Notes under the pieces: model-generated | What the model was told of the DNA's origin: nothing | Databases searched by the model: none | What the model saw: only the letters and a program-made list of their open reading frames with translations | In this document: positions 1 to 51,836 of the stretch, piece after piece | How the letters are laid out: the number at the start of each line of letters is the position of its first letter | How positions within the stretch are numbered: the first letter of the stretch is position 1 | Virus record (IMG/VR): IMGVR_UViG_3300009488_000003 | DNA: 51,836 nt | Origin: a virus | Reading direction: 5' to 3' (one strand) | Program-made: the position numbers and the translations under genes

Positions 1-123
1 CTTGCTCATGCTCAGCTCCAAACCTGTTTCGCCAGGAACCAGATCACCAGCCCGACCGCGACCGCTATCACGCCGAGCTTGCCGAGTAGCTTCATGCCGC
101 AATACCATTCCCAGGTCGCACGC
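1..123. repeat. Terminal overlap / direct terminal repeat, identical to 51714..51836
   Basis: All 123 nt match the last 123 nt of the window. The genome is therefore circularly closed or terminally redundant. Confidence 0.95.
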
Positions 124-182
124 GAGCAGCCGTGGGTGTCCTCCCGGCTGTCGTCGAGGAGGATGCGTTCGTCGTTGGTCAT
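12..182 (-). CDS. small membrane-anchored protein (56 aa)
   Basis: ATG at 182 follows GGTGG. C-terminal hydrophobic helix LGKLGVIAVAVGLVIWFL. Its 3' part is repeated in the terminal overlap. Confidence 0.55.
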   Translation of the reverse strand: MTNDERILLDDSREDTHGCSRATWEWYCGMKLLGKLGVIAVAVGLVIWFLAKQVWS

Positions 183-184
183 AG

Positions 185-226
185 CTACCACCAATCGGGA
201 TGGTCGTCGTCGCCGCCGATGTTCAT
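185..226 (-). CDS. 13-codon upstream mini-ORF MNIGGDDDHPDWW
   Basis: Preceded by GAGGTGACGCC-ATG, the ribosome-binding context reused by several genes here. Its stop lies 2 nt before the next ATG. Confidence 0.3.
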   Translation of the reverse strand: MNIGGDDDHPDWW

Positions 227-319
227 GGCGTCACCTCAAGCGCCCGCCCGCCGGCCGTGAAAGGCGGCAACCAGACTGACCGGCGGGACGGGCTCGAACA
301 CGAGGAGGAGAGAGAGAAG

Positions 320-331
320 GATGCGGCGGGC
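320..331 (-). promoter_or_regulatory. copy of GCCCGCCGCAYC element
   Basis: The minus strand reads GCCCGCCGCATC followed by a pyrimidine tract. The same core occurs at 36745, 47417 and 47651. Confidence 0.4.
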
Positions 332-447
332 AGCGCACGCTAACGGCATTGCGTGCGCTATTCGGCTGTAAGCTCCCACGGGTTGCGGACCCGCTTAGCC
401 GTAGACCTCCTTGACCGAACGTGTTACCGACACGCGCCCGCCGCAAA

Positions 448-559
448 TGCACCAGGCCGGTCCTGCCCCGGCTCCGCGCCTCTTTGGTATAGTCGTTGGC
501 CGCTAAGCCCCGTTGCTGTACGCGTTCCTTGCGTGTCATCTTCGCCACGCCGCTGGTGC
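448..559 (-). ncRNA. tRNA-like structured RNA, element A (112 nt)
   Basis: 5' GCACCAG (559-553) pairs with CTGGTGC (455-449). That 3' strand directly follows hairpin GCCGG-GGCAGGA-CCGGC (472-456). A second stem is GCGTG..CACGC. No cloverleaf forms. Confidence 0.5.
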
Positions 560-564
560 ACCAT

Positions 565-852
565 CTACTGATACCGTTTACCGGTTTCAGCAGCATCGTA
601 TCTTTTACGCCAATTACAATTGGCACAGAGAACTTGTAGTCGTTTGAAGTCCGGCTTTTTCGCGATTTCCAAGTATTTCGTAATCGTGCCCGTGTTGCGT
701 GCATCACGCCGTTCTTTTGATCCACCTCCTCTGATGTGGTCAATCTGAAGCACGCGCCAGTCTGTCTCGCCGCAATGTGCACAATGTCCACCAAGAGCAG
801 TAAGCGCTGCTTGCCGTGTCCGTATCCGATATGTCTGTGTCTGTTTTGCCAT
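565..852 (-). CDS. HNH endonuclease (95 aa)
   Basis: CAHCG..LQIDHI..N..CANCN is the CxxC / D-H / N / CxxC HNH zinc-finger pattern. Confidence 0.85.
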   Translation of the reverse strand: MAKQTQTYRIRTRQAALTALGGHCAHCGETDWRVLQIDHIRGGGSKERRDARNTGTITKYLEIAKKPDFKRLQVLCANCNWRKRYDAAETGKRYQ

Positions 853-858
853 GCCCTA

Positions 859-886
859 ACTGTAGCGTGTCGCCGCGACACGTCAA
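859..886 (-). promoter_or_regulatory. sigma70-like promoter for the HNH ORF (near-leaderless)
   Basis: The minus strand reads TTGACG (886-881), a 16-nt spacer, then TACAGT (864-859). Only 6 nt separate it from the ATG at 852. Confidence 0.4.
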
Positions 887-1017
887 GCTCGCCACGCCGC
901 TGGTGCAAAGAAGATGCGGTGGACCAACCGGACGCAGTTGCCAGGGGCGACCTGACAGCCCGGCTCGGCGCGGTCGGCCAGCAGGAGCCTTCACCGCTAC
1001 GTTTCCGCCACCGCAAC

Positions 1018-1164
1018 CGCACCAGGCCGGATTCGAACCGGCATCTCTGCGTCCGGCAGGCAAAGGCGGGGATGGTTACCCGCTTGCTTCCCTTCATCGG
1101 CCGACTCGGTATCGCTCCATTGCGTTGCCTTCCGCAGCGTGATAGGCCGTCACACCGCTGGTGC
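1018..1164 (-). ncRNA. tRNA-like structured RNA, element C (147 nt)
   Basis: GCACCAG (1164-1158) pairs with CTGGTGC (1025-1019). That strand is adjacent to GCCGG-TTCGAAT-CCGGC (1042-1026), a consensus T-arm. The stem GTGTGA..TCACGC contains a U:G pair that is valid only on the minus strand. Confidence 0.55.
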
Positions 1165-1174
1165 AAAGAAGAGA

Positions 1175-1252
1175 CGCCCGGCACGGCACGTTGGGTTCGA
1201 ACATCAGGAGGGGTGCTAGGCTGGGTAGGCCACAGCAAAGCCGTGCCGGGCG
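1175..1252 (-). other. 78-nt hairpin with a perfect 13-bp stem
   Basis: cgcccggcacggc (1175-1187) is the exact reverse complement of 1240-1252. It lies between the preceding CDS and element C. Confidence 0.6.
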
Positions 1253-1295
1253 AGGGATTGCTCAGAGAATGGCGAATCATTCTCGATTCCTCGGT

Positions 1296-1502
1296 TCAGG
1301 TCGTCGATGGGCTTGTATAGCCAGTGCCCTTGTCGCCCCCTACAACCTTGCCCTGCTGGGCGATGAAGGCCCGCAGGATGAACTCGAACATCACCGGCTG
1401 TGTCCATTTGTACTGGCGGCATAGTTCGTCGAACGCCTGCTTGTCCGCCTCCTCGGCCATTACGACCTTGGTAGGCCGTGGCTCACCTTTTTCGCGTCCC
1501 AT
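1296..1502 (-). CDS. hypothetical protein (68 aa)
   Basis: AGGAG lies 7 nt before the ATG at 1502. The ORF is followed by hairpin GAGAATG..CATTCTC. Confidence 0.55.
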   Translation of the reverse strand: MGREKGEPRPTKVVMAEEADKQAFDELCRQYKWTQPVMFEFILRAFIAQQGKVVGGDKGTGYTSPSTT

Positions 1503-1544
1503 GTTACACTCCTGCAAAGACCTTATCACGCGTTGCTAGCGGTG

Positions 1545-1820
1545 TCAAGGGCGTTCGGGAATCTTTTTTGCTTCTGCCTTGGCGAGAATACGTGCGACGG
1601 CTTGTTTGCCGATTGCGGCTTCGCTGATCCTCAGGAGGCTGTCGTAGTTGAGCTGCTCGGGCGCGAACCGCCAGCGGGCAACGCAGAGCGGGCAGGCGCC
1701 ATAACTGGTGACACAGTCGCAGAAGTCCAGGTCCGCGTCTAGGAGCATCCGGTACATCGCGTCGGCGACTTTCCAGAGCTGCTCGTATTCGGCCGCTAGC
1801 TCGATCATCGTGGTCGGCAC
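1545..1820 (-). CDS. hypothetical protein (91 aa)
   Basis: GTG start inside the reused junction GAGTAGCCGTGCC. The composition is protein-like. Confidence 0.6.
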   Translation of the reverse strand: MPTTMIELAAEYEQLWKVADAMYRMLLDADLDFCDCVTSYGACPLCVARWRFAPEQLNYDSLLRISEAAIGKQAVARILAKAEAKKIPERP

Positions 1821-1822
1821 GG

Positions 1823-1936
1823 CTACTCGTCCCCCACTCCCAACATAGCTAATATGAGCATAAACGCGATTATTAGGATGATCCAGCCGACAAAATCTAA
1901 GGGCGCGTTAGTAGTTGACCTTCCAGGTTTGGGCAC
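1823..1936 (-). CDS. small membrane peptide (37 aa)
   Basis: GTG start in the second GAGTAGCCGTGCC junction. Hydrophobic core WIILIIAFMLILAMLGV. It is below the ORF-track length cutoff. Confidence 0.45.
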   Translation of the reverse strand: MPKPGRSTTNAPLDFVGWIILIIAFMLILAMLGVGDE

Positions 1937-1938
1937 GG

Positions 1939-2172
1939 CTACTCCTCCAGCAAGGCCAGGGCGGCGCGGGCGGCTTCTAGGCAGACGTGACTATGGGGAG
2001 GTCCGGGAGAGTGCTCAGCTTCCTGTAGCAGGTCTCTGCACGCATCCGCCAACTTCGGCGCCGCCTTGAACAGGCGGGCGAGGTCGCAGGGTAGGTGATC
2101 TATATGAATCATGCCGCATTCATCCGAGGAACCGGACCCCCATAGCTGCTCGGGTATCGGCGTGTGTTTCAC
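1939..2172 (-). CDS. hypothetical protein (77 aa)
   Basis: GTG start overlaps the upstream stop (GTGA). The N-terminus MKHTP is shared with the upstream gene. Confidence 0.55.
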   Translation of the reverse strand: MKHTPIPEQLWGSGSSDECGMIHIDHLPCDLARLFKAAPKLADACRDLLQEAEHSPGPPHSHVCLEAARAALALLEE

Positions 2173-2333
2173 GGTTTCACCTCCAGGCGTAGCTTGAGTT
2201 CCACGCTAGCCAGTACGGCCCTGGTGCGATTCATTCCGGCGTACTCAGCCAGTAAACCCTCTGCACTCATATTCTTGAACTCTTCGTAGGCGTTGGGTAT
2301 CTTCGTCGCTTGCTTCCGCGGCGTGTGTTTCAT
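2169..2333 (-). CDS. hypothetical protein (54 aa)
   Basis: ACACAGGAG lies 9 nt before the ATG. Hand translation gives MKHTPRKQATK...LEVKP. It is below the ORF-track cutoff. Confidence 0.5.
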   Translation of the reverse strand: MKHTPRKQATKIPNAYEEFKNMSAEGLLAEYAGMNRTRAVLASVELKLRLEVKP

Positions 2334-2405
2334 TGGTCTAGCTCCTGTGTTCGCGGCCGGACTGCCCGGCGGCTCCCACGACCAGGCGCTCCCGCGGGGG
2401 TCGGA

Positions 2406-2612
2406 TCAGTCTTTTGGTCTACGGCCAGTCACCCAAACGCGGCCGATCTTGTTTCCGTTCGCGTCGAACAGATAGTTGCTTACGCCCGGACTCGGCATGT
2501 TGCCGTAGTCTAGGTCGGCAGCAACCTTGGCGAGGATACGGCCTACTTCCGTACACTCGGTTCGACTAAATGCAGCGTTCACCATTTCGATTTCAACGTG
2601 TAGCTTTCGCAT
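2406..2612 (-). CDS. hypothetical protein (68 aa)
   Basis: ACACAGGAG lies before the ATG at 2612. Confidence 0.6.
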   Translation of the reverse strand: MRKLHVEIEMVNAAFSRTECTEVGRILAKVAADLDYGNMPSPGVSNYLFDANGNKIGRVWVTGRRPKD

Positions 2613-2652
2613 AGCTCGTCTCCTGTGTTCGGTTATCAGACTCTAAGGCGTC

Positions 2653-2671
2653 GGCGGGAATCGAACCCGCC
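2653..2671 (-). other. T-loop-like hairpin GGCGGG-TTCGATT-CCCGCC
   Basis: 6-bp stem with a 7-nt loop that matches the tRNA T-loop consensus. It lies in a 68-nt intergenic gap and no 5' acceptor partner is present. Confidence 0.5.
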
Positions 2672-2680
2672 TGGGGCCGG

Positions 2681-2899
2681 CTAGGCGGCGGCTTTGGCGA
2701 TTGCGGCACGAGCCTGGGCTTTGGTGCGGAAAACGCAGCCTAGAGGATCGCCACCATACGCACGGCCGTACACGATGTAGCCTCGCTCTGTGCGACCCTG
2801 CAACGTGGTAACTGTCTGCGGTTCGGGCTCGACCGCGAGCGTGTCGCCGTAGACCTCGACGGCTCGTGTCAACGCTCGATTCTGAGCGGCGGTTACCAT
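2681..2899 (-). CDS. hypothetical protein (72 aa)
   Basis: GGGAG lies before the internal ATG at 2899, within ORF 2681..2977. Confidence 0.55.
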   Translation of the reverse strand: MVTAAQNRALTRAVEVYGDTLAVEPEPQTVTTLQGRTERGYIVYGRAYGGDPLGCVFRTKAQARAAIAKAAA

Positions 2900-2931
2900 A
2901 GCTGTTCTCCCTCGCCCCCGTGTTATCAGAC

Positions 2932-3174
2932 CTAGGCTAACACGTCTTGGGCGATACGTTGCAGCTTGCCCGGCCACGTGCCGCCAGCGAATTCCTTACT
3001 GCGAGCGATGGTTCGCAACGCTTGTTTCAGGTCGTGTTCCCGCTTGCAACACTCGCGGTACAGCCGTTCGATCGTGGCCGCCTTATCTACTAGGTCGTCG
3101 TCCGAGATGTCCGGCGGCACGTTGAGCGTGTCGCACAGCCGATACCACGCTTGCTCATTTATTGGCCTTGCCAT
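2932..3174 (-). CDS. hypothetical protein (80 aa)
   Basis: CACAGGAG lies before the ATG at 3174, which is Met30 of ORF 2932..3261. Confidence 0.6.
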   Translation of the reverse strand: MARPINEQAWYRLCDTLNVPPDISDDDLVDKAATIERLYRECCKREHDLKQALRTIARSKEFAGGTWPGKLQRIAQDVLA

Positions 3175-3182
3175 AATCCCTT

Positions 3183-3206
3183 CTCCTGTGTCAGAACCCT
3201 GATACC
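3183..3206 (-). promoter_or_regulatory. intergenic leader repeat GGTATCAGGGTTCTGACACAGGAG
   Basis: It starts directly after the upstream TAG and ends in the Shine-Dalgarno sequence of the next gene. Close copies are at 3381 and 3595. Confidence 0.55.
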
Positions 3207-3373
3207 TATGACTCGAGCAAGGAACGTGCCAGCCCAACACGGTACGGTTCAAGCCCCGCACGCTCCGCCTTGCTGCGTGCTTCGAGTCTCGAGATCGCCC
3301 AGGTGTAGTAAGGCCGAGATCGGCCGTGGCAGTAAACCCGCCAGCGCTTCAAGCTGTGACCCTGCCATTCCAT
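3206..3373 (-). CDS. hypothetical protein (55 aa)
   Basis: Hand translation gives MEWQGHSLKRW...SLLES. It is preceded by the leader repeat and is below the ORF-track cutoff. Confidence 0.45.
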   Translation of the reverse strand: MEWQGHSLKRWRVYCHGRSRPYYTWAISRLEARSKAERAGLEPYRVGLARSLLES

Positions 3374-3380
3374 CGTGCTA

Positions 3381-3405
3381 CTTCCGTGTCAGAACCCTGA
3401 TACCC
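3381..3405 (-). promoter_or_regulatory. intergenic leader repeat GGGTATCAGGGTTCTGACACGGAAG
   Basis: Second copy. It again abuts the upstream TAG stop codon. Confidence 0.55.
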
Positions 3406-3587
3406 TATGCCAAGCCGACGCCCCGCAGCCACACTCGGCGGGACTGCCGGCGATTCTCGCGGATTGCCCAAGCCAACGCGCGACGTTGAGTGCTGTGGAT
3501 CGCACCGATCGGTGGACGCGGAACGCTCTTGCCGATGCAAACCAGCGCCCAGCGAATTCGGGCAAGACTGAATAGTTCGTTGACCAT
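3405..3587 (-). CDS. hypothetical protein (60 aa)
   Basis: GGGAG lies 7 nt before the ATG at 3587, which is Met20 of ORF 3405..3644. Confidence 0.5.
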   Translation of the reverse strand: MVNELFSLARIRWALVCIGKSVPRPPIGAIHSTQRRALAWAIRENRRQSRRVWLRGVGLA

Positions 3588-3594
3588 GATGATA

Positions 3595-3616
3595 CTCCCG
3601 TGAGAACCCTGAAACC
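3595..3616 (-). promoter_or_regulatory. intergenic leader repeat GGTTTCAGGGTTCTCACGGGAG
   Basis: Third copy, positioned just downstream of the -10 box of the 3627-3654 promoter. Confidence 0.5.
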
Positions 3617-3626
3617 TTACACGTGG

Positions 3627-3654
3627 AGCATAACACACCTGCAAGCGTTGTCAA
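3627..3654 (-). promoter_or_regulatory. sigma70-like early promoter
   Basis: The minus strand reads TTGACA (3654-3649), 16 nt, then TATGCT (3632-3627). The 18-nt core TCCCCTTGACAACGCTTG is also present at 33295 on the plus strand. Confidence 0.6.
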
Positions 3655-3771
3655 GGGGAAGTGAGAATTATCTTGCAGACCCATACATACTATATTGGCA
3701 TGGCTCGAGCCGGTGACGTCGGGCTCGGTGACCGATACTTGCCGGCGCTGGAAAGCGTCAGCAAAGCGGGG

Positions 3772-4128
3772 TCAATCGGCCATGATAGCTCGCCAGCGCT
3801 TCTCACGCTCGTGCTCCGATGTCCGTGGTCGCTCAGGCAGCTTGTTGTTGAAGCGCCTGATGTAGCTGCGTGCTCGAGGCTTGTCGCTCGGCGGCCGTTT
3901 CTTCGCGGGTAGAGCTCCGTGGGCTACTCTGTGGCAACGTCGACAGAGCAATCGCAGGTCGCCGAGCTCCTCCTGGAATATCCGCTCGTAGGTCACGTGG
4001 TGGACGTTCATGCGCCTCAAGCGTCGATGACAGGCCTCGCAGAAGCCGCCAGCACGCTTGACGACCCGCTGGCACAGCCTACGCCACTGGGGCGAGCGTA
4101 GGTACATCTTGTAGCTTGAAGAGATCAT
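3772..4128 (-). CDS. HNH endonuclease-like protein (118 aa)
   Basis: CEAC..HHVTY..CRRCH pattern. It sits next to the packaging genes, as in many phages. Confidence 0.75.
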   Translation of the reverse strand: MISSSYKMYLRSPQWRRLCQRVVKRAGGFCEACHRRLRRMNVHHVTYERIFQEELGDLRLLCRRCHRVAHGALPAKKRPPSDKPRARSYIRRFNNKLPERPRTSEHEREKRWRAIMAD

Positions 4129-4254
4129 AGAACGAACTCGAACGCATAGGCGCTAGCGGTTGAATCGCGGTTTGTCAAGTGGGTAAAGATTGCCCACCCC
4201 ATTGCAGAATGCACGACCGATAACATGGTAGGTGGGCACTCAGTCCCCACCCGC

Positions 4255-4303
4255 ACAATGGGTAAGATGAAATCAATGTCGACGTGGTACAATGGGTAAG
4301 ATG
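4255..4303 (+). promoter_or_regulatory. two perfect 15-bp direct repeats ACAATGGGTAAGATG in the divergent control region
   Basis: Copies at 4255-4269 and 4289-4303, with a degenerate third copy at 4178-4192. The second copy contains TGgTACAAT, which looks like an extended -10 box. Confidence 0.5.
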
Positions 4304-4583
4304 GGATATCACCCCATGTCGTGGCACGGGCTTGATTCTGGGCTCGAGCAGCCCCCAGCGAGGCAGGGTGGGACGATCGGCACCTATCGCCCCACTGTGC
4401 ACGTGCTTTAACGTGCGTTTACAGCAGCATTTACAGCAGTCTACGGCCGTATGGGACCCAATCGTGCACCGATTCCCGAAAGGCCCCCCGGGCCTCGAGG
4501 CCGCCGTACCCTACGTATATCCCCTCCCCGCCTCTGTTGCAACCAAGGGGATTTCGTGGTAGGGTGGGGCGTAGGAGCTTCTC

Positions 4584-5285
4584 ATGCCCTTTGGCCGTCG
4601 AGATCCTGGCGACTTTCGGATACAGAGCAAGACGGCGATACGGTTTTTGCGTGAGGGTCGGCTGGAGGAGTATGAGGAGGCACGTCGGGGGCTGGCGTGT
4701 GAGGGGATCACGAGCGGGGCTCAGTTGAAGAAGCGCATCGACGAGATGCTCCCGCCCTTGACGGAGGAGGAGATTCTGGAGCGTCAGTTGGCGGGTACGG
4801 CTCCGAGCGAGGCGGAGGTTGAGGAGCGGGTGGGCCGTGACGTACAGGCGAACATAGAGGCACGGTCGAAGCCGGCGGAGGGTCGGCAACAGCCGAAGCC
4901 TGCGGAGCCCGCGGCATTTCGGCTTTACCGTCGGGAGCGGTTCAAGACGGCCGCGCAGCAGCTCAGTGCTGCCAAGGAGGTTGAGTGGGTGAAGAACCAC
5001 TTGGCGATCAGCGATGTGGGGCCTGAGGATGCCCCGAGCCCCGGTGCGTGGGCGATGCTCGAGAGTTACCGGCGGACCCCGCACGCCCGGCAGTACTTCT
5101 GGGAGAAGATTTACGCGGGGATGCTGCCCCGCCGGCAGGAAATAGAGGCTCAGGAGCGGTTCCGGGATGACGGGCGCAAGCTGGACGACATGGCAGACGG
5201 GGTGAAGAAGATGGCGGACTTGGCGGTCGAACGGGCGAAGGAGCAGTGGGAACGGCTGGAGGCTCAGGCAAGGGGAAAACCATGA
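4584..5285 (+). CDS. hypothetical protein, candidate small terminase by position (233 aa)
   Basis: First gene of the plus-strand operon. It is charged and helical, and its stop overlaps the next start (ATGA). Confidence 0.5.
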   Translation: MPFGRRDPGDFRIQSKTAIRFLREGRLEEYEEARRGLACEGITSGAQLKKRIDEMLPPLTEEEILERQLAGTAPSEAEVEERVGRDVQANIEARSKPAEGRQQPKPAEPAAFRLYRRERFKTAAQQLSAAKEVEWVKNHLAISDVGPEDAPSPGAWAMLESYRRTPHARQYFWEKIYAGMLPRRQEIEAQERFRDDGRKLDDMADGVKKMADLAVERAKEQWERLEAQARGKP

Positions 5286-5662
5286 TTGACACGGCCGTGG
5301 CGTTCCCGGAGGCCCACGAGTCCGACAATCCTGCGCGGCGGGCCCAACTCGCGTTAGCGATAAGGCGCTGGTGTCAGGCACGAGTTCCAAAACATATCAG
5401 CATGGTGGGCGGGTTCCCGCCAGACCCCGATATTGAGGACGGCTGGGACCTGGAGACGTTTTGGGGCTGTTTGGACGACGAGCGCATCGTGGATGGCGGT
5501 TCCTATTGCACGGCCTTCGTCGTTTCGTACCGGGAACTATGCCGTGCTGATGCTGCCCGGATTGTTGCCATCAGGATGGCAGAAGCGCTTCGGGATCTTG
5601 AGGAGCATTACGACCAAGAAACGAAGCGGCCGCTGGAGACTCAGGCGAAAGGAAAGGCGTGA
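5282..5662 (+). CDS. hypothetical acidic protein, paralogue 1 (126 aa)
   Basis: It shares AVAFPE.ESD, WCQ.RVP and SYRELC motifs with the next gene. Confidence 0.65.
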   Translation: MIDTAVAFPEAHESDNPARRAQLALAIRRWCQARVPKHISMVGGFPPDPDIEDGWDLETFWGCLDDERIVDGGSYCTAFVVSYRELCRADAARIVAIRMAEALRDLEEHYDQETKRPLETQAKGKA

Positions 5663-6045
5663 TTGAGGCGGCTGTAGCGTTCCCGGAGATTCAGGAGTCC
5701 GATGATATTCGCCGGCGGTCGGCAGTTGGCCGCGAGATAGGGGCTTGGTGTCAAGGGCGGGTTCCTGGGCACGTCACGGCGAACGGGTTCTTGGGCACGA
5801 TGCCGGCTAAGGGGGACTGGGATTCTGGCGGGTTGACAGTCTGGCTGGACGATGGCCAGGGGTTGCCGGGTGGCGAGGAGTTCAGTTGCACCGGGTTCGT
5901 GCTTTCGTACAGGGAACTCTGCTCCGCTCGCAGTCCCGCCGAGCTTGTGGCGACCAGGCTGAAGGGTGCCTTGGCGGAACTCGCGTTGTACCAGTATGAG
6001 GAGACGAAGCGGCGTCTAGCTCAGGCGAAAGGCGGTGGGGCATGA
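5659..6045 (+). CDS. hypothetical acidic protein, paralogue 2 (128 aa)
   Basis: GTGA-coupled tandem paralogue of 5282..5662. Confidence 0.65.
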   Translation: MIEAAVAFPEIQESDDIRRRSAVGREIGAWCQGRVPGHVTANGFLGTMPAKGDWDSGGLTVWLDDGQGLPGGEEFSCTGFVLSYRELCSARSPAELVATRLKGALAELALYQYEETKRRLAQAKGGGA

Positions 6046-6066
6046 CCCGCGAATACTGGCGGCTGA

Positions 6067-7941
6067 ATGATCTGGACCCGTGAGACATTCCGGTCCGACT
6101 ACGCCCAGCAGCACGACCTGCCCCACTACAGCATCGTGCCCAAGGACCCGCTGGCGAACCTGGAGTTCCGGCGGACGATCTGGGCACGGGCCAAGAGCGA
6201 CCCGGGCTTCCAGCATGAGCAGATGCTCCGCTGCGCCCGCGACCTGCTGTATTTCGTGAACACGTACTGCGTGCTGTTTGAGCCGCGGAAGCCTCTGGGG
6301 CCGGCGGTATTCCCGTTCCTGACGTACGACTTTCAGGACGACACGCTGCTGGAGGTTGATCGGAAGCTGGGCAGAGAGGACATTCCGATCGAGAAGAGCC
6401 GCGACATGGGCGCGAGCTTCATGGTCATTTCGGGCAATCTCTTCCGTCAGTGGCTTTTCGTGCCGCGCTCGAGCTTTCTGCTGGTTAGCCGAAATGAAGG
6501 TCTCGTGGACAGCGCTACGGAACCAGATACGCTGTTCTACAAGCTCGATCTGCAACTCAGTCACCTGCCCCATTGGATGATCCCGCCGTTCACGCGGACG
6601 TTCTGCCATCTGGCCAACCCGGTGATGCACTCGGTCTTCCACGGCGAGACCACGACCGAAGACCTGAGTGCGGGCGGGCGTTGGCTCGTGATCGTGATGG
6701 ACGAGTACGCTCGGTTCAAGCCGGCCCCATCGTTCGAGGCGTGGTCGGCTACGATGCCCAGCACGAACTGCCGCATCCCGATCAGCAGTGCCAAGGGAGC
6801 GATCGGCAAGTTCTACGAACTGATGAACCCAGGCCCGGGCGAGCCCCCGGTAGACAAGATCAGGCTCTTCTGGGACCTGCACCCGGAGCACCGGCGGGGG
6901 TTGTATCAGTATCAGGTGGGCAAACTGGAAATCCTGGATCGGGAATACGTTTTCGCGGCGGATTACCCGTTCAAGCTCGACGGAAAGCTGCGGTCGGTCG
7001 CCTACGACTTCCAGGAGGCACGGCAACGCGATCCCCGCTTCATGGCGCAGGAGTGGGACATCGACTACATCGGGGCCGGTGCGCAGGCGTTCGACCGTGC
7101 CCGCGTGGAGGAGGCCCAAGCGGAGTATGCCCAACCCGCGACCGAGCGGGGCGACCTGCTGCTGGTCGGGGATGAACTTGCCGAGGTGGAGAAGTTCAGC
7201 CGGAACGAGAACGGGCACCTGTCGCTCTGGGTGCCGCTGACGGCAGCCGGACGGCCGCCCGAGGCCAAGTACATCGTGGGGGCGGACATTTCGCTGGGGG
7301 TCGGGGCGACCAACTCGACTGCGTTTGTCATCGACAAGGACCGGTCCGAGCAGGTCGCCGAGCTGGTGACGAACAAGCTGAATCCAGGCGACTTCGCGAT
7401 CCTGGTCGTGGCCCTGTGCGAGTGGTTCCACGGTGCGCTGCTGAATTGGGAGACCAACGGGGTTGGGAGCTGGTTCGGCAAGAAGGTGGGGGAGCTGGGC
7501 TACACGCGGCTGTGGTATCGGCGGTCGAGCGAGGAAGCACTGGATGCCAAGATCGTGTTCAAGCCCGGCTGGAAGAGCAGCCCGACCACCAAGGACTCGG
7601 CCATCGGGCAGTTCGTGACGGCGGCGCTGAACGGGGACATCATTTGCCGAAGTCGGCCGCTGTTCGAGGAGATTATCTTCTACCGCCACACCAAGGGCGG
7701 GATGGTTTCTGGTAGCATGGGCCGGTCGAGCTCTTCTGATGAGGCTAGCAAGGAGAATTTGAGTGACCGGGTGACGGGCGGCGCGGTATGCTACCGGGCA
7801 CTGGGCACGAGCCGGCGGCGCGTGGCCGCGTTGGCGAAGAAGCGTCAGGAGCCGGCGGTCCCAGTCGGCAGTTTGGCGCATCGGCGGAAATACCGGGGAG
7901 AATTGGCCGAAGGGCAGGAACAGAGAGACAGGTGGTACTGA
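6067..7941 (+). CDS. terL: terminase large subunit
   Basis: 624 aa. Walker-B-like LVIVMDEYA. Nuclease-type VGADISLGVGATNSTAFVID. It lies upstream of the portal gene. Confidence 0.8.
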   Translation: MIWTRETFRSDYAQQHDLPHYSIVPKDPLANLEFRRTIWARAKSDPGFQHEQMLRCARDLLYFVNTYCVLFEPRKPLGPAVFPFLTYDFQDDTLLEVDRKLGREDIPIEKSRDMGASFMVISGNLFRQWLFVPRSSFLLVSRNEGLVDSATEPDTLFYKLDLQLSHLPHWMIPPFTRTFCHLANPVMHSVFHGETTTEDLSAGGRWLVIVMDEYARFKPAPSFEAWSATMPSTNCRIPISSAKGAIGKFYELMNPGPGEPPVDKIRLFWDLHPEHRRGLYQYQVGKLEILDREYVFAADYPFKLDGKLRSVAYDFQEARQRDPRFMAQEWDIDYIGAGAQAFDRARVEEAQAEYAQPATERGDLLLVGDELAEVEKFSRNENGHLSLWVPLTAAGRPPEAKYIVGADISLGVGATNSTAFVIDKDRSEQVAELVTNKLNPGDFAILVVALCEWFHGALLNWETNGVGSWFGKKVGELGYTRLWYRRSSEEALDAKIVFKPGWKSSPTTKDSAIGQFVTAALNGDIICRSRPLFEEIIFYRHTKGGMVSGSMGRSSSSDEASKENLSDRVTGGAVCYRALGTSRRRVAALAKKRQEPAVPVGSLAHRRKYRGELAEGQEQRDRWY

Positions 7942-7942
7942 G

Positions 7943-8275
7943 ATGTTGAGCAGACGTAGTTTCTTCGGGGCGATTCTTGCAGCCGGTGCCGCTATGGTCG
8001 GGCTTGTGTGGCCGAAACGCAAGCCGGAAGTGCCGTGGCGGCGTGTCAGCGCCTCCTGGGAAGTGCAGGACACGAAAGAGGCCAGGCTTTTTTTGCAGAA
8101 GGCGCGTCGAGCTGATCAGCAGTATCGTGACAAGTTGGTAGCGCAACTTGAGAAAAACCTTTGGGCGCCGGCTGAGAGAACTGAGTACGGAATCAAGCTT
8201 TTCCTGACGGGCAAGTGCGAGAAGGGCCTCCCGGCGCCTTCCAACATCGAGATCGACTGGATCAAACTCGCATAA
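7943..8275 (+). CDS. small protein with a twin-arginine (Tat)-type signal
   Basis: N-terminus MLSRRSFFGAILAAGAAMVG, that is S-R-R-x-F-F followed by a hydrophobic region. Confidence 0.55.
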   Translation: MLSRRSFFGAILAAGAAMVGLVWPKRKPEVPWRRVSASWEVQDTKEARLFLQKARRADQQYRDKLVAQLEKNLWAPAERTEYGIKLFLTGKCEKGLPAPSNIEIDWIKLA

Positions 8276-8286
8276 CGGAGCACACA

Positions 8287-8949
8287 ATGCCAACAGCAAT
8301 GGTTGAAGTGAAGTGCGCAACGGCTGAACTGAAGATGATGAAACGGGGCGACCTGATTTGCGAGGCCAAGCGGCTCGGCGTCAAGCTGCGCAAGTACGGC
8401 GAGTCCGGGATGACGAATACTTGGCTACGTGAGCAGATTGCGGCGAAGCACCTGGCCCCTTGCCCTGCTGCCAACGTTATCTCAGCCGACAAGCCTAGGC
8501 CTGCCAGCATGGTGGTCAAGCCCCCGATGCTGAACGCACCACCGCCGCGCGTCTCCGATGATCCCGATCTGCCGTTGCTGGAAGTTGCCAATCAGGTCTT
8601 GACCCAGATGGAGATTCAACCGCCGCTGTCCGAGTACATCATCGAAGAGCAGTTGGATGAGAGCGGCAAGAGCCTCACGCTGGAACTGAGTTGCCGCGTC
8701 GGCGGCGTATCAGCCCACGTCAATGCCGATGAGACGCCGAAACGACTGGTCGGCAGGATCGAGGGGCTGACACGCGAAGATTTCGCACCTGCAAAGCTGC
8801 GGGGGCTGAGGGGCCGGATCAATGTGGAGAATCGAGCGTTGCGGCTACAGTTGGCCCAAGTGCTAGGCCATGCTGGTTCTGGCGGCGAATCGATTCCGCT
8901 GAAGCCCGACCTCATCAATGACCCGGCCAAGAATCCGCTGCGACGCTAG
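8287..8949 (+). CDS. hypothetical protein with an N-terminal SAP/Rho-N-like helix-extension-helix
   Basis: GGAG lies 8 nt before the ATG at 8287. Motif LKMMKRGDLICEAKRLGV. Confidence 0.5.
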   Translation: MPTAMVEVKCATAELKMMKRGDLICEAKRLGVKLRKYGESGMTNTWLREQIAAKHLAPCPAANVISADKPRPASMVVKPPMLNAPPPRVSDDPDLPLLEVANQVLTQMEIQPPLSEYIIEEQLDESGKSLTLELSCRVGGVSAHVNADETPKRLVGRIEGLTREDFAPAKLRGLRGRINVENRALRLQLAQVLGHAGSGGESIPLKPDLINDPAKNPLRR

Positions 8950-8958
8950 GAGCCCGTT

Positions 8959-10674
8959 ATGGCACTGGAGTACGAAAAAATAGGGAAGGCGATCGAGCAT
9001 TCGCAGAATGTGCTGCTGAAGGGCTGGAAGAAATTGCGTCGCCTGAAGCGCACCTATATGGGCGATCAGCATCCGAGCGGCGACGACGACAAGACTACGC
9101 CGATGAATCTCACCAAGATTGCGGCCCATGTGTACCTGCAGCAAATTCTTCCCGGCGAGTTGCGTTCGCTCATCACGGCGCGCTTCCCCGAGGTCGAGGC
9201 GATTTCCGAGGGGCTGGAGCGGGGGACGAACGAGCGGATCAAGGAAACCCACACGGGCCGGGAAACGGCGGGGGCCACGCATGAGGCCCTGCTGGCAGCC
9301 ATCGGTGGAATTGTGCGGGTCGGCGAGGAAACGACTGGGATCGTGAACTTCCCCGGTGTGGGGGACGTGCCGACCAGCGCGACCGCGGTGCGACACATCG
9401 CGACCGAGCGGTTCTTTTTCGATGTCCAAGCCGAGCAATGGCCCTACATCACGTTCGCGGGTGACATCTTCACCGTCCCTCTGGATTGGGCCAAGAGCTT
9501 CAAGGGCTTTAGTTCAAAGGCCCGTGCAAAGCTCACTTCCATGCGGCTGCGCGATGTGATACCTGGGTCCGGTCCGGCGCGACAGGTCGAGCAGCAACCC
9601 AGCGACCAGGAGTACCAGGCCCAGACGCAGATTATGGCAGTCTGGCTGCCGCTGGAGGGGTCGGCCGGCAAGACGGCGATGCTGGTGCCGAAGAGTTTTG
9701 ACTTGCTGCACAAGACCGGCTGGGATGGCCCAGAGGACGGTCCGTACCATCGGCTGACGTTCAACGACATCCCGGGCGAGATCGAGCAAATCGCACCGCT
9801 TGAGCTGCTGCGCCACCTGCACGCGGTCAGCAACACGATCCTGGTCAAGATGATGAACCGGATCGAGGCCAGTAAGGAAATCGGGATTGTGGAGGATGGC
9901 GACTCGGAGCTTGCCGAGGCCATCATCAAGGCCAAGGATATGACCTGGCTGAGAGGAAAACGGGGGCCGGAACCTGTCCAGTTCGCCCGCATGGGCAGCA
10001 TCGGAGGCGACTTGGCCGCGATGCTGATCCACATGCGGCGGCTGTTCAGTTGGCAAGGCGGGAATATCGACCTAGCGGGTGGCATGCAGGCCCAAAGCGA
10101 AACGCTCGGCCAGGACCGCATCCTCGCGGCGGCGGCCAACCGGACCATCCAGGCGATGGGCAAGCGGGTTGAGGAGTTTGCACGCGGCATTGTGCGGTCG
10201 CTGGCTTGGTACGAGTGGACCGACCCGATTCGCGAGCGTGTCTTCATGCGGACCGTGGAGGATGGCGGCCATCAATACAGGTTCCCCAGCGAGTGGACGC
10301 CCGCGACCCGGAGTGGGGATTTCCTGGACCATGACGTGCAGGTGGACGTGTACGCGCTCCAGCACCGGAGCCCGGAGGAGCGGCTGGCAGCGCTACGGCA
10401 GAGCCTCGGTGACATCATGCCGCTCTACCCGCTGTTGCAGGCCCAGAAGGGCACGCTGGACGTGCGGGAGCTGGTGGACCTGATCGCCAAGCTGCGTGAC
10501 CTGCCCGAGTTGCGGCGGATTATTCGCGGCACGACCCAACGGCAGCCGCCGGAGCTGAGCGAGCCGCCCCAGAAGACGCAGTCGCAAGAGGACCGGCGTG
10601 CGGTGCCACAGCGGGACGAGGAGTTGGAGATGGCGGGCCAGTTGGCCGCGATGGGCAGTAAGGAGGGATCGTGA
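8959..10674 (+). CDS. portal protein (by size and position)
   Basis: 571 aa. It lies between the terminase and the scaffold/capsid genes, with AGGAG before the ATG. Confidence 0.6.
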   Translation: MALEYEKIGKAIEHSQNVLLKGWKKLRRLKRTYMGDQHPSGDDDKTTPMNLTKIAAHVYLQQILPGELRSLITARFPEVEAISEGLERGTNERIKETHTGRETAGATHEALLAAIGGIVRVGEETTGIVNFPGVGDVPTSATAVRHIATERFFFDVQAEQWPYITFAGDIFTVPLDWAKSFKGFSSKARAKLTSMRLRDVIPGSGPARQVEQQPSDQEYQAQTQIMAVWLPLEGSAGKTAMLVPKSFDLLHKTGWDGPEDGPYHRLTFNDIPGEIEQIAPLELLRHLHAVSNTILVKMMNRIEASKEIGIVEDGDSELAEAIIKAKDMTWLRGKRGPEPVQFARMGSIGGDLAAMLIHMRRLFSWQGGNIDLAGGMQAQSETLGQDRILAAAANRTIQAMGKRVEEFARGIVRSLAWYEWTDPIRERVFMRTVEDGGHQYRFPSEWTPATRSGDFLDHDVQVDVYALQHRSPEERLAALRQSLGDIMPLYPLLQAQKGTLDVRELVDLIAKLRDLPELRRIIRGTTQRQPPELSEPPQKTQSQEDRRAVPQRDEELEMAGQLAAMGSKEGS

Positions 10675-11054
10675 TGCCCGTCTACTGCTACCGCTGTGGA
10701 TCTTGCGGCCGAACGATGGAGGAGTTCTTTCACCGCACCAAACATGCTCGGAGCCCGCGTTGTCCTGGCTGCGAGAAGAGAATGCAGCGAGATATTCACG
10801 CTGAGTTCGGTGGACCGCGGGCTCAGGGCCAGTGGCCCATCTACTCGGACGCGATGGCGGTCCATCCGAGCCAGATCGCCGATGCCAAGCACCAGGCGGA
10901 CGTATTGGGCGTTCCGACCGAGTTTGTCGAGCAGGACTGCCCAGAGGCGGACAAATGGGCAGGTCAGCCCATCTTCACATCCCAACGGCACCAAGATGAG
11001 TATCTGCGTAAGGTTACAGGGGGCAAAATTGTTAATCTGGATAAGTACGGCTGA
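10674..11054 (+). CDS. FmdB-type zinc-ribbon protein
   Basis: MPVYCYRCGSCG...CPGC matches the FmdB CxxC..CxxC signature. AGGAGG lies 7 nt upstream. Confidence 0.6.
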   Translation: MPVYCYRCGSCGRTMEEFFHRTKHARSPRCPGCEKRMQRDIHAEFGGPRAQGQWPIYSDAMAVHPSQIADAKHQADVLGVPTEFVEQDCPEADKWAGQPIFTSQRHQDEYLRKVTGGKIVNLDKYG

Positions 11055-11254
11055 GTGGAAAGCCGTATATTGGGGTAGACAGCCCCAAAGTGACGTGATA
11101 AGGTACGGGGGTACAACATGGGGTGGGCCGCAACACTCGCGGCCCGCCACTGAGGGTGATAGGCGGGAGATCGCGACCCGCTAGATGACCCGAATCATCG
11201 CTGCCCTTTCGGGAGGGCCGCCAGTGGTGCGGCTCGTCCCGACAAGGGAAAGCG

Positions 11255-12211
11255 ATGAGCGCAGAACCGCAAACCGCAGAGAAAGAAGAGGCTGAGGCCG
11301 AGGTCCAACCCGCGCCTGAGCCCGAAACCGTAACCGAGGCGCCCGAACCGACGACCGAGCCCGAAGCGGCCGTTGTCGAGGTTGAGGCACCCGCGGTCGA
11401 ACCGTCCGAGCCCGAATGGCCGGATGAGCTGCTGGAACGTGGCAAGAGCATCGGGCTCGCCGATCCCAAACTTGTGGGGTCGCCTGAGGAGCTTCTCGCC
11501 GTTCTGGGCAGGTACGACGCCAACCTGGCCGAAGTCGGTCGGCAGGCGATGGCGGCGGCTACGGGCCAACCGGCTACTCAGCCCGCCGCAACACCTCCAC
11601 AGCCCGCACCTGGTCCGCCCGAAGCGGCTGTCGAGGTCCCCGCTTTCAAATCCACGCTGTCTGACGAACGGCGCAAAACTCTTACCGAAGAGTACGGCAC
11701 CGACATTCTCGGCGAACTGACGGCCATGACGGACCATTACGGTGCCGTTCACGGCAATCAGGCCCGCGAACTGGCTGCCGTCCAGCAGCGACTCGAGGGC
11801 ATCAGCACGATGCTGAACATCCAGTGGCTCGATGCGGAATTTAAGGGCCTTGGGGCCGATTGGGAGTCGTTCATCGGCACAGGCCCCAGCATGGAGCTGG
11901 ACGAGAAGGGCGAGCACTTTGGTGCGCGCCTCGCCATCAAGGACATGGCGCTCGCGTTGCAGCAAACGGAAGCGCTCACCTCGGGCGGAGCCCCCCGTAT
12001 GACCAGTGCCCTACTCAGGCGTGCTGCTCGTGCCGTGGCGGGTGGAAAAGGTTTCAACCCCGAACTCAAGAAGGCCGCCAAGGCGGTCGCGAAGCGTGCT
12101 GCTTCGGCTATGCCGCGTCCGACTCGGGCCAAACAGGTTTCAGAGAAGGAAACCGGTGAGGCCGCTCAAATAGAAGCGGCGGAACGCTGGGCCAAGGAGC
12201 ACGGCGTCTAG
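11255..12211 (+). CDS. scaffolding protein (by composition and position)
   Basis: 318 aa, rich in Glu, Ala and Pro. It lies immediately before the capsid gene. Confidence 0.5.
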   Translation: MSAEPQTAEKEEAEAEVQPAPEPETVTEAPEPTTEPEAAVVEVEAPAVEPSEPEWPDELLERGKSIGLADPKLVGSPEELLAVLGRYDANLAEVGRQAMAAATGQPATQPAATPPQPAPGPPEAAVEVPAFKSTLSDERRKTLTEEYGTDILGELTAMTDHYGAVHGNQARELAAVQQRLEGISTMLNIQWLDAEFKGLGADWESFIGTGPSMELDEKGEHFGARLAIKDMALALQQTEALTSGGAPRMTSALLRRAARAVAGGKGFNPELKKAAKAVAKRAASAMPRPTRAKQVSEKETGEAAQIEAAERWAKEHGV

Positions 12212-12230
12212 GGTTCGCGGAGGATAACGA

Positions 12231-13265
12231 ATGGCAATGCAAGTAAGCGACCATGCGGACCTGGTGGAGACGATCCGCGATCATGCTCCCAAGGACGTGT
12301 GGGAAGACATCAGCTTCGATCGGCAGAGGTATATCGCCCTGCCCGAGCTGATGCGCCAAGCCCGGGACAATATCCAGGGTGGCGAGAAATTAACGTGGCC
12401 CGTCAAGGTTGAGAAGACCGATACGGCACAGCCGGTCGGGCTCTTTACCAAGCGGACCGTTGACGTGCCGATGCTGATGACGACCGCCGAAGTGCCGTGG
12501 CGACACGTTACGGCCTACTGGGTGAGTAACGAGCTTGAGGATTCGCTCGCCAAGGGACCGGAGCGGCTGGTCAAGATCGTCAACGTCCGGCGCAACGGCG
12601 CTTTTCAGGACCTATGTGCTCAGTTCGAGTCGGGTTTCTGGTCAACCGGTGGTGCCGGCGATGATTACTACGGGCTGTTCTACTATCTGGTCCACAACAA
12701 TACGGTGGGTCAGACGGGTGGAAACCCGACGGTCGGCGGCTCAACCGTATCGGTCGCGGGTATCAGCCGCGACGACTACGCCAACTGGAAGAACTGGTCG
12801 GGCTCGTACACCGACATCACGCGTACAGACTTCGTGCGCAAGATGCGGGAGCTGGCCAACAAATCCAAGTTCCTGAACCCGTACCCCAACCCGACGCCGA
12901 GCGACAAGGGCCGCCGGATGGGCTACTACACGGACTACGCCGTGTGGGAAATCCTGGTCGAACTGGCCCAGAACCAGAACGACCGACTGGGGCCGGACCT
13001 GACCGCCCTGGAGGGTCGCGTGACCTTTCACGGCCAGCAGATCGTTTGGGTGCCGGAACTCGACAGTCACGGCTACGACCCGATGATCGGGATCAACTGG
13101 TCGGTCGTGAAGTTCAAGTTCCTTACCGGGGAATTTATGAACGAGCTAGGGGCCAAGCAATCGGCTGAGCAGCCCCGCACCTGGGTTCACTGGATTGACA
13201 CGACCCTGAACCTGGAATGCACGAATCCCCGCAATGCGGGGTTCGAGATGAGTACGGAAGTTTAG
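12231..13265 (+). CDS. major capsid protein (by position)
   Basis: 344 aa with GGAGG before the ATG. A strong hairpin follows the stop. Confidence 0.6.
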   Translation: MAMQVSDHADLVETIRDHAPKDVWEDISFDRQRYIALPELMRQARDNIQGGEKLTWPVKVEKTDTAQPVGLFTKRTVDVPMLMTTAEVPWRHVTAYWVSNELEDSLAKGPERLVKIVNVRRNGAFQDLCAQFESGFWSTGGAGDDYYGLFYYLVHNNTVGQTGGNPTVGGSTVSVAGISRDDYANWKNWSGSYTDITRTDFVRKMRELANKSKFLNPYPNPTPSDKGRRMGYYTDYAVWEILVELAQNQNDRLGPDLTALEGRVTFHGQQIVWVPELDSHGYDPMIGINWSVVKFKFLTGEFMNELGAKQSAEQPRTWVHWIDTTLNLECTNPRNAGFEMSTEV

Positions 13266-13278
13266 TAACTCACACAGC

Positions 13279-13307
13279 GGCAACGGCGGGCCTGCCCCGC
13301 TGTTGCC
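13279..13307 (+). terminator. 12-bp stem-loop after the capsid gene
   Basis: GGCAACGGCGGG pairs with CCCGCTGTTGCC, including one G:U. There is no U-tract, so it may act as an attenuator or stabiliser rather than a terminator. Confidence 0.45.
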
Positions 13308-13320
13308 CGGAGTACAAGAA

Positions 13321-14559
13321 ATGGATACGCAAGTAATCAGCACGGTCGCCGATGAAGGCGACATGCCGTCCGAGAAGCACAGCTACAAGACGGTGTATTA
13401 CGCCGGCACTGAAACGCTCTACAACGGCTACGCCCTTTGCTACGATCGTGTCGGCACTACTGCAACAGTCGCCGACTGGAACCGGGCTAGTTGGGTCCTA
13501 CGGCCGGCAAGTGGCAACCTCGACAACTTTGCGGGTTTTGTCATGGGACTTTCGGGAAATGGCAGAGCCGGTCCATGCAAGGTCAAGATCGTGGACAAAC
13601 GTGTTCGCCAACTTGGCATCGGCTACGGCGGTGAGGCTATTGGCATTGGCGTGTCGGTTTACCTCGACGTTGATAGTTTCTATGTCTGGACGACCGGGGG
13701 AACTGCGGTTGGCACGGCACGCCAAACCATCTCGGCCGCGGGCGAACTTCTGGTCGAAAACGAGTCTTCGCCCGTGACGCCCGTTATGAAGGCGTATGGT
13801 GCGCTCGCCGGCGAGGGACCTTCCTACGCCCTGTGGGAAGATTGCCCCTGGCTGGAGATGCTGCTCAACCCGACGTTGGGTACGACGTACTTCAACGACT
13901 TTGTCGGCGGCTTCCAGCCCGTTACCGGGACCTCGACCACCGAGGTCGAGGACTGGATTCAGACCGAGATAAACTCGGGCCTGACGCAGTATCTTGCCGA
14001 TGGCGGATCGGTGCTGCGGGTGAGTTCCGAGGCGTATAACGCCGAGGATGACGGCATTACCGTCATGTGGCGTGCTACGCCGTGGGTCACGGAAGACGAG
14101 AAGACGCTCTGGTTCGAGGCGCGTGTCAAGATGACCGACATCGACACGACCCCGGACCAGTTCTTCATCGGCCTCTGCAACACGCTCACGGACATGCACC
14201 CCAGTGGCGTCATCGACGACACGGTGGACAAGATCGGGTTCTTCAGCCACGACGGCACGACGGCTGCCACATTGGTGTTCATCACGTCCAAGGCAGCCAT
14301 ACAGGCCATCACGGCTGCGGCTGCAAGTAGCCTCGCCGATGGCACCTGGGTCAAGCTCGGCTTCAAGGTGACGTGGTCGGGTTCGGTTCAGACCGTCACG
14401 CCTTATGTGAACGGTGTGGCTGGCACGGCGCACGCCACGGCCCTGAGTGTCCCGACGGCCGGGGTTGGCCTGGGCATCTGCCTGGCGGCCCACGTTGACC
14501 AGACTTCGGCTCTGGCGGCGCTGGACGTGGACTGGATCAGGATTGCGCAACTGAGGTAG
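13321..14559 (+). CDS. virion protein, possible decoration protein with a jelly-roll C-terminal domain
   Basis: 412 aa following the capsid gene. The call rests on position only. Confidence 0.35.
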   Translation: MDTQVISTVADEGDMPSEKHSYKTVYYAGTETLYNGYALCYDRVGTTATVADWNRASWVLRPASGNLDNFAGFVMGLSGNGRAGPCKVKIVDKRVRQLGIGYGGEAIGIGVSVYLDVDSFYVWTTGGTAVGTARQTISAAGELLVENESSPVTPVMKAYGALAGEGPSYALWEDCPWLEMLLNPTLGTTYFNDFVGGFQPVTGTSTTEVEDWIQTEINSGLTQYLADGGSVLRVSSEAYNAEDDGITVMWRATPWVTEDEKTLWFEARVKMTDIDTTPDQFFIGLCNTLTDMHPSGVIDDTVDKIGFFSHDGTTAATLVFITSKAAIQAITAAAASSLADGTWVKLGFKVTWSGSVQTVTPYVNGVAGTAHATALSVPTAGVGLGICLAAHVDQTSALAALDVDWIRIAQLR

Positions 14560-14562
14560 ACG

Positions 14563-15546
14563 ATGGAGTACCAGTTCGGCGACCTAGTCGAGCACATCGC
14601 GAACAAGCTGGGCGAGGGCTGGACGGCATACGCCGATCTAGCCACCGCCCAGCAGACGCGCGTAGGCTCCGTCATCAACTCGGGCTACAACCAGTTCCTT
14701 CGGCCACCGATACTGCCGGGTGAGCGCAAGCACCACGAATGGGGCTTCCTGCGTCCGATCCACACGCTGACGGCGTGGGCGAGCACCGAAAGCACGCTCG
14801 ATGGCGCTCCAACCAGTGACGATGGCGGCACGACCAGCATCGTGACGGTCGATGACGCTATGTTCTACGACAACATGACGGATTCGGCTGAGAGCCTGAC
14901 GATCGGGGACAACACGTACCCGATTGCCAGCGTTACCAGCACGACCGTCTGTGTCGTGACTGGGGATGCGCAAGCCGAGACCGATGAAACCGAGTGCAGC
15001 GTCACGGCTGACGGCGACTACCGCCTGCCGGCCGACTACGGCGCTATCGCAGGTCCGCTCACGTTTGCCGTCAGCAGCGGCTACTCGCCGATCAAGATCG
15101 TCAGCGAGACAGCAATTCGGCGGGTGCGGCGCCACAACAGCGGAACCGGCACCCCAGTCATGGCGGGTATTCGGGCACTGGCGATTGACCAGACGGCGTT
15201 GCAAGAGTTCGATCTCCTGCTCTACCCGATTCCGAATACGGCCTACGAACTGACCTACCGCTACCACGTCCGGTTGAGCGAGATCGACGATACAAACTGT
15301 CGGCTCCCCGGGGCCGCGGATCATAGCGAGATCATTTTGCAAGCGTGCCTGGCCGCGGCCGAGCAGCGGATGTTCGATCAGCGTGGCGACGAGTATGCCA
15401 ACTTCCTGCAAATGCTTCCGGCGGCGATTTCATTTGACCGCATGGCCCACAGTGCCGAGCACTTCGGCACGCCGGGCGATGCGGCGCACTACGGGATTCT
15501 CCACGCGACGGATGAATTCGTGACGGTCGGGGGCACGTTGAGATAG
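14563..15546 (+). CDS. virion structural protein (possible head-tail adaptor)
   Basis: 327 aa with GAGG before the ATG. The call rests on gene order only. Confidence 0.35.
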   Translation: MEYQFGDLVEHIANKLGEGWTAYADLATAQQTRVGSVINSGYNQFLRPPILPGERKHHEWGFLRPIHTLTAWASTESTLDGAPTSDDGGTTSIVTVDDAMFYDNMTDSAESLTIGDNTYPIASVTSTTVCVVTGDAQAETDETECSVTADGDYRLPADYGAIAGPLTFAVSSGYSPIKIVSETAIRRVRRHNSGTGTPVMAGIRALAIDQTALQEFDLLLYPIPNTAYELTYRYHVRLSEIDDTNCRLPGAADHSEIILQACLAAAEQRMFDQRGDEYANFLQMLPAAISFDRMAHSAEHFGTPGDAAHYGILHATDEFVTVGGTLR

Positions 15547-15555
15547 GAGCCAACG

Positions 15556-15891
15556 ATGGCGGATGCAGACTGGAGCGACACGGACCTGAACAGCCACCTG
15601 GTCACGACGACGGCCGAGACGCTGACGCTTGACCCTGACAAGGCGTATTCCATCGCGCACACGGGCATGGACGACAGCGGAGCTGATTCGATCCTGACGG
15701 TCTTTATGGCGGTGGATTCTGACCCGGCTGCCGTGGACTATTCGGTCGCGACCAACCTGTTCTTCCTGACGGACGGCATGACGGTCGTGGTCGGCCCGGG
15801 CGTGAGCGCGCTGCACGTAGATCGTGCGACGGGCAGTACGGACGTGGTCATTACGTCGGTTGCCGGACCGCCCCATTTTGGCAACGTGTAA
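15556..15891 (+). CDS. hypothetical virion protein (111 aa)
   Basis: AGGAG lies before the ATG. Confidence 0.5.
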   Translation: MADADWSDTDLNSHLVTTTAETLTLDPDKAYSIAHTGMDDSGADSILTVFMAVDSDPAAVDYSVATNLFFLTDGMTVVVGPGVSALHVDRATGSTDVVITSVAGPPHFGNV

Positions 15892-15895
15892 GAAC

Positions 15896-17266
15896 ATGAT
15901 TATGCGTATTCTGATGAACGATCATCCGCGCGTGCTACAGGGCCACGGCCTGCGCCGTCGCATCAGCCGTGTCGGCTGGAAACCCCAGATCGGCCCGGAG
16001 GTGTTCGGCCTGGAGGGTCTTTACAAGGGAATCGACGATTGGGACCCGACCAGCAGCCGAGGTGGATACACAGCGCCGACGGTTGAATCGGTTGACGCCG
16101 ACGGCACGTACTGGAACGCAGCCGGTGTAATCGTCGGTGCAACTGCCAACACGGGTCGAAGCGGCGGGTTTTCCTACGGTACTCGCGGCCTTGGGGCCGT
16201 GCTGGAAAGCCAGCGGACGAACCTGGTGTATCCGTCGGCCGCACTCGATAGTTGGACAACCGGGGCGTGCAGCGTGACGGCCGATCAGTCAGCGGCACCG
16301 GACGGCAATATGGCGGGCGATCTCCTGACGGAAAGCGGCCTAACAGTCGGTTACGTCAAGAAACAGACGGATAGTCTGACGAACAACCTGGTCTACGCCG
16401 TGTCGGCTTGGGTCAAGAAAGGAACGCACACCAGCTTCTCTGTCGGCCTGTATGACTCCTCGGCCTCGGCTTATCGTGGCCGGGTCGATTTCGTGTGGAC
16501 CGCCGGAGTTTTGTCCGTCCAGGCCGAGGACGTTGGCACGGGCTACGTTGAGGTCGGGACGGGTGGCTGGTATCGGGCCGTGGTGCTTGTGCCAATCAAC
16601 ACCGTCGTCGGTGCTAATAACAACGAAGTTCGGTTGTTCGCGTCCGAGCATGACATGTCCGGCGGCCCCTACACTGCGACTTTCTGGGGTGCTCAGATCG
16701 AGGCCGGCACCTATGCCACGACCTACATTCCCACGACTGACGCAGCGGTCCAGCGCGATGCGGACGGCTGGGAAGTCAACGTCGGCGATATGAGTATCGG
16801 CGCCCACACGATCTACGCGACCATCGTGCCGAACTGGAATGGAGCCGATAAAGATGACGATCACTACGTTTTCGACAGTCGAACCGGCACCGATCCAGGC
16901 TGCTGTATCTATCACGACGGAAGTTCGAACGTCTTACTCGCTGGGACCTTGCCCGCCGCTGGGGCAGCAGGACTCGGAACCAGCACTACGGCGGTCGTGC
17001 GCGGGAGCGCCTACGTGGTCGCGCTCGCGTTCGACACAAACGACTTGATCTTCCGCGTCCGGGACGTGGGAGCTGAAACCGATGATGACGCGACCGACAG
17101 CACTGTGGCGCTGCCCAGCAGTCATCAAGCGATAGCGATTGGACGGGACAAAGCAGACGCCAACCAGTGGGACGGCGTCATTCGGGACGTTCTGATTTAC
17201 CAGTGGCGCCACAGCGCTGCACAGCTAGCAAGGAATATCGCCTGGCTCGCGGCGCGGGCCGCGTAG
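15896..17266 (+). CDS. virion protein with a C-terminal LamG/concanavalin-like domain
   Basis: The C-terminus WDGVIRDVLIYQWRHSAAQL matches the LamG_3-type ending. The start codon is uncertain. Confidence 0.45.
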   Translation: MIMRILMNDHPRVLQGHGLRRRISRVGWKPQIGPEVFGLEGLYKGIDDWDPTSSRGGYTAPTVESVDADGTYWNAAGVIVGATANTGRSGGFSYGTRGLGAVLESQRTNLVYPSAALDSWTTGACSVTADQSAAPDGNMAGDLLTESGLTVGYVKKQTDSLTNNLVYAVSAWVKKGTHTSFSVGLYDSSASAYRGRVDFVWTAGVLSVQAEDVGTGYVEVGTGGWYRAVVLVPINTVVGANNNEVRLFASEHDMSGGPYTATFWGAQIEAGTYATTYIPTTDAAVQRDADGWEVNVGDMSIGAHTIYATIVPNWNGADKDDDHYVFDSRTGTDPGCCIYHDGSSNVLLAGTLPAAGAAGLGTSTTAVVRGSAYVVALAFDTNDLIFRVRDVGAETDDDATDSTVALPSSHQAIAIGRDKADANQWDGVIRDVLIYQWRHSAAQLARNIAWLAARAA

Positions 17267-17284
17267 GCGCGTAAGGAGACCGAA

Positions 17285-20200
17285 ATGTCAAGACATCAAA
17301 CACAGGATCATATGCAGAGCGCCCATATGTACCTGCCGATTCAGGCGTTCTACTCAGAGGACGTGGACGGCCACCTGTTCGCGGCTGCCGAGTCACTGCC
17401 GACCGATGCCGGCTACGCCAAGTCGTGTGTACTTCATCTGGTAGCCGACGACGGCGTGGACCAAGCCGGCATCTATGTGAATGTTGGCACGGCCACGACT
17501 CCCATTTGGAGTTTCATCGACCCCAGTGGAGCCGCAGGCCAGACGGGCTATTCGGCTGGCGGCGTTACCAAGGGTGATCTGGTCTACATCTCAGGCTGGA
17601 ACACGGCCAATGATATTCCGGCTATCACGAAGGCAGACGCCAGCGACTTCGCCAAGTTTGCGACGCACGTTGCGTGTGAGACCATTGCAGCTCTCGGCAC
17701 AGGGCGAATCGACGATTCGGTGCTGCTGACCGCCCTTGACACCAGCAGCTACAGCGTCGGCGACACCCTCTATGCTGGCAACGCGGCTGGGAGCGTGACC
17801 GCTACAGGCCCGACCGGTAACAAGTTTCAGCAGCGGGTCGGCGTGGTCGTTACGGCCCATGCCACGACCGGCAGCATCTTCTTCTCCCCGACCATGTTCG
17901 CCCGAGTGACCAAGTTCGGGCCGGGCATGCTCCAGGGCGCTGACGATGTGGCTTACCCCATCGGGGGTGGGCCGGACATCAACTTGGCCTGGGACAACAG
18001 CAACGGCGTTGCCGAGTTCAAGAACCAGACGGCCGGTGGTGTCGGCTACGTCGCGATCGGCGAGTACAGCAACTCGGCGACCGGCGGCATCTCGCTGGAG
18101 CACCAAACCGCGGCCCTCAAGGTCTACGCCGACGATGACGGCAGCACGGGCATCACGGCAGCCAGCCGAGCCATCTGGGGTCGCACGCTCCTGACGGTCA
18201 ACGCGGGCGATTGCACGATGGACGGTGTTCTGGGGCAGGTGAAGATCAACGTGAACGTCACCTGTAGTGCCGATTTCAGCTCGGGTGTCCGGGGCTACCT
18301 GGAACTCAAGGGTGCCAACACGGTCTTCACCGGCGGTGCGAATGCGAACATCGGTGCCGGTGGGGCAGCCTTGCGCGGCAACATCAGCGTGGACACCAGC
18401 CTGACGATCGAGACGGGACACTACCTCTGCGGCCTGCACGTCGGCCTCAATACCGCTTCCGGCGTGACTATCACGCAGACCGGCAAGCTGGTCGGCGTTG
18501 GCGTCTTTGCGGACGATCAAGCCGGCGGCGCTACCCCGACGGACAAGTGGGGCATCGGCGTCTTTATTCACCAGGGCGTGACCGACACCGCCATTCAGAT
18601 TGGTGAGCAGTCGAACACCGCCGGTAGCGGCCACCTGGTGAACAACACCTTCAAGCGCGCCGTCGCCATCTTTTGCGACGACAACGGCGTCGGCACAGGC
18701 GGCGCGGAGTTCATCAGCACGTTCCGCGGTCGCCTGCTGGTGACCGGCACGACCTGCGTAGGCGAGCAGTACGCCGTCCACGGAACGACGAAGTACATCA
18801 GTTCCAACGCGGGTGGGTGGAGCGGCGGCATCCTCGGCACGATGGAGTGGGCCACGGCCCTGACCGTTAGTGGTGGATACCACGGTGCTATCTTTGCTCG
18901 TGTGGGCGGCGGAGCTGTTGGACCCGCGATCAGTGCCGGGGCTTACCTTGCCGGCGTGATTTCGGCGAGCAGCTTGGCCGCGGCCGCGACCGGCAGTGGC
19001 AGCACGGCTGCCTTCCTTGCCGGTGCCACGAATGTCGGCACGACGGACTGGGACTTCGGGTTGGAGATCGTGAGCGATACCTGTGCGACGGGCATCCACG
19101 TCGGAACTTGCTCAAGTGCGGCCCTGACGCTTGGTGTGGCTGGGACTGACGGTGGAGACGTGCTTGTCTACACGGATGATACTGGAAGTTATCTCCAGTA
19201 CGATACGGGTACCGGCAAGTTCTACCTGAGAGGCACAGTCAGCGACTTTCAGTTGGCAGCTTCAGGAAGCGCTTCTGGTAGCGGCGTCACGCTCAGTGCG
19301 ACGAAGACGAAAGCGATGGGTGTGTACGCTGACGATGGTGCGGCTGCTATTAGTTCTGCGACGTTCATACGGGCTGGCAGGTTTCGCACGTTGATGAGCT
19401 ACCTCGGGAATCGCGAGGACGAAGCGGCTGGCCTTGAGGGACAGTTGGTAAGCATTGGTGGCGGCACCAACCGACACAACAAGTGCGGCCTGATGGGTAC
19501 TTACGAGTATTCTGGATCAGCCAGCTTTATCATTGACGGCCAGATCGCAAGTACCGATGCCTGGATTCAAGCCGGCGTGATTGGCCGGGTTGATATGGGC
19601 ACCAGCAAAACCACTGTTAATCAGTATGGTGTGTTGGCTGGTGTGGCAGCGATGTCTATCACGCCCTCCTTCAGTACCAACAATGGCACCTACGCGGCGT
19701 TCTATGCTGGTGCTTGGGACAGCGCAACTGACTGGACCCACGGACTCTACATTGAGGGCGGCAAGTGCACGACCGGCATCGACATCGGCACCTGCACGTC
19801 GGGTATCGTGTTCACTGGCACGATGACGACCGGCATCGACTTTACGGCTGCAACGATAGCTCCGGCTTCTGCCAGGACGAACGCTGCGATCATCATCGGA
19901 GACCGCGCAGGTGCGAAGACTGTAACGATGGCTGGAGGTGCTGCCAACATGTACCTCGATCTCGTGCAGTTCAACATCCTGATTGCCGGGGCCAGCCCGG
20001 ATGCCGGCAGTACGGTCAACGGCTTCTACCAGCTCATCACACACTCTACCGCCATGGCGAACATCAGGCTGAAGTGTGCGGACTGGAACATCGCGGTATC
20101 CGCGAACATCAAGGACGCCTACATCTACCAAGGCCAAATGGACTTCAGCAGCTCTGGCGTTACGGTTGGCGGTGAAGCCGCAGTGATGGGTTTGGTGATG

Positions 20201-20557
20201 AACGCCGGTACAAGTGCTGTTAGCGGTCTGCTCCGAGGTTTGATTATCTCCATGGAAGGATTGGGCTTCCCGGCCGCTGGCATTGGACTTGAAATCAGAA
20301 GCACGGCGACAACCCTGGCGGAAGGCATCAGGATTAAAAGCACGCCGCTGATTACAGTCGGAATTGTGATGTGTGACCCGGTGAGCGACAACTGCGGTCC
20401 CACCCATGCGTTCCAGTTCCCGAGTGGAGGCGGGGTTTACGGTGCTGATATTGGTCCTGTCGTGGACACTGTCGATAGCGGCGATGGTCTAGGCTCGATC
20501 AAGATCAAGATCGGCTCGACGACCAGGTACCTGAAATACTGGGAGGATCCATCATAG
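17285..20557 (+). CDS. 1090-aa Gly/Thr/Ala-rich fibre- or spike-like virion protein
   Basis: AAGGAG lies before the ATG. The sequence has a long repetitive beta-rich composition. Confidence 0.45.
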   Translation: MSRHQTQDHMQSAHMYLPIQAFYSEDVDGHLFAAAESLPTDAGYAKSCVLHLVADDGVDQAGIYVNVGTATTPIWSFIDPSGAAGQTGYSAGGVTKGDLVYISGWNTANDIPAITKADASDFAKFATHVACETIAALGTGRIDDSVLLTALDTSSYSVGDTLYAGNAAGSVTATGPTGNKFQQRVGVVVTAHATTGSIFFSPTMFARVTKFGPGMLQGADDVAYPIGGGPDINLAWDNSNGVAEFKNQTAGGVGYVAIGEYSNSATGGISLEHQTAALKVYADDDGSTGITAASRAIWGRTLLTVNAGDCTMDGVLGQVKINVNVTCSADFSSGVRGYLELKGANTVFTGGANANIGAGGAALRGNISVDTSLTIETGHYLCGLHVGLNTASGVTITQTGKLVGVGVFADDQAGGATPTDKWGIGVFIHQGVTDTAIQIGEQSNTAGSGHLVNNTFKRAVAIFCDDNGVGTGGAEFISTFRGRLLVTGTTCVGEQYAVHGTTKYISSNAGGWSGGILGTMEWATALTVSGGYHGAIFARVGGGAVGPAISAGAYLAGVISASSLAAAATGSGSTAAFLAGATNVGTTDWDFGLEIVSDTCATGIHVGTCSSAALTLGVAGTDGGDVLVYTDDTGSYLQYDTGTGKFYLRGTVSDFQLAASGSASGSGVTLSATKTKAMGVYADDGAAAISSATFIRAGRFRTLMSYLGNREDEAAGLEGQLVSIGGGTNRHNKCGLMGTYEYSGSASFIIDGQIASTDAWIQAGVIGRVDMGTSKTTVNQYGVLAGVAAMSITPSFSTNNGTYAAFYAGAWDSATDWTHGLYIEGGKCTTGIDIGTCTSGIVFTGTMTTGIDFTAATIAPASARTNAAIIIGDRAGAKTVTMAGGAANMYLDLVQFNILIAGASPDAGSTVNGFYQLITHSTAMANIRLKCADWNIAVSANIKDAYIYQGQMDFSSSGVTVGGEAAVMGLVMNAGTSAVSGLLRGLIISMEGLGFPAAGIGLEIRSTATTLAEGIRIKSTPLITVGIVMCDPVSDNCGPTHAFQFPSGGGVYGADIGPVVDTVDSGDGLGSIKIKIGSTTRYLKYWEDPS

Positions 20558-20564
20558 GTGACTT

Positions 20565-20747
20565 ATGGAACTCACAACGACCGAAACGCCCGCCAAGGTG
20601 ACGAAACACCTTGAGCGCAACGAAGTTCTCACGGCTGGCCAGGTTCTCAAGGCCGAACTCGGACCAGACGAACTGAGTACGGCAGTCCCGGCCGGCAAGA
20701 AGTGGATTGTGCGGTTGGAGGTTCACGTTACAGAGACCGATGCGTAG
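20565..20747 (+). CDS. hypothetical protein (60 aa)
   Basis: ORF within the structural operon. Confidence 0.45.
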   Translation: MELTTTETPAKVTKHLERNEVLTAGQVLKAELGPDELSTAVPAGKKWIVRLEVHVTETDA

Positions 20748-20780
20748 TCGGCCTCAGCAACACACACAGAAAGGTGCTTT

Positions 20781-21131
20781 ATGCTACTGACCATCCCCGA
20801 GCGCTACGCAGTCAACAGTGTCCTGCCCGAAGCGGGCAACTTCGGCACGCTGAAGACCATGCGGAAGCTACGCGAGGCCCTTGAGCCCACGGAGAAAGAA
20901 GTCGCGGAGTTCGGCATCGTGGCCGAGGGAAACCAGATCCGCTGGGACCCTGAGAAGATGACCGATGCCGAGGGCAAGCTGCGTGAGGTCGAGATCGAGA
21001 TCGGCAAGAAGGCGACCACGATCATCGAGGAAGCGCTCGAAAAGCTCGACGCGACGAAGAAGCTGACGCCTCAGCAGTTCTCGATCTACGAGAAGTTCAT
21101 CGAGCCGGATGGTGAGCATACCGAGGAATAA
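20781..21131 (+). CDS. hypothetical protein (116 aa)
   Basis: Acidic ORF that abuts the next gene. Confidence 0.5.
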   Translation: MLLTIPERYAVNSVLPEAGNFGTLKTMRKLREALEPTEKEVAEFGIVAEGNQIRWDPEKMTDAEGKLREVEIEIGKKATTIIEEALEKLDATKKLTPQQFSIYEKFIEPDGEHTEE

Positions 21132-23669
21132 ATGCCGCAGCGGGCTGTTGAACTGCAATTTCCGCTCGCGGGGATCAATCGGCAGTTCGCGTATCAAAGC
21201 CAACCGCCGTACACGACCCCCGATGCACTGAATGTACGCCCGTGGGACCCCATACTCAGACGAGAGCGTGGGGGCTCGCGGGTGGGCGTGGAGCGGATGC
21301 TGCGGACCAAGTTCGGCAGCAGCTCGGGGGGCTTGCGGGCACTGGATTCGCTTCGGTATGCCCGCACGGACGGCTTCACCATCTTCTCGGATGACTTCTC
21401 TCAGGGGCTCAGCAGCAATTGGACTGCTGAGTTCGGCAGCACCTTGCCGACCGTGACAGACGGTGTTGCGGAATGCGCTGACGGCGACACCGTCACGGCC
21501 GTCCATGCGGCGATGAGTTTTACCTATAGCGGCGCGATACCCGATGCGGGCCTGACGGTCGAGGCCTTGATCCTGCCCGATGCGGGGAAGTACCAGGGGA
21601 CCTACCGGCTGTTCCTGTACCTAGACGACACCTCGCCTGCCAAGGCGACGGACTGCTTCGAGTTGGAGATTACCACGGCCAACGGCACGACACTGACCGG
21701 GCACATCCGGTGCCTGGACAGTGGTGTTGAGACCTGGAAGGAAACATTCTCTTGGACGCCGACCATCGTTGACGCGGGCTGGCTCAGACTGAGTCACCTG
21801 CCGGGTCGCTATCCGACACCCACGGACGGATACGTGCTGGCGACGTTTCGGGGCCGGACCCTCAAGCTGACTGGCGCCAAGGTTCCACCAGTGGCAAACA
21901 ATAACGGGCACCGCTGGGGATTCGAGATGGAAGCGGACCAAGGCGGGACCGGCAAGATTGAGCGGGTGCAGTTCCACTACGGGCACGAAGACGGTCACCG
22001 CTCTTATCGTCACGCTCTCGTGGGAATTGCCGATGGTCAGGTCTGGTTTGAGCACACACACCATGAGCTTGAGCAAGCTAGAAACCCGGTTGCAGATGAG
22101 ATCTTTCGGATCGACCGGACGGTCTTTCCCACAACCACGCCAGTCAGCGATCGTGTCTACATTGCTGACCACGGTGGACCGCAGGCGCGTGAAACCGATA
22201 CTGACACGGCCGTGGTGCAAGTCTATTCGCCATCCGGCAAAAACTTTACCTCGCTTCGCTGGGATCGTGGTGACGGCTGGGTCAACTGGTCAGATGACAT
22301 TTTGGGTGGCGGTGAACCAAGAGATTTCGGTGTTTTCTTGTCGAGCACTCCGAGTTGGCTTCCTAGTGGTTGCTATCGGATCGTCGGCGTCATTGCAACG
22401 GGCACCAAACTCATCCTTCACACAAACTTCGACGAGACAGATGAACACGCGATTGCTGGCTGCAAGTTTTTCCTAGCCCGGACCGCCAAAGTTGTCAACT
22501 ACCTCGATGACGAAGATCGCTTACGCCTGACGCCTTGGGGTTGCGAGAGTAACCCTGGAACAGATTATGACCCGGACGACTGGGACGATCCCGGGGCGGT
22601 CTATCCGCTCTACCTGCCGATCGGGTTCAGCATCGTCAGCAAGTACGGCAATCGCATGGTCGTAGCAGGCGATCCGCTGGCACCCTGGATTGTCTACTAC
22701 TCTCGTGTGAACGATGAGGACGACTTCGACACAGGCCAAACCGATGCCGAGGCGGCTGTTGCGATTTCCTTGCTCGCGTTCGGCAATTTGGAAGTCACCG
22801 CCGCACTTGCGTTCAGCGATGATTACCACGTCATCGGCTGCCCCACGAGCCTGTGGGTTCTGCGGGGCGACCCCGCCTACGACCCGAACTTCAACAACCT
22901 GGCCCAGAACATCGGCATTGTGGCTCCCGACGCCTGGACCTGGCTGCCGGATGGCCGCCTGATCTTCCTCTCGCACGCCGGCCTGTATGAATTGGCTCCT
23001 GGAGCTGGTCAGTATCCGCGTGCGTTGTCGCTGGACCGGCTGCCGGCCGAACTCCGCGGCATCAACAAAGAGACCGACCGGGCAGTGCTGGCCTACGATC
23101 CCATCGAGGAGGGGGTGCTCATCACGATCTCGCCGATCGACTACGCGGCCAGCACCGTTACGCACTGGTGGTACGACCCGCGGCGGGAAGCGTTCTGGCG
23201 GGACGAGCTGCCACGCGACATCGACCCTGTCTGCCCGCTCCGGGGTGCTTTTGGCAAGCTGAGCCCGCCTGGGCTACCCTACGGTGGTCGGGACGGCTAC
23301 GTGTACCACCGGGCTCAGCACCGGATTTCGGACGCAGATACAGCTATTGCGACCAACGTGCTGTATGGCCCACTGCGGCTGGGCGGCTCACCAGTGAACG
23401 ACGGCATCCTGAACCAGATTGAAGCTCGTCTGGGGACGGAGAGCGACGATCTCACCTGGGCGGTCCAGAAGGGCGTGACGGCTCAGGCGGCCGTTGCGGC
23501 TGGCGCATTTGCGACTGGGACGTTCGTTGGCGGCGAGAACTACGCGGCCCATGTACGAGCACGCGCCCACGCGGCCTGCATCAAACTCTCTACGACGGCC
23601 TCGGCCAAGTGGGCGTTGGAGAACCTGGCGATCATCGTGGCGCCGGGCGGGAGGCACCGGAAGGCATGA
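21132..23669 (+). CDS. large tail/nozzle-type structural protein (845 aa)
   Basis: Its size and position before the fibre and ejection proteins support the call. No diagnostic motif was seen. Confidence 0.4.
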   Translation: MPQRAVELQFPLAGINRQFAYQSQPPYTTPDALNVRPWDPILRRERGGSRVGVERMLRTKFGSSSGGLRALDSLRYARTDGFTIFSDDFSQGLSSNWTAEFGSTLPTVTDGVAECADGDTVTAVHAAMSFTYSGAIPDAGLTVEALILPDAGKYQGTYRLFLYLDDTSPAKATDCFELEITTANGTTLTGHIRCLDSGVETWKETFSWTPTIVDAGWLRLSHLPGRYPTPTDGYVLATFRGRTLKLTGAKVPPVANNNGHRWGFEMEADQGGTGKIERVQFHYGHEDGHRSYRHALVGIADGQVWFEHTHHELEQARNPVADEIFRIDRTVFPTTTPVSDRVYIADHGGPQARETDTDTAVVQVYSPSGKNFTSLRWDRGDGWVNWSDDILGGGEPRDFGVFLSSTPSWLPSGCYRIVGVIATGTKLILHTNFDETDEHAIAGCKFFLARTAKVVNYLDDEDRLRLTPWGCESNPGTDYDPDDWDDPGAVYPLYLPIGFSIVSKYGNRMVVAGDPLAPWIVYYSRVNDEDDFDTGQTDAEAAVAISLLAFGNLEVTAALAFSDDYHVIGCPTSLWVLRGDPAYDPNFNNLAQNIGIVAPDAWTWLPDGRLIFLSHAGLYELAPGAGQYPRALSLDRLPAELRGINKETDRAVLAYDPIEEGVLITISPIDYAASTVTHWWYDPRREAFWRDELPRDIDPVCPLRGAFGKLSPPGLPYGGRDGYVYHRAQHRISDADTAIATNVLYGPLRLGGSPVNDGILNQIEARLGTESDDLTWAVQKGVTAQAAVAAGAFATGTFVGGENYAAHVRARAHAACIKLSTTASAKWALENLAIIVAPGGRHRKA

Positions 23670-23899
23670 TTAAGTCGCGCGCACCAGGCGCCGCTGGGGC
23701 TGAGGTTCGCCAGGCGTTCCAGCAGCTTGAGAAGCGCATCCGCGATTTGGAGACCGCAATGGACGAGGTCGGCGAGTTCGTCTTCAGTAGGTTCGAGGGC
23801 AACGCAGGCTTCTGGGACTTGCTGACGCTCACGGGCGTTACGATCGGTGGCAAGGGCTCTGAAGTGAGGTATCCGACGTTGGCGGGTTTGGGGGCTTGA
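23666..23899 (+). CDS. hypothetical protein (77 aa)
   Basis: ATGA overlap with the upstream stop. Confidence 0.45.
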   Translation: MIKSRAPGAAGAEVRQAFQQLEKRIRDLETAMDEVGEFVFSRFEGNAGFWDLLTLTGVTIGGKGSEVRYPTLAGLGA

Positions 23900-23909
23900 A
23901 GGACCAGCA

Positions 23910-24605
23910 ATGACTTGGCGTTTTGACGAAAGCGATGACGACGTACAGATCGACGATCACGCGGCCCTGACGCTGCCGGACAGCGACTGGGCTATTGCGG
24001 GTTGGATAAAGCTGACGGACAGCACTGGTGCGGGGGCTCAATGCTTTTTGTCCTGGGGCGCGGCCGGTGCCGACCCGAGCCTGAGTTGGCGCTTCTACGA
24101 GGAGGATCACGCGTCATTAGCCAATAAGCTGGTCCTCCGGCTGGATGATGCTGATGGCGATATCGCCTATCGTGCTTCGGCGGGAACGCCGGGGACGAGC
24201 ACGGTCTGGATGCACCTAATACTACAGCGGTCCGGCAACACCTATACACAGTATGTCAATGGCGTAGCTGACGGTGCGGATACCGAGGTGGCTGTTGACG
24301 CCATCAATGTCGCGACCAACCTGTTCTTTGGTTCGTTCCCTAACGGGGTGGACCGACTCGGCGGCGATATGGCCGAGTGGGCCAAATGGGACCGGGCGCT
24401 GGATGCTACAGAGCGCGGCCAGCTTAAGGACGGCGTCTGCCCTATTGCCATTGCTGGTCTGGTGTGGTGGTGCCCAATGATTAGCGGGGAGTACAGCGAG
24501 ATCATTGTCCCACTCACTGTGACAAACGATGGAACTGTGGCCGCAACCCACCCGCCGATTGCCCGTAACACCATTAGGCAGCAGCGCCGACGGAGGGCCG
24601 CATAA
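23910..24605 (+). CDS. LamG/concanavalin-like domain protein
   Basis: WAIAGWIKL..WMHLILQRSGNTYTQYVNG..GGDMAEWAKWDRAL follows the LamG_3 pattern. Confidence 0.6.
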   Translation: MTWRFDESDDDVQIDDHAALTLPDSDWAIAGWIKLTDSTGAGAQCFLSWGAAGADPSLSWRFYEEDHASLANKLVLRLDDADGDIAYRASAGTPGTSTVWMHLILQRSGNTYTQYVNGVADGADTEVAVDAINVATNLFFGSFPNGVDRLGGDMAEWAKWDRALDATERGQLKDGVCPIAIAGLVWWCPMISGEYSEIIVPLTVTNDGTVAATHPPIARNTIRQQRRRRAA

Positions 24606-25840
24606 TGCCTTATCCACTGAGACAGTCTACTGCCCACATTATGCGGATGGGACAGTTCGTCGATGACATCGACGGCAAGACGGCCGAGACGGGGCTATCT
24701 ATCGCCCAGGCCGACATCCAGATTGCCAAGTTTGAGAGCGCCTTCGCTCAGACCAGTGAAGGCAGTCCGACCACCACGCACGATGCGGACGGCTGGTATC
24801 AGATTCCGGTCACCGTGACGGATACGGACACGCTTGGGCCGCTCATAGTGCAAATCACCAAGGCGGGTGCATTGCAGGTCTCGCGTGAATGTCACGTTCT
24901 GCCCGTCAACGTCTACGACAGTCTCTATAGCACGGATAAGCTTCAAGTAGACGTAACGCAAATTGAGGGCTCGGACGCTACCAATCAGATTCGGGACGCA
25001 GTAGTGGATGACTCCACGCGGATCGACGCCTCGGAACTCAACACGCTTTCCGGGCACGATCCTGGCGCTACGCTTGGAACTGGCACCGCACCTGCCGGTG
25101 AGTACGACACCGAGATGGGCCGGATCACGGGCAATGTGGCGCTCGCGTCGGGCGTTGACCTGGTCGCAATCCACGGAACCGCACTGACGGAAACGTCTGG
25201 TCAACTTGCGGCGGCGTTCAAGAAGTTCTTCGACGTGGCAACGCCGACCGGCACGATCAACAGCCTGCCGGACGCCGTGGCTGGTGCAGCGGGCGGCGTG
25301 TTCATCGCCGGCACGAATGCTGCTACGTCCATCACGACGGCGCTGACAGCGAACATCATTGGCAACATCACGGGCAACCTCAGCGGCTCGGTCGGGAGTC
25401 TCACCGGGCACACGGTCCAGACAGGTGACAGCTTTGGTCGGATCGGCGCGACGGGTTCGGGCCTAACAAGCCTGGCACCAGCGGCCGGGGTGGCGCTTGC
25501 CGATGGGGCCATTACGGCAGCGAAGATCGCCACGGACGCCATCACGGCGACGAAGATTGCGACGGGCGCGATTGCGGCAGACGAGATTGCGGGGGCGGCC
25601 TGCAACAAGATCGCGGACCACATTATCCGACGCAGTTTCGTGAATGCTTGTGACAGTGCCAACGGTGACACCAAGAGCTTCCGCTCGCTGCTCGGTGTGG
25701 TTGCGAAGCTGGTGAACAAACTTGCCATCAGCGGCTCGACACTCACCATTTACGAAGAGGACGACATAACCGCATTGGGCACGCAGGCCATAACGACGAG
25801 CGAGACTGCGGAGCCCATCACGGTGCTGGATACGGTATAG
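24605..25840 (+). CDS. tail fibre-like protein
   Basis: Repeats ITAAKIATDAITATKIATGAIAADEIA are typical of phage fibres. Confidence 0.55.
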   Translation: MPYPLRQSTAHIMRMGQFVDDIDGKTAETGLSIAQADIQIAKFESAFAQTSEGSPTTTHDADGWYQIPVTVTDTDTLGPLIVQITKAGALQVSRECHVLPVNVYDSLYSTDKLQVDVTQIEGSDATNQIRDAVVDDSTRIDASELNTLSGHDPGATLGTGTAPAGEYDTEMGRITGNVALASGVDLVAIHGTALTETSGQLAAAFKKFFDVATPTGTINSLPDAVAGAAGGVFIAGTNAATSITTALTANIIGNITGNLSGSVGSLTGHTVQTGDSFGRIGATGSGLTSLAPAAGVALADGAITAAKIATDAITATKIATGAIAADEIAGAACNKIADHIIRRSFVNACDSANGDTKSFRSLLGVVAKLVNKLAISGSTLTIYEEDDITALGTQAITTSETAEPITVLDTV

Positions 25841-25850
25841 GAGACCTGAT

Positions 25851-26723
25851 ATGTCGCAGTGGCTAAACTTCGGCTTAGGTGCACTCAACATTGCGGGCCA
25901 AGGTATTGGCTGGTTGGGTGCGCGGGGGGCGAACGAACAACGCTATCAGGAAGCGATGGAGCTGGCTCAGGGTCGTTTCGGCGGCGGCATGGAGATGTAC
26001 GGGCAGGGAGCTGGCAACATCATGGGTGGCTACGGTCAGTTGGGCCAAAACCTGTTGCAAGGCCCGGCAGGCTACGGACAAATGCGCCGCGGCATGAGCG
26101 AACTCTGGCAGCAGCGCTCACGTGGCCTGGGTGGCGAGTACGGGGCGCGGGCTGCCGGATTGGGCGGAGAGTACACGGCCCGTACCGAAAAGGCCATCGG
26201 GCAACTAAAGGGGTTAGGTGAACAGGCGCGCAAGGACCTGGAGCGCCGGTATGGGGAGCTTGGCGCCCAGCAACGCCAGCAACTCAGACGTACTGGCATG
26301 GGGGGCACGACCGTCCAGGCTGCCCAAGCAGCAGGGCTGGAACGCGGGAGAGGTGCTGAATCCCGACGACTTGAAGCAGACCTCCGGCGTGAACGCATCG
26401 GCGTGGAATCCGGACTGCGTGGTGAGGAGCTGGGGGCTCGGGCTGGCCTGACGGGCCAAGCGCTCGGAGCGCGTGGCCAGCTAAGCGCCCAGGAATACCA
26501 GATGCGTCAGCAGCTAGGGCAAATGCACCTGGGTGCCTACGGCCAGATCGGCGGTGCGGCGCTCGGCGCTGGTGAACGGCTGTTGCAGCAGGGAATGGGC
26601 TGGGGTGGGCAACTATCGGGCGACATACTGGGCCTGATGGGAAGTCGGTCCGATGTGTACCCGCCGCCGAATCCGTACTTGCAACAACTGGGTCAGTACA
26701 GCTACCCGCAGCCTTGGCAGTAG
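25851..26723 (+). CDS. Gly/Gln/Arg-rich internal virion protein candidate
   Basis: 290 aa, low complexity, with GGEYGARAAGLGGEYTAR repeats. Confidence 0.4.
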   Translation: MSQWLNFGLGALNIAGQGIGWLGARGANEQRYQEAMELAQGRFGGGMEMYGQGAGNIMGGYGQLGQNLLQGPAGYGQMRRGMSELWQQRSRGLGGEYGARAAGLGGEYTARTEKAIGQLKGLGEQARKDLERRYGELGAQQRQQLRRTGMGGTTVQAAQAAGLERGRGAESRRLEADLRRERIGVESGLRGEELGARAGLTGQALGARGQLSAQEYQMRQQLGQMHLGAYGQIGGAALGAGERLLQQGMGWGGQLSGDILGLMGSRSDVYPPPNPYLQQLGQYSYPQPWQ

Positions 26724-26741
26724 GTAGCTTGAGGATACACG

Positions 26742-28355
26742 ATGCCGTATGAGATACGCTGGGGACCGCCGCCCGTTCTGGAGGGCTTCACGCAGTTCAT
26801 GCTGGGCCGCATGGGGGCCAAGCGTGAGGCGGAACGGTGGGAGTACGAGCACCAGACGCCGTGGGGGCGCATAGGGGGGATGGGCGCAGGGGGTGCGGGC
26901 GGAGCTACTGTGGGTGCGATGGTCGGGTCTGCGTTTGGACCACTTGGCGCCGTAGCTGGGGGTCTACTCGGCGGCGGAATGGGAGCCTACGGCGGTGGCG
27001 AGATGGGGGGTGCTATCTTTGACCCGCAAACAACTGCTGAAAGTATCCAGGGTCTACGTGGAGCAGCCAGCCAAGTGACGGACGTGGGCACTCGCCTCTA
27101 CATGCAGGAGCGGGGGATAGCGGCGCAGCAGCAGGCGGCGACGCAGCACCAGGATGCTCTTTATAGCCGTATGCACCTTCGCGACTTCGGCATGACCGAG
27201 GCCGAGATGGCTGGCGAAAAAGCACGTGAGATTCAGGCGGGCAGTATACCAGCGGACACCACCGATGCCGGATACCGTCAGGTTCTCGCCAAGCGCCGAC
27301 TGCAAATGACAGGCGACGAGTACATCCGGCGAGACCGAGAGCGGTATTTCTTTGGCCGGACTGGCGGGCGGATGGGTTATGCCCAAGCACTAGAGCAGAA
27401 CCCGGATGACCCGATGGCGGTGTTGGCGCCTGCCATAATGGAGTATCAAGAGCAGCAGCAGGCGGAGCGGCAACAGCAAGCCCAGGCGGTTCAATATGCC
27501 CAGCAGGTTCAACAAGCTTCCGATAGCCTTCCACAGAATTCGGATGTAAACAGGGAACTTAGTAGAGCACGGTATGCACTTGTAGGCGCAAACGCCGGCT
27601 TTTATCCAGGGAACCCTCCAGAGCAAGCCAAGCAGGGGCTCCGCCGACAAATGATGCAGGATCTTCGCACTGCCGAGCGAAAGGTGATAGAGGAAGCCGA
27701 AGCCTCAAAGATGACCCCGGAGAGGCGGCAGCAGCAAGTCGATAACAGCGTTGGTTACGTTCGTCACCCAGACACAAACGAAATCATCATCACAGAAGTC
27801 TTTGACGAACAGGGGAATCTCAAGTACGCGATACCGTATCGGCCACCGACCGTCAAGGAACCCCCGATCCGAACGCCGGATGACGTGCTCAGATTGCCGC
27901 TCGATGACTCGTTCCGCTCGAAAGTCATAGGTGAGGCGCGTCGCCTTGCTCGTGAGGAGATCGGCGAGCCGCTGGAGGGACCGCCGGGGCCGGTAAGCGA
28001 ATCTCATCTACGTCGGAAAATGTGGCAGGTCTTAGACGAGTTGACGATGGTTGACCAGGTCGGGCGCGACGTGGGCGACTACAAACGCGAGATGATGCGC
28101 GAGGCGGACGGCCAGCCTGCGCCGCCGACTGCTCCGTCACCTCCGGCGGCTGACCCACAAGCCGCGCAGCAGCTACAGGAAGCCGCTCAACAGTTGCAGG
28201 ACACGAACATGAAGATTCGTGAGATCATGGCTGAGATCAAGAGCAAGGGAGCGGAACTGTCACCAGACGCAAAGCGGGCGCTCATCCAAGAGTACATTCA
28301 GCTTGCTCAGACGAAAACGCAACTTGAGCAAGCAAGTGGGGCAGCGGCACCATGA
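26742..28355 (+). CDS. internal virion/ejection protein candidate with Gly-zipper segments
   Basis: 537 aa with a GMGAGGAGGATVGAMVGSAFGPLGAVAGGLLGGG block and a Gln-rich helical remainder. Confidence 0.4.
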   Translation: MPYEIRWGPPPVLEGFTQFMLGRMGAKREAERWEYEHQTPWGRIGGMGAGGAGGATVGAMVGSAFGPLGAVAGGLLGGGMGAYGGGEMGGAIFDPQTTAESIQGLRGAASQVTDVGTRLYMQERGIAAQQQAATQHQDALYSRMHLRDFGMTEAEMAGEKAREIQAGSIPADTTDAGYRQVLAKRRLQMTGDEYIRRDRERYFFGRTGGRMGYAQALEQNPDDPMAVLAPAIMEYQEQQQAERQQQAQAVQYAQQVQQASDSLPQNSDVNRELSRARYALVGANAGFYPGNPPEQAKQGLRRQMMQDLRTAERKVIEEAEASKMTPERRQQQVDNSVGYVRHPDTNEIIITEVFDEQGNLKYAIPYRPPTVKEPPIRTPDDVLRLPLDDSFRSKVIGEARRLAREEIGEPLEGPPGPVSESHLRRKMWQVLDELTMVDQVGRDVGDYKREMMREADGQPAPPTAPSPPAADPQAAQQLQEAAQQLQDTNMKIREIMAEIKSKGAELSPDAKRALIQEYIQLAQTKTQLEQASGAAAP

Positions 28356-31300
28356 ATCAGGTTGACGAATACGAACGGGCACGCCAACAAGCTGCACAAG
28401 AAGGGCAGATAACATTTGACGGGTTCGAGCCGGAAATCCTCCCGGACCCAATGCTTGAACGCGACATGCGCCGATTCGAGCGCGAGCAGGACATCTACCC
28501 GCAAGGCGAGCCGCCTATCGAACAACAAATGCGGGAGTTCGAGATCGAACAGGTCACGCGGCCTGCGGCATGGCTGGCAACCGAAGCACGCCGCAGGGCC
28601 TTGCAGCTTTCACCCGACGATTACCGTGAACTAGAAAGCAGTGAACACTTCAGCGAGAAGTTCTGGGAGGGACTGCGTGGGGAGTTCGAGGACCGTTTCC
28701 CGACGATGGACTTCGAGCAGTTCCGCAACGTGTTCAGCAAGACGTATGAGCTGACACGGCAGGGCTTCCGCTACTTGGCGACTCGGCAGGTCGCTGGCAC
28801 TACGCTCGACGAGCCTGCGCGAATGTTGCGCGGGGTTCCCGAGGAAGACAGGCAGGCGTTCGAGTTCATCCTGAATGGACTCGCTGCTGACCCACAGGTT
28901 CGTGGCCGCCTCGGCGAAGACATCCCAGCTATCGCGGCGCCGGTGCGGGGCCTCAAGGCGGGGATGAATGCCCTAGCAGAAAACGTCGGTCGCCTTCTAG
29001 GTGGGCAACAGGCCAACGAGTTCTTCGATTACACGCGGCGTGCCGGCCGTGTTCGCCGGATGGCTCGTGGTCCCGAAGCCAAGAGTTTCGTGGGCAAAGC
29101 AGCGGTACAGGCCGCCGAGATGGCACCCGAGATGGCGATTAGTGCGGCGCTCACTGGGCCGCGTGCTGCCGGTGTTCTTACCAGGCTGGCTGGGCCGTAC
29201 CTCTACTGGTTCAACCGTATGATCCCCGACGCCTATGAGGAATACCGTAGCTTCGGGATCGACGATACGAGTGCAGCAATCGGCGCGGCGATCACCAGTG
29301 CGGCTGAGGCTGGCATCGAACTGATGGTCTCGCCCGCTCGAATGCTCGGTATTGGAGTTCGTCGGAAAGCTCTTGCGGCTGGCCGACAATCGCTGAGTCG
29401 CTGGCTGCTCAAGCAGGGAGCGGACTTCGGCAAAGAGTTCAGCGAGGAAATCTTCCAGGATGGCTCCCGCCTGTTCATCGCCGCCGCGTTAGAGTCGATG
29501 GACAAGGACGTGGACATCGACTGGGAGCGCGTCATCGGGCAGCGGCTCAAAGACCTGCCCCAGACGGCGCTGTCTCTGGCGTTTGTCATGGGACCGGCTC
29601 GTGCGGTCGCGGGCGGACGGATGGGGCTGGAGGAGCTGGGCAGGGCTGGGTGGGAGCCGATGGTTCGGCCAGTTCAGCCGGAGAAGCCCTGGGCGTCAAC
29701 GGAGTTCGAGAAGCCTGAACGGGCTGCTGAGTTCGCCAGGGAGTACCCTGAACTGACCGCAAAGCTGGCGGAAACCACCAAGACGCTGTCGCGGCGAGAC
29801 CCGACGCTACGCCAGGTAGCCAAGTTCGAGAAGAACACGGGGGAGAATCGGCAAGCGGTTGTGGATGCGCTCCGCACCGCAAAGGAGACCGAAGATGCCC
29901 GCCAAGTACAAGAGGTGAGTGAAGAAGGTGCGCGCCTCGTTGAGGCGCCAAGGGAAGAGCGGGAACCCGCACGCGATCTGTACGGCCGCGAACGTGGGGA
30001 ACGTGAAGGCGTACCGGAAGCGGAAGGCCGTGAAGCAGCGGAAGAAGCGGTCGTAGAGGAGCCGCCCCCGACCGAGCCTCCTGAAGCCCGCCCCAGCGCC
30101 ATGCCCGCAGGCGGGCTTGAACTCCCCGTATCGCTGGAAGCTGCCCCGGCCCAGCCCATCTCGGAGCACGCCATCGTGGCCGGGCTCGGACGCATCTGGG
30201 ACGTGACCATCCGTAGCGGCCGGGTGGGGGGCACGGCTGCCGGCATCTACAAGAACGTATTCGGCCGGACGGCACCCGAGGTCATCCGCACGAAACGCGG
30301 GTTCGAGGGCAACCTGGCGGTCGTCGCCCACGAAATCGCCCACCACATCGACCGTCGCACCGGGATTCGCAAGGCCAAGATGCCCAAGGCGGTCAAGGAC
30401 GAAGTCCAGCGTCTCGACTACGAGCCGAACATGCGGCGCACACATGAGGGGTTTGCCGAGTATGCCCGACACGCTCTGACGATGGACGATGCCGCCGAGA
30501 TCGCGCCCGAGTTCCACAAGTGGTTCACCGAGCAGTGGCGACCGGCCAACCCCGAACTGGCCGAGAAGTGGGATCAGACCAGAGACCTTATCAGTCGGTG
30601 GCGCGCTCAGGGCGCGATGGCACGCGGGCTGGCCAACATCAGCCAGACACGACGGCCGGCACAGCCCGAGGGCATCACGCGAACTGCATGGTGGGGGGAG
30701 CGGCTCGCTTACGCCGGCCACCGCTTCTACGCTGCCATGAAGGACGAGCTTCACTTTGGGCACCTGTTTGACACGTCGGCTCATGCCCGTGGTGGGGCCG
30801 ACAAGCCTGGCCGGCGGCTCTGGGACATCCTGATGGCGTTTAGTCAAGCGGGACCGACCTACGCCGATCGGGCGATGAAGAATGGCCCATTCTTCGTCTC
30901 GAACGAACGCTTCGGTCAGCAGGCTGGCCCGGCCTTTGCTGATGTCTTCACCGAGATCGACCCCAACGAACGGGCGGAATTCGAGGTTGCAGTCTGGGCG
31001 CGGCACGCGAAAGAAGCCTGGGCTAAAGGCGTCAACCCTGGCATGTCGAAAGAGGATGCTGACTGGATTCACGAAAACTACTGGAACGACCGCTATGAGC
31101 GAGCCGCGAATACGTGGACCGCCTACAACAACGGATTGCTGGACGTGTTGGCGGACTCCGGGGCAATCAGCCAGGAGACCGCTGACCACCTGAAGGACTA
31201 CTGGAAGACCTTTATCCCACTGCGGCGTCTGCTGCCAGCTTCATCCCGGGCCTTGCGCATGGGCAAGCACCAGATGGGGAACCTTCCTACCCCCTTGCGT

Positions 31301-33265
31301 CGCCGGCTCGGTTCGGGGCTCGGGATTATCAGCCCGCTTCAGGTGACCATCGAGCGGAGCATCTGGTACTACCAGCTCGCCATGCAGCGGGAGGCGGCCA
31401 AGCGGGCCGTCGAGCGAGCCGAAGAGGTCGGGCAGATGGGGGCCTGGGTCGAACCAGTAGCTCCGAAGGTCCGACCGACCCGTTTCTCGATCGAGGAGAT
31501 TCTGCCCCAGCTTGAGAAAGCGGGCGTTGACCGCGAGATGTTGGCAGAGGTGGACCCCGAGGACGCTCTGACGATCTGGCGACCGGACTATCACCCGCGC
31601 GGGGTGCCGGTTGAGCGGGTGCGGCGCGGTGACAAGTGGCAGCTCTACCAGTTCCACCCCGACCTGCACCGGGCCATCCTGGGCATCCAGTATTACCAGT
31701 TACCGCCCTGGCTGGATATGACGATCGGGCGCATGACCCGCATGGTCAAGCTGGGGGCCACCACGCTGAGTCCGACCTTCATGGCCCGGAACCAGGTCCG
31801 CGACTTTATGACCTACCTGTTCCAGTCGCCGGAGATTCGGACCATCGGACAGGTCGGGACGCCAGCCGAGATGCTGGCGGGCTACATCTTCACGATGGCA
31901 CAGCACCTACGCGGCAAAAAGGGTGACCCGCTCGTCGAACTCGGACTCGATATGGGCATCAGCCTGTCCGCTACGCTCGGGCTGGACTACCACAGGATCG
32001 AGCGCAGTGTTCGCGACATCATGGCCGACAACACGCAGCGTCGAGCCCTGAACATTGTCCGCAGCCCGGTCGATTCCCTCCGCGACATCATCAGCACGAC
32101 CGAGCTGTCCAGCCGCATTGCTGAGTTCAAGCACGTCCTGGGCCGGCATGGCTTCACCCGGGGTGACATCGACGCTGGCAACCTACCCCCACGCGAAGTG
32201 CTGATCGAGGCCGTCAACGCCGCCCATGATGTGACGGTCAACTTCAAGCGGCTCGGTTCGGTCGGCAAGCTGCTGAACCGACTAATCCCGTACTGGAATG
32301 CCCCGGTCGAGTCGGCCGACAAGTTCGTCCGAGTCTGGCGGGATCATCCCCAACGGGCCTTTTTCTGGTCGGCTAGCTTGGCGACCGCAACGTTGATGTA
32401 CTGGCTGGCCCGGAAAGACGATGACGACTATCAGGAGCAACCCGACTGGCTGAAGTACGGGTACTGGACCGCCACGGACGACGACGGCAAGTCGATCGTC
32501 CGTGTCCCACGACCGTTCGAGTGGGGCTGGACGATGTCGGCAGGCATCGAGGCCATCCTGAATGCGGCCTACCGCCGGGAGCCGCATGAGATCGGTCGTT
32601 GGGCTTCGGCATTCGTGGAGAGTGCCGCACCACCGATTGCCCCATCGCCGCGACCGATCGTCGAGGCGTACTTCAACTACGATACATGGCGTGACCGACC
32701 GATCGTACCACCGCACGAGCTTGAGGCCATCGAGCCACGCTATCAGTACCGGCCTTGGACAACCGAACTGATGAAGGCGTTTGGCGACTACCTAAATGTC
32801 TCGCCGGCCAAGCTGGAGCACGTTCTGGAGGGCCAGACAGGCGGGATGTTCACCGCAGTCGTCCGACCGATCGAGCAGATTGTACGCGGCGAGCAGCGGC
32901 AACCGGCTGAGTGGCCCATCGTGCGGGGCTTCGCCTTCTCGCGGGAGTATTCGGACTCCGTGGACCGATTCTACGAGCGGGCGAATGAGGTGAACCAGGA
33001 GATTGATGCGGCCGAGCGTAAGGGCAAGGTCCCCTACCGGCTCAAGCGTGAGCGTAAGCGGCTCAACCGATACCGTAGCTGGATTTCCCAGCTTCGCAAG
33101 GGGGCTCGGGACTTGCGGACCCGAGAGGAGCGGTTCGAGTACGAGCAGTTCGTCATCGGCCTTGCTCGGAAAGCTCTCAGGCTGCCCAAGCTTGAACGCT
33201 ACCCGGTCCCGACCAGGGGGCAAATCAACAGGCTCGTCAGGAAGGCTCGTCGCAGGCAGCAGTAA
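28352..33265 (+). CDS. 1637-aa giant ejection/polyvalent-type protein with an HExxH motif
   Basis: VVAHEIAHHID is encoded at 30329-30343. It is the last and largest structural gene, and the arrangement resembles T7 gp14/15/16. Confidence 0.45.
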   Translation: MNQVDEYERARQQAAQEGQITFDGFEPEILPDPMLERDMRRFEREQDIYPQGEPPIEQQMREFEIEQVTRPAAWLATEARRRALQLSPDDYRELESSEHFSEKFWEGLRGEFEDRFPTMDFEQFRNVFSKTYELTRQGFRYLATRQVAGTTLDEPARMLRGVPEEDRQAFEFILNGLAADPQVRGRLGEDIPAIAAPVRGLKAGMNALAENVGRLLGGQQANEFFDYTRRAGRVRRMARGPEAKSFVGKAAVQAAEMAPEMAISAALTGPRAAGVLTRLAGPYLYWFNRMIPDAYEEYRSFGIDDTSAAIGAAITSAAEAGIELMVSPARMLGIGVRRKALAAGRQSLSRWLLKQGADFGKEFSEEIFQDGSRLFIAAALESMDKDVDIDWERVIGQRLKDLPQTALSLAFVMGPARAVAGGRMGLEELGRAGWEPMVRPVQPEKPWASTEFEKPERAAEFAREYPELTAKLAETTKTLSRRDPTLRQVAKFEKNTGENRQAVVDALRTAKETEDARQVQEVSEEGARLVEAPREEREPARDLYGRERGEREGVPEAEGREAAEEAVVEEPPPTEPPEARPSAMPAGGLELPVSLEAAPAQPISEHAIVAGLGRIWDVTIRSGRVGGTAAGIYKNVFGRTAPEVIRTKRGFEGNLAVVAHEIAHHIDRRTGIRKAKMPKAVKDEVQRLDYEPNMRRTHEGFAEYARHALTMDDAAEIAPEFHKWFTEQWRPANPELAEKWDQTRDLISRWRAQGAMARGLANISQTRRPAQPEGITRTAWWGERLAYAGHRFYAAMKDELHFGHLFDTSAHARGGADKPGRRLWDILMAFSQAGPTYADRAMKNGPFFVSNERFGQQAGPAFADVFTEIDPNERAEFEVAVWARHAKEAWAKGVNPGMSKEDADWIHENYWNDRYERAANTWTAYNNGLLDVLADSGAISQETADHLKDYWKTFIPLRRLLPASSRALRMGKHQMGNLPTPLRRRLGSGLGIISPLQVTIERSIWYYQLAMQREAAKRAVERAEEVGQMGAWVEPVAPKVRPTRFSIEEILPQLEKAGVDREMLAEVDPEDALTIWRPDYHPRGVPVERVRRGDKWQLYQFHPDLHRAILGIQYYQLPPWLDMTIGRMTRMVKLGATTLSPTFMARNQVRDFMTYLFQSPEIRTIGQVGTPAEMLAGYIFTMAQHLRGKKGDPLVELGLDMGISLSATLGLDYHRIERSVRDIMADNTQRRALNIVRSPVDSLRDIISTTELSSRIAEFKHVLGRHGFTRGDIDAGNLPPREVLIEAVNAAHDVTVNFKRLGSVGKLLNRLIPYWNAPVESADKFVRVWRDHPQRAFFWSASLATATLMYWLARKDDDDYQEQPDWLKYGYWTATDDDGKSIVRVPRPFEWGWTMSAGIEAILNAAYRREPHEIGRWASAFVESAAPPIAPSPRPIVEAYFNYDTWRDRPIVPPHELEAIEPRYQYRPWTTELMKAFGDYLNVSPAKLEHVLEGQTGGMFTAVVRPIEQIVRGEQRQPAEWPIVRGFAFSREYSDSVDRFYERANEVNQEIDAAERKGKVPYRLKRERKRLNRYRSWISQLRKGARDLRTREERFEYEQFVIGLARKALRLPKLERYPVPTRGQINRLVRKARRRQQ

Positions 33266-33299
33266 CCCCGCTGAATCCCCAATTCCCCCGCACTTCCCC

Positions 33300-33328
33300 T
33301 TGACAACGCTTGGCATTCATGCTATTGT
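33300..33328 (+). promoter_or_regulatory. sigma70-like promoter of the recombinase operon
   Basis: TTGACA (33300-33305), a 17-nt spacer, then TATTGT (33323-33328). Confidence 0.6.
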
Positions 33329-33345
33329 TCTTGCAGGAGAACCCC

Positions 33346-33618
33346 ATGGGCAAGCACACTCCCGATTTCGCCGGCTCGTTACAGGCTTATACGGATTTCG
33401 TTGACCGTGCGATGGGACACTTGGTCGAGGAAAACACCCAGCTTCGCGAGCAACGCGACGAGCTGACAAGAGCGTGCCGATCTGCGGGGATTCAGTTAGA
33501 AGTATGCGAGTTGATTGTAGTAGATGATGCTGGCTTGAACCCAAATGCAGCGTTCGTCCAGCGACTCCGCGACACGATGGATAAGTTGAAGGAAGCTCTT
33601 GAGAAGGTAAAGCCATGA
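33346..33618 (+). CDS. small coiled-coil protein (90 aa), possible recombinase accessory factor
   Basis: CAGGAG lies before the ATG. Its stop overlaps the recombinase start (ATGA). Confidence 0.5.
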   Translation: MGKHTPDFAGSLQAYTDFVDRAMGHLVEENTQLREQRDELTRACRSAGIQLEVCELIVVDDAGLNPNAAFVQRLRDTMDKLKEALEKVKP

Positions 33619-34355
33619 CCGCCGCCCTCTACGCCCGGTTCAGCCCCCGACCGAAGGACAAACTCAACACCCTGACGCTGGACGTGCAGCTCGAACGCAT
33701 GGCGGCCTACTGCGAGCAGCATGGGCTGACGGTCGGGCTGGAGCTGCGCGAGCCAAAGACCAGCGCCAAGACACCGTTGGAGAAGCGACCCAAGGGAGCC
33801 GAGCTGATCGCGGCGATCAAGGCGGGTAAGATTCAGCACGTCGTGGCCTACAGGCTTGACCGGCTGTTCCGCAACATCCGCGAGGCGCTGAACCGCATTC
33901 ACGAATGGGACCAGGCGGGCATCAGCATCCACTTCCTCGACTTCATGGGCGGGCAGGTCGATACCAAGAGCCCGATGGGCCGCTGCATGTTGGCGGTCTG
34001 TGCCGCGTTCAAGGAGCTGGAGCGGGAGGAGACTGCGGCACGGACCTCCGAAGCCCTGCGATACCGCCAACGTAACGGCCTGGCAACGGGCAACCCGCCG
34101 TATGGGTGGCGACGCAAAACCATCGACGGCACCACTGTGCTCGTGCCGGATTTGATCGAGCAGGAAGCTGTCGCTTTCATTAAACGGTTTGGCGCACTTG
34201 GGGAGAGTCACCGCCACATTACGGCACGATTAAACGTACCGCCAATCAAACGGGGGTGCCGCGGCGTCCGCTGGACCCACCGCACGGTCGGTCGCATCCT
34301 CAAGCGGGCGGAGGCGGGGCTTGAACCTGGAACGTCCCCAGAATTTGCGTGTTGA
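33615..34355 (+). CDS. serine recombinase, short form (246 aa)
   Basis: YARFS catalytic-serine context. VVAYRLDRLFRN. GNPPYGW...RWTHRTVGRILKR is the start of the 'recombinase' domain. No zinc-ribbon or coiled-coil follows. Confidence 0.75.
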   Translation: MTAALYARFSPRPKDKLNTLTLDVQLERMAAYCEQHGLTVGLELREPKTSAKTPLEKRPKGAELIAAIKAGKIQHVVAYRLDRLFRNIREALNRIHEWDQAGISIHFLDFMGGQVDTKSPMGRCMLAVCAAFKELEREETAARTSEALRYRQRNGLATGNPPYGWRRKTIDGTTVLVPDLIEQEAVAFIKRFGALGESHRHITARLNVPPIKRGCRGVRWTHRTVGRILKRAEAGLEPGTSPEFAC

Positions 34356-34566
34356 ACTGGTTGACCAGCTTGAGCAACGCTACCGGGTGCCCCTTGTGGG
34401 CCGTCAGGACCGGCATCTGGCCAGGCTCCAGCGGAATCATCGGGCCGGACCCAGGTGGTAGGCCGGCCAGCAGGATGACACCACCCCCAGCACGGCCCAA
34501 CAACTCATTGACGAGCTGCTGGGCGCCTACGAGTTCAAGCCCGAGGGCTGTGATGTTCTCGCTCAT
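34300..34566 (-). CDS. hypothetical protein (88 aa)
   Basis: Internal ATG at 34566. It is convergent with the recombinase and overlaps its 3' end. Confidence 0.45.
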   Translation of the reverse strand: MSENITALGLELVGAQQLVNELLGRAGGGVILLAGLPPGSGPMIPLEPGQMPVLTAHKGHPVALLKLVNQFNTQILGTFQVQAPPPPA

Positions 34567-34568
34567 AG

Positions 34569-34742
34569 CTACTTGCCCTTGGCCCAAGCACTCCGGAGAG
34601 CAACGCCAGTCCAGGCGGTCAGGATCGCGCCGATCGTGCCAGCCATCGTCGTGTCTAGCCAACCTTGGGCATAGGCAATCCCGAGCAGGCCCCAGCCGAT
34701 GGCGCCAAAGTGAACTTTGTAGCCGTCAAGGAACTTCAGCAT
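34569..34742 (-). CDS. small two-helix membrane protein, holin-like (57 aa)
   Basis: GGGAG lies 6 nt before the ATG. Sequence MLKFLDGYKVHFGAIGWGLLGIAYAQGW..GTIGAILTAWTGVAL. It is below the ORF-track cutoff. Confidence 0.5.
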   Translation of the reverse strand: MLKFLDGYKVHFGAIGWGLLGIAYAQGWLDTTMAGTIGAILTAWTGVALRSAWAKGK

Positions 34743-34941
34743 CTTTGTCTCCCATGTTCAACGGGCGGCTCGTCGGAGCCGCGAACTCTAAGAAGGTCAC
34801 CGTTTCGTCGTCCGAGCGGTCGAAGTGGACGTAATGGTGGTGGTCGATCCGCAAAGTGCAGCCCGACAGCAAGATCAGTGCGGCGACCCCGCCCACGAGC
34901 AAAGCCACCGCACCTTTCCGCGACTGTTTCGTTGTCACCAT
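34726..34941 (-). CDS. small lipoprotein (71 aa)
   Basis: The signal sequence ends in the lipobox LLSGC. Confidence 0.5.
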   Translation of the reverse strand: MVTTKQSRKGAVALLVGGVAALILLSGCTLRIDHHHYVHFDRSDDETVTFLEFAAPTSRPLNMGDKDAEVP

Positions 34942-34943
34942 CA

Positions 34944-35081
34944 CTACAGGCAACCCCACGTCAGCCAGGCGCCAATCGCAATCACCACGAGGCAAACCAC
35001 GATGACGAATATCGGCCCGTTGACAGAATCTCGAACCTGCGCGGGCTTACGCGGGTCAGGGATCGGGCGTTGCTTGGTCAT
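34944..35081 (-). CDS. single-pass membrane peptide (45 aa)
   Basis: GGAAGGG lies before the ATG. Transmembrane segment IFVIVVCLVVIAIGAWLTW. Translated by hand. Confidence 0.45.
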   Translation of the reverse strand: MTKQRPIPDPRKPAQVRDSVNGPIFVIVVCLVVIAIGAWLTWGCL

Positions 35082-35232
35082 CGGTCATCCCTTCCAGTTC
35101 TGCAATTATGTCGTCGAGGTCTTGGCCAACTGGTTCCCGTGTCGCCACGGGTGGCAGAACGCCGGGGCGAGCCAGTAGAACACGTAAGCTCCGCAGAACC
35201 ACGATCAGCGTGTCTCGCAACTGGTCATCCAT
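35056..35232 (-). CDS. hypothetical protein (58 aa)
   Basis: GAGGTGACCG-ATG start context. Translated by hand codon by codon. Confidence 0.45.
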   Translation of the reverse strand: MDDQLRDTLIVVLRSLRVLLARPGVLPPVATREPVGQDLDDIIAELEGMTDDQATPDP

Positions 35233-35306
35233 CGGTCACCTCACAAGGTGGCACCGCGCCGACGGTGTGGCGCCGACGCGATGCCCACAGGAGGAGGAGA
35301 GAGAAG

Positions 35307-35603
35307 TCAGTCATCGTCGGCCTTGCTGAAATCCATCTCGCCGTCGAACTCGAATGTCACTTCTGAGCCGAGCGACCATCGAGTGCCGGCCGACAGGGGC
35401 GCACCGTTGACTCGCACAAGCACCCGACCCTTGGCGTTGCCGTCTTCGAGAAACGCTTGTGCGTCATGCAGTGAGATGTTCGCGGCCCCCTCACCGCACC
35501 CACAAGCGAACGCGAAGATACCGACCAGGATGACGCCCAGCGCGACCTTCATCGCCCAGGCCCAGTGCTCGCCGCGTTGCGTTTCTCGTTTGGTGAATGG
35601 CAT
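35307..35603 (-). CDS. signal-anchored or lipoprotein-like protein (98 aa)
   Basis: MKVALGVILVGIFAFACG hydrophobic segment followed by Cys. Confidence 0.45.
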   Translation of the reverse strand: MPFTKRETQRGEHWAWAMKVALGVILVGIFAFACGCGEGAANISLHDAQAFLEDGNAKGRVLVRVNGAPLSAGTRWSLGSEVTFEFDGEMDFSKADDD

Positions 35604-35616
35604 TCCATTTTTCCTT

Positions 35617-36000
35617 TCACATAGCAGCTTCACTCAGAAAAATCAAAAGCGCGTTGTTCTTGCGATGAAGACGATGTTGCCCAGCCAATGCCTCAACCCG
35701 GCCGGGCCGGTCATAACCCATCTTCTTCATCGCGCCTGCCAGCGGCACTATGCGGCGCCCGTAACGGTGGTTGCCATGCGGCGGGTTCTTCCACACGGCA
35801 ACTGGAGCCTCACCATCCAGCGGTCGGCGCAGCGCAAGAACCTTCGTCTCCGCGTCGAACAGCAGCGTAGCATGTCCATCAAGTCCGGCGTACTTCAAGT
35901 CGTCTTCGTGGAAATACGCTCGCCCAGCCTTTGTTAAGGTGACGATACCGGCCGGCACGCGCTCGCTCGTGTTCTTGTTCCTGTAGACCTGGAGCGCCAC
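35617..36000 (-). CDS. hypothetical protein (127 aa)
   Basis: GTG start coupled to the upstream mini-gene. Confidence 0.55.
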   Translation of the reverse strand: MALQVYRNKNTSERVPAGIVTLTKAGRAYFHEDDLKYAGLDGHATLLFDAETKVLALRRPLDGEAPVAVWKNPPHGNHRYGRRIVPLAGAMKKMGYDRPGRVEALAGQHRLHRKNNALLIFLSEAAM

Positions 36001-36003
36001 GGT

Positions 36004-36090
36004 CTATCCTTCCACCCCCAGAATCACGTAGTCGATGGCCCCCGACAACAGCCGCCAGAGTTCAATGGCCCAGTCCAGATAGTAAATCAT
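36004..36090 (-). CDS. hydrophobic peptide (28 aa)
   Basis: AAGGAG lies before the ATG. Sequence MIYYLDWAIELWRLLSGAIDYVILGVEG. Confidence 0.35.
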   Translation of the reverse strand: MIYYLDWAIELWRLLSGAIDYVILGVEG

Positions 36091-36235
36091 CGCTTGCTCC
36101 TTTTGTAGGTACCCAGAACAAACACACAAAGTCAATCGTTTGTCTCCCCTACTCTGTTACTGTAACGTCGAAAATGTCGTTATGCCGCCAGCACCACCAA
36201 TTGCGTTGCCACCACCTGATGGCTGTGCCGCCCCC

Positions 36236-36727
36236 TCAGCAACCGCTCCCTTGTGAGAGTAACACCGTAGACTCGCCGTCGGCAATGCACTGGAACGTGA
36301 ACCGCACGGGGAAAGGCTCGTCTGAGCACGTCAAGTCCGGCAACCCATTGTGCTGTATGTAGCCACGCCAGTGAAAGTCGCCGTCGTCGTAATCATAGTC
36401 GTTTGGGTCATTCGGGTCAGGATCGATCAGCCAATGCCAAATGTGCCAATCGGCGTCCCAGTCCACGTCCACCCACTCCACGCCGGTGCAAACGATGTGC
36501 TCGGTGTCATAGTAACACAGCACTTCAACCAAGCGGTACTTGTCGGGGTCTCTGGGGCCACTGGGCTGCACCTTGATGTCGATATAGAAGTCCTCCCCTT
36601 TGGATACCTCGATTACGGCGGGCCAGCCGTACACGTCGATGCCGGGCGGCGGACACTGCGGTATGCGCACGGCCGCGAGAAGCAAGCCAGCCAGAACAAC
36701 AGTAATCAGTAACAGCAACTTCCTCAT
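36236..36727 (-). CDS. secreted Asp/Trp-rich protein (163 aa)
   Basis: Signal peptide MRKLLLLITVVLAGLLLAAV. CAGGAG lies before the ATG. Confidence 0.6.
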   Translation of the reverse strand: MRKLLLLITVVLAGLLLAAVRIPQCPPPGIDVYGWPAVIEVSKGEDFYIDIKVQPSGPRDPDKYRLVEVLCYYDTEHIVCTGVEWVDVDWDADWHIWHWLIDPDPNDPNDYDYDDGDFHWRGYIQHNGLPDLTCSDEPFPVRFTFQCIADGESTVLLSQGSGC

Positions 36728-36744
36728 CGTTCATCTCCTGAAAA

Positions 36745-36756
36745 GGTGCGGCGGGC
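36745..36756 (-). promoter_or_regulatory. copy of GCCCGCCGCAYC element
   Basis: The minus strand reads GCCCGCCGCACC about 25 nt before the start at 36727. TTGACC-16-TAAATC lies just upstream. Confidence 0.4.
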
Positions 36757-37016
36757 CGGTGATTTATTGTTGCGGCTGTCACGGTCAACAGGCGCAATCC
36801 TGAGACCTCCTGCCACCAGAGCGACAGTCACTGGCCTCCCTCGTCGCGATACGGCCGCAAGCAGGTCACTGTCCACCCGCGGTCAGCCGCCGCCGCAAGT
36901 TCGCTATCTACTACTCTTGAACATAAACAAACGTCTGTCCAACTGACAACGAAGTCATCGGCACCTTTCGCGTGTACGAGTCGGCTATGGTCGCCATGTT
37001 TTTTCACCCAGCATGG

Positions 37017-37361
37017 TCACTCCTTTTTCGCCACTAGTACGTCGAGCCGCTTATGCACTGCCTTGAAACCATCGTGGGTTTCTTTCCGCATCTCGCGGAG
37101 CTGCTCCTTCGTCTCGTTCTGTGACTTGTGGATCGCCTCTTGGTGAGCCCCGAGCCCCGCGATCGCCGCCGTGTTGGCCGAGATGCCATCCCCGTGGTCG
37201 CGGCAGACCTGGCCCAGCCCTGGCTTGCAGTTCGGGCCGTTCTGCCGGTTGTTCCGCCGCCGCTCGACTATACTGCCGACAACCCCGCCCGAAAGCAGCA
37301 CGCCGAGTGCTATACCGATTATCTCGGTCGCGTTGAGGGCCTGGACGGCGAGCATCAGCAT
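37017..37361 (-). CDS. N-terminally anchored coiled-coil protein (114 aa)
   Basis: Transmembrane segment IIGIALGVLLSGGVVGSIV followed by a charged helix. It could be spanin-like or holin-like. Confidence 0.5.
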   Translation of the reverse strand: MLMLAVQALNATEIIGIALGVLLSGGVVGSIVERRRNNRQNGPNCKPGLGQVCRDHGDGISANTAAIAGLGAHQEAIHKSQNETKEQLREMRKETHDGFKAVHKRLDVLVAKKE

Positions 37362-37882
37362 CCCCCACCTCCCGGAACCGCTCCCGAAACGCCTTGGGTA
37401 GTATCTTGCCCCGGCTGGTTTGGTTTCGTGCGATCCTGGCGCCAGAGGCCCCCCTGTGTGCAGGATTCCTTGCCAAGTCGAACACGTGCCATCTCATCAG
37501 CAGACGCACCCGGTCCACCAGGCGGGACTCGCGACGGTCGGATAAGTTCCAAGGCCTCAGATATGTTATCGGACGGCAACGTAGCCCCGAGCTCAAAATC
37601 GCCCTCCTGTTGAATCTCCCCACCCAAGGCTCTGATTTTGGCTAGAGCAGCTTTCACGCCCCGGCCTGATTTGTAGCACAGATAGATGCTCAGTCGGTCA
37701 CCATCCATCGCTACGTAGCCATCGCGACCTACAATCGCGTCCCAGCGGTCTTCGGCTCCGGCAAAAGCCTGGCGCGCAGCGGGGATACGAGGCTTGCACC
37801 GAGCAGGAGGAACAGGGCCGCCATCATGCAGATTTCGCGTGCGAAGACGATGCTGTTTGGCGTAGCCAAGAAGGTCGAACAT
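37355..37882 (-). CDS. hypothetical protein (175 aa)
   Basis: The start is preceded by the 31-nt repeat at 37889-37919. Confidence 0.55.
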   Translation of the reverse strand: MFDLLGYAKQHRLRTRNLHDGGPVPPARCKPRIPAARQAFAGAEDRWDAIVGRDGYVAMDGDRLSIYLCYKSGRGVKAALAKIRALGGEIQQEGDFELGATLPSDNISEALELIRPSRVPPGGPGASADEMARVRLGKESCTQGGLWRQDRTKPNQPGQDTTQGVSGAVPGGGGC

Positions 37883-38131
37883 CTAGCACCTGCCAGCTAT
37901 ATCGCGGTCCGGCCCGTCCTGGCATCTCTGACTACCGGGCTGCCCCGCAGAATCGCCTGACGGGGCTGAGAATCGCTTTTTGGGGGTGCTGAAGCGTCTC
38001 CGGCAGGATGGGCGGTTGTGTTCGATTGCCGCCTTGATACGCGGCCAAACCTCCTCGTCATAGCCCGAGTCATCTGCGGACCACTCATCGAGGAGGACAG
38101 ACAACCGTGCATACCTCTCAAGCCTGCTCAT
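37883..38131 (-). CDS. hypothetical protein (82 aa)
   Basis: The ATG at 38131 is preceded by the second copy of the 31-nt repeat. Confidence 0.5.
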   Translation of the reverse strand: MSRLERYARLSVLLDEWSADDSGYDEEVWPRIKAAIEHNRPSCRRRFSTPKKRFSAPSGDSAGQPGSQRCQDGPDRDIAGRC

Positions 38132-38197
38132 GGCCCACCTACCAGCTATTTCGCGGTCGAGCCCGTACCGTAGCACAAAATCTGGGGGCTGGCAAGG

Positions 38198-38482
38198 TCA
38201 TTTCTGCTCTCCCTCGACGCGGGCGAGGGTCTCAACGGCGATTGCAGCCCACCACAATCCGCGAGCCCACTCGGCACAGCCATCTCGAATTTCCTGCAAG
38301 CCCTTCACCGCCTCATCCCGCTGTTGTTCGAGTCGGTCAACTTCGGCCTCGAGTTCGTTGATCCGACATTTGTCAAATTGGTAGGGCTCCCGGCCATGTT
38401 TGATTGAACCGCAGAGCCACTCGCCACGGCGCGCTTTCGCATCCCAGCGCTTGGGCTTTGCGCCACACCACGGGCAATTCAT
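38198..38482 (-). CDS. zinc-ribbon plus coiled-coil protein (94 aa)
   Basis: MNCPWCG...WLCGS motif. Confidence 0.55.
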   Translation of the reverse strand: MNCPWCGAKPKRWDAKARRGEWLCGSIKHGREPYQFDKCRINELEAEVDRLEQQRDEAVKGLQEIRDGCAEWARGLWWAAIAVETLARVEGEQK

Positions 38483-39414
38483 TTCTCGTCTCCCTCAGCC
38501 ATCCCCATGCCCTGAGCACCACGCGCGTAGGCAAGGATGTGATCCCAGAAATACCGACTCCGGCCAGGCTCGGGGTAGTGCCATAGGTGGTCCATCCGAT
38601 CGGCATCGTTCCGCAGAAACTGCCCGTACAGTTCCGAGAGGTCGGTCGGGTAGACGCAGTGGTTCTGCCACCAGCCCCTCTGAGGATGGTAGCCCGAACC
38701 GAGCGTGATCCACGGGGCCTGGCGCGGGCAACTACGGCCGTCGGGCGCCCAGCGGATGTTGGCCTGGCCCGAGCTTACGTGGAATCGCGTCGTTGTGTCA
38801 TCCATGTCGTAGGGGCGGTAGAGTGACGCCGCGTAGTAGTCCATCTCTGGGCCGTACACACCTTGTCCGTGCTTGCGGTTCGGGGCGGCGTACCAGACGA
38901 TCGCGGCGTCAGGGTAAACAGCACGGCCGAGGTCATCGAAAACCTGTAGCAGGGCAGCCAGTTGGTCGTTGGAGTCAGCCAGGATGTCGTTGGGGCCGAT
39001 CTTGGAGACATACTCCTGGGAGGTGTAGACCTCATGATCGAACATCAGGACGAACAGCTTTTGCCCCGGCCACAGCGCTTCTATCCGTTCCTTGAATCGG
39101 CGGGCCTCTCCCAGAAACCGAGCTTGGTCGGCAAGGTACGCACAGGGATCATTACTATGTCGCGTCGCCCAGTAGGGCGACCACTGCACGGCGACCTTGG
39201 CGTTTGTCTGTCGGGCCACGCGAATCCCAGCATCCCAATCGGTGTCGTCTTTGAGTGCCAGGCTCACGGCCCTCGTAACGCGGGCGAACTCGACCGCGAC
39301 GGCATGATTTTCTTTGTCCCACCAGTTGCCCCTGAGATTCCAGGTGTAGTGCGTCAACCACAATGGGGGCGTTTCACACAGCGCCTTGAACTGTTCAGCC
39401 GTTGGGGGATTCAT
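38479..39414 (-). CDS. hypothetical protein (311 aa), function unassigned
   Basis: GAAGGAG lies before the ATG at 39414. It is Trp/Tyr-rich and is the only mid-sized early protein without a call. Confidence 0.5.
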   Translation of the reverse strand: MNPPTAEQFKALCETPPLWLTHYTWNLRGNWWDKENHAVAVEFARVTRAVSLALKDDTDWDAGIRVARQTNAKVAVQWSPYWATRHSNDPCAYLADQARFLGEARRFKERIEALWPGQKLFVLMFDHEVYTSQEYVSKIGPNDILADSNDQLAALLQVFDDLGRAVYPDAAIVWYAAPNRKHGQGVYGPEMDYYAASLYRPYDMDDTTTRFHVSSGQANIRWAPDGRSCPRQAPWITLGSGYHPQRGWWQNHCVYPTDLSELYGQFLRNDADRMDHLWHYPEPGRSRYFWDHILAYARGAQGMGMAEGDEK

Positions 39415-39475
39415 GGTGTCTCCTTCATTCCGTCCACCGCCAGCACGGCCGCGTGGTATTCCGGCTGGTTCATGT

Positions 39476-39670
39476 TCACAGTTCCCGGATTTCGACGCGG
39501 ACGATGCGCACTCCCGGCCGATCGCCCCAAATAAACAATTTCGTCCGCCGCGCCTCTCGGCGCGTAGCCCACGTCGCCCTTTGGTGTTCATCTCGCACAA
39601 ACAACACGCGCCCCCCGTGGTTCAAAAGTGCGGCCCAGCGTTTTTCGCTATGCTTCTTCGTCTTTTTCAT
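39476..39670 (-). CDS. basic protein (64 aa)
   Basis: GAGGG lies 8 nt before the ATG. Confidence 0.45.
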   Translation of the reverse strand: MKKTKKHSEKRWAALLNHGGRVLFVRDEHQRATWATRREARRTKLFIWGDRPGVRIVRVEIREL

Positions 39671-40058
39671 TCTTCATTCCCTCTACCGCCAGTACGGCAG
39701 CGTGGCAGCGTTGGTCGGGGGTTGCCCAGGCATAACACCAAGTCCTGTTGCCCGCAATAAACTCAGCCGTGCTCAACAGGCCCTCTAGATAGGCAGCCCA
39801 CGCGGACTCCAAGCCTAGCGACACAATCCGCTCCTGCACCTCCCAAGCCTGGGCGATGTTCTTGGTGGGGCGGTAGGCTTTGACACAAACACCATTGCTC
39901 CATAACTGGAAACCACTCATATCTTCGGCTGCATTGCTCGGCTCTTTAATGTCTGAATAATCGAACGATCGCTCGTCGGTTAGTTCAAGCCGCATCACCT
40001 TCGTCGCCACCTTTTCGTTCCGCTGCTCGACGGTCAGGCTGTCCCAGGTGTTGCTCAT
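39648..40058 (-). CDS. hypothetical protein (136 aa)
   Basis: ATGA overlap with the upstream stop, with GGAG upstream. Confidence 0.55.
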   Translation of the reverse strand: MSNTWDSLTVEQRNEKVATKVMRLELTDERSFDYSDIKEPSNAAEDMSGFQLWSNGVCVKAYRPTKNIAQAWEVQERIVSLGLESAWAAYLEGLLSTAEFIAGNRTWCYAWATPDQRCHAAVLAVEGMKNEKDEEA

Positions 40059-40534
40059 GGCCGCTGCTCCGTTTCTTTGGTCGTCAGAACCCAGACCCAA
40101 TCGTTCACCCGTTCCACCCGCACCTCGACGAGTTCGAGGAAGATGCGCGCCGCCCAACGGGGCATGTAGCGACCAGGCTTCATCGTATACCAGCAGTTGC
40201 CATCAGCCTTGTAACCAAGAACTCCGTGCGGCCCTTGCTTTGGCCACGCCGCAAGGCAAGCATCACAAGCACAGGGGCAGAATGCTTCCCGCACATACAG
40301 CCCATCGCCGGGAACGCCGTAGGGGCAACTATTTCTCAGCAAGTTCTTTAGTGCCCAAAGCTTCATACCACCAACGCCGTACTGTTCTTTCCACGCCCAC
40401 GATGGGTATGCCGTATCCGACTGATTTGACTTGTTGAAGGGCTGCGGCTTCACCACCCGCCGCGTCTGAATCTTCGTACTAGCCAGATACGCCCGCACGC
40501 TCTCGGGGCCACAGATCAAGCCACGCCACTTCAT
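40055..40534 (-). CDS. conserved-phage-type protein with an N-terminal K-x-Q-T-R-R motif (ASCH-like?)
   Basis: STKIQTRRVVKPQP motif. AGGTGACGCG-ATG start context. Confidence 0.4.
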   Translation of the reverse strand: MKWRGLICGPESVRAYLASTKIQTRRVVKPQPFNKSNQSDTAYPSWAWKEQYGVGGMKLWALKNLLRNSCPYGVPGDGLYVREAFCPCACDACLAAWPKQGPHGVLGYKADGNCWYTMKPGRYMPRWAARIFLELVEVRVERVNDWVWVLTTKETEQRP

Positions 40535-40542
40535 CGCGTCAC

Positions 40543-40740
40543 CTAGTAGTATCCCTCAAACGGCATCCGCACACGCCCATGCTGCTTGCATGTCGCATTC
40601 GGCTCCGTGGGATGTAATTGTTCCAGCCCGTTGACTAGAATGGTCTCGTCCGGCTTGACAAAACGGCCGCACACGGGGCAGGTTCGGTTGAACAACGCCC
40701 CGCCCTGGTATGATATCAGCCGTGAACCTTCAGTCATCAT
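40543..40740 (-). CDS. zinc-ribbon peptide (65 aa)
   Basis: CPVCG..C..H motif. GAGGTGACGCG-ATG start context. Confidence 0.5.
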   Translation of the reverse strand: MMTEGSRLISYQGGALFNRTCPVCGRFVKPDETILVNGLEQLHPTEPNATCKQHGRVRMPFEGYY

Positions 40741-40749
40741 CGCGTCACC

Positions 40750-40944
40750 TCAAGTTTGCGGGCGTGCCGCCGAACGCTTGCCCAACGCTTCAAATGCGCG
40801 CACGTGAAACTCGTAGATGTTCGTGTCTTGCCACATCCGCGAATCGCCACATAGCAACCAGCCACATACAGACTGCTCGACAAGTCTAACGAGCGCTTTG
40901 TGCCATGCTGGACCAAGTGATTTCAGTAAGTCCAAATCGGTCAT
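40750..40944 (-). CDS. hypothetical protein (64 aa)
   Basis: TTAGGAG lies before the ATG at 40944, which is Met25 of the listed ORF. Confidence 0.5.
   Translation of the reverse strand: MTDLDLLKSLGPAWHKALVRLVEQSVCGWLLCGDSRMWQDTNIYEFHVRAFEALGKRSAARPQT
40757..40775 (-). promoter_or_regulatory. 19-nt repeat GTTCGGCGGCACGCCCGCA (copy 1)
   Basis: Near-identical copies lie at 40960-40978 and 41209-41227. Each ends 15-35 nt before a start codon. Confidence 0.5.
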
Positions 40945-40959
40945 TACAACTCCTAACTG

Positions 40960-40978
40960 TACGGGCGTGCCGCCGAAC
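40960..40978 (-). promoter_or_regulatory. 19-nt repeat GTTCGGCGGCACGCCCGTA (copy 2)
   Basis: Intergenic, followed by TACAGTTAGGAG and then the ATG. Confidence 0.5.
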
Positions 40979-40981
40979 GTC

Positions 40982-41188
40982 TCAAGGCCAGTTTTCAAGT
41001 TCTTCGGCCGAAGCATTAGTATTTACAATAGCATCCGTTTTGTCGTGGATGGCGTGGCGATGTCCTCGCTTGGCGGCTAACCTCTTGGCGCATTGACCGC
41101 CACAAGCGTAACCACCGAAGCTGCTACCCAAGCCGCCTTTGTCGAAATCAAACTCTTTGCCACAGTTGTTGCAGGTTTGCATGTCCAC
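40982..41188 (-). CDS. zinc-finger peptide (68 aa)
   Basis: CNNCG...C motif, with AGGAG upstream. Confidence 0.5.
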   Translation of the reverse strand: MDMQTCNNCGKEFDFDKGGLGSSFGGYACGGQCAKRLAAKRGHRHAIHDKTDAIVNTNASAEELENWP

Positions 41189-41208
41189 CAGTTACTCCTT
41201 TGAAGTTA

Positions 41209-41227
41209 TGCGGGCGTGCCGCCGAAC
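41209..41227 (-). promoter_or_regulatory. 19-nt repeat GTTCGGCGGCACGCCCGCA (copy 3)
   Basis: Intergenic, followed by TAACTTCAAAGGAG. Confidence 0.5.
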
Positions 41228-41283
41228 ATCGACGGTGATGCGAGTCATCCCGAGTAGGTGAATCTGAGGCGTATCGATTCCTC

Positions 41284-41478
41284 TCAACTCGCATCGTCCT
41301 CACGCCCGCTTAGTTTCATCGCTGCCTTCCAGGCGTTGGCCATGTGCTTGCGGCATTCGTCACAGAGGTAGGTTCTCCGCTTGAACCCGACGAGGTCTAT
41401 CTCACACAAACACGCCTCGAAGGGGGCGCCCCGCTTGCTGTGACACCGTTCACACTCATTCCAGAGATCGAGCATCAT
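41284..41478 (-). CDS. Cys-rich peptide (64 aa)
   Basis: CERCH..C..C..CDEC pattern. Confidence 0.5.
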   Translation of the reverse strand: MMLDLWNECERCHSKRGAPFEACLCEIDLVGFKRRTYLCDECRKHMANAWKAAMKLSGREDDAS

Positions 41479-41963
41479 CCGTCCTCACGCCTGGTTTTGA
41501 TGTAGGCCAGCCCCAAGCCGAGTGCCGACCATACGTCCTTGCCCTTTATACCATAGAGCGGGCCGGGAGCCTTCTTCGTTCCGACCGCCTTTTCGTTGCC
41601 GCCCCAGTGATCCAGCACCGCGGCACGCAGTTGAGGCGGGCCAGCGTGCGTCGTGCCGCACAACTCTCGCAGCACCTCTCCGCGGCTCATGCGCTCGGTG
41701 TCGTGAAACCCGAAGGCTTCCATGAACCTGCCGGTCTGCACGCAAGTCTCGAAGATGGCCGCGTTGACCATGCGACCGTAGTACACCGTCTTCTCCACCA
41801 CCAGCCGAGCGTCATCGGTGACTTGGCCATGGCGAGAAACAAGCTCGGCGACATCGTCGTTGCCCTCGCAGCCCCAGTTGGCTACGTGGATGTCGCGTTC
41901 CGAGACCTGCAACATAACGTGACCGCTTACCACTGGGCCGGGATCAATCGCCATGACGTACAT
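41475..41963 (-). CDS. ruvC: RuvC-like Holliday-junction resolvase
   Basis: MAIDPGP at the N-terminus, then VVEK, then KDVWSALGLGLAY. The order of acidic residues matches RuvC. Confidence 0.65.
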   Translation of the reverse strand: MYVMAIDPGPVVSGHVMLQVSERDIHVANWGCEGNDDVAELVSRHGQVTDDARLVVEKTVYYGRMVNAAIFETCVQTGRFMEAFGFHDTERMSRGEVLRELCGTTHAGPPQLRAAVLDHWGGNEKAVGTKKAPGPLYGIKGKDVWSALGLGLAYIKTRREDG

Positions 41964-41972
41964 GGTAGTTCC

Positions 41973-43184
41973 TCACTTGGTCATTGCAGCTCTTTGTAGC
42001 CGCTTAATCTCAGCCTCCAGCTCAGCGATGTACTCCTCGGGATCGCCCATGCCATCGTGCTCCATCCGTGCGATCTGAGCCTTCAGCCGCTCGACCTCGG
42101 CCTCGACTCGCAACAAATCAGGTGACACGCAAACGTTCGCTACGGCTAAGCCAATGCGCCGGTCCACTTCGCGCTCTGGCTCGGTCAATTTATCCCACGG
42201 CACACACCAGCCTGGCTTCGGATCGCGCTGCTCTTCTGCCCATTCAATCCATGCCTTGCGAACAACTCGTCCTAGAAATTCAGGATCACCCCCTTGCACG
42301 TGCGCTGCCTTTGTCCGCTTAACCTCAGCTTTCAGCCGCTCAATCTCGGCAATGTACTTTTTCAGCATATCCCTCAGCGCATGGTCGCTTCGCCGAAAAT
42401 CAACAAACAGCTCAGGCTCACGCTCAGCCTTGGCGTCGCCCGCCGCGTCGGCACCGGCCTTGTCAGCGGGAATCCCCTTGCTTTCCATGTCACCAGTTTC
42501 GATCAGAGTGCTGTGATAGCCATCGTGCACGCCGTTGTCATAAGCGTTCGCAATTAGTCGCTTCAGCTGCTCGACCTCTTCCTCCAACCGATTACACGCC
42601 TTGTGTGATGTCACGGCGTCGCCCGCCGCGTCGGCACCGGCCTTGCGTAGCTGCTCGATCTCGTGCTCAAATCCGGCTACATTGTTTCTGTTCTGCTCCT
42701 CCAGCTCGGCGATGCGATCGCCGGCCTCGTCTGTCGTCTCGTCTACTTCTCGGTCAAGCTCATCCTGGACCATGTCGCGTATCTCGCCAAACACTATCTG
42801 AGACGCCTCCCCTGGTTTCCAGTAGCCAATTTTGCTCACCAGGTCTTTCAGGCGCTTGACCTCGGCCTCGGCCTTGTGTGCCCGATCTAAGGCTTCGTTC
42901 TTTTCAAGCGTCAACGTCGTAACCGCCGCCACGACTTCATCGACAACGACACCTTGGCCTCGGGTGACATCGCGACATTCCCACTTATCGAGCAAGTTGC
43001 AGACAGCATAGACGATGGACTGATAGCGAATACGGTGGCCCTTTTCCTGCTTGACCTCGGCCTCCAACTTGGCAATAGGCCAACCGCGACGGTCATTCAT
43101 CAGTCCCACGATCTGCGCAGCATCTTCTTTGTGTTTCAAGCGAGCAGTCGCAAGTTCGGCCTCCAGCTCGGTCAGGTCGCTCAT
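41973..43184 (-). CDS. 403-aa coiled-coil protein with internal repeats
   Basis: Five E(V/I)(K/E)RLK heptad blocks. A 30-nt perfect repeat encodes KAGADAAGDA twice. Confidence 0.6.
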   Translation of the reverse strand: MSDLTELEAELATARLKHKEDAAQIVGLMNDRRGWPIAKLEAEVKQEKGHRIRYQSIVYAVCNLLDKWECRDVTRGQGVVVDEVVAAVTTLTLEKNEALDRAHKAEAEVKRLKDLVSKIGYWKPGEASQIVFGEIRDMVQDELDREVDETTDEAGDRIAELEEQNRNNVAGFEHEIEQLRKAGADAAGDAVTSHKACNRLEEEVEQLKRLIANAYDNGVHDGYHSTLIETGDMESKGIPADKAGADAAGDAKAEREPELFVDFRRSDHALRDMLKKYIAEIERLKAEVKRTKAAHVQGGDPEFLGRVVRKAWIEWAEEQRDPKPGWCVPWDKLTEPEREVDRRIGLAVANVCVSPDLLRVEAEVERLKAQIARMEHDGMGDPEEYIAELEAEIKRLQRAAMTK

Positions 43185-43456
43185 GGTTTCTTCTCCCGCT
43201 GGGCGATCATGGCGTCGGACAAACCATAACAGGCAGCGGCCACTTGCTGTTCAGTCCATTCAGCCCAAGGTCTGTCGCCTTTCCTGGCCGCCTTTGCACA
43301 TTCTCGCAAGTTGTCGCCAACATGACGTATCGCCATCCCTGCGAACCAGTCGCGGAGGGACATGCCACCGGCCCCCCAAGCGTCGACCGAAAACCTGCCT
43401 CTGTCGGTCTCAAGCATCTGTTGCGGAAACGCCGGTCCACCGTCGTTCGTGCTCAT
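43181..43456 (-). CDS. hypothetical protein (91 aa)
   Basis: ATGA coupling at both ends. Confidence 0.5.
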   Translation of the reverse strand: MSTNDGGPAFPQQMLETDRGRFSVDAWGAGGMSLRDWFAGMAIRHVGDNLRECAKAARKGDRPWAEWTEQQVAAACYGLSDAMIAQREKKP

Positions 43457-43776
43457 GGTTTCTCCAGTTGGGCCAGAAGGGCGTCGGCGAGATTGCCTGT
43501 CCCCGCCACTACGGTGCTGGTATCCCAACCGCCATCTCCCGTAGTAGACATATGAATCATCGTTCCTACTATCATCCCCGCCAACCGCTGCCGCTGCGCT
43601 GTGCGGATCATCGCATCAAGCTCCTCGTCGCCGCTCATCGGCACACAGAGGTGGATGGCGGCGTAGATGCGGGCAGATTTGCCAGGTTGGGCAGGAAAGT
43701 GAACGCCCCCTCCAGTAACCAAGTCTACGCAGTCGGTAGCTCCCCGCGGAAACATCGGTTCATCAAGAATGCTCAT
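43453..43776 (-). CDS. hypothetical protein (107 aa)
   Basis: ATGA coupling, with AAGGAA upstream. Confidence 0.5.
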   Translation of the reverse strand: MSILDEPMFPRGATDCVDLVTGGGVHFPAQPGKSARIYAAIHLCVPMSGDEELDAMIRTAQRQRLAGMIVGTMIHMSTTGDGGWDTSTVVAGTGNLADALLAQLEKP

Positions 43777-43982
43777 GGTTTTTGTTCCTTGCGTTGGCAA
43801 TCCGGGCATTCACCCAAGTAGTTCCAAGCCGGTCCATCATCGCGGTATATCTCTATCCAGCCAAGAAGCACGGCCTGTTCAAGCGTTTCGATATCCATGC
43901 CCGCGTCGCATCCGTCACACTCAAGCGAGAAGGCCACCGCGAGATCGAGCTGCTTGCTGGAAACGATGTACGGCTGGCTCAT
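43773..43982 (-). CDS. Cys-rich protein (69 aa)
   Basis: ATGA coupling. CDGC..CPDC motif. Confidence 0.5.
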   Translation of the reverse strand: MSQPYIVSSKQLDLAVAFSLECDGCDAGMDIETLEQAVLLGWIEIYRDDGPAWNYLGECPDCQRKEQKP

Positions 43983-44464
43983 GGCTGTTCCTTGTCCCAC
44001 AGCGCGAGGGCCTGGCGGAGGAGGAAAAGGGATTCGCTCACCATATATGGCGTCGCAAAGTTCTCAGCGGGGAAATTTGGCGTTCCCGCTTGTGGGATCA
44101 TCGTCTGGCTCAACGGCGGCAGTGAAATTTGGCTAGCAAGTTCGTGCTGCTTCGCAAGAGGAATGTCATGCCACCGGGCTAGAAGATCAATGAACGCTGT
44201 ACGGGCTATGCTCGGCCGCCCCTCCGCCAGCAACTTGCCCCACTGCCCCGCGATCGCCAGCGGGTTGCACGCACAGCCCTTGTTGCGACGCTTGTAGACC
44301 GCGATGGCGGCCCGTAGCTGCTCGGGCGTGGCCCCGGCGTCGCGCAGCTCCTTGAGGCCCTTGTTCCACTTGCCGCGTTCGGACTGGGTTATCGGGCCTG
44401 CGCCGCCGCCGTTGCAGAGTTCTACGGCTACGTCCCATAATGGGTCGGGCTTGCGCTTGGTCAT
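43979..44464 (-). CDS. hypothetical protein (161 aa)
   Basis: GGTGACGAG-ATG start context. Confidence 0.55.
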   Translation of the reverse strand: MTKRKPDPLWDVAVELCNGGGAGPITQSERGKWNKGLKELRDAGATPEQLRAAIAVYKRRNKGCACNPLAIAGQWGKLLAEGRPSIARTAFIDLLARWHDIPLAKQHELASQISLPPLSQTMIPQAGTPNFPAENFATPYMVSESLFLLRQALALWDKEQP

Positions 44465-44841
44465 CTCGTCACCGCACCGATAACGTAGCTCCGCTGCAAA
44501 TAGGCGCGCTTCGAGCTGTCCGGCTCTTCCTGTCGTATGCGTTCCTCTTCGGTCACGAACTCGATGTGCCTGTTGATGTCCTTGAACTCAGACCGTACAC
44601 GGCCCCGGCGTTGGCTCACCCAGTACAGGACGCCGCAGTGACCGTAGCGCCAGAACAGTTCCGCGAGCAGGGGCAATTCCTCATCGGGCACGTATTGGCC
44701 GTCCGCACACGCCCATGCCCACGTATCGTTCATGTTCAAGGTTTGAGCCCAGTCCTTGCCCTCGACCCCGTCATCGTCGTCTTTGCCGAAAAACAGGTCT
44801 GCTCGTGTCAGCAATTCGCGGGCTTCTTCTTCTGTGAACAT
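44461..44841 (-). CDS. hypothetical protein (126 aa)
   Basis: GGTGACGAG-ATG start context. It is the first gene after the ORF-free block. Confidence 0.55.
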   Translation of the reverse strand: MFTEEEARELLTRADLFFGKDDDDGVEGKDWAQTLNMNDTWAWACADGQYVPDEELPLLAELFWRYGHCGVLYWVSQRRGRVRSEFKDINRHIEFVTEEERIRQEEPDSSKRAYLQRSYVIGAVTR

Positions 44842-44854
44842 CTCGTCACCGCAT

Positions 44855-45660
44855 CCCTTGGCACAAGGGCTACGCCCGTCGCGGGACTCGAACCCACTGT
44901 TCAGCCTCCCGCATCTCGAACTCGCCGTGGCCTTTGGCTATGCGGTTCCAGCGGCTTTGCAACCAGCACGGGCATTGTTTCTCGTCAAGCGCACCCAGCC
45001 CTTTACGACCGACCCTACGGGCAAGTGAAATCCGCATGGTCTTTGCCGCTCTCCCTCCTGGATCTCCGCCCGAACAGCAAAAAATCGCGGCGGACGATCT
45101 CAGAGAGAACGGGGTCGCTTGGCTCGCAAGCAAAAACGCGCACGTCGGCCCCGGGTCGCAAGGGAAAACGTTGCCCGGATTTTGGAGAGGAAGCGCGACA
45201 ACTTTCGCGAGCTGGCACGAGCCCCTGGGGGGTGCTCGCCGACCGTCCCGATCCTGCCAGTTGATTGCCCCACTTTTGGCACTTGTCGAGTGGCGGGGTA
45301 AGTGGTAGCACGGAACCCGCGTGATGCTTGTGGCTCGCCAACAACCGGAGATGCGCGACAAACAACTTTGTGGTGCACCCGTGAGCCACAAGATGAAGCC
45401 CCCTTCGCCCTCAGCGACCCAGCCCGAAGCGTGCGCACGCTTGGCCGTCGCCTCGATCTCCAGCCTTGGTGTTGCCAAAGCCGGACCCACCGAGCTGAGC
45501 CGCTGAGGAAGAAGGGGGAAAAGCAATCGCCCAGAACGACCCGACCCGATGGTCCAATGGCTAACGTTGCTAAGTCGCAGCCGGCGAATCGGGCCGCCCT
45601 GGGCGGTTGCAGAGAGAACGAGATTATTGACCATTGAACCATACCCCGTCTTTACGGGCT
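44855..45660 (-). ncRNA. candidate giant structured RNA (~0.8 kb)
   Basis: No credible CDS. Several long-range helices of 10-18 bp can be drawn, and their G:U pairs become A/C mismatches on the plus strand. A T-loop hairpin (44897-44881) and a terminal hairpin (44869-44855) sit at the 3' end. Confidence 0.55.
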
Positions 45661-45673
45661 GTTTGCGGGCGTG

Positions 45674-46117
45674 TCAAGCCCTTTTTTTGGCTTCGTCAGC
45701 CTTTTTAGCCTTTTCCGTGAGGCTCCAGCGGTTGGCTTCATCGTCCCACGTAATGTAGAAGCTCGCCCACAGCGTGTGGTACACGACGTAAGTTGCGATG
45801 GCGCGCCCCGTGGATTGCTTCTTACCGTTCAAAAGCTCCACCACCTCAGCAAACGTCTTCGGCTTGCTTTTCCAGACACTTGATACGAATTGCCACGGTG
45901 CATGATTCGTTCTCCCGACGACGACCTTTGCACCTGGGTGTTGCTCTTGCAGCATTTCCCGAAACATATCCGCGGCATCTCCGCAACTGAAGCTGAGCGA
46001 CTTGCCGTCTTTGTCTAGGCGATGGACGACCATCTCGCCGTGGCAGTTCACGAGAACCAGGAAGGCACGGCTACCATCTTTTTTGGAAGGTCCACAGAAA
46101 TCCTTGTAGTAGCTCAT
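45674..46117 (-). CDS. hypothetical protein (147 aa)
   Basis: Protein-like composition with GAGG before the ATG. Confidence 0.6.
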   Translation of the reverse strand: MSYYKDFCGPSKKDGSRAFLVLVNCHGEMVVHRLDKDGKSLSFSCGDAADMFREMLQEQHPGAKVVVGRTNHAPWQFVSSVWKSKPKTFAEVVELLNGKKQSTGRAIATYVVYHTLWASFYITWDDEANRWSLTEKAKKADEAKKRA

Positions 46118-46127
46118 CTCAACCTCC

Positions 46128-46412
46128 TTACTCTTCCTCTTTGGGCAACAGGTCGAGCCCGCGGCAGGCGTCCACGAGCTTCTGGTCCAGGCCGTAATTC
46201 AGCTTGGCCTCCGGGGGGCACTCGACAACTCGACGGGCGAGGTAATGCGAGTTGCTCGTGAACACCAGCTCGAACCAGCCGCCCTGCCGCGCGTGGTAGT
46301 AAAGGCTCAGGCCAGCGGTCGTAAAGATGCGTGGCGGTGGAAGCGGAGACTTGAATTTCCACTCATAGCTTGGACGCTCAGGGGCGTTCGTAGCATCTGG
46401 ATCTGAAGCCAT
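46128..46412 (-). CDS. hypothetical protein (94 aa)
   Basis: AAGGAG lies 7 nt before the ATG at 46412. Confidence 0.55.
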   Translation of the reverse strand: MASDPDATNAPERPSYEWKFKSPLPPPRIFTTAGLSLYYHARQGGWFELVFTSNSHYLARRVVECPPEAKLNYGLDQKLVDACRGLDLLPKEEE

Positions 46413-46449
46413 CGTTTTCTCCTTAGGTTGGGGGCTGTCAAGCTCTTTT

Positions 46450-46692
46450 TCAGGCGTCGCGGATTCGGCTGGCGTCGTCGAGGTTGAGGCCGAGGCACCT
46501 GCTAATGCCACTCCAGCGAATTTGCCCACCGTTGGAGTGAAGCGTCCAGAGAGTGCCGCAACTTAGTGCCTTGCCGCTTCTGTCACACGCGAAGACTTCG
46601 TATGCCCCGTCACCCGTCACCCGCGTGTTCAGTATCAGCGTTGCTGGCTTCTCCGGCTCCGGCTTGTCGAAAATCTCGATCTTGAGCGGCAT
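46450..46692 (-). CDS. hypothetical protein (80 aa)
   Basis: AGGAG lies before the ATG. Confidence 0.55.
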   Translation of the reverse strand: MPLKIEIFDKPEPEKPATLILNTRVTGDGAYEVFACDRSGKALSCGTLWTLHSNGGQIRWSGISRCLGLNLDDASRIRDA

Positions 46693-46701
46693 GTCGGTCT
46701 C

Positions 46702-47016
46702 CTACTCCCCCGGATCGTTGACGGTCAGCACGTCCTGGGCGTGGCCGAGGAGAGACCAGTCAGCTAATTCGTCTTCCGTTAGTTCCTCGGCTTCTTCTCG
46801 GGTGATAGCGTCTATGTCCTCGACTGCTACGGGATTACCCCATCGGTAACCGTCTGAGGGATCGACAAGAACCAATGCGCTTGGGTCATCGTCTGCGACT
46901 GCACCAACGATAAGCCCACGGTCGTCGCCGCGTTTCAAAACATCTCCTATCCTAAGCGCCCTCGGTTTGTCTTTGCCGTGTTCCTCAACTACGTCGTAGT
47001 TCTCTTCCAGCTCCAT
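46702..47016 (-). CDS. acidic protein (104 aa)
   Basis: AAGGAG lies before the ATG at 47016. An alternative start exists at 47070. Confidence 0.5.
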   Translation of the reverse strand: MELEENYDVVEEHGKDKPRALRIGDVLKRGDDRGLIVGAVADDDPSALVLVDPSDGYRWGNPVAVEDIDAITREEAEELTEDELADWSLLGHAQDVLTVNDPGE

Positions 47017-47087
47017 CGTCGTCTCCTTCGTGCTGAGTACCATCGGTAGGATTTCTAGCGTTTCGGTCATGTTCTGTTCTCAGAATA

Positions 47088-47143
47088 CCCGCCCGCCGGT
47101 GCGATCCGTCGCGGCCCTGGAGGAATGGGGCACGGCGGGCGGG
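47088..47143 (-). terminator. 11-bp GC stem-loop after gene 47179..47397
   Basis: cccgcccgccg (47088-47098) is the exact reverse complement of 47133-47143. On the minus strand it is followed by UAUUCU. Confidence 0.45.
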
Positions 47144-47178
47144 CTCTCACTCAGTCGCCGTCACGCTCGCGAGTTCGC

Positions 47179-47397
47179 TTAGTTCCGGGGCCGCTTCGCT
47201 GGCGGAGTCACGGCGCGTTCCAGCAGCTTGACGGCACGCTTCACCGCCCGGTCGGATAGGTCCACCGTCACGTTGAAGTTAGAATCGAACGGGCCGCCGC
47301 CTGGGCCGTCGCCTGTGCGACACAGCGCAAACGTGTATTCGTGCACGCCCTTTTCAAGACCAAATACATCACAGAGTCTCACTTCCTTCGTTGCCAT
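47179..47397 (-). CDS. hypothetical protein (72 aa)
   Basis: GAAGGAG lies before the ATG. It shows a faint resemblance to small nucleoid-protein dimerisation domains, which I could not verify. Confidence 0.55.
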   Translation of the reverse strand: MATKEVRLCDVFGLEKGVHEYTFALCRTGDGPGGGPFDSNFNVTVDLSDRAVKRAVKLLERAVTPPAKRPRN

Positions 47398-47416
47398 CGG
47401 ATTCTCCTTCCAGTTA

Positions 47417-47429
47417 GGATGCGGCGGGC
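47417..47429 (-). promoter_or_regulatory. copy of GCCCGCCGCAYC element
   Basis: The minus strand reads GCCCGCCGCATCC, 19 nt upstream of the ATG at 47397. Confidence 0.4.
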
Positions 47430-47650
47430 AGGTACGCGTTCAGTTATGCGGGCGTGACGGGCCGGATTCCCCACCCGGCTCCATGCGGTTGTAAGCCCTG
47501 ACAGTTGGCCTACGGTACGCAACACCCTACCCGGCGCTGCCACGCTGCCGCCACGCCCGCGAGTCACATTCGCACGAACATTTGGCATTGCTCGCATTGG
47601 CAATCAGTTCCGTGCGTCATTTCCATCACCACCTTTTCGATCGCAAGAGA

Positions 47651-47663
47651 AGATGCGGCGGGC
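47651..47663 (-). promoter_or_regulatory. copy of GCCCGCCGCAYC element
   Basis: The minus strand reads GCCCGCCGCATCTTCTCTTGC. This resembles CCACCGCATCTTCTTTGCACCAG found upstream of the tRNA-like RNAs. Confidence 0.4.
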
Positions 47664-47725
47664 CAAGTTTGCCCACCTTGGTGCGGTTATAAGCCACATC
47701 GCCGCGAGGCAGCGCCGCCGCCGCA

Positions 47726-47926
47726 TCACCAGTCCTGCTTTCTGCGACTTCTTTCCATAGCTGTGTATCCACGGTCTTCGCGCTGTTCCTCTCTCTCCGC
47801 ATCTACGAGCGCCGTTATCTGCGACGCCGCGTTAGGCGCCCAAACCAGCACGACGGGCTCCTGGCCCCGGGTGGTGACCAGCCGTCCCGCTACAATTGAG
47901 TCGATGATGCGTTCACCGATGGTCAC
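47726..47926 (-). CDS. hypothetical protein (66 aa)
   Basis: GTG start overlaps the upstream TGA (GTGA). Confidence 0.45.
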   Translation of the reverse strand: MTIGERIIDSIVAGRLVTTRGQEPVVLVWAPNAASQITALVDAEREEQREDRGYTAMERSRRKQDW

Positions 47927-48093
47927 CGTTTCTTCTTCCTCGTTGCCAGGCACCGCTTGCAGGTGATGTTGGGCCAGTGCACCGATGCGTTGTCAGAACG
48001 AACGACACAGCCACACGCCGCTGTAGTCCAAACCCAGTGATGGGTAGGCAGACTCACTCGCTTGTGTATGACCGGTTTCTTCTTCATCGTCAT
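47923..48093 (-). CDS. zinc-ribbon-like basic peptide (56 aa)
   Basis: ATGA coupling to the upstream gene. Hand translation gives MTMKKKPV..CGC..CKRC..KKKR. It is not in the ORF track. Confidence 0.5.
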   Translation of the reverse strand: MTMKKKPVIHKRVSLPTHHWVWTTAACGCVVRSDNASVHWPNITCKRCLATRKKKR

Positions 48094-48428
48094 TCCTCAT
48101 ACAGCAGCCCCAGGTACAGCGGGCCGCTGGTCAGGCGGGGGCCGAAGTGGTCGAAGGTGGCGTACTTGAATGCGCTGTATGTTAATTCCCACAACTGCCT
48201 ACCCCGTTCTCGACCAAGAATACCGGAAGCCCCATAATCCTTGAATTCCACCGCCACGCGGTCCGCCGACGCTTGTATGCCCAGTGTAAGCCACAAGGCT
48301 TTTACCGTGCTTGGCCACTTGAAATGCTGACGCAACCAGGAAGAACAGAACCACCACTCGCTGCTATCGTCCGCGCCTACAAGCGTGTCGAAACTTTCAA
48401 CCAACTTCGGACTCGTCCACATCTTCAT
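48090..48428 (-). CDS. hypothetical protein (112 aa)
   Basis: ATGA coupling at Met43 of the listed ORF. Confidence 0.5.
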   Translation of the reverse strand: MKMWTSPKLVESFDTLVGADDSSEWWFCSSWLRQHFKWPSTVKALWLTLGIQASADRVAVEFKDYGASGILGRERGRQLWELTYSAFKYATFDHFGPRLTSGPLYLGLLYEE

Positions 48429-48844
48429 CGTCTCATCCCCACTTTCCGCGGCTTCGCGTCGCCCTTCTCCGGCAAGATCGTCATATACTTGGCGACAACG
48501 CAGAGTCCTTTCTCTCTGCGACGCTGGACTCCTAAGGCAAGTTGATGAGACCATCGGACTCGGCGCACTACTTTGCCTGAGCTTCCATAGGCATTTTCAG
48601 CGTCAACCCGTCTGCGGTAGATATGAAACCCAGATGGGTATCTCATCCCCAGCTCACGTATAACGGCTTCGTGCGTAGTGCCAGGCTTATAACGGTTGCA
48701 CGCCCGCATATTGTAACCCGTTGCGCCGCAAGGCCCGTATAGAACCCCGTACAGGTTGCCTGCCCGAGTTCGACAAAACATCTTCCACCCATGCCCGTGG
48801 GCTTTCGGTTTTTCAGCCTTGTCAGTCACGTTGCTAAGACACAT
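48425..48844 (-). CDS. hypothetical protein (139 aa)
   Basis: AAGGA lies before the ATG. Confidence 0.55.
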   Translation of the reverse strand: MCLSNVTDKAEKPKAHGHGWKMFCRTRAGNLYGVLYGPCGATGYNMRACNRYKPGTTHEAVIRELGMRYPSGFHIYRRRVDAENAYGSSGKVVRRVRWSHQLALGVQRRREKGLCVVAKYMTILPEKGDAKPRKVGMRR

Positions 48845-49048
48845 CGTTTTCCTTTCTCATCCCCACTTTCCGCCGAATCCGCTCGGCCTCTTCGGGGTTG
48901 TTGTCCACTAACCGCCAGTAGTATGCCATGTGCTTGTCACATAGCCCCACCTACCGAGCGTCGCCGAGCGTCTCGGTCGCGTACTGGGGGCATGACGTAT
49001 TGCTCATGCCCAGCTTTTTCGCTTGGCACTTGTCGGGTTCATCAGGCA

Positions 49049-49252
49049 TCAGGCGGGCTCCTGCGTCTCAAGCAGGGCAACGTACTTGTCGCACAATTCC
49101 CCTATTATCTTTACTTGCCCCACGAACACGTCAAAGTCGTTCGTCATCTTGGCGTTACACCAGGCTAATTCTACCAAGCCGATAAACTGCACGGTTTCAT
49201 GCTTTTCGCCCACGAATTCGGCAAAGCTGGCGTCGGTTATAACCTTGGACAT
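49049..49252 (-). CDS. hypothetical protein (67 aa)
   Basis: CAGGAG-type upstream context. Confidence 0.5.
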   Translation of the reverse strand: MSKVITDASFAEFVGEKHETVQFIGLVELAWCNAKMTNDFDVFVGQVKIIGELCDKYVALLETQEPA

Positions 49253-49263
49253 CAGGCGGGCTC

Positions 49264-50412
49264 CTAGAACAATCCATCCTGCGATGGCGCATCGGGTGCG
49301 TTTTGCGCATCCATCCGTGCCTGCAATGCCGCGATCGCCCGTTCGTATATGCCAGGATCCATCGGCATGTCCTTGACGTGCGCATATGAGCCCGTCGCCT
49401 CACGCAAGATACCCTCAGCGATTCCCCGATCGACGTTGCTGACGCGACCCTTGTGGTCCTTCAGCCCAGCAGCCTCCTTCACCAGCTCGGCGATCGTCCG
49501 GGCGCTGAGGTTGAAGTCGTAATCGACAGTTGGCTTGTCAGCGGCGGCGTTCTTCCCCAACGCCGCTTCGACCACGGCCTTGCTTTCCTCGGGCGTGCGG
49601 GGAGGCTCTTCAGGCTCGCCTTGGATTCGCTTGAGCGTGGCATCCGTACCCAGCTTCTCCAGCCTCACGGCTGGCGGGAACGCCTGGTCAACCGTCGTAT
49701 CCCCATCTTTGATCGCCGTGCGTAGTCCCGTCAGGACTGCCAAGTCCTTCAGCGTAACGTCCTCCCGATCGGCCCTGTTCAGGACGAGCAGCACGCGCTC
49801 TTCCGTCACGCCCAACTTACCGAACCACTCGAAAGCGATGCGGCGGCGCCCGCCGAGGGTCTCGGCTTTGCCAATTGCGGTCTGGATGGCAGCCTCATAG
49901 ATGGGCTTGACGAACGCAAAGGGCACGATCTTGAAGATAGCTTGGCGAAGCGCAATCGAGATAGCGGCGTTCCCCGTGACCTGAATCATGTCCGGGTTGT
50001 ACCGTTTTCCGTGTCGGTTCACGATCCGCCGCCTGATCTCGACGGACGCAGCGTTGTTCGTCTCAAGGTCGTGGCACATTCCTTGAGCGGTGATGAACTC
50101 CTGACCTTCCTCGACGATGCGTGCCCCGTAGCGGAGGTTGCCCCAGCAGGAACCCACGATTTCGGCCAGTCGGACGGACGGGCCTTGGATCGTCTCGCCC
50201 GCTCTAGGCACCGCATAGAACATGCTGGCGGCCGTCTCCTCATCGAGCGTCGCCAAGGCGAGCGCCCGAGCCTTGAACTCGCTAGTCTTGCGCGGATAGC
50301 GGTGGGCCGTCGCAACCTGGATGTCAATCTCCGACCGATTCAGGGCTTCCAAGGCGGTTGGTATCACCTCGACTATCTCCGCTGTCGGCTGGGGCTGGGA
50401 GTTGCTTTGCAC
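49264..50412 (-). CDS. single-strand annealing protein candidate (RecT/Red-beta class by context)
   Basis: GGAG lies 8 nt before the GTG at 50412. It is directly downstream of the YqaJ exonuclease. Confidence 0.5.
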   Translation of the reverse strand: MQSNSQPQPTAEIVEVIPTALEALNRSEIDIQVATAHRYPRKTSEFKARALALATLDEETAASMFYAVPRAGETIQGPSVRLAEIVGSCWGNLRYGARIVEEGQEFITAQGMCHDLETNNAASVEIRRRIVNRHGKRYNPDMIQVTGNAAISIALRQAIFKIVPFAFVKPIYEAAIQTAIGKAETLGGRRRIAFEWFGKLGVTEERVLLVLNRADREDVTLKDLAVLTGLRTAIKDGDTTVDQAFPPAVRLEKLGTDATLKRIQGEPEEPPRTPEESKAVVEAALGKNAAADKPTVDYDFNLSARTIAELVKEAAGLKDHKGRVSNVDRGIAEGILREATGSYAHVKDMPMDPGIYERAIAALQARMDAQNAPDAPSQDGLF

Positions 50413-51301
50413 GGTATTTTCTCCATGCTTCGGGTTTGCGGTACAGCATTTTGCGTTTTGTATGGGCCTTGACTTCGTATCCCTTCGTGAACTGTTCCAG
50501 GTACGTGACGCCGCCGCCATCGTATATCTGGCCCCCCTCGGCATCGCCCATCGCGCTGAGCACGGCGGCCTTCATCTTCTCGGCGGTCGCCTTGGCGCTC
50601 TTCAACGTCATCTCAGCGGCCTGCCACTGCTCCACGAGCGGTCGGTCAAGGCTGACGATCTTGTTTGGCTGGCGATGAACACGGCGGAGGTAGTTCATCG
50701 ATGGCACGATGCCACTAGGTGACTCGCGGCGGACAACGCGCTCCCAAAATGCCACCCCACGTTCGATAATCTCGCCGATGATGGTTTCGTTCCGCTCGAC
50801 GTGAAACAGGCAACGACAAGGGCTGCGGCCCGCGATCAGCACGGGCACCCAGACGCGCTTGAGGTTGCCGACCAGCATTTGGTGGTGTGTCTGGATGACG
50901 ACATAGTCGCTCACCTCGTCCGTGCCGTCCTCACCCCATAGTTCCTGCACCGCGAGGGGCCAGCCGATGCCAGCGGTCTTGGCCTCAATCGCTTCGTATA
51001 CTCGTTCCCGGATGAGCGCATCAAAACTTGCCGCGAAAATGGGGTGCGGCTTGCAAACACGCTGCTGATTCTTGATGACTGTGACGCCTAACCTCTCGGC
51101 GCACCCGTCGATCAGCCACGGCTCAGTCAGCTTGCCGATCTCAGCGATTTCGCTTTCGCGTTCTGGCGCTAATCCAGCTTCGGTTTTCTCAAGGTACAGG
51201 TCACCCGCGTTCTTGAACGGATGCAGGCCAAACAGCGCCGGGCTATCGCTGCTGCCGAGATGGTTCCGCCGCCATTCTCTTTGCTTGTCGGTGATCGGCA
51301 T
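50324..51301 (-). CDS. YqaJ/lambda-Exo-type recombination exonuclease
   Basis: HLGSSDSPALFGLHPFKNAGDLYLEK and AIEAKT fit the YqaJ PD-(D/E)xK pattern. Confidence 0.7.
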   Translation of the reverse strand: MPITDKQREWRRNHLGSSDSPALFGLHPFKNAGDLYLEKTEAGLAPERESEIAEIGKLTEPWLIDGCAERLGVTVIKNQQRVCKPHPIFAASFDALIRERVYEAIEAKTAGIGWPLAVQELWGEDGTDEVSDYVVIQTHHQMLVGNLKRVWVPVLIAGRSPCRCLFHVERNETIIGEIIERGVAFWERVVRRESPSGIVPSMNYLRRVHRQPNKIVSLDRPLVEQWQAAEMTLKSAKATAEKMKAAVLSAMGDAEGGQIYDGGGVTYLEQFTKGYEVKAHTKRKMLYRKPEAWRKYRAKQLPAPADSGDSRGDTNRLGSPESVGD

Positions 51302-51531
51302 TACTTGACCTGCTCCACCCGAATGCGAATCGGGCCACCGCCGGGCTTGAGGTGGAGGGAACGGGGCATAACTGCCTCCCACAGCGACGGGCAAAAATCA
51401 TAATAGGGACCAAGCGTGGAATCCCAGTAACCGTCGCCGTCACGCTCTGGGTTGTCTCTGTAGAGTCCATAGAAGCTATTCTTCCGCGGACGCACCAACC
51501 AAAACTCCCCCTTGCGTGCTCGCTTGGCCAT
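51301..51531 (-). CDS. hypothetical protein (76 aa)
   Basis: TAATG coupling at both ends. Confidence 0.55.
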   Translation of the reverse strand: MAKRARKGEFWLVRPRKNSFYGLYRDNPERDGDGYWDSTLGPYYDFCPSLWEAVMPRSLHLKPGGGPIRIRVEQVK

Positions 51532-51722
51532 TACTGTATCCTCTCCACGTCCTCGACTTTGATGTCCTTGATGTTGCCTTCGGTAAAGTCATCGAGTGAA
51601 CCGAAATGAGTAACCAGGCTCTTCAGGTGTTTAGCGGCGTCGTCTTCGCTTTCAGCTTGGCATAGCATTGTTCTCTTCAGCGTCACCGTCACGTCGCCGC
51701 TGTACTCGTGCATCTTGCTCAT
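51531..51722 (-). CDS. hypothetical acidic protein (63 aa)
   Basis: The ATG at 51722 corresponds to window position 9 and follows the stop of the wrapped gene 12..182. Confidence 0.5.
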   Translation of the reverse strand: MSKMHEYSGDVTVTLKRTMLCQAESEDDAAKHLKSLVTHFGSLDDFTEGNIKDIKVEDVERIQ

Positions 51723-51836
51723 GCTCAGCTCCAAACCTGTTTCGCCAGGAACCAGATCACCAGCCCGACCGCGACCGCTATCACGCCGAGCTTGCCGAGT
51801 AGCTTCATGCCGCAATACCATTCCCAGGTCGCACGC
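51714..51836. repeat. Terminal overlap, identical to 1..123
   Basis: Exact 123-nt match to the start of the window. Confidence 0.95.

What the first reader, a model, noticed from the sequence alone, without database searches (positions are those of the whole stretch)
448..1252. Two paralogous tRNA-like RNAs: acceptor stem plus T-arm closing 112 and 147 nt of non-tRNA interior
Element C (1164 to 1018, minus strand):
- 5' GCACCAG pairs perfectly with CTGGTGC.
- That 3' strand lies immediately after GCCGG-TTCGAAT-CCGGC, an exact tRNA T-arm and T-loop consensus.
- A single discriminator-like base follows.

Element A (559 to 448):
- It reuses the same 7-bp acceptor pair.
- Its 3' strand is next to GCCGG-GGCAGGA-CCGGC.

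Shared features:
- Both continue with CG and then a stem GYGTG..CACGC.
- A C-G pair in element A is replaced by U:G in element C. This is consistent with a conserved RNA helix and is valid only on the minus strand.

Differences from a real tRNA:
- The interiors do not form a cloverleaf. There is no 5-bp/7-nt anticodon arm, and the candidate loops are 8 nt.
- A 13-bp perfect hairpin (1175-1252) lies just upstream.
- Both 5' ends are preceded by CCGCATCTTCTTTGC-type sequence, which resembles the promoter-like GCCCGCCGCAYC element.

Phage T4 is known to encode two stable RNAs of unknown function (RNA C and RNA D) in its tRNA cluster. That is the closest precedent I know, and these elements could be an analogous but unrelated family.
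Basis: partly seen in the sequence, partly recalled or inferred. Interest (0 to 1): 0.75.

Follow-up and report, generated by a model that had tools for sequence, protein, structure and literature searches.

The report
tRNA-derived RNA frames in phage
An uncultured phage carries tRNA-shaped RNA frames (acceptor, D and T arms intact) that enclose unrelated interiors and sit in a former tRNA-array-like locus invaded by a homing endonuclease gene; they are probably excised as stable small RNAs rather than used as tRNAs, but nothing shows they are expressed.

Summary
The two elements exist at the stated coordinates, on the minus strand of a complete ~51.7-kb orphan phage genome. The shape alone (7-bp helix plus abutting 5/7/5 hairpin) occurs at chance frequency. 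Paralogue conservation is what is non-random: helix positions are 33/34 identical, with the one change a compensated U·G; D and T loops are 5/17 identical (p=4.5e-7); the interiors are unalignable.

A third 5' copy (B, 906-889) exists. A 95-aa HNH endonuclease cassette with its own promoter lies between B and A, bracketed by a 19-nt direct repeat. Element C is called tRNA-Arg(CCG) once a 74-nt insert next to the anticodon loop is skipped.

C is not a working tRNA: C8, G14 and G33 replace invariant bases, there is no splice motif, and Rfam and default ARAGORN are silent. The "promoter-like" GCCCGCCGCAYC is the 3' strand of a second repeat family of long-range stems (4 copies against 0.07 expected).

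Best reading: tRNA-derived frames acting as RNase P / 3'-processing and stabilising handles, a natural counterpart of the engineered tRNA scaffold. No homologues exist outside this phage, and expression is untested.

The parts
1175..1252 (-). hp1: a 13-bp perfect closing helix (CGCCCGGCACGGC/GCCGTGCCGGGCG) around two inner hairpins, followed by the tail TCTCTTCTTT (1174-1165)
   Evidence: Fold z -5.3, with MFE close to centroid. It occupies the same position and has the same pyrimidine tail as the family-2 stems, but its helix sequence is different.
1018..1164 (-). Element C, a 147-nt tRNA-derived frame. Acceptor 1164-1158 / 1025-1019; CG 1157-1156; D arm 1155-1137; anticodon-type stem CUGCG/CGCAG; T arm GCCGG-TTCGAAT-CCGGC 1042-1026; discriminator G 1018.
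   Evidence: Sequence. ARAGORN -i calls tRNA-Arg(CCG), the only such call in the genome against 0.05-0.1 per shuffle. With the insert removed, default ARAGORN also calls it. The MFE keeps the acceptor, D and T arms.
1059..1132 (-). 74-nt insert ('payload') of C, between the 5' strand of the anticodon stem and the loop UGCCGGA. Its ends pair as GAAGGCAA/UUGCCUGC; inner hairpin GCGGG-UAACCAUC-CCCGC.
   Evidence: No Rfam match. Complementarity to the phage genome is no greater than in shuffles.
915..1015 (-). hp2, a family-2 element: closing helix TGCGGTGG/CCACCGCA with a branched interior, followed by the tail TCTTCTTT (914-907). It starts 2 nt after C's discriminator.
   Evidence: Relative to the other copies it carries a compensatory C-G to U-A change. 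The junction CCGGCCTGGTGC-NN-TTGCGGYGG is conserved after both C and A.
889..907 (-). B: an orphan copy of the 5' module (T+GCACCAGCGGCGTGGCGA) with the same upstream TCTTCTTT as C. It is the left copy of the 19-nt direct repeat that brackets the HNH cassette.
859..886 (-). Sigma70-like promoter of the HNH cassette: TTGACG, 16-nt spacer, TACAGT, ending 6 nt before the ATG
565..852 (-). HNH endonuclease gene (95 aa) with foreign composition (GC3 0.42 against about 0.72 in phage genes)
   Evidence: PHROG HNH families, E 1.7e-9. Composition. tblastn hits to annotated HNH endonucleases. A homologue lies inside a tRNA array in phage PcCB7V.
542..560 (-). Right copy of the 19-nt direct repeat; it is also the 5' end of element A
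448..559 (-). Element A, a 112-nt paralogous frame. It has the same acceptor, CG, D stem (GCGTG/CACGC) and T stem as C, but a non-consensus T loop (GGCAGGA), a D loop without GG, and a 57-nt interior with no anticodon arm. Discriminator A 448.
   Evidence: ARAGORN makes no call even at ps50.
322..445 (-). hp3, a family-2 element: TGCGGCGGGC/GCCCGCCGCA closing three inner hairpins, followed by the tail TCCTTCTCTCTC. It starts 2-3 nt after A.
   Evidence: Fold z -3.5
47448..47560 (-). Element E, a possible distant paralogue. A 13-bp closing helix (GCGGGCGUGGCGG/CCGUCACGCCCGC) abuts a GCCGGG..CCGGC arm (GGAGCCGGG..CCGGCC as in A), forming a four-way junction.
   Evidence: MFE -67, equal to the centroid, z -3.7 on the minus strand against z -1.3 on the plus strand. 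The pattern GCCGG-N7-9-CCGGC occurs only 3 times in the genome.
47654..47725 (-). hp4, a family-2 element (76 nt with the GA/TC extension): cloverleaf fold, inner arm UGUGG-CUUAUAA-CCGCA, tail TTCTCTT
36747..36897 (-). hp5, a family-2 element lying between two minus-strand genes, tail CCTTTTC
44873..44973 (-). Element F, a third acceptor + consensus T-arm frame: GCCCGU(G)/GACGGGC abutting GUGGG-UUCGAGU-CCCGC, with a D-like arm GGUU-GCAA-AGCC. It lies at the 3' end of a ~780-nt structured stretch that shows no coding signal.

Best explanation
WHAT IT IS. C and A are tRNA-derived structural RNA frames, not decoding tRNAs. A tRNA-type gene (Arg-CCG-like in C) kept its acceptor stem, D arm and T arm, while the anticodon region became a variable insert (74-94 nt in C, 57 nt in A). 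The frames lie in the early, minus-strand transcription block, in an alternating array hp1 - C - hp2 - [A] - hp3. A small mobile HNH cassette with its own promoter later entered this array, duplicated 19 nt, and left the orphan 5' fragment B.

HOW IT MOST LIKELY WORKS (inferred, not shown). The 7+5-bp acceptor/T-stem stack, together with G+1, U-1 and the conserved pyrimidine leader UCUUCUUU, is a substrate for host RNase P. The 3' side is trimmed by the normal tRNA 3'-end machinery. The polycistronic early transcript would therefore be cut at each frame. Each frame plus its insert would be released as a discrete, nuclease-resistant RNA of about 110-150 nt. This is the natural equivalent of the engineered 'tRNA scaffold'. 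The cut would also uncouple the flanking mRNA segments, including the HNH mRNA from A.

STILL OPEN. Whether the useful product is the excised RNA (payload function unknown) or the cleavage itself is undecided.
For: SHOWN BY THE TOOLS.
- Helices conserved, loops free: 33/34 helix positions are identical between C and A, and the single change is a compensated U.G. Only 5/17 D- and T-loop positions are identical (Fisher p 4.5e-7). The interiors align no better than shuffles. The only conserved internal islands (CACGC, GCCGG) are the ones complementary to the conserved terminal blocks.
- C has full tRNA architecture: ARAGORN -i calls tRNA-Arg(CCG), 1 call in the genome against 0.05-0.1 per shuffle. 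With the insert removed, default mode also calls it.
- The T-arm core GGTTCGANTCC occurs 3 times, all on the minus strand, against 0.14 expected. A third frame, F, has the same architecture with different, compensated helices.
- The region is non-coding. The annotated 349-aa ORF has codon LLR -0.21 and flat GC1/2/3.
- The strand is the transcribed one. A U.G pair and the order D arm 5' / T arm 3' fit only the minus strand. Flanking genes are on the minus strand, with a TTGACA-17-TAAGGT promoter-like site read off the sequence upstream at 1548-1520.
- U at -1 and G at +1 in C, B, A and F; the leader TCTTCTTT is conserved in C and B.
- tRNA-array context: a homologous HNH lies between tRNAs in phage PcCB7V, 44 nt before the next tRNA.

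FROM THE LITERATURE.
- RNase P processes non-tRNA RNAs, including phage C4 antisense RNA, tmRNA, operon mRNAs and intergenic ncRNAs. Its protein subunit contacts leader positions -8 to -3. T4 tRNAs lack an encoded CCA (PMC11143913).
- A frame of acceptor, T and D arms with an insert in the anticodon stem is processed and stable in vivo (PMC3753655).
Against: - There are no transcript data at all. Ends at 1164/1018 and 559/448 are predicted, not observed.
- No homologue was found in any collection, so there is no between-genome covariation.
- The geometry alone is at chance frequency, and the fold energies of C and A are ordinary.
- The helices are identical in sequence rather than covarying. 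This could mean a recent duplication, gene conversion or sequence-specific recognition rather than a pairing constraint alone.
- A lacks a consensus T loop and D-loop GG, so it cannot form a canonical tRNA elbow.
- 3' CCA is not encoded.
- E has a 13-bp closing helix and so does not fit the 12-bp RNase P ruler.
- The payloads have no recognisable motif or target.
Confidence: 0.45

Rival explanations
1. Decaying tRNA genes. The phage once carried a small tRNA array with a homing endonuclease. C, A, B, F and the isolated T-arm hairpin at 2670 are pseudogene remnants disrupted by insertions, with no present function.
For: - B is clearly a truncated fragment.
- A has lost the consensus T loop and the D-loop GG.
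- C has C8, G14 and G33 where tRNAs have invariant U8, A14 and U33.
- An orphan T arm lies at 2671-2653 with no acceptor partner.
- HNH genes commonly sit in phage tRNA arrays (PMC13096335).
- No canonical tRNA is left in the genome.
Against: - Neutral decay should hit helices as often as loops. Instead, all 34 helix positions still pair in both copies, while the loops and interiors are saturated with change.
- Phage genomes are under packaging pressure and seldom keep more than 0.8 kb of dead DNA in an early operon.
- The flanking junction sequences are also conserved.
Confidence: 0.2
2. A purely cis-acting intercistronic structure. Together with the family-2 stems, the frames act as attenuators, terminators, antiterminators or mRNA-stability elements of the early operon. 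They work through their helices, without RNase P and without a released RNA product.
For: - They alternate with family-2 stems that carry pyrimidine tails and lie 15-35 nt upstream of start codons.
- The simple terminator scan flags the 3' parts of hp1 and hp3.
- The variable interiors fit a role in which only the closing helices matter.
Against: - This does not explain why C keeps a complete tRNA architecture with a consensus T loop and an anticodon-type stem-loop.
- It does not explain why the T arm must abut the 3' strand in C, A, E and F.
- The tails are C-interrupted rather than U runs, and the enclosed loops are 60-130 nt, which is atypical for intrinsic terminators.
Confidence: 0.15
3. 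Decoys or sponges for a host tRNA-targeting defence or tRNA-binding enzyme. The frames mimic a tRNA (Arg-CCG-like) closely enough to bind an anticodon nuclease, modification enzyme or synthetase, but they cannot be used in translation.
For: - C retains an anticodon-type loop UGCCGGA on a 5-bp stem in a tRNA frame.
- Phage tRNAs are documented counter-defences against PARIS, retron effectors and Septu (PMC11464382, PMC11555353, PMC13096335).
- In T6, a homing endonuclease next to tRNA genes drives amplification of such loci (PMC13096335). Here an HNH gene lies among tandem paralogues.
Against: - In the most stable folds the anticodon triplet is partly buried in the insert helix.
- A has no anticodon arm at all.
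- No defence target or host is known.
- The idea is compatible with the processing model rather than exclusive of it.
Confidence: 0.1
4. Element C is a functional intron-containing tRNA-Arg(CCG) that is spliced and used in translation.
For: ARAGORN -i calls it, and the in-silico spliced form is called in default mode.
Against: - By inspection, there is no bulge-helix-bulge motif at the junctions. GAA faces GGA or UGCCGGA as an internal loop.
- The 74 nt are far below group I size, and no intron family matches in Rfam.
- The insert sits at 31/32, not at a canonical position.
- C8, G14 and G33 replace invariant U8, A14 and U33.
- All signals point to a bacterial host, which has no tRNA splicing endonuclease: sigma70-type promoters, SD sites, and terminase relatives found only in phages of bacteria.
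- Paralogue A cannot be made into a tRNA.
Confidence: 0.04
5. DNA-level repeats. The conserved blocks are recognition or recombination sites (HNH target, recombinase or regulator binding sites arranged as inverted repeats) and no RNA structure is involved.
For: - The helices are conserved in sequence, not merely in pairing.
- The two junction blocks are roughly reverse complements of each other.
- A 19-nt direct repeat brackets the HNH cassette.
Against: - The U.G pair in C's D stem would be a C.A mismatch on the other strand.
- The family-2 helix shows a compensatory C-G to U-A change.
- Element E folds 17 kcal/mol better on the minus strand.
- The internal islands CACGC and GCCGG are conserved only where they pair with the terminal blocks.
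- All copies share one orientation, which matches the direction of transcription.
Confidence: 0.06

Closest known systems
Engineered 'tRNA scaffold' chimeras (Ponchon and Dardel; described in PMC3753655)
   Same: Element C keeps the acceptor stem, T arm and D arm, and carries a foreign structured insert that continues the anticodon stem as a hairpin. The scaffold was designed this way so that cellular tRNA enzymes process and stabilise the chimera.
   Different: C is natural, not engineered. Processing and stability are untested here. A has a degenerate T loop and D loop. The payload function is unknown.
Phage T4 RNAC and RNAD (stable RNAs from the T4 tRNA region; PMC3014915)
   Same: These are phage-encoded small RNAs that are longer than tRNAs, lie in a tRNA-gene context, and have no known role. 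A homing endonuclease gene lies nearby in both cases (SegB in T-even phages, PMC13096335; HNH here).
   Different: No sequence relationship could be tested, because the tools hold no model or sequence of RNAC/RNAD. T4 also has genuine tRNAs around them, whereas this phage has none.
RNase P-processed non-tRNA RNAs: P1/P7 C4 antisense RNA, pre-tmRNA, operon mRNAs (PMC11143913); MALAT1-mascRNA (PMC8457004)
   Same: A tRNA-like module inside a longer transcript serves as a cleavage signal that defines RNA ends. Element F, at the 3' end of a ~780-nt non-coding stretch, mirrors the MALAT1/mascRNA layout.
   Different: Cleavage is not demonstrated here. There is no antisense target as there is for C4. 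There is no tag ORF and no G3:U70 pair as in tmRNA.
Canonical and intron-containing tRNA genes
   Same: C has a 7-bp acceptor, a 5-bp T stem, the T loop UUCGAAU, a D loop with GG, and a 5-bp anticodon-type stem with a 7-nt loop carrying CCG.
   Different: A 74-nt insert without any known splice signal; C8, G14 and G33; not found by default ARAGORN or by Rfam RF00005.
Phage tRNA arrays invaded by free-standing HNH/Seg homing endonucleases (for example Pectobacterium phage PcCB7V; T-even SegB, PMC13096335)
   Same: A small HNH gene sits between tRNA-type genes, a few nucleotides to tens of nucleotides before the next one, amid tandem paralogues and short direct repeats.
   Different: Here the 'tRNAs' are non-canonical frames. 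The cassette (327 bp including its promoter) is unusually small.

Membership tests
Canonical decoding tRNA | Detected as a contiguous cloverleaf by standard tRNA finders or the Rfam tRNA model | tested here: not met
   ARAGORN default finds 0 genes in the window. Rfam has no hit at gathering score or at E<=10 over 1-2000.
Canonical decoding tRNA | 7-bp acceptor stem plus 5-bp T stem with a T loop of consensus UUCRANY abutting the 3' acceptor strand | tested here: met
   Met for C (GCCGG-TTCGAAT-CCGGC). For A the stems are met but the T loop (GGCAGGA) is not.
Canonical decoding tRNA | Near-invariant U8, A14 and U33, and an uninterrupted 5-bp/7-nt anticodon arm | tested here: not met
   The ARAGORN model of C has C8, G14 and G33, and a 74-nt interruption between stem and loop. 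A has no anticodon arm.
Intron-containing tRNA (archaeal BHB type) | Bulge-helix-bulge motif (3-nt bulge, 4-bp helix, 3-nt bulge) at the exon-intron junctions | tested here: not met
   By inspection of the junctions given, GAA on the 5' side faces GGA or UGCCGGA on the 3' side at the same level. That is an internal loop, not staggered bulges. Promoter and SD signals, and terminase relatives, are bacterial.
Intron-containing tRNA (bacterial group I type) | A group I intron core in the anticodon loop | tested here: not met
   No Rfam intron family matches at E<=10. From general knowledge, 74 nt is well below the size of known group I introns.
tmRNA | tRNA-like domain with G3:U70, a tag-peptide reading frame and pseudoknots; detectable by ARAGORN or Rfam | tested here: not met
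   ARAGORN tmRNA mode finds none; only spurious permuted calls appear at ps60. Rfam finds none. Pair 3:70 is A-U.
Bacterial Y RNA / YrlA | Match to the Rfam model; termini form the Ro-binding stem, with the tRNA-like module at the apex | tested here: not met
   No Rfam hit. Here the termini themselves form the acceptor helix. A neighbouring Ro60 (Rsr) gene was not searched for systematically.
T4-type stable RNAs C and D | Sequence or structure homology to T4 RNAC/RNAD | not testable with these tools
Only the context analogy can be stated (PMC3014915).
Bacterial RNase P substrate (functional class) | About 12 bp of coaxial acceptor/T-stem stack, G+1:C72, and a preferred U at -1 | tested here: met
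   7+5 bp in C and A; G+1/C72; T at -1 in C, B, A and F.
Bacterial RNase P substrate (functional class) | 3' RCCA, and actual cleavage at the predicted site | not testable with these tools
   CCA is not encoded (GGUU after C, AUUU after A). T4 tRNAs also lack an encoded CCA (PMC11143913). Cleavage needs an experiment.
tRNA-scaffold architecture | Acceptor, D and T arms intact; the anticodon stem continued by an inserted hairpin | tested here: met
   C has CUGCG/CGCAG followed by GAAGGCAA/UUGCCUGC and a branched insert. A has an intact frame but a weakly defined central stem.
HNH homing endonuclease (ORF 852-565) | HNH family profile match; free-standing small ORF with foreign composition | tested here: met
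   PHROG HNH families, E 1.7e-9 to 4e-6. No Pfam hit at 1e-3. GC3 0.42. tblastn hits to annotated HNH endonucleases. Nuclease activity and homing are untested.

The most novel reading that the evidence does not exclude
This phage has converted tRNA genes into a general RNA-production device. tRNA-derived frames (C, A, F and possibly E) punctuate its early transcripts. Host RNase P and the tRNA 3'-end enzymes excise and stabilise a set of otherwise unrelated structured non-coding RNAs, including a ~650-nt RNA released upstream of frame F. This would be a bacteriophage counterpart of mitochondrial tRNA punctuation, of MALAT1/mascRNA, and of the laboratory tRNA scaffold. The payloads would act on the host, for example as anti-defence or regulatory RNAs.
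Probability: 0.25. Interest if true: 0.72.

Novelty: new variant of a known kind. Interest (0 to 1): 0.5.

Why it matters
If the frames are processed as proposed, they would show that a virus has naturally adopted the trick molecular biologists use to make stable recombinant RNA: hiding an RNA inside a tRNA frame. They would also give a concrete, testable example of tRNA-like punctuation organising a phage early operon.

It would flag a class of phage non-coding RNAs that current annotation misses. Here, public gene callers covered the locus with spurious 349-aa and 254-aa ORFs, and tRNA and Rfam tools are silent.

If instead the elements are dead tRNA genes, the locus still documents how a homing-endonuclease cassette remodels a phage tRNA array.

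Tried and rejected
1. Known RNA family: Rfam at gathering score on the whole window, and at E<=10 on 1-2000, 36000-38500 and 44300-48200, gave nothing meaningful.
2. tmRNA: rejected.
3. Protein-coding reading: the 349-aa ORF 1280..231, annotated in a public contig, is rejected on codon statistics.
4. Homologues by DNA pattern:
   - The 15-mer of the 5' module gave only chance single hits.
   - The 24-mer T arm + acceptor gave ordinary tRNA-Gly(UCC) genes in two AT-rich phages and one tRNA-Thr in a 32-tRNA array.
   - The junction 23-mer in metagenomes and the 20-mer in IMG/VR gave only chance hits inside coding genes.
5. Homologues by synteny:
   - Recombinase relatives (36-46% identity) are unrelated phages without tRNA-like modules.
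   - Terminase relatives at 52% sit on contigs that do not reach the locus. Those at 38% have no such elements in the fetched flanks.
   - The adjacent 68-aa gene has no homologue at all.
   - IMG/VR has no relative.
6. attP / host tRNA 3' half: the 38-mer from anticodon loop to 3' end has 0 hits in 185,579 species genomes.
7. Antisense targets of the interiors within the phage genome: none above shuffles.
8. Thermodynamic significance of C and A: not significant.
9. Geometry-only significance: none.
10. A gap-by-gap structure survey timed out. It was replaced by targeted folds.
Full report
GENOME CONTEXT. The window carries an exact 123-bp terminal direct repeat, so it is a complete, circularly closed genome of about 51.7 kb. 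It is a tailed phage. It has a major head protein (phrog_9953), a tail protein, a YqaJ-type recombinase and an LPD38-containing giant protein. ORF 6067-7941 is the large terminase, because its relatives carry PF03237. The phage is an orphan. It has no nucleotide match among 50,697 deposited phages. Its terminase is only about 21% identical to those of cultured phages, all of which infect bacteria. Most large ORFs have no Pfam hit. An independent Logan contig (L123) is 100% identical over the RNA locus, so the layout is not an assembly artefact.

CHECK OF THE OBSERVATION. On the minus strand, elements C (1164-1018) and A (559-448) are exactly as described. Both have the acceptor pair GCACCAG/CTGGTGC, a 5-bp stem GCCGG/CCGGC with a 7-nt loop abutting the 3' strand, CG at positions 8-9, and the stem GYGTG/CACGC with U.G in C where A has C-G. 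The 13-bp hairpin at 1252-1175 is real and highly non-random (z -5.3). The shape by itself is not significant. A scanner for any 7-bp helix with an abutting 5/7/5 hairpin finds 30 cases in the window against 30.8 +/- 4.8 in dinucleotide shuffles. Requiring a D arm as well gives 6 against 4.2 +/- 2.3. The fold energies of C and A are ordinary (z -0.74 and -1.45).

There are three copies of the 5' module, not two. Copy B (906-889) is the one preceded by CCACCGCATCTTCTTT, whereas A is preceded by a stop codon plus 5 nt. Between B and A lies a 95-aa HNH endonuclease ORF (852-565; PHROG HNH families, E 1.7e-9). It has a foreign composition (GC3 0.42 against about 0.72) and its own sigma70-like promoter, TTGACG-16-TACAGT, ending 6 nt before the ATG. 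The 327-bp cassette is bracketed by a 19-nt direct repeat, TGCACCAGCGGCGTGGCGA (907-889 and 560-542). Removing the cassette and one repeat copy would give A the same TCTTCTTT leader as C. The ancestral order was therefore hp1 - C - hp2 - A - hp3.

THE ANNOTATED ORF IS SPURIOUS. A 349-aa ORF (1280..231) that public gene callers annotate through the locus fails the coding tests. Its codon log-likelihood is -0.21, against +0.19 to +0.45 for confident genes, and its GC1/2/3 profile is flat at 0.59/0.61/0.63.

IS IT tRNA-RELATED? Default ARAGORN and Rfam find nothing. In intron mode ARAGORN makes exactly one call in the genome: element C as tRNA-Arg(CCG) with a 74-nt 'intron' (1132-1059) between the 5' strand of the anticodon stem and the loop UGCCGGA. 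The rate in shuffled genomes is 0.05-0.1 calls. With the insert removed in silico, default ARAGORN calls it as well. BLAST of that sequence against annotated phage tRNAs matches only the generic T arm of several isotypes. The T-arm core GGTTCGANTCC occurs three times in the genome, all on the minus strand, against 0.14 expected. So C is tRNA-derived.

WHY C IS NOT A WORKING tRNA. The model has C8, G14 and G33 where tRNAs have near-invariant U8, A14 and U33. The junctions show no bulge-helix-bulge motif on inspection. The 74 nt match no intron family. Promoters, Shine-Dalgarno sites and terminase relatives all point to a bacterial host, which lacks a tRNA splicing endonuclease. Element A cannot be turned into a tRNA even at very relaxed settings.

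THE KEY INTERNAL EVIDENCE. Comparing C with A, the 34 helix positions (acceptor, D stem, T stem) are 33 identical plus one compensated U.G. The D and T loops are 5/17 identical (Fisher p 4.5e-7). The interiors (94 and 58 nt) align no better than shuffles. The only conserved internal islands, CACGC and GCCGG, are the ones that pair with the conserved terminal blocks. This is the signature of constraint on helices. One caveat applies: the helices are conserved in sequence rather than covarying, so recent duplication, gene conversion or sequence-specific recognition may contribute.

SUPPORT FROM ELEMENTS E AND F. Two further elements share the architecture but use different helices. F (44973-44873) has GCCCGU(G)/GACGGGC abutting GUGGG-UUCGAGU-CCCGC (z -2.1). 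E (47560-47448) has a 13-bp closing helix abutting a GCCGGG..CCGGC arm, and folds with z -3.7 on the minus strand against -1.3 on the plus strand.

THE 'PROMOTER-LIKE' ELEMENT. GCCCGCCGCAYC is the 3' strand of a second repeat family. The pair TGCGGYGG...CCRCCGCA, enclosing 60-135 nt of branched structure, occurs four times (1015-915, 445-322, 36897-36747, 47725-47654) against 0.07 expected. Every copy is intergenic in a minus-strand block and is followed by a pyrimidine tail. The 1015-915 copy carries a compensatory C-G to U-A change. The first two copies start 2-3 nt after C and A, and the junction CCGGCCTGGTGC-NN-TTGCGGYGG is conserved. Their role (attenuator, terminator, stabiliser or processing site) is open.

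SEARCH FOR HOMOLOGUES. Every route failed.
- DNA patterns returned chance hits or ordinary tRNAs.
- The 38-mer from anticodon loop to 3' end has no match in 185,579 species genomes, which argues against an attP or host-tRNA copy.
- Syntenic anchors led to unrelated or truncated contigs with no tRNA-like modules.
The interiors also have no complementarity to the phage genome beyond shuffles.

MECHANISM (INFERRED). The frames have the features bacterial RNase P uses: a 12-bp acceptor/T-stem stack, G+1:C72, U at -1 (in C, B, A and F), and a conserved leader at -8 to -1. That leader covers the -8 to -3 stretch contacted by the RNase P protein (PMC11143913). RNase P is documented to cut phage C4 antisense RNA precursors, pre-tmRNA, operon mRNAs and intergenic ncRNAs, and T4 tRNAs likewise lack an encoded CCA (PMC11143913). 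The engineered tRNA scaffold keeps the acceptor, T and D arms and places an insert in the anticodon stem, and it is processed and stable in E. coli (PMC3753655). Element C has precisely that design. I therefore propose that the early transcript is cut at the frames. Frame-plus-payload RNAs of about 110-150 nt would be released and the flanking mRNA segments separated. The HNH context matches phage tRNA arrays (PMC13096335). I put this reading at 0.45. The rivals are dead tRNA genes at 0.2, purely cis-acting structures at 0.15, tRNA-mimic decoys at 0.1, DNA-level repeats at 0.06 and a spliced functional tRNA at 0.04.

VERDICT. This is a real, non-coding, tRNA-derived pair of paralogous frames in a remodelled tRNA-array-like locus. 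It is a new variant of a known kind (tRNA-like RNAs such as T4 RNAC/RNAD, C4 and mascRNA). It is confined to one orphan phage and has no expression data. Interest is moderate (0.5).

Noticed in passing
window 44868-45680 (minus strand): A stretch of about 780 nt shows no coding signal. The 254-aa ORF called there in a public contig has codon LLR -0.13, flat GC1/2/3 and a junk-like translation. The stretch starts just after a near-consensus promoter, TTGACA-17-TAAAGA (about 45674-45646). It is strongly structured (z -3.6), has no Rfam match at E<=10, and ends in tRNA-like frame F. It may be a large novel ncRNA. A 55-aa ORF with a good SD (45036..44870) overlaps F.
   Followed up: partly
window 2653-2671 (minus strand): An isolated consensus T-arm hairpin, GGCGGG-TTCGATT-CCCGCC, lies about 10 nt after the stop codon of gene 2899..2681 and about 40 nt before the next ATG. 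It has no acceptor partner. It could be a tRNA 3'-fragment relic or a stand-alone stabiliser.
   Followed up: partly
window 47397-47726 (minus strand): A second RNA-rich spacer. It contains family-2 element hp4 (a 76-nt cloverleaf fold with an anticodon-like arm UGUGG-CUUAUAA-CCGCA), then an 18-aa Cys-rich micro-ORF (MTHGTDCQCEQCQMFVRM, 47620-47564) with an SD, then element E, then another GCCCGCCGCATCC copy 20 nt before the next start codon. The 5' strand at 47727 could pair with either of two downstream CCGCCGCATC copies (47661-47652 or 47427-47418).
   Followed up: partly
window 231-1280 and 44870-45634 (minus strand): Public gene calls (Logan contig L123) place long ORFs of 349 and 254 aa over what are non-coding, structured regions. 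Both ORFs are unusually long for chance open frames, but both fail the codon-usage and GC3 tests.
   Followed up: yes
window 37362-38197, 3175-3771 and 4012-4583: Further stretches of 0.5-0.8 kb where my coarse gene map found no gene. The last two flank the divergence point of the minus- and plus-strand blocks. A permissive Rfam scan of 36000-38500 found nothing meaningful. I did not examine these stretches further.
   Followed up: no
L121 4350-4430 and L122 11275-11355: In two AT-rich phage tRNA arrays, an uncalled tRNA-like element lies just upstream of tRNA-Gly(UCC). It reads GCCAGG..CCTGGC around 'TCGGATGCGAATCCGAT' (L121) or a related arm (L122). ARAGORN does not annotate it.
   Followed up: no
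L133 (Planctomycetaceae MAG contig JAJDEI010000226.1), 663-3957: A 4.1-kb contig consists almost entirely of 32 tandem tRNA genes. It is probably a mobile or phage-derived tRNA array. Its tRNA-Thr(CGU) shares the 24-nt T arm + acceptor strand of element C.
   Followed up: no
window 1-123 and 51714-51836: An exact 123-bp terminal direct repeat shows that the window is a circularly closed assembly of the whole genome. The YqaJ recombinase gene is therefore the downstream neighbour of the RNA locus, about 0.9 kb away.
   Followed up: yes

Follow-up and report, generated by a model that had tools for sequence, protein, structure and literature searches.

A conserved, heavily base-paired and very probably non-coding element shared by three related uncultured phages

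Very few structured RNAs of bacteria and phages exceed 500 nt. Those known, GOLLD, ROOL, OLE, HEARO and raiA, have each opened new biology, the latest being RNA-only nanocages. The RNA II of ColE1, a structured plasmid primer of about 550 nt, has a sigma-70 promoter, needs its fold for function and meets no terminator before its site of action, and the pRNA of phi29, 174 nt long, is part of phi29-like packaging motors. Phage leader elements such as put and nut measure tens of nucleotides. In phages and prophages, GOLLD and ROOL often lie beside tRNA genes or tRNA islands, and some covarying pairs of GOLLD, ROOL and OLE have proved to be intermolecular (PMC12286853). In c2-type phages the origin is a non-coding stretch flanked by the first and the second early promoter; it gives rise to the transcript PE1-T and can replicate plasmids without phage proteins (PMC7150918).

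The locus described here belongs to a GC-rich phage that lacks cultured relatives and whose host is probably a member of the Planctomycetota; the window is the whole stretch of 51,836 nt that was analysed (IMG/VR record IMGVR_UViG_3300009488_000003). On its minus strand the genes 45674..46117 and 44461..44841 are separated by 832 nt (45673-44842), in agreement with the gap of about 830 nt of the original prediction, which had proposed it as an ORF-free candidate for a giant structured RNA. Very probably, this gap is a non-protein-coding, conserved, strand-specific and heavily base-paired element that matches no family of Rfam 15 and occurs in three related uncultured phages. Its conserved body, at about 45645-44985 (~0.65 kb), has five parts, namely helices A, B and D and domains E and F (Table 1). 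The whole explanation, which joins conserved non-coding structure to early transcription of the minus strand and a functional RNA, is one that we favour modestly on balance; the element may serve as a stand-alone RNA, as the primer RNA of a transcribed origin or as a cis-acting leader.

Table 1. Features of the element and its borders in the window (H1 to H6, helices named in the original prediction; n, number of sequences)
Feature	Position	Strand	Segments	Remarks
Promoter-like upstream part	45672..45688	-	A tract AAAAAAAGGG 45688-45679, then TTGACA 45677-45672	
-10-like hexamer TAAAGA	45649..45654	-		17 nt after TTGACA; TAAACG in L104, TAAAGT in L105
Spurious 254-codon ORF	44870..45634	-		Public gene calls: hypothetical protein P0042
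Helix A (H1)	45549..45642	-	45642-45630 with 45561-45549	12 pairs, 100% paired, n = 3
Helix B	45523..45610	-	45610-45585 with 45548-45523	About 25 bp, 96% of cells paired
Hairpin C	45582-45559	-		Small, enclosed by helix B
Helix D (H2, extended)	45399..45518	-	45518-45494 with 45423-45399	24-27 bp in 3/3 copies
Window-specific hairpin (H5)	45327..45392	-		Absent from L104 as one clean 69-nt block
Domain E	45245..45316	-	45316-45306/45259-45245, 45298-45293/45273-45268, 45292-45289/45283-45280	Nested
Domain F	44985..45242	-	Closing helix 45242-45230/44996-44985	Multi-branched core; closing helix 11-bp, long-range
Domain F, inner helices, first set		-	45212-45206/45128-45122, 45197-45193/45141-45137, 45179-45174/45155-45150	
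Domain F, inner helices, second set		-	45117-45105/45053-45006, 45041-45032/45020-45011	
Domain F extension (upper part, H6)	45094-45065	-		Window-only
Lineage-specific 3' appendage	44870..44984	-	44897-44881, about 44922-44916	Two GUUCGAG T-loop-like motifs
3' hairpin CCCUUGUGCCAAGGG	44869-44855	-		Upstream of tail
Tail AUGCGGUGACGAG	44854-44842	-		GGUGA ribosome-binding site for next gene, start codon at 44841

In the literal sense the gap is not ORF-free: it holds a frame of 254 codons that gene callers call, as they do in all three contigs, and the three copies are publicly annotated as 'hypothetical proteins' (P0042, P0043 and P0048). What stands of that description is that the gap is non-coding by the tests of periodicity and of homologues. 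Were it real, the gene would encode a fast-evolving, disordered protein rich in Arg, Ser, Gly and Pro, which we consider highly improbable. The same AUG and frame are open for 254, 156 and 230 codons (shuffles, p about 0.05, 0.22 and 0.03), two pairs of indels restore the frame between the window and the homologous contig L104, and mismatches between the window and the second homologous contig, L105, are distributed over the codon positions as 4/9/14. In the two larger comparisons, however, mismatches are flat by codon position (19/25/26 for the window and L104, 14/13/18 for L104 and L105), with no bias to synonymous sites; 164 of the 465 columns aligned with a relative (35%) are out of frame although the nucleotide sequence is conserved there; and amino-acid identity is 47%, far under the nucleotide identity of 85% over the same BLAST-aligned blocks. 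As originally claimed, third-position GC enrichment is missing, the codon-position GC of the ORF being flat at 0.61/0.60/0.65 against 0.53-0.70, 0.36-0.53 and 0.60-0.75 in real genes of the window, and second-position GC is 0.55-0.60 as against 0.30-0.53 in real genes of the window, L104 and L105. The claim that a Shine-Dalgarno sequence is lacking was borne out as well: there is no ribosome-binding site, and the AUG sits inside helix A. Furthermore, the frame ends after 156 codons in L104, and the translation has no Pfam or PHROG match or other homologue, only three such translations occurring among 1.84 billion representative proteins. The coding reading is largely refuted; the homologues do not keep the 254-codon frame with a synonymous bias, the pattern in which the original prediction would have seen a real protein. 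That the open frame is longer than in most shuffles in two of the three copies is not fully explained by the non-coding reading. A small ORF that starts MRxSLARRVGRK... also lies within the element. Its length is 64 aa in the window and, by manual translation, 39 aa in L104; L105 lacks it, and it has no family match. It was set aside, since nucleotide conservation alone explains why the window and L104 share it.

The translation of the spurious ORF was nonetheless the query by which both homologues, on L104 and L105, were reached, a trick that could be reused with other miscalled ORFs; in both contigs the element occupies the syntenic place, downstream of a g80 homologue. The homologue search that had been proposed along with the prediction was fruitful by this route and empty by the nucleotide one: no match to the element was obtained among cultured phages, c2-type phages included, and blastn and nhmmer against 102 loci carrying the downstream gene g126 did not find it. 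The latter is a mosaic gene, and conservation never extends to its neighbours; ordinary genes lie upstream in most g126 loci, and its homologues P0012 and P0009 have no non-coding stretch upstream. No further copies were found in the same protein representatives, in IMG/VR or in about 100 related loci, and a covariance model of the 5' domain matched only the three carriers among the window and 97 loci. In IMG/VR, no relatives of the flanking proteins were found, and exact-motif scans gave 0 matches for domain E and 0 for helix D; the single match of the 5'-domain motif (L107) lies inside a structural gene and was dismissed as chance.

When the minus strand is folded as a single sequence, its minimum free energy (MFE) is -387.5 kcal/mol, with a z of -4.85, or -3.9 with our own shuffles. 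This is the lowest z among 13 segments of 832 nt, two coding segments reaching -3.8 and -3.3, so that thermodynamics alone is only marginal and the convincing evidence for structure is comparative. Over the full 800 nt, 38% of the MFE pairs of the window are kept in L104, no better than the 33-45% of slid controls, and part of any single-sequence fold is therefore wrong. Among pairs with a single-sequence probability of at least 0.9, by contrast with an expected 32-46%, 60-71% are still canonical after substitution in the other sequence, and the pairwise consensus fold holds 183 pairs, 18 of them compensatory and 0 broken in shared columns. Its consensus energy is -200.9 kcal/mol, against -135 +/- 8 when the same 104 substitutions are placed randomly, a value reached in 0/150 simulations of a test that is confounded by block conservation; compensatory pairs number 10, against 6.2 +/- 2 in the simulations (7/150). 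The fold of the minus strand is more stable than that of the plus strand by 31 kcal/mol (-387.5 vs -356.2), and the alignment-fold z is -9.05 on the minus strand, likewise confounded by block conservation, and -3.5 on the plus strand; the minus-strand-specific structure that had been deduced from the asymmetry of G:U pairs is thereby supported. There are only n = 3 sequences, so significance of the R-scape type is not possible. Compensatory, register-specific and strand-specific pairs, as looked for in any conserved structured RNA, were found at that sample size; the covariation is real, though its statistical basis is thin.

A decaying spacer or pseudogene of no function, GC-rich and folding well by chance, would suit the great rarity of the element and a single-sequence z only marginally beyond that of the two coding segments. 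Yet the blocks of the element, 85-100% identical, adjoin genes that have 51-67% nucleotide identity and about 50% third-position mismatch, the covariation is specific to the pairing register, and the fold is preserved by real substitutions and not by randomly placed ones; we find this explanation scarcely credible. The identity of the whole 5' domain is only 71-75%, not far above that of the flanking genes. As a separate observation, phages are mosaic, and a module exchanged not long ago could give the appearance of conservation.

The six helices drawn in the original prediction are all present where it had placed them: H1 has 13 bp with 2 G:U, H2 17 bp with 1 G:U and 1 mismatch, H3 11 bp with 2 G:U and H5 10 bp, H4 is a perfect 16-nt palindrome, and only H6, of 18 bp, needs correction, having 3 G:U rather than 2. 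The sequence motifs GUGGGUUCGAGUCCCGC, CCCUUGUGCCAAGGG and CACGCCCGCAAAC are likewise present. As conserved structure, H1, H2 and the base of H6 hold, H3, H4, H5 and most of H6 being lineage-specific; as for compensatory change, H1 covaries, H2 shows changes of wobble type only, and H5 is absent from L104. Common to the three copies are the 5' domain, the second long hairpin and short junction motifs.

Within the 5' domain, helix A is formed between the extreme 5' end and the apical loop of helix B, so that the two helices cross. Three consecutive pairs of its 12-13 bp covary over a spacer of 80 nt, the triplets of the individual sequences being UCA/UGG, GGU/ACC and UGC/GCA. Helix A is predicted to be the first to form in the nascent RNA, helix B being 14-21 kcal/mol more stable. 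In helix B, three pairs have changed on both sides and are compensatory, four changes are one-sided and wobble-compatible, and 17 of the 25 pairs are invariant. Over the domain, 95% of cells are paired and nine pairs have changed on both sides, compared with 25-42% and 0-1 when the register is slid; the observed measures were reached by at most 3/500 shuffles for any of them and by 1/500 for four of the five. The two helices share no nucleotides, and each is supported by covariation in the three copies; they may coexist as a pseudoknot, alternate or pair between molecules.

In helix D the changes are of wobble type only, with two internal mismatches in addition; the 3' strands of helices D and B are paralogues. 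Its apical part (45493-45424, with H3 and H4) is lineage-specific and is replaced in both relatives. Domain E is about 95% identical to its counterpart in L104, with nearly invariant blocks CGGGUUCCGUGCUACCACUUACCCCGC and GUGGGGCAAUCAACUGGCA and two one-sided changes only, both compatible with pairing; it is not recognisable in L105. The helices of domain F come from the pairwise consensus fold with L104, in which each of three inner helices has one compensatory pair, the closing helix has three wobble changes and none is broken; the upper part of H6 (48 nt) is missing from L104. L105 cannot be aligned over its middle 350 nt, and of domain F that contig shares only the junction motifs CGGUCGGCGA and AAAAUCCrGGC.

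The last ~140 nt of the element are lineage-specific. The 3' appendage cannot be aligned with L104 or L105, and L104 has a probable gene of 59 aa in its place. The 3' hairpin and tail, on the other side, are identical at 33/33 nt in the window and L105, and the tail is kept in L104 too; the gene that follows is g126 in the window and a g161 homologue in L105. A tRNA-like end with T-loop and acceptor, as originally proposed, did not survive: GUGGGUUCGAGUCCCGC and GACGGGC are present, but both relatives lack them, ARAGORN calls no tRNA or tmRNA in the whole 51.8-kb window, and Rfam gives no tRNA match to the element at E<=10. The idea of such an end as a phage attachment site (attP) was also discarded, there being no integrase among the candidate ORFs scanned and no tRNA called.

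A purely DNA-level element, in which protein-binding inverted repeats, cruciforms or the boundaries of recombination modules would do without any RNA function, appears very unlikely. It would account for strands of helices B and D that are nearly invariant beyond the needs of pairing alone, and for borders, AAAAAAGrGCTTGACA and ATGCGGTGACGAG, that recur at other gene junctions or beside different genes in the manner of recombination linkers. It does not agree with the asymmetry of the strands, in G:U pairs as in alignment-fold z, or with the long-range covariation of helix A; one-sided changes are of wobble type on the minus strand, and hairpins are gained or lost as whole units among the relatives, three indels coinciding with whole hairpins.

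Just upstream of the element lies a promoter-like site. Its motif AAAAAAGrGCTTGACA recurs with little or no change in L104, L105 and a further locus, L106, four loci with the window; at the 5' edge the original prediction had noted a variant of a repeat that precedes other early genes. The candidate sigma-70 site reads TTGACA-N17-TAAAGA/-TAAACG/-TAAAGT, preceded by AAAAAAGrG, and encloses in its TTGACA the stop codon TGA of the upstream gene; its -10 is weak, a strict sigma-70 scan gave no flag, and the same A-tract and TTGACA motif also lies 23-29 nt before other start codons. The site would act as a promoter, with a transcription start at about 45645-45642, and the element would be transcribed on the minus strand from a sigma-70-like promoter overlapping the end of the upstream gene. 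A pairing of the promoter's TTGACACGCC with the 3' tail was considered and rejected, since the motif recurs where there is no element and L105 breaks the pair. No terminator is predicted after the element or before the next gene in 3/3 copies, and no U run follows the 3' hairpin. An early transcript would therefore begin with the element, as its first 0.7-0.8 kb, and continue through the early genes downstream; instead of a free-standing 'giant RNA', the element may be a leader or a primer RNA.

As a cis-acting leader, the element would be a structured 5' UTR of 0.7-0.8 kb that controls the early genes through stability, processive antitermination or access to the ribosome-binding site, and would not act in trans. 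In its favour, no terminator separates the element from the next gene in the three copies, the GGUGA tail is conserved despite a different next gene, the loop L1 (CUCG) is able to pair with the tail (CGAG) in all three copies, and helices A and B, formed one after the other, could be alternative folds. Nevertheless, the downstream genes differ among the three copies, which makes gene-specific regulation unlikely; a small gene is inserted between body and tail in L104; an antiterminator would find neither terminator nor attenuator as a target; the pairing of L1 with the tail amounts to 4-6 bp, without covariation; and a length of at least 650 nt is far above that of known phage leader elements. 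We consider this role unlikely.

Rather unlikely too, in our estimation, is a transcribed origin, where the promoter-proximal structured transcript would act as primer or R-loop former for replication of the phage DNA by host enzymes, after the models of PE1-T and RNA II, and where the need of the RNA to fold for processing would explain the conserved structure. A non-coding stretch follows directly on the putative early promoter, with no credible ribosome-binding site or ORF, as in RNA-primed origins, for which the c2-type phages offer a precedent (PMC7150918). It has a fixed place upstream of a recombination and replication module with a RecE/YqaJ exonuclease, a Holliday-junction resolvase and an SbcC-like protein, and a neighbouring gene in L104 matches 'replication initiation protein' PHROGs (1e-6). 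Among about 30 predicted proteins scanned, mostly of the early region at 35.6-51.8 kb, no polymerase, primase, helicase or initiator was recognised, so that the phage probably relies on its host. On the other hand, iterons, DnaA boxes and an AT-rich unwinding stretch are wanting (short repeats occur in two copies only, no DnaA box lies in the element, and GC is 0.62 throughout), the cumulative GC skew turns at about 34 kb, away from the element, and nothing marks a point of RNA-DNA transition. The PHROG match, moreover, is partial, confined to L104 and does not align with g161 of the window, a protein that has no family or PDB match and a poor single-sequence model (pLDDT 56). For g126 the model is confident (pLDDT 87); it has no PDB match, and its BFVD matches are uncharacterised phage proteins only. 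The anti-defence gene Tad4 lies near the element in L104.

The mechanism that we prefer, tentatively and with somewhat less than even confidence, is that the folded body has an RNA function of its own, protected from nucleases and serving as a binding platform. The pseudoknot of helices A and B would lock the 5' end and so protect the early RNA from nucleases; the RNA might be released from the early transcript by cleavage or survive as the 5' part of it; and the nearly invariant helices B and D may form the platform on which a host or phage factor binds. The lack of a terminator and the position upstream of the replication and recombination module suit a leader or a primer equally.

In a bolder version, which we regard as doubtful, large free-standing 'ornate' phage RNAs would gain a new class, founded by this element with its conserved body of ~0.65 kb. 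Helices A and B would then be either a pseudoknot that threads the 5' end and resists nucleases or an intermolecular pairing of a homo-oligomer as in GOLLD, ROOL and OLE, and the RNA, made early and beside anti-defence genes such as Tad4, would bind or sequester a host or phage factor. If it does prove to be a further family, it would widen the short list of large RNAs from a phage lineage without cultured relatives. It would also offer a compact structural target, in which a conserved 5' pseudoknot domain is combined with a pair of paralogous 25-bp arms, and a test case for large RNAs in replication, gene control or host takeover.

The Rfam check suggested in the original prediction was run and assigned no family: Rfam 15 gave no match to GOLLD, ROOL, group I or II introns, RNase P, tmRNA or tRNA, and none by covariance model to self-cleaving ribozymes, HEARO/omega RNA, OLE or raiA. 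GOLLD (RF01998), a family with a conserved, pseudoknotted 3' half, had 0 matches with cmscan at gathering score over the whole window, and permissive scans (E<=10 for the element, E<=5 for L104 and L105) returned four chance matches each, none of them GOLLD or ROOL (RF03087). No reverse transcriptase, IscB/TnpB or recombinase gene is adjacent to the element. The kinship with GOLLD and ROOL that had been suggested accordingly fails, both the covariance-model match and the tRNA neighbourhood (ARAGORN) being absent, and 'new class' is a fair reading, since the element belongs to no Rfam family.

Compared with ColE1 RNA II, the element is likewise structured, preceded by a putative sigma-70-type promoter and free of a terminator; unlike it, it belongs to a phage and not a plasmid, has no homology to it in the Rfam scans and shows no identified G- or C-rich segment that would form a hybrid. 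With phi29 pRNA and the RNAs of intermolecular pseudoknots it shares an early phage transcript, here a putative one, and a covarying pairing, here that of helix A, which does not nest with the rest of the fold; the 12-13 bp of helix A, however, link the 5' end with a loop that lies in the same molecule, which makes an intramolecular reading at least as likely. In the PE1-T of the lactococcal c2-type (Ceduovirus) phages, as here, a non-coding stretch of several hundred nucleotides without ribosome-binding site or ORF comes right after an early promoter, here a putative one, and its interior varies between phage subtypes (PMC7150918). The c2 origin differs in lying between divergent early and late modules with two flanking promoters, whereas the element is placed within the early module, with no second promoter found, and has no sequence similarity to c2-type phages. 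From GOLLD and ROOL it is set apart by a window free of tRNA genes, by a phage probably of Planctomycetota rather than of Lactobacillales, rumen or marine settings, and by an element that would be promoter-proximal and read through into genes and is known in three copies only. It nevertheless resembles them in being phage-encoded, in a size of 0.5-0.8 kb with many helices and crossing pairs of the pseudoknot type, and in a conserved core that is accompanied by variable regions and linkers.

The 832-nt gap between two minus-strand genes credibly represents a new family of large, structured RNA in phages, in keeping with the suggestion in the original prediction that it may be a new class; the comparative support comes from three sequences. 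The window is a phage genome whose large terminase shows ~21% identity to the nearest cultured phage, and it also encodes a RecE/YqaJ exonuclease, a Holliday-junction resolvase and an HNH endonuclease; no similar DNA was found among 50,697 cultured phage records.

The gap had been described as ORF-free, which is not literally so: a 254-codon ORF is present, and public gene predictions list it and its relatives as hypothetical proteins P0042, P0043 and P0048 (254, 156 and 230 residues), although the evidence speaks against its translation. The proposal that this frame is non-coding was borne out by its GC by codon position (0.61/0.60/0.65), which lacks the position-2 dip (0.36-0.53) of real genes here. 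The ORF had no match in Pfam or PHROG. Compared with the homologue on the related phage contig L104, codon positions 1/2/3 carry 19/25/26 mismatches, 164 of the 465 aligned columns are out of frame with the nucleotides nonetheless conserved, and the translations are 47% identical, against 85% for the nucleotides of the same BLAST-aligned blocks. The remaining oddity is frame length: starting at the same AUG, the copies stay open for 254, 156 and 230 codons (p ~0.05, 0.22 and 0.03), and two of these frames exceed most of those in dinucleotide shuffles. Judged by its sequence, the element is not a protein gene and has been miscalled as one in public data.

The downstream gene of 126 residues (g126) has many relatives, whose loci have no other gene in common with the window and no nucleotide similarity to the element. 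Queried with the miscalled translation, the databases gave one match, P0043 on L104, while the conserved upstream gene g80 led to L105, which carries the element, and to L106, which has only the promoter motif in common and ends after it. When 1.84 billion representative proteins were scanned in full with HMMER, these three translations alone came back; IMG/VR yielded no further copy, and a covariance model of the 5' domain found the three copies only in 464 kb of related loci. The element is therefore very rare in public data, yet real.

All six helices originally drawn by hand (H1-H6; H1 is our helix A and H2, extended, our helix D) are present where stated, and their pair numbers hold throughout, except that H6 has three G:U pairs and not two. 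As a single sequence the minus-strand RNA folds at -387.5 kcal/mol (z = -4.85) and the plus strand at -356.2 kcal/mol (z = -4.17), and the element had the lowest energy and the lowest z (-3.9) in a control of thirteen 832-nt windows. Since two coding windows in this control reach z -3.8 and -3.3, thermodynamics alone is suggestive of a structured RNA, not decisive.

The alignment of the window with L104 spans most of the body. Three large indels interrupt it, each taking out one complete window hairpin: the helix D apex, H5 (69 nt) and the upper 48 nt of H6. L105 retains the 5' domain and helix D, along with two short junction motifs and an identical stretch of 33 nt at the end; over its middle 350 nt no alignment is possible. 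In the three-sequence alignment helix A is 100% paired, with three consecutive pairs that differ in all copies (UCA/UGG, GGU/ACC, UGC/GCA), helix B reaches 96%, three of its pairs having changed on both sides and four changes being of wobble type, and helix D keeps 24-27 pairs in every copy. With three sequences as the whole of the comparative evidence, 95% of cells in the 5' domain pair and nine pairs covary; sliding the partner by 1-3 columns lowers these values to 25-42% and 0-1. The strands of helices B and D are nearly invariant, whereas the whole 5' domain is only 71-75% identical; the flanking genes show 51-67% nucleotide identity, with about half of their third positions changed.

Of the 183 pairs in the window-L104 consensus fold, 18 are compensatory, and no pair is broken in shared columns; because this fold was optimised on the sequences themselves, controls were run. 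When the same 104 substitutions were placed randomly on the window sequence, the consensus energy was -135 +/- 8 kcal/mol against -200.9 observed (0 of 150 simulations as low), and column shuffling gave z-scores of -9.05 (minus-strand RNA) and -3.5 (plus strand), energy tests that are partly confounded by block conservation. Compensatory pairs numbered 10, against 6.2 +/- 2.0 with random placement (7 of 150), and pairs predicted from one sequence (probability >=0.9) were canonical after substitution in the other in 60-71% of cases, against an expected 32-46%. Whole-length single-sequence MFE pairs, the unalignable 3' part included, were not better kept than slid controls. At the sequence level, the comparison establishes a conserved, strand-specific fold in a non-coding stretch, and coding for a protein, a role at the DNA level alone and chance, even taken together, are a very improbable account of it.

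Coordinates of the RNA element, its neighbouring genes and recurrent motifs (window unless another contig is named; empty cells, no coordinates)
Feature	Coordinates	Remarks
Element	45673-44842 (minus)	832 nt
Presumed RNA start	near 45645	followed by helix A, then a 19-nt loop
Helix A	45642-45630/45561-45549	
Helix B	45610-45585/45548-45523	after the 19-nt loop; encloses small hairpin C
Helix D	45518-45494/45423-45399	after helix B; 3' strand a paralogue of the helix B 3' strand
Window-only hairpin		between helix D and domain E
Domain E	45316-45245	nearly invariant
Domain F	closing helix 45242-45230/44996-44985	multi-branched core
Window-only appendage	44870-44984 (minus)	115 nt; two T-loop-like GUUCGAG motifs
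6-bp hairpin and tail AUGCGGUGACGAG		immediately before the next start codon
Miscalled ORF	44870-45634	P0042
Upstream gene, window	45674..46117 (minus)	g147
Downstream gene, window	44461..44841 (minus)	g126, then g161
Upstream gene, L104	960-1313	Tad4 homologue, directly upstream
Downstream ORF, L104	1888-2067	59 aa; then a gene matching replication-initiator PHROGs (1e-6)
Flanking genes, L105		upstream g80; downstream g161 homologue, 68% identical to the window's
Large terminase	6067..7941	
403-aa SbcC-like protein	41973-43184 (minus)	exact 31-nt duplicate at 42432 and 42615
Motif after g80	46446-46430 (minus); L104 694-715; L105 ~2136-2156; L106 ~2068-2090	
Early-gene repeat	40752-40784, 40955-40987, 41204-41236 (minus)	partial copy 47459-47442, further upstream of a gene
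Early-gene repeat variant	45673-45661	candidate promoter spacer
12-mer GTTGTCAAGGGG	3647-3658 (+), 33296-33307 (-)	near-copies at 1541, 4171, 5747

Helices A and B cross with no nucleotide in common. In the nascent chain helix A forms first, and under nested folding helix B is 14-21 kcal/mol more stable. The two may form a pseudoknot, a short free 5' end threading into the apical loop of B; they may be successive alternative folds, or may reflect pairing between molecules. Neither ARAGORN nor Rfam accepts the tRNA-like 3' end of the original prediction, and L104 and L105 lack it. The appendage, closed by a 6-bp acceptor-like stem (GCCCGU/ACGGGC), could be a tRNA relic or mimic; the ORFs scanned contained no integrase that might turn it into an attachment site. 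In L104 the 59-aa ORF takes its place, with the conserved RNA body on one side and the conserved tail on the other; this ORF is a probable gene, its ribosome-binding site being AAGGA and its GC by codon position (0.72/0.38/0.58) gene-like.

Upstream, the motif AAAAAAGrGCTTGACA is conserved in four loci and followed 17 nt later by TAAAGA, TAAACG or TAAAGT, the upstream gene's stop codon falling inside TTGACA. It resembles a sigma-70 promoter whose A tract is UP-like; its -10 is weak, and the promoter scan did not report it. The variant of an early-gene repeat noticed at the 5' edge does lie in the candidate promoter spacer; at 40.7-41.2 kb the repeat (GTTCGGCGGCACGCCCGCAwAAC) precedes three small early genes, 5-15 nt ahead of their ribosome-binding sites, and could be an operator, a small RNA hairpin (GGCG-GCA-CGCC) or a translational-regulator binding site. 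Because neither the element nor the sequence after it has a predicted terminator, transcription is expected to run on into the early genes. We infer an early promoter, an RNA start at helix A and read-through into the downstream genes; that this RNA is a cis-acting leader seems to us distinctly unlikely.

The promoter-like motif recurs elsewhere. As TGAAAAAAGrGCTTGACAsGCC (A tract and TTGACA) it directly follows the g80 stop codon in four contigs. At this site it cannot serve the next gene, whose start codon is just 23-29 nt away, as a standard -35 box, and may mark a module boundary or have a regulatory role. The exact 12-mer lies in gene-poor stretches at two strand-switch regions, a placement that suggests promoters or operators, its overall count being not above chance (7 vs 4.5 expected). 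The L104 Tad4 homologue (a type I Thoeris inhibitor; Pfam PF25186, 37.4 bits, cut-off 25) and a weak Lar-like (restriction alleviation) gene nearby in L106 make the slot between g80 and the element look like an anti-defence hot spot. The g126 family (window and loci L001-L102) is a widespread, uncharacterised phage gene family, found at no fewer than 87 metagenome loci, on 16 IMG/VR contigs and in MAGs labelled Planctomycetota, Thermoanaerobaculia, Cyanobacteria and Nitrospiraceae; its gene neighbourhood is never conserved, and its AlphaFold model is confident (pLDDT 87), with no PDB match. The 403-aa protein, which matches an SbcC-like PHROG weakly and has internal repeats, among them 24-nt repeats ~195-285 nt apart, is probably a coiled-coil protein.

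At gathering score Rfam 15 gave no match in the window, and permissive scans of the three copies gave chance matches only. Membership of GOLLD and ROOL, the classes that the original prediction was reminded of, and of OLE, HEARO, raiA, group I/II introns, RNase P, tmRNA and known ribozymes is excluded as far as covariance models can tell. Like the transcribed origin of c2-type lactococcal phages, the element would yield a non-coding, structure-dependent transcript right after an early promoter, here a candidate one (PMC7150918); the corresponding reading, a primer RNA of a transcribed origin, is unlikely. The element lacks iterons, DnaA boxes and an AT-rich stretch, the classical marks of an origin. 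We tentatively prefer, at somewhat less than even odds, a functional RNA in its own right, whose 5' end would be protected by the A/B pseudoknot and whose nearly invariant arms B and D would serve as the binding platform through which it acts. The resemblance of the element to GOLLD and ROOL lies in its size, its phage origin, its modular variable parts and its covarying pairs that are not nested (PMC12286853).
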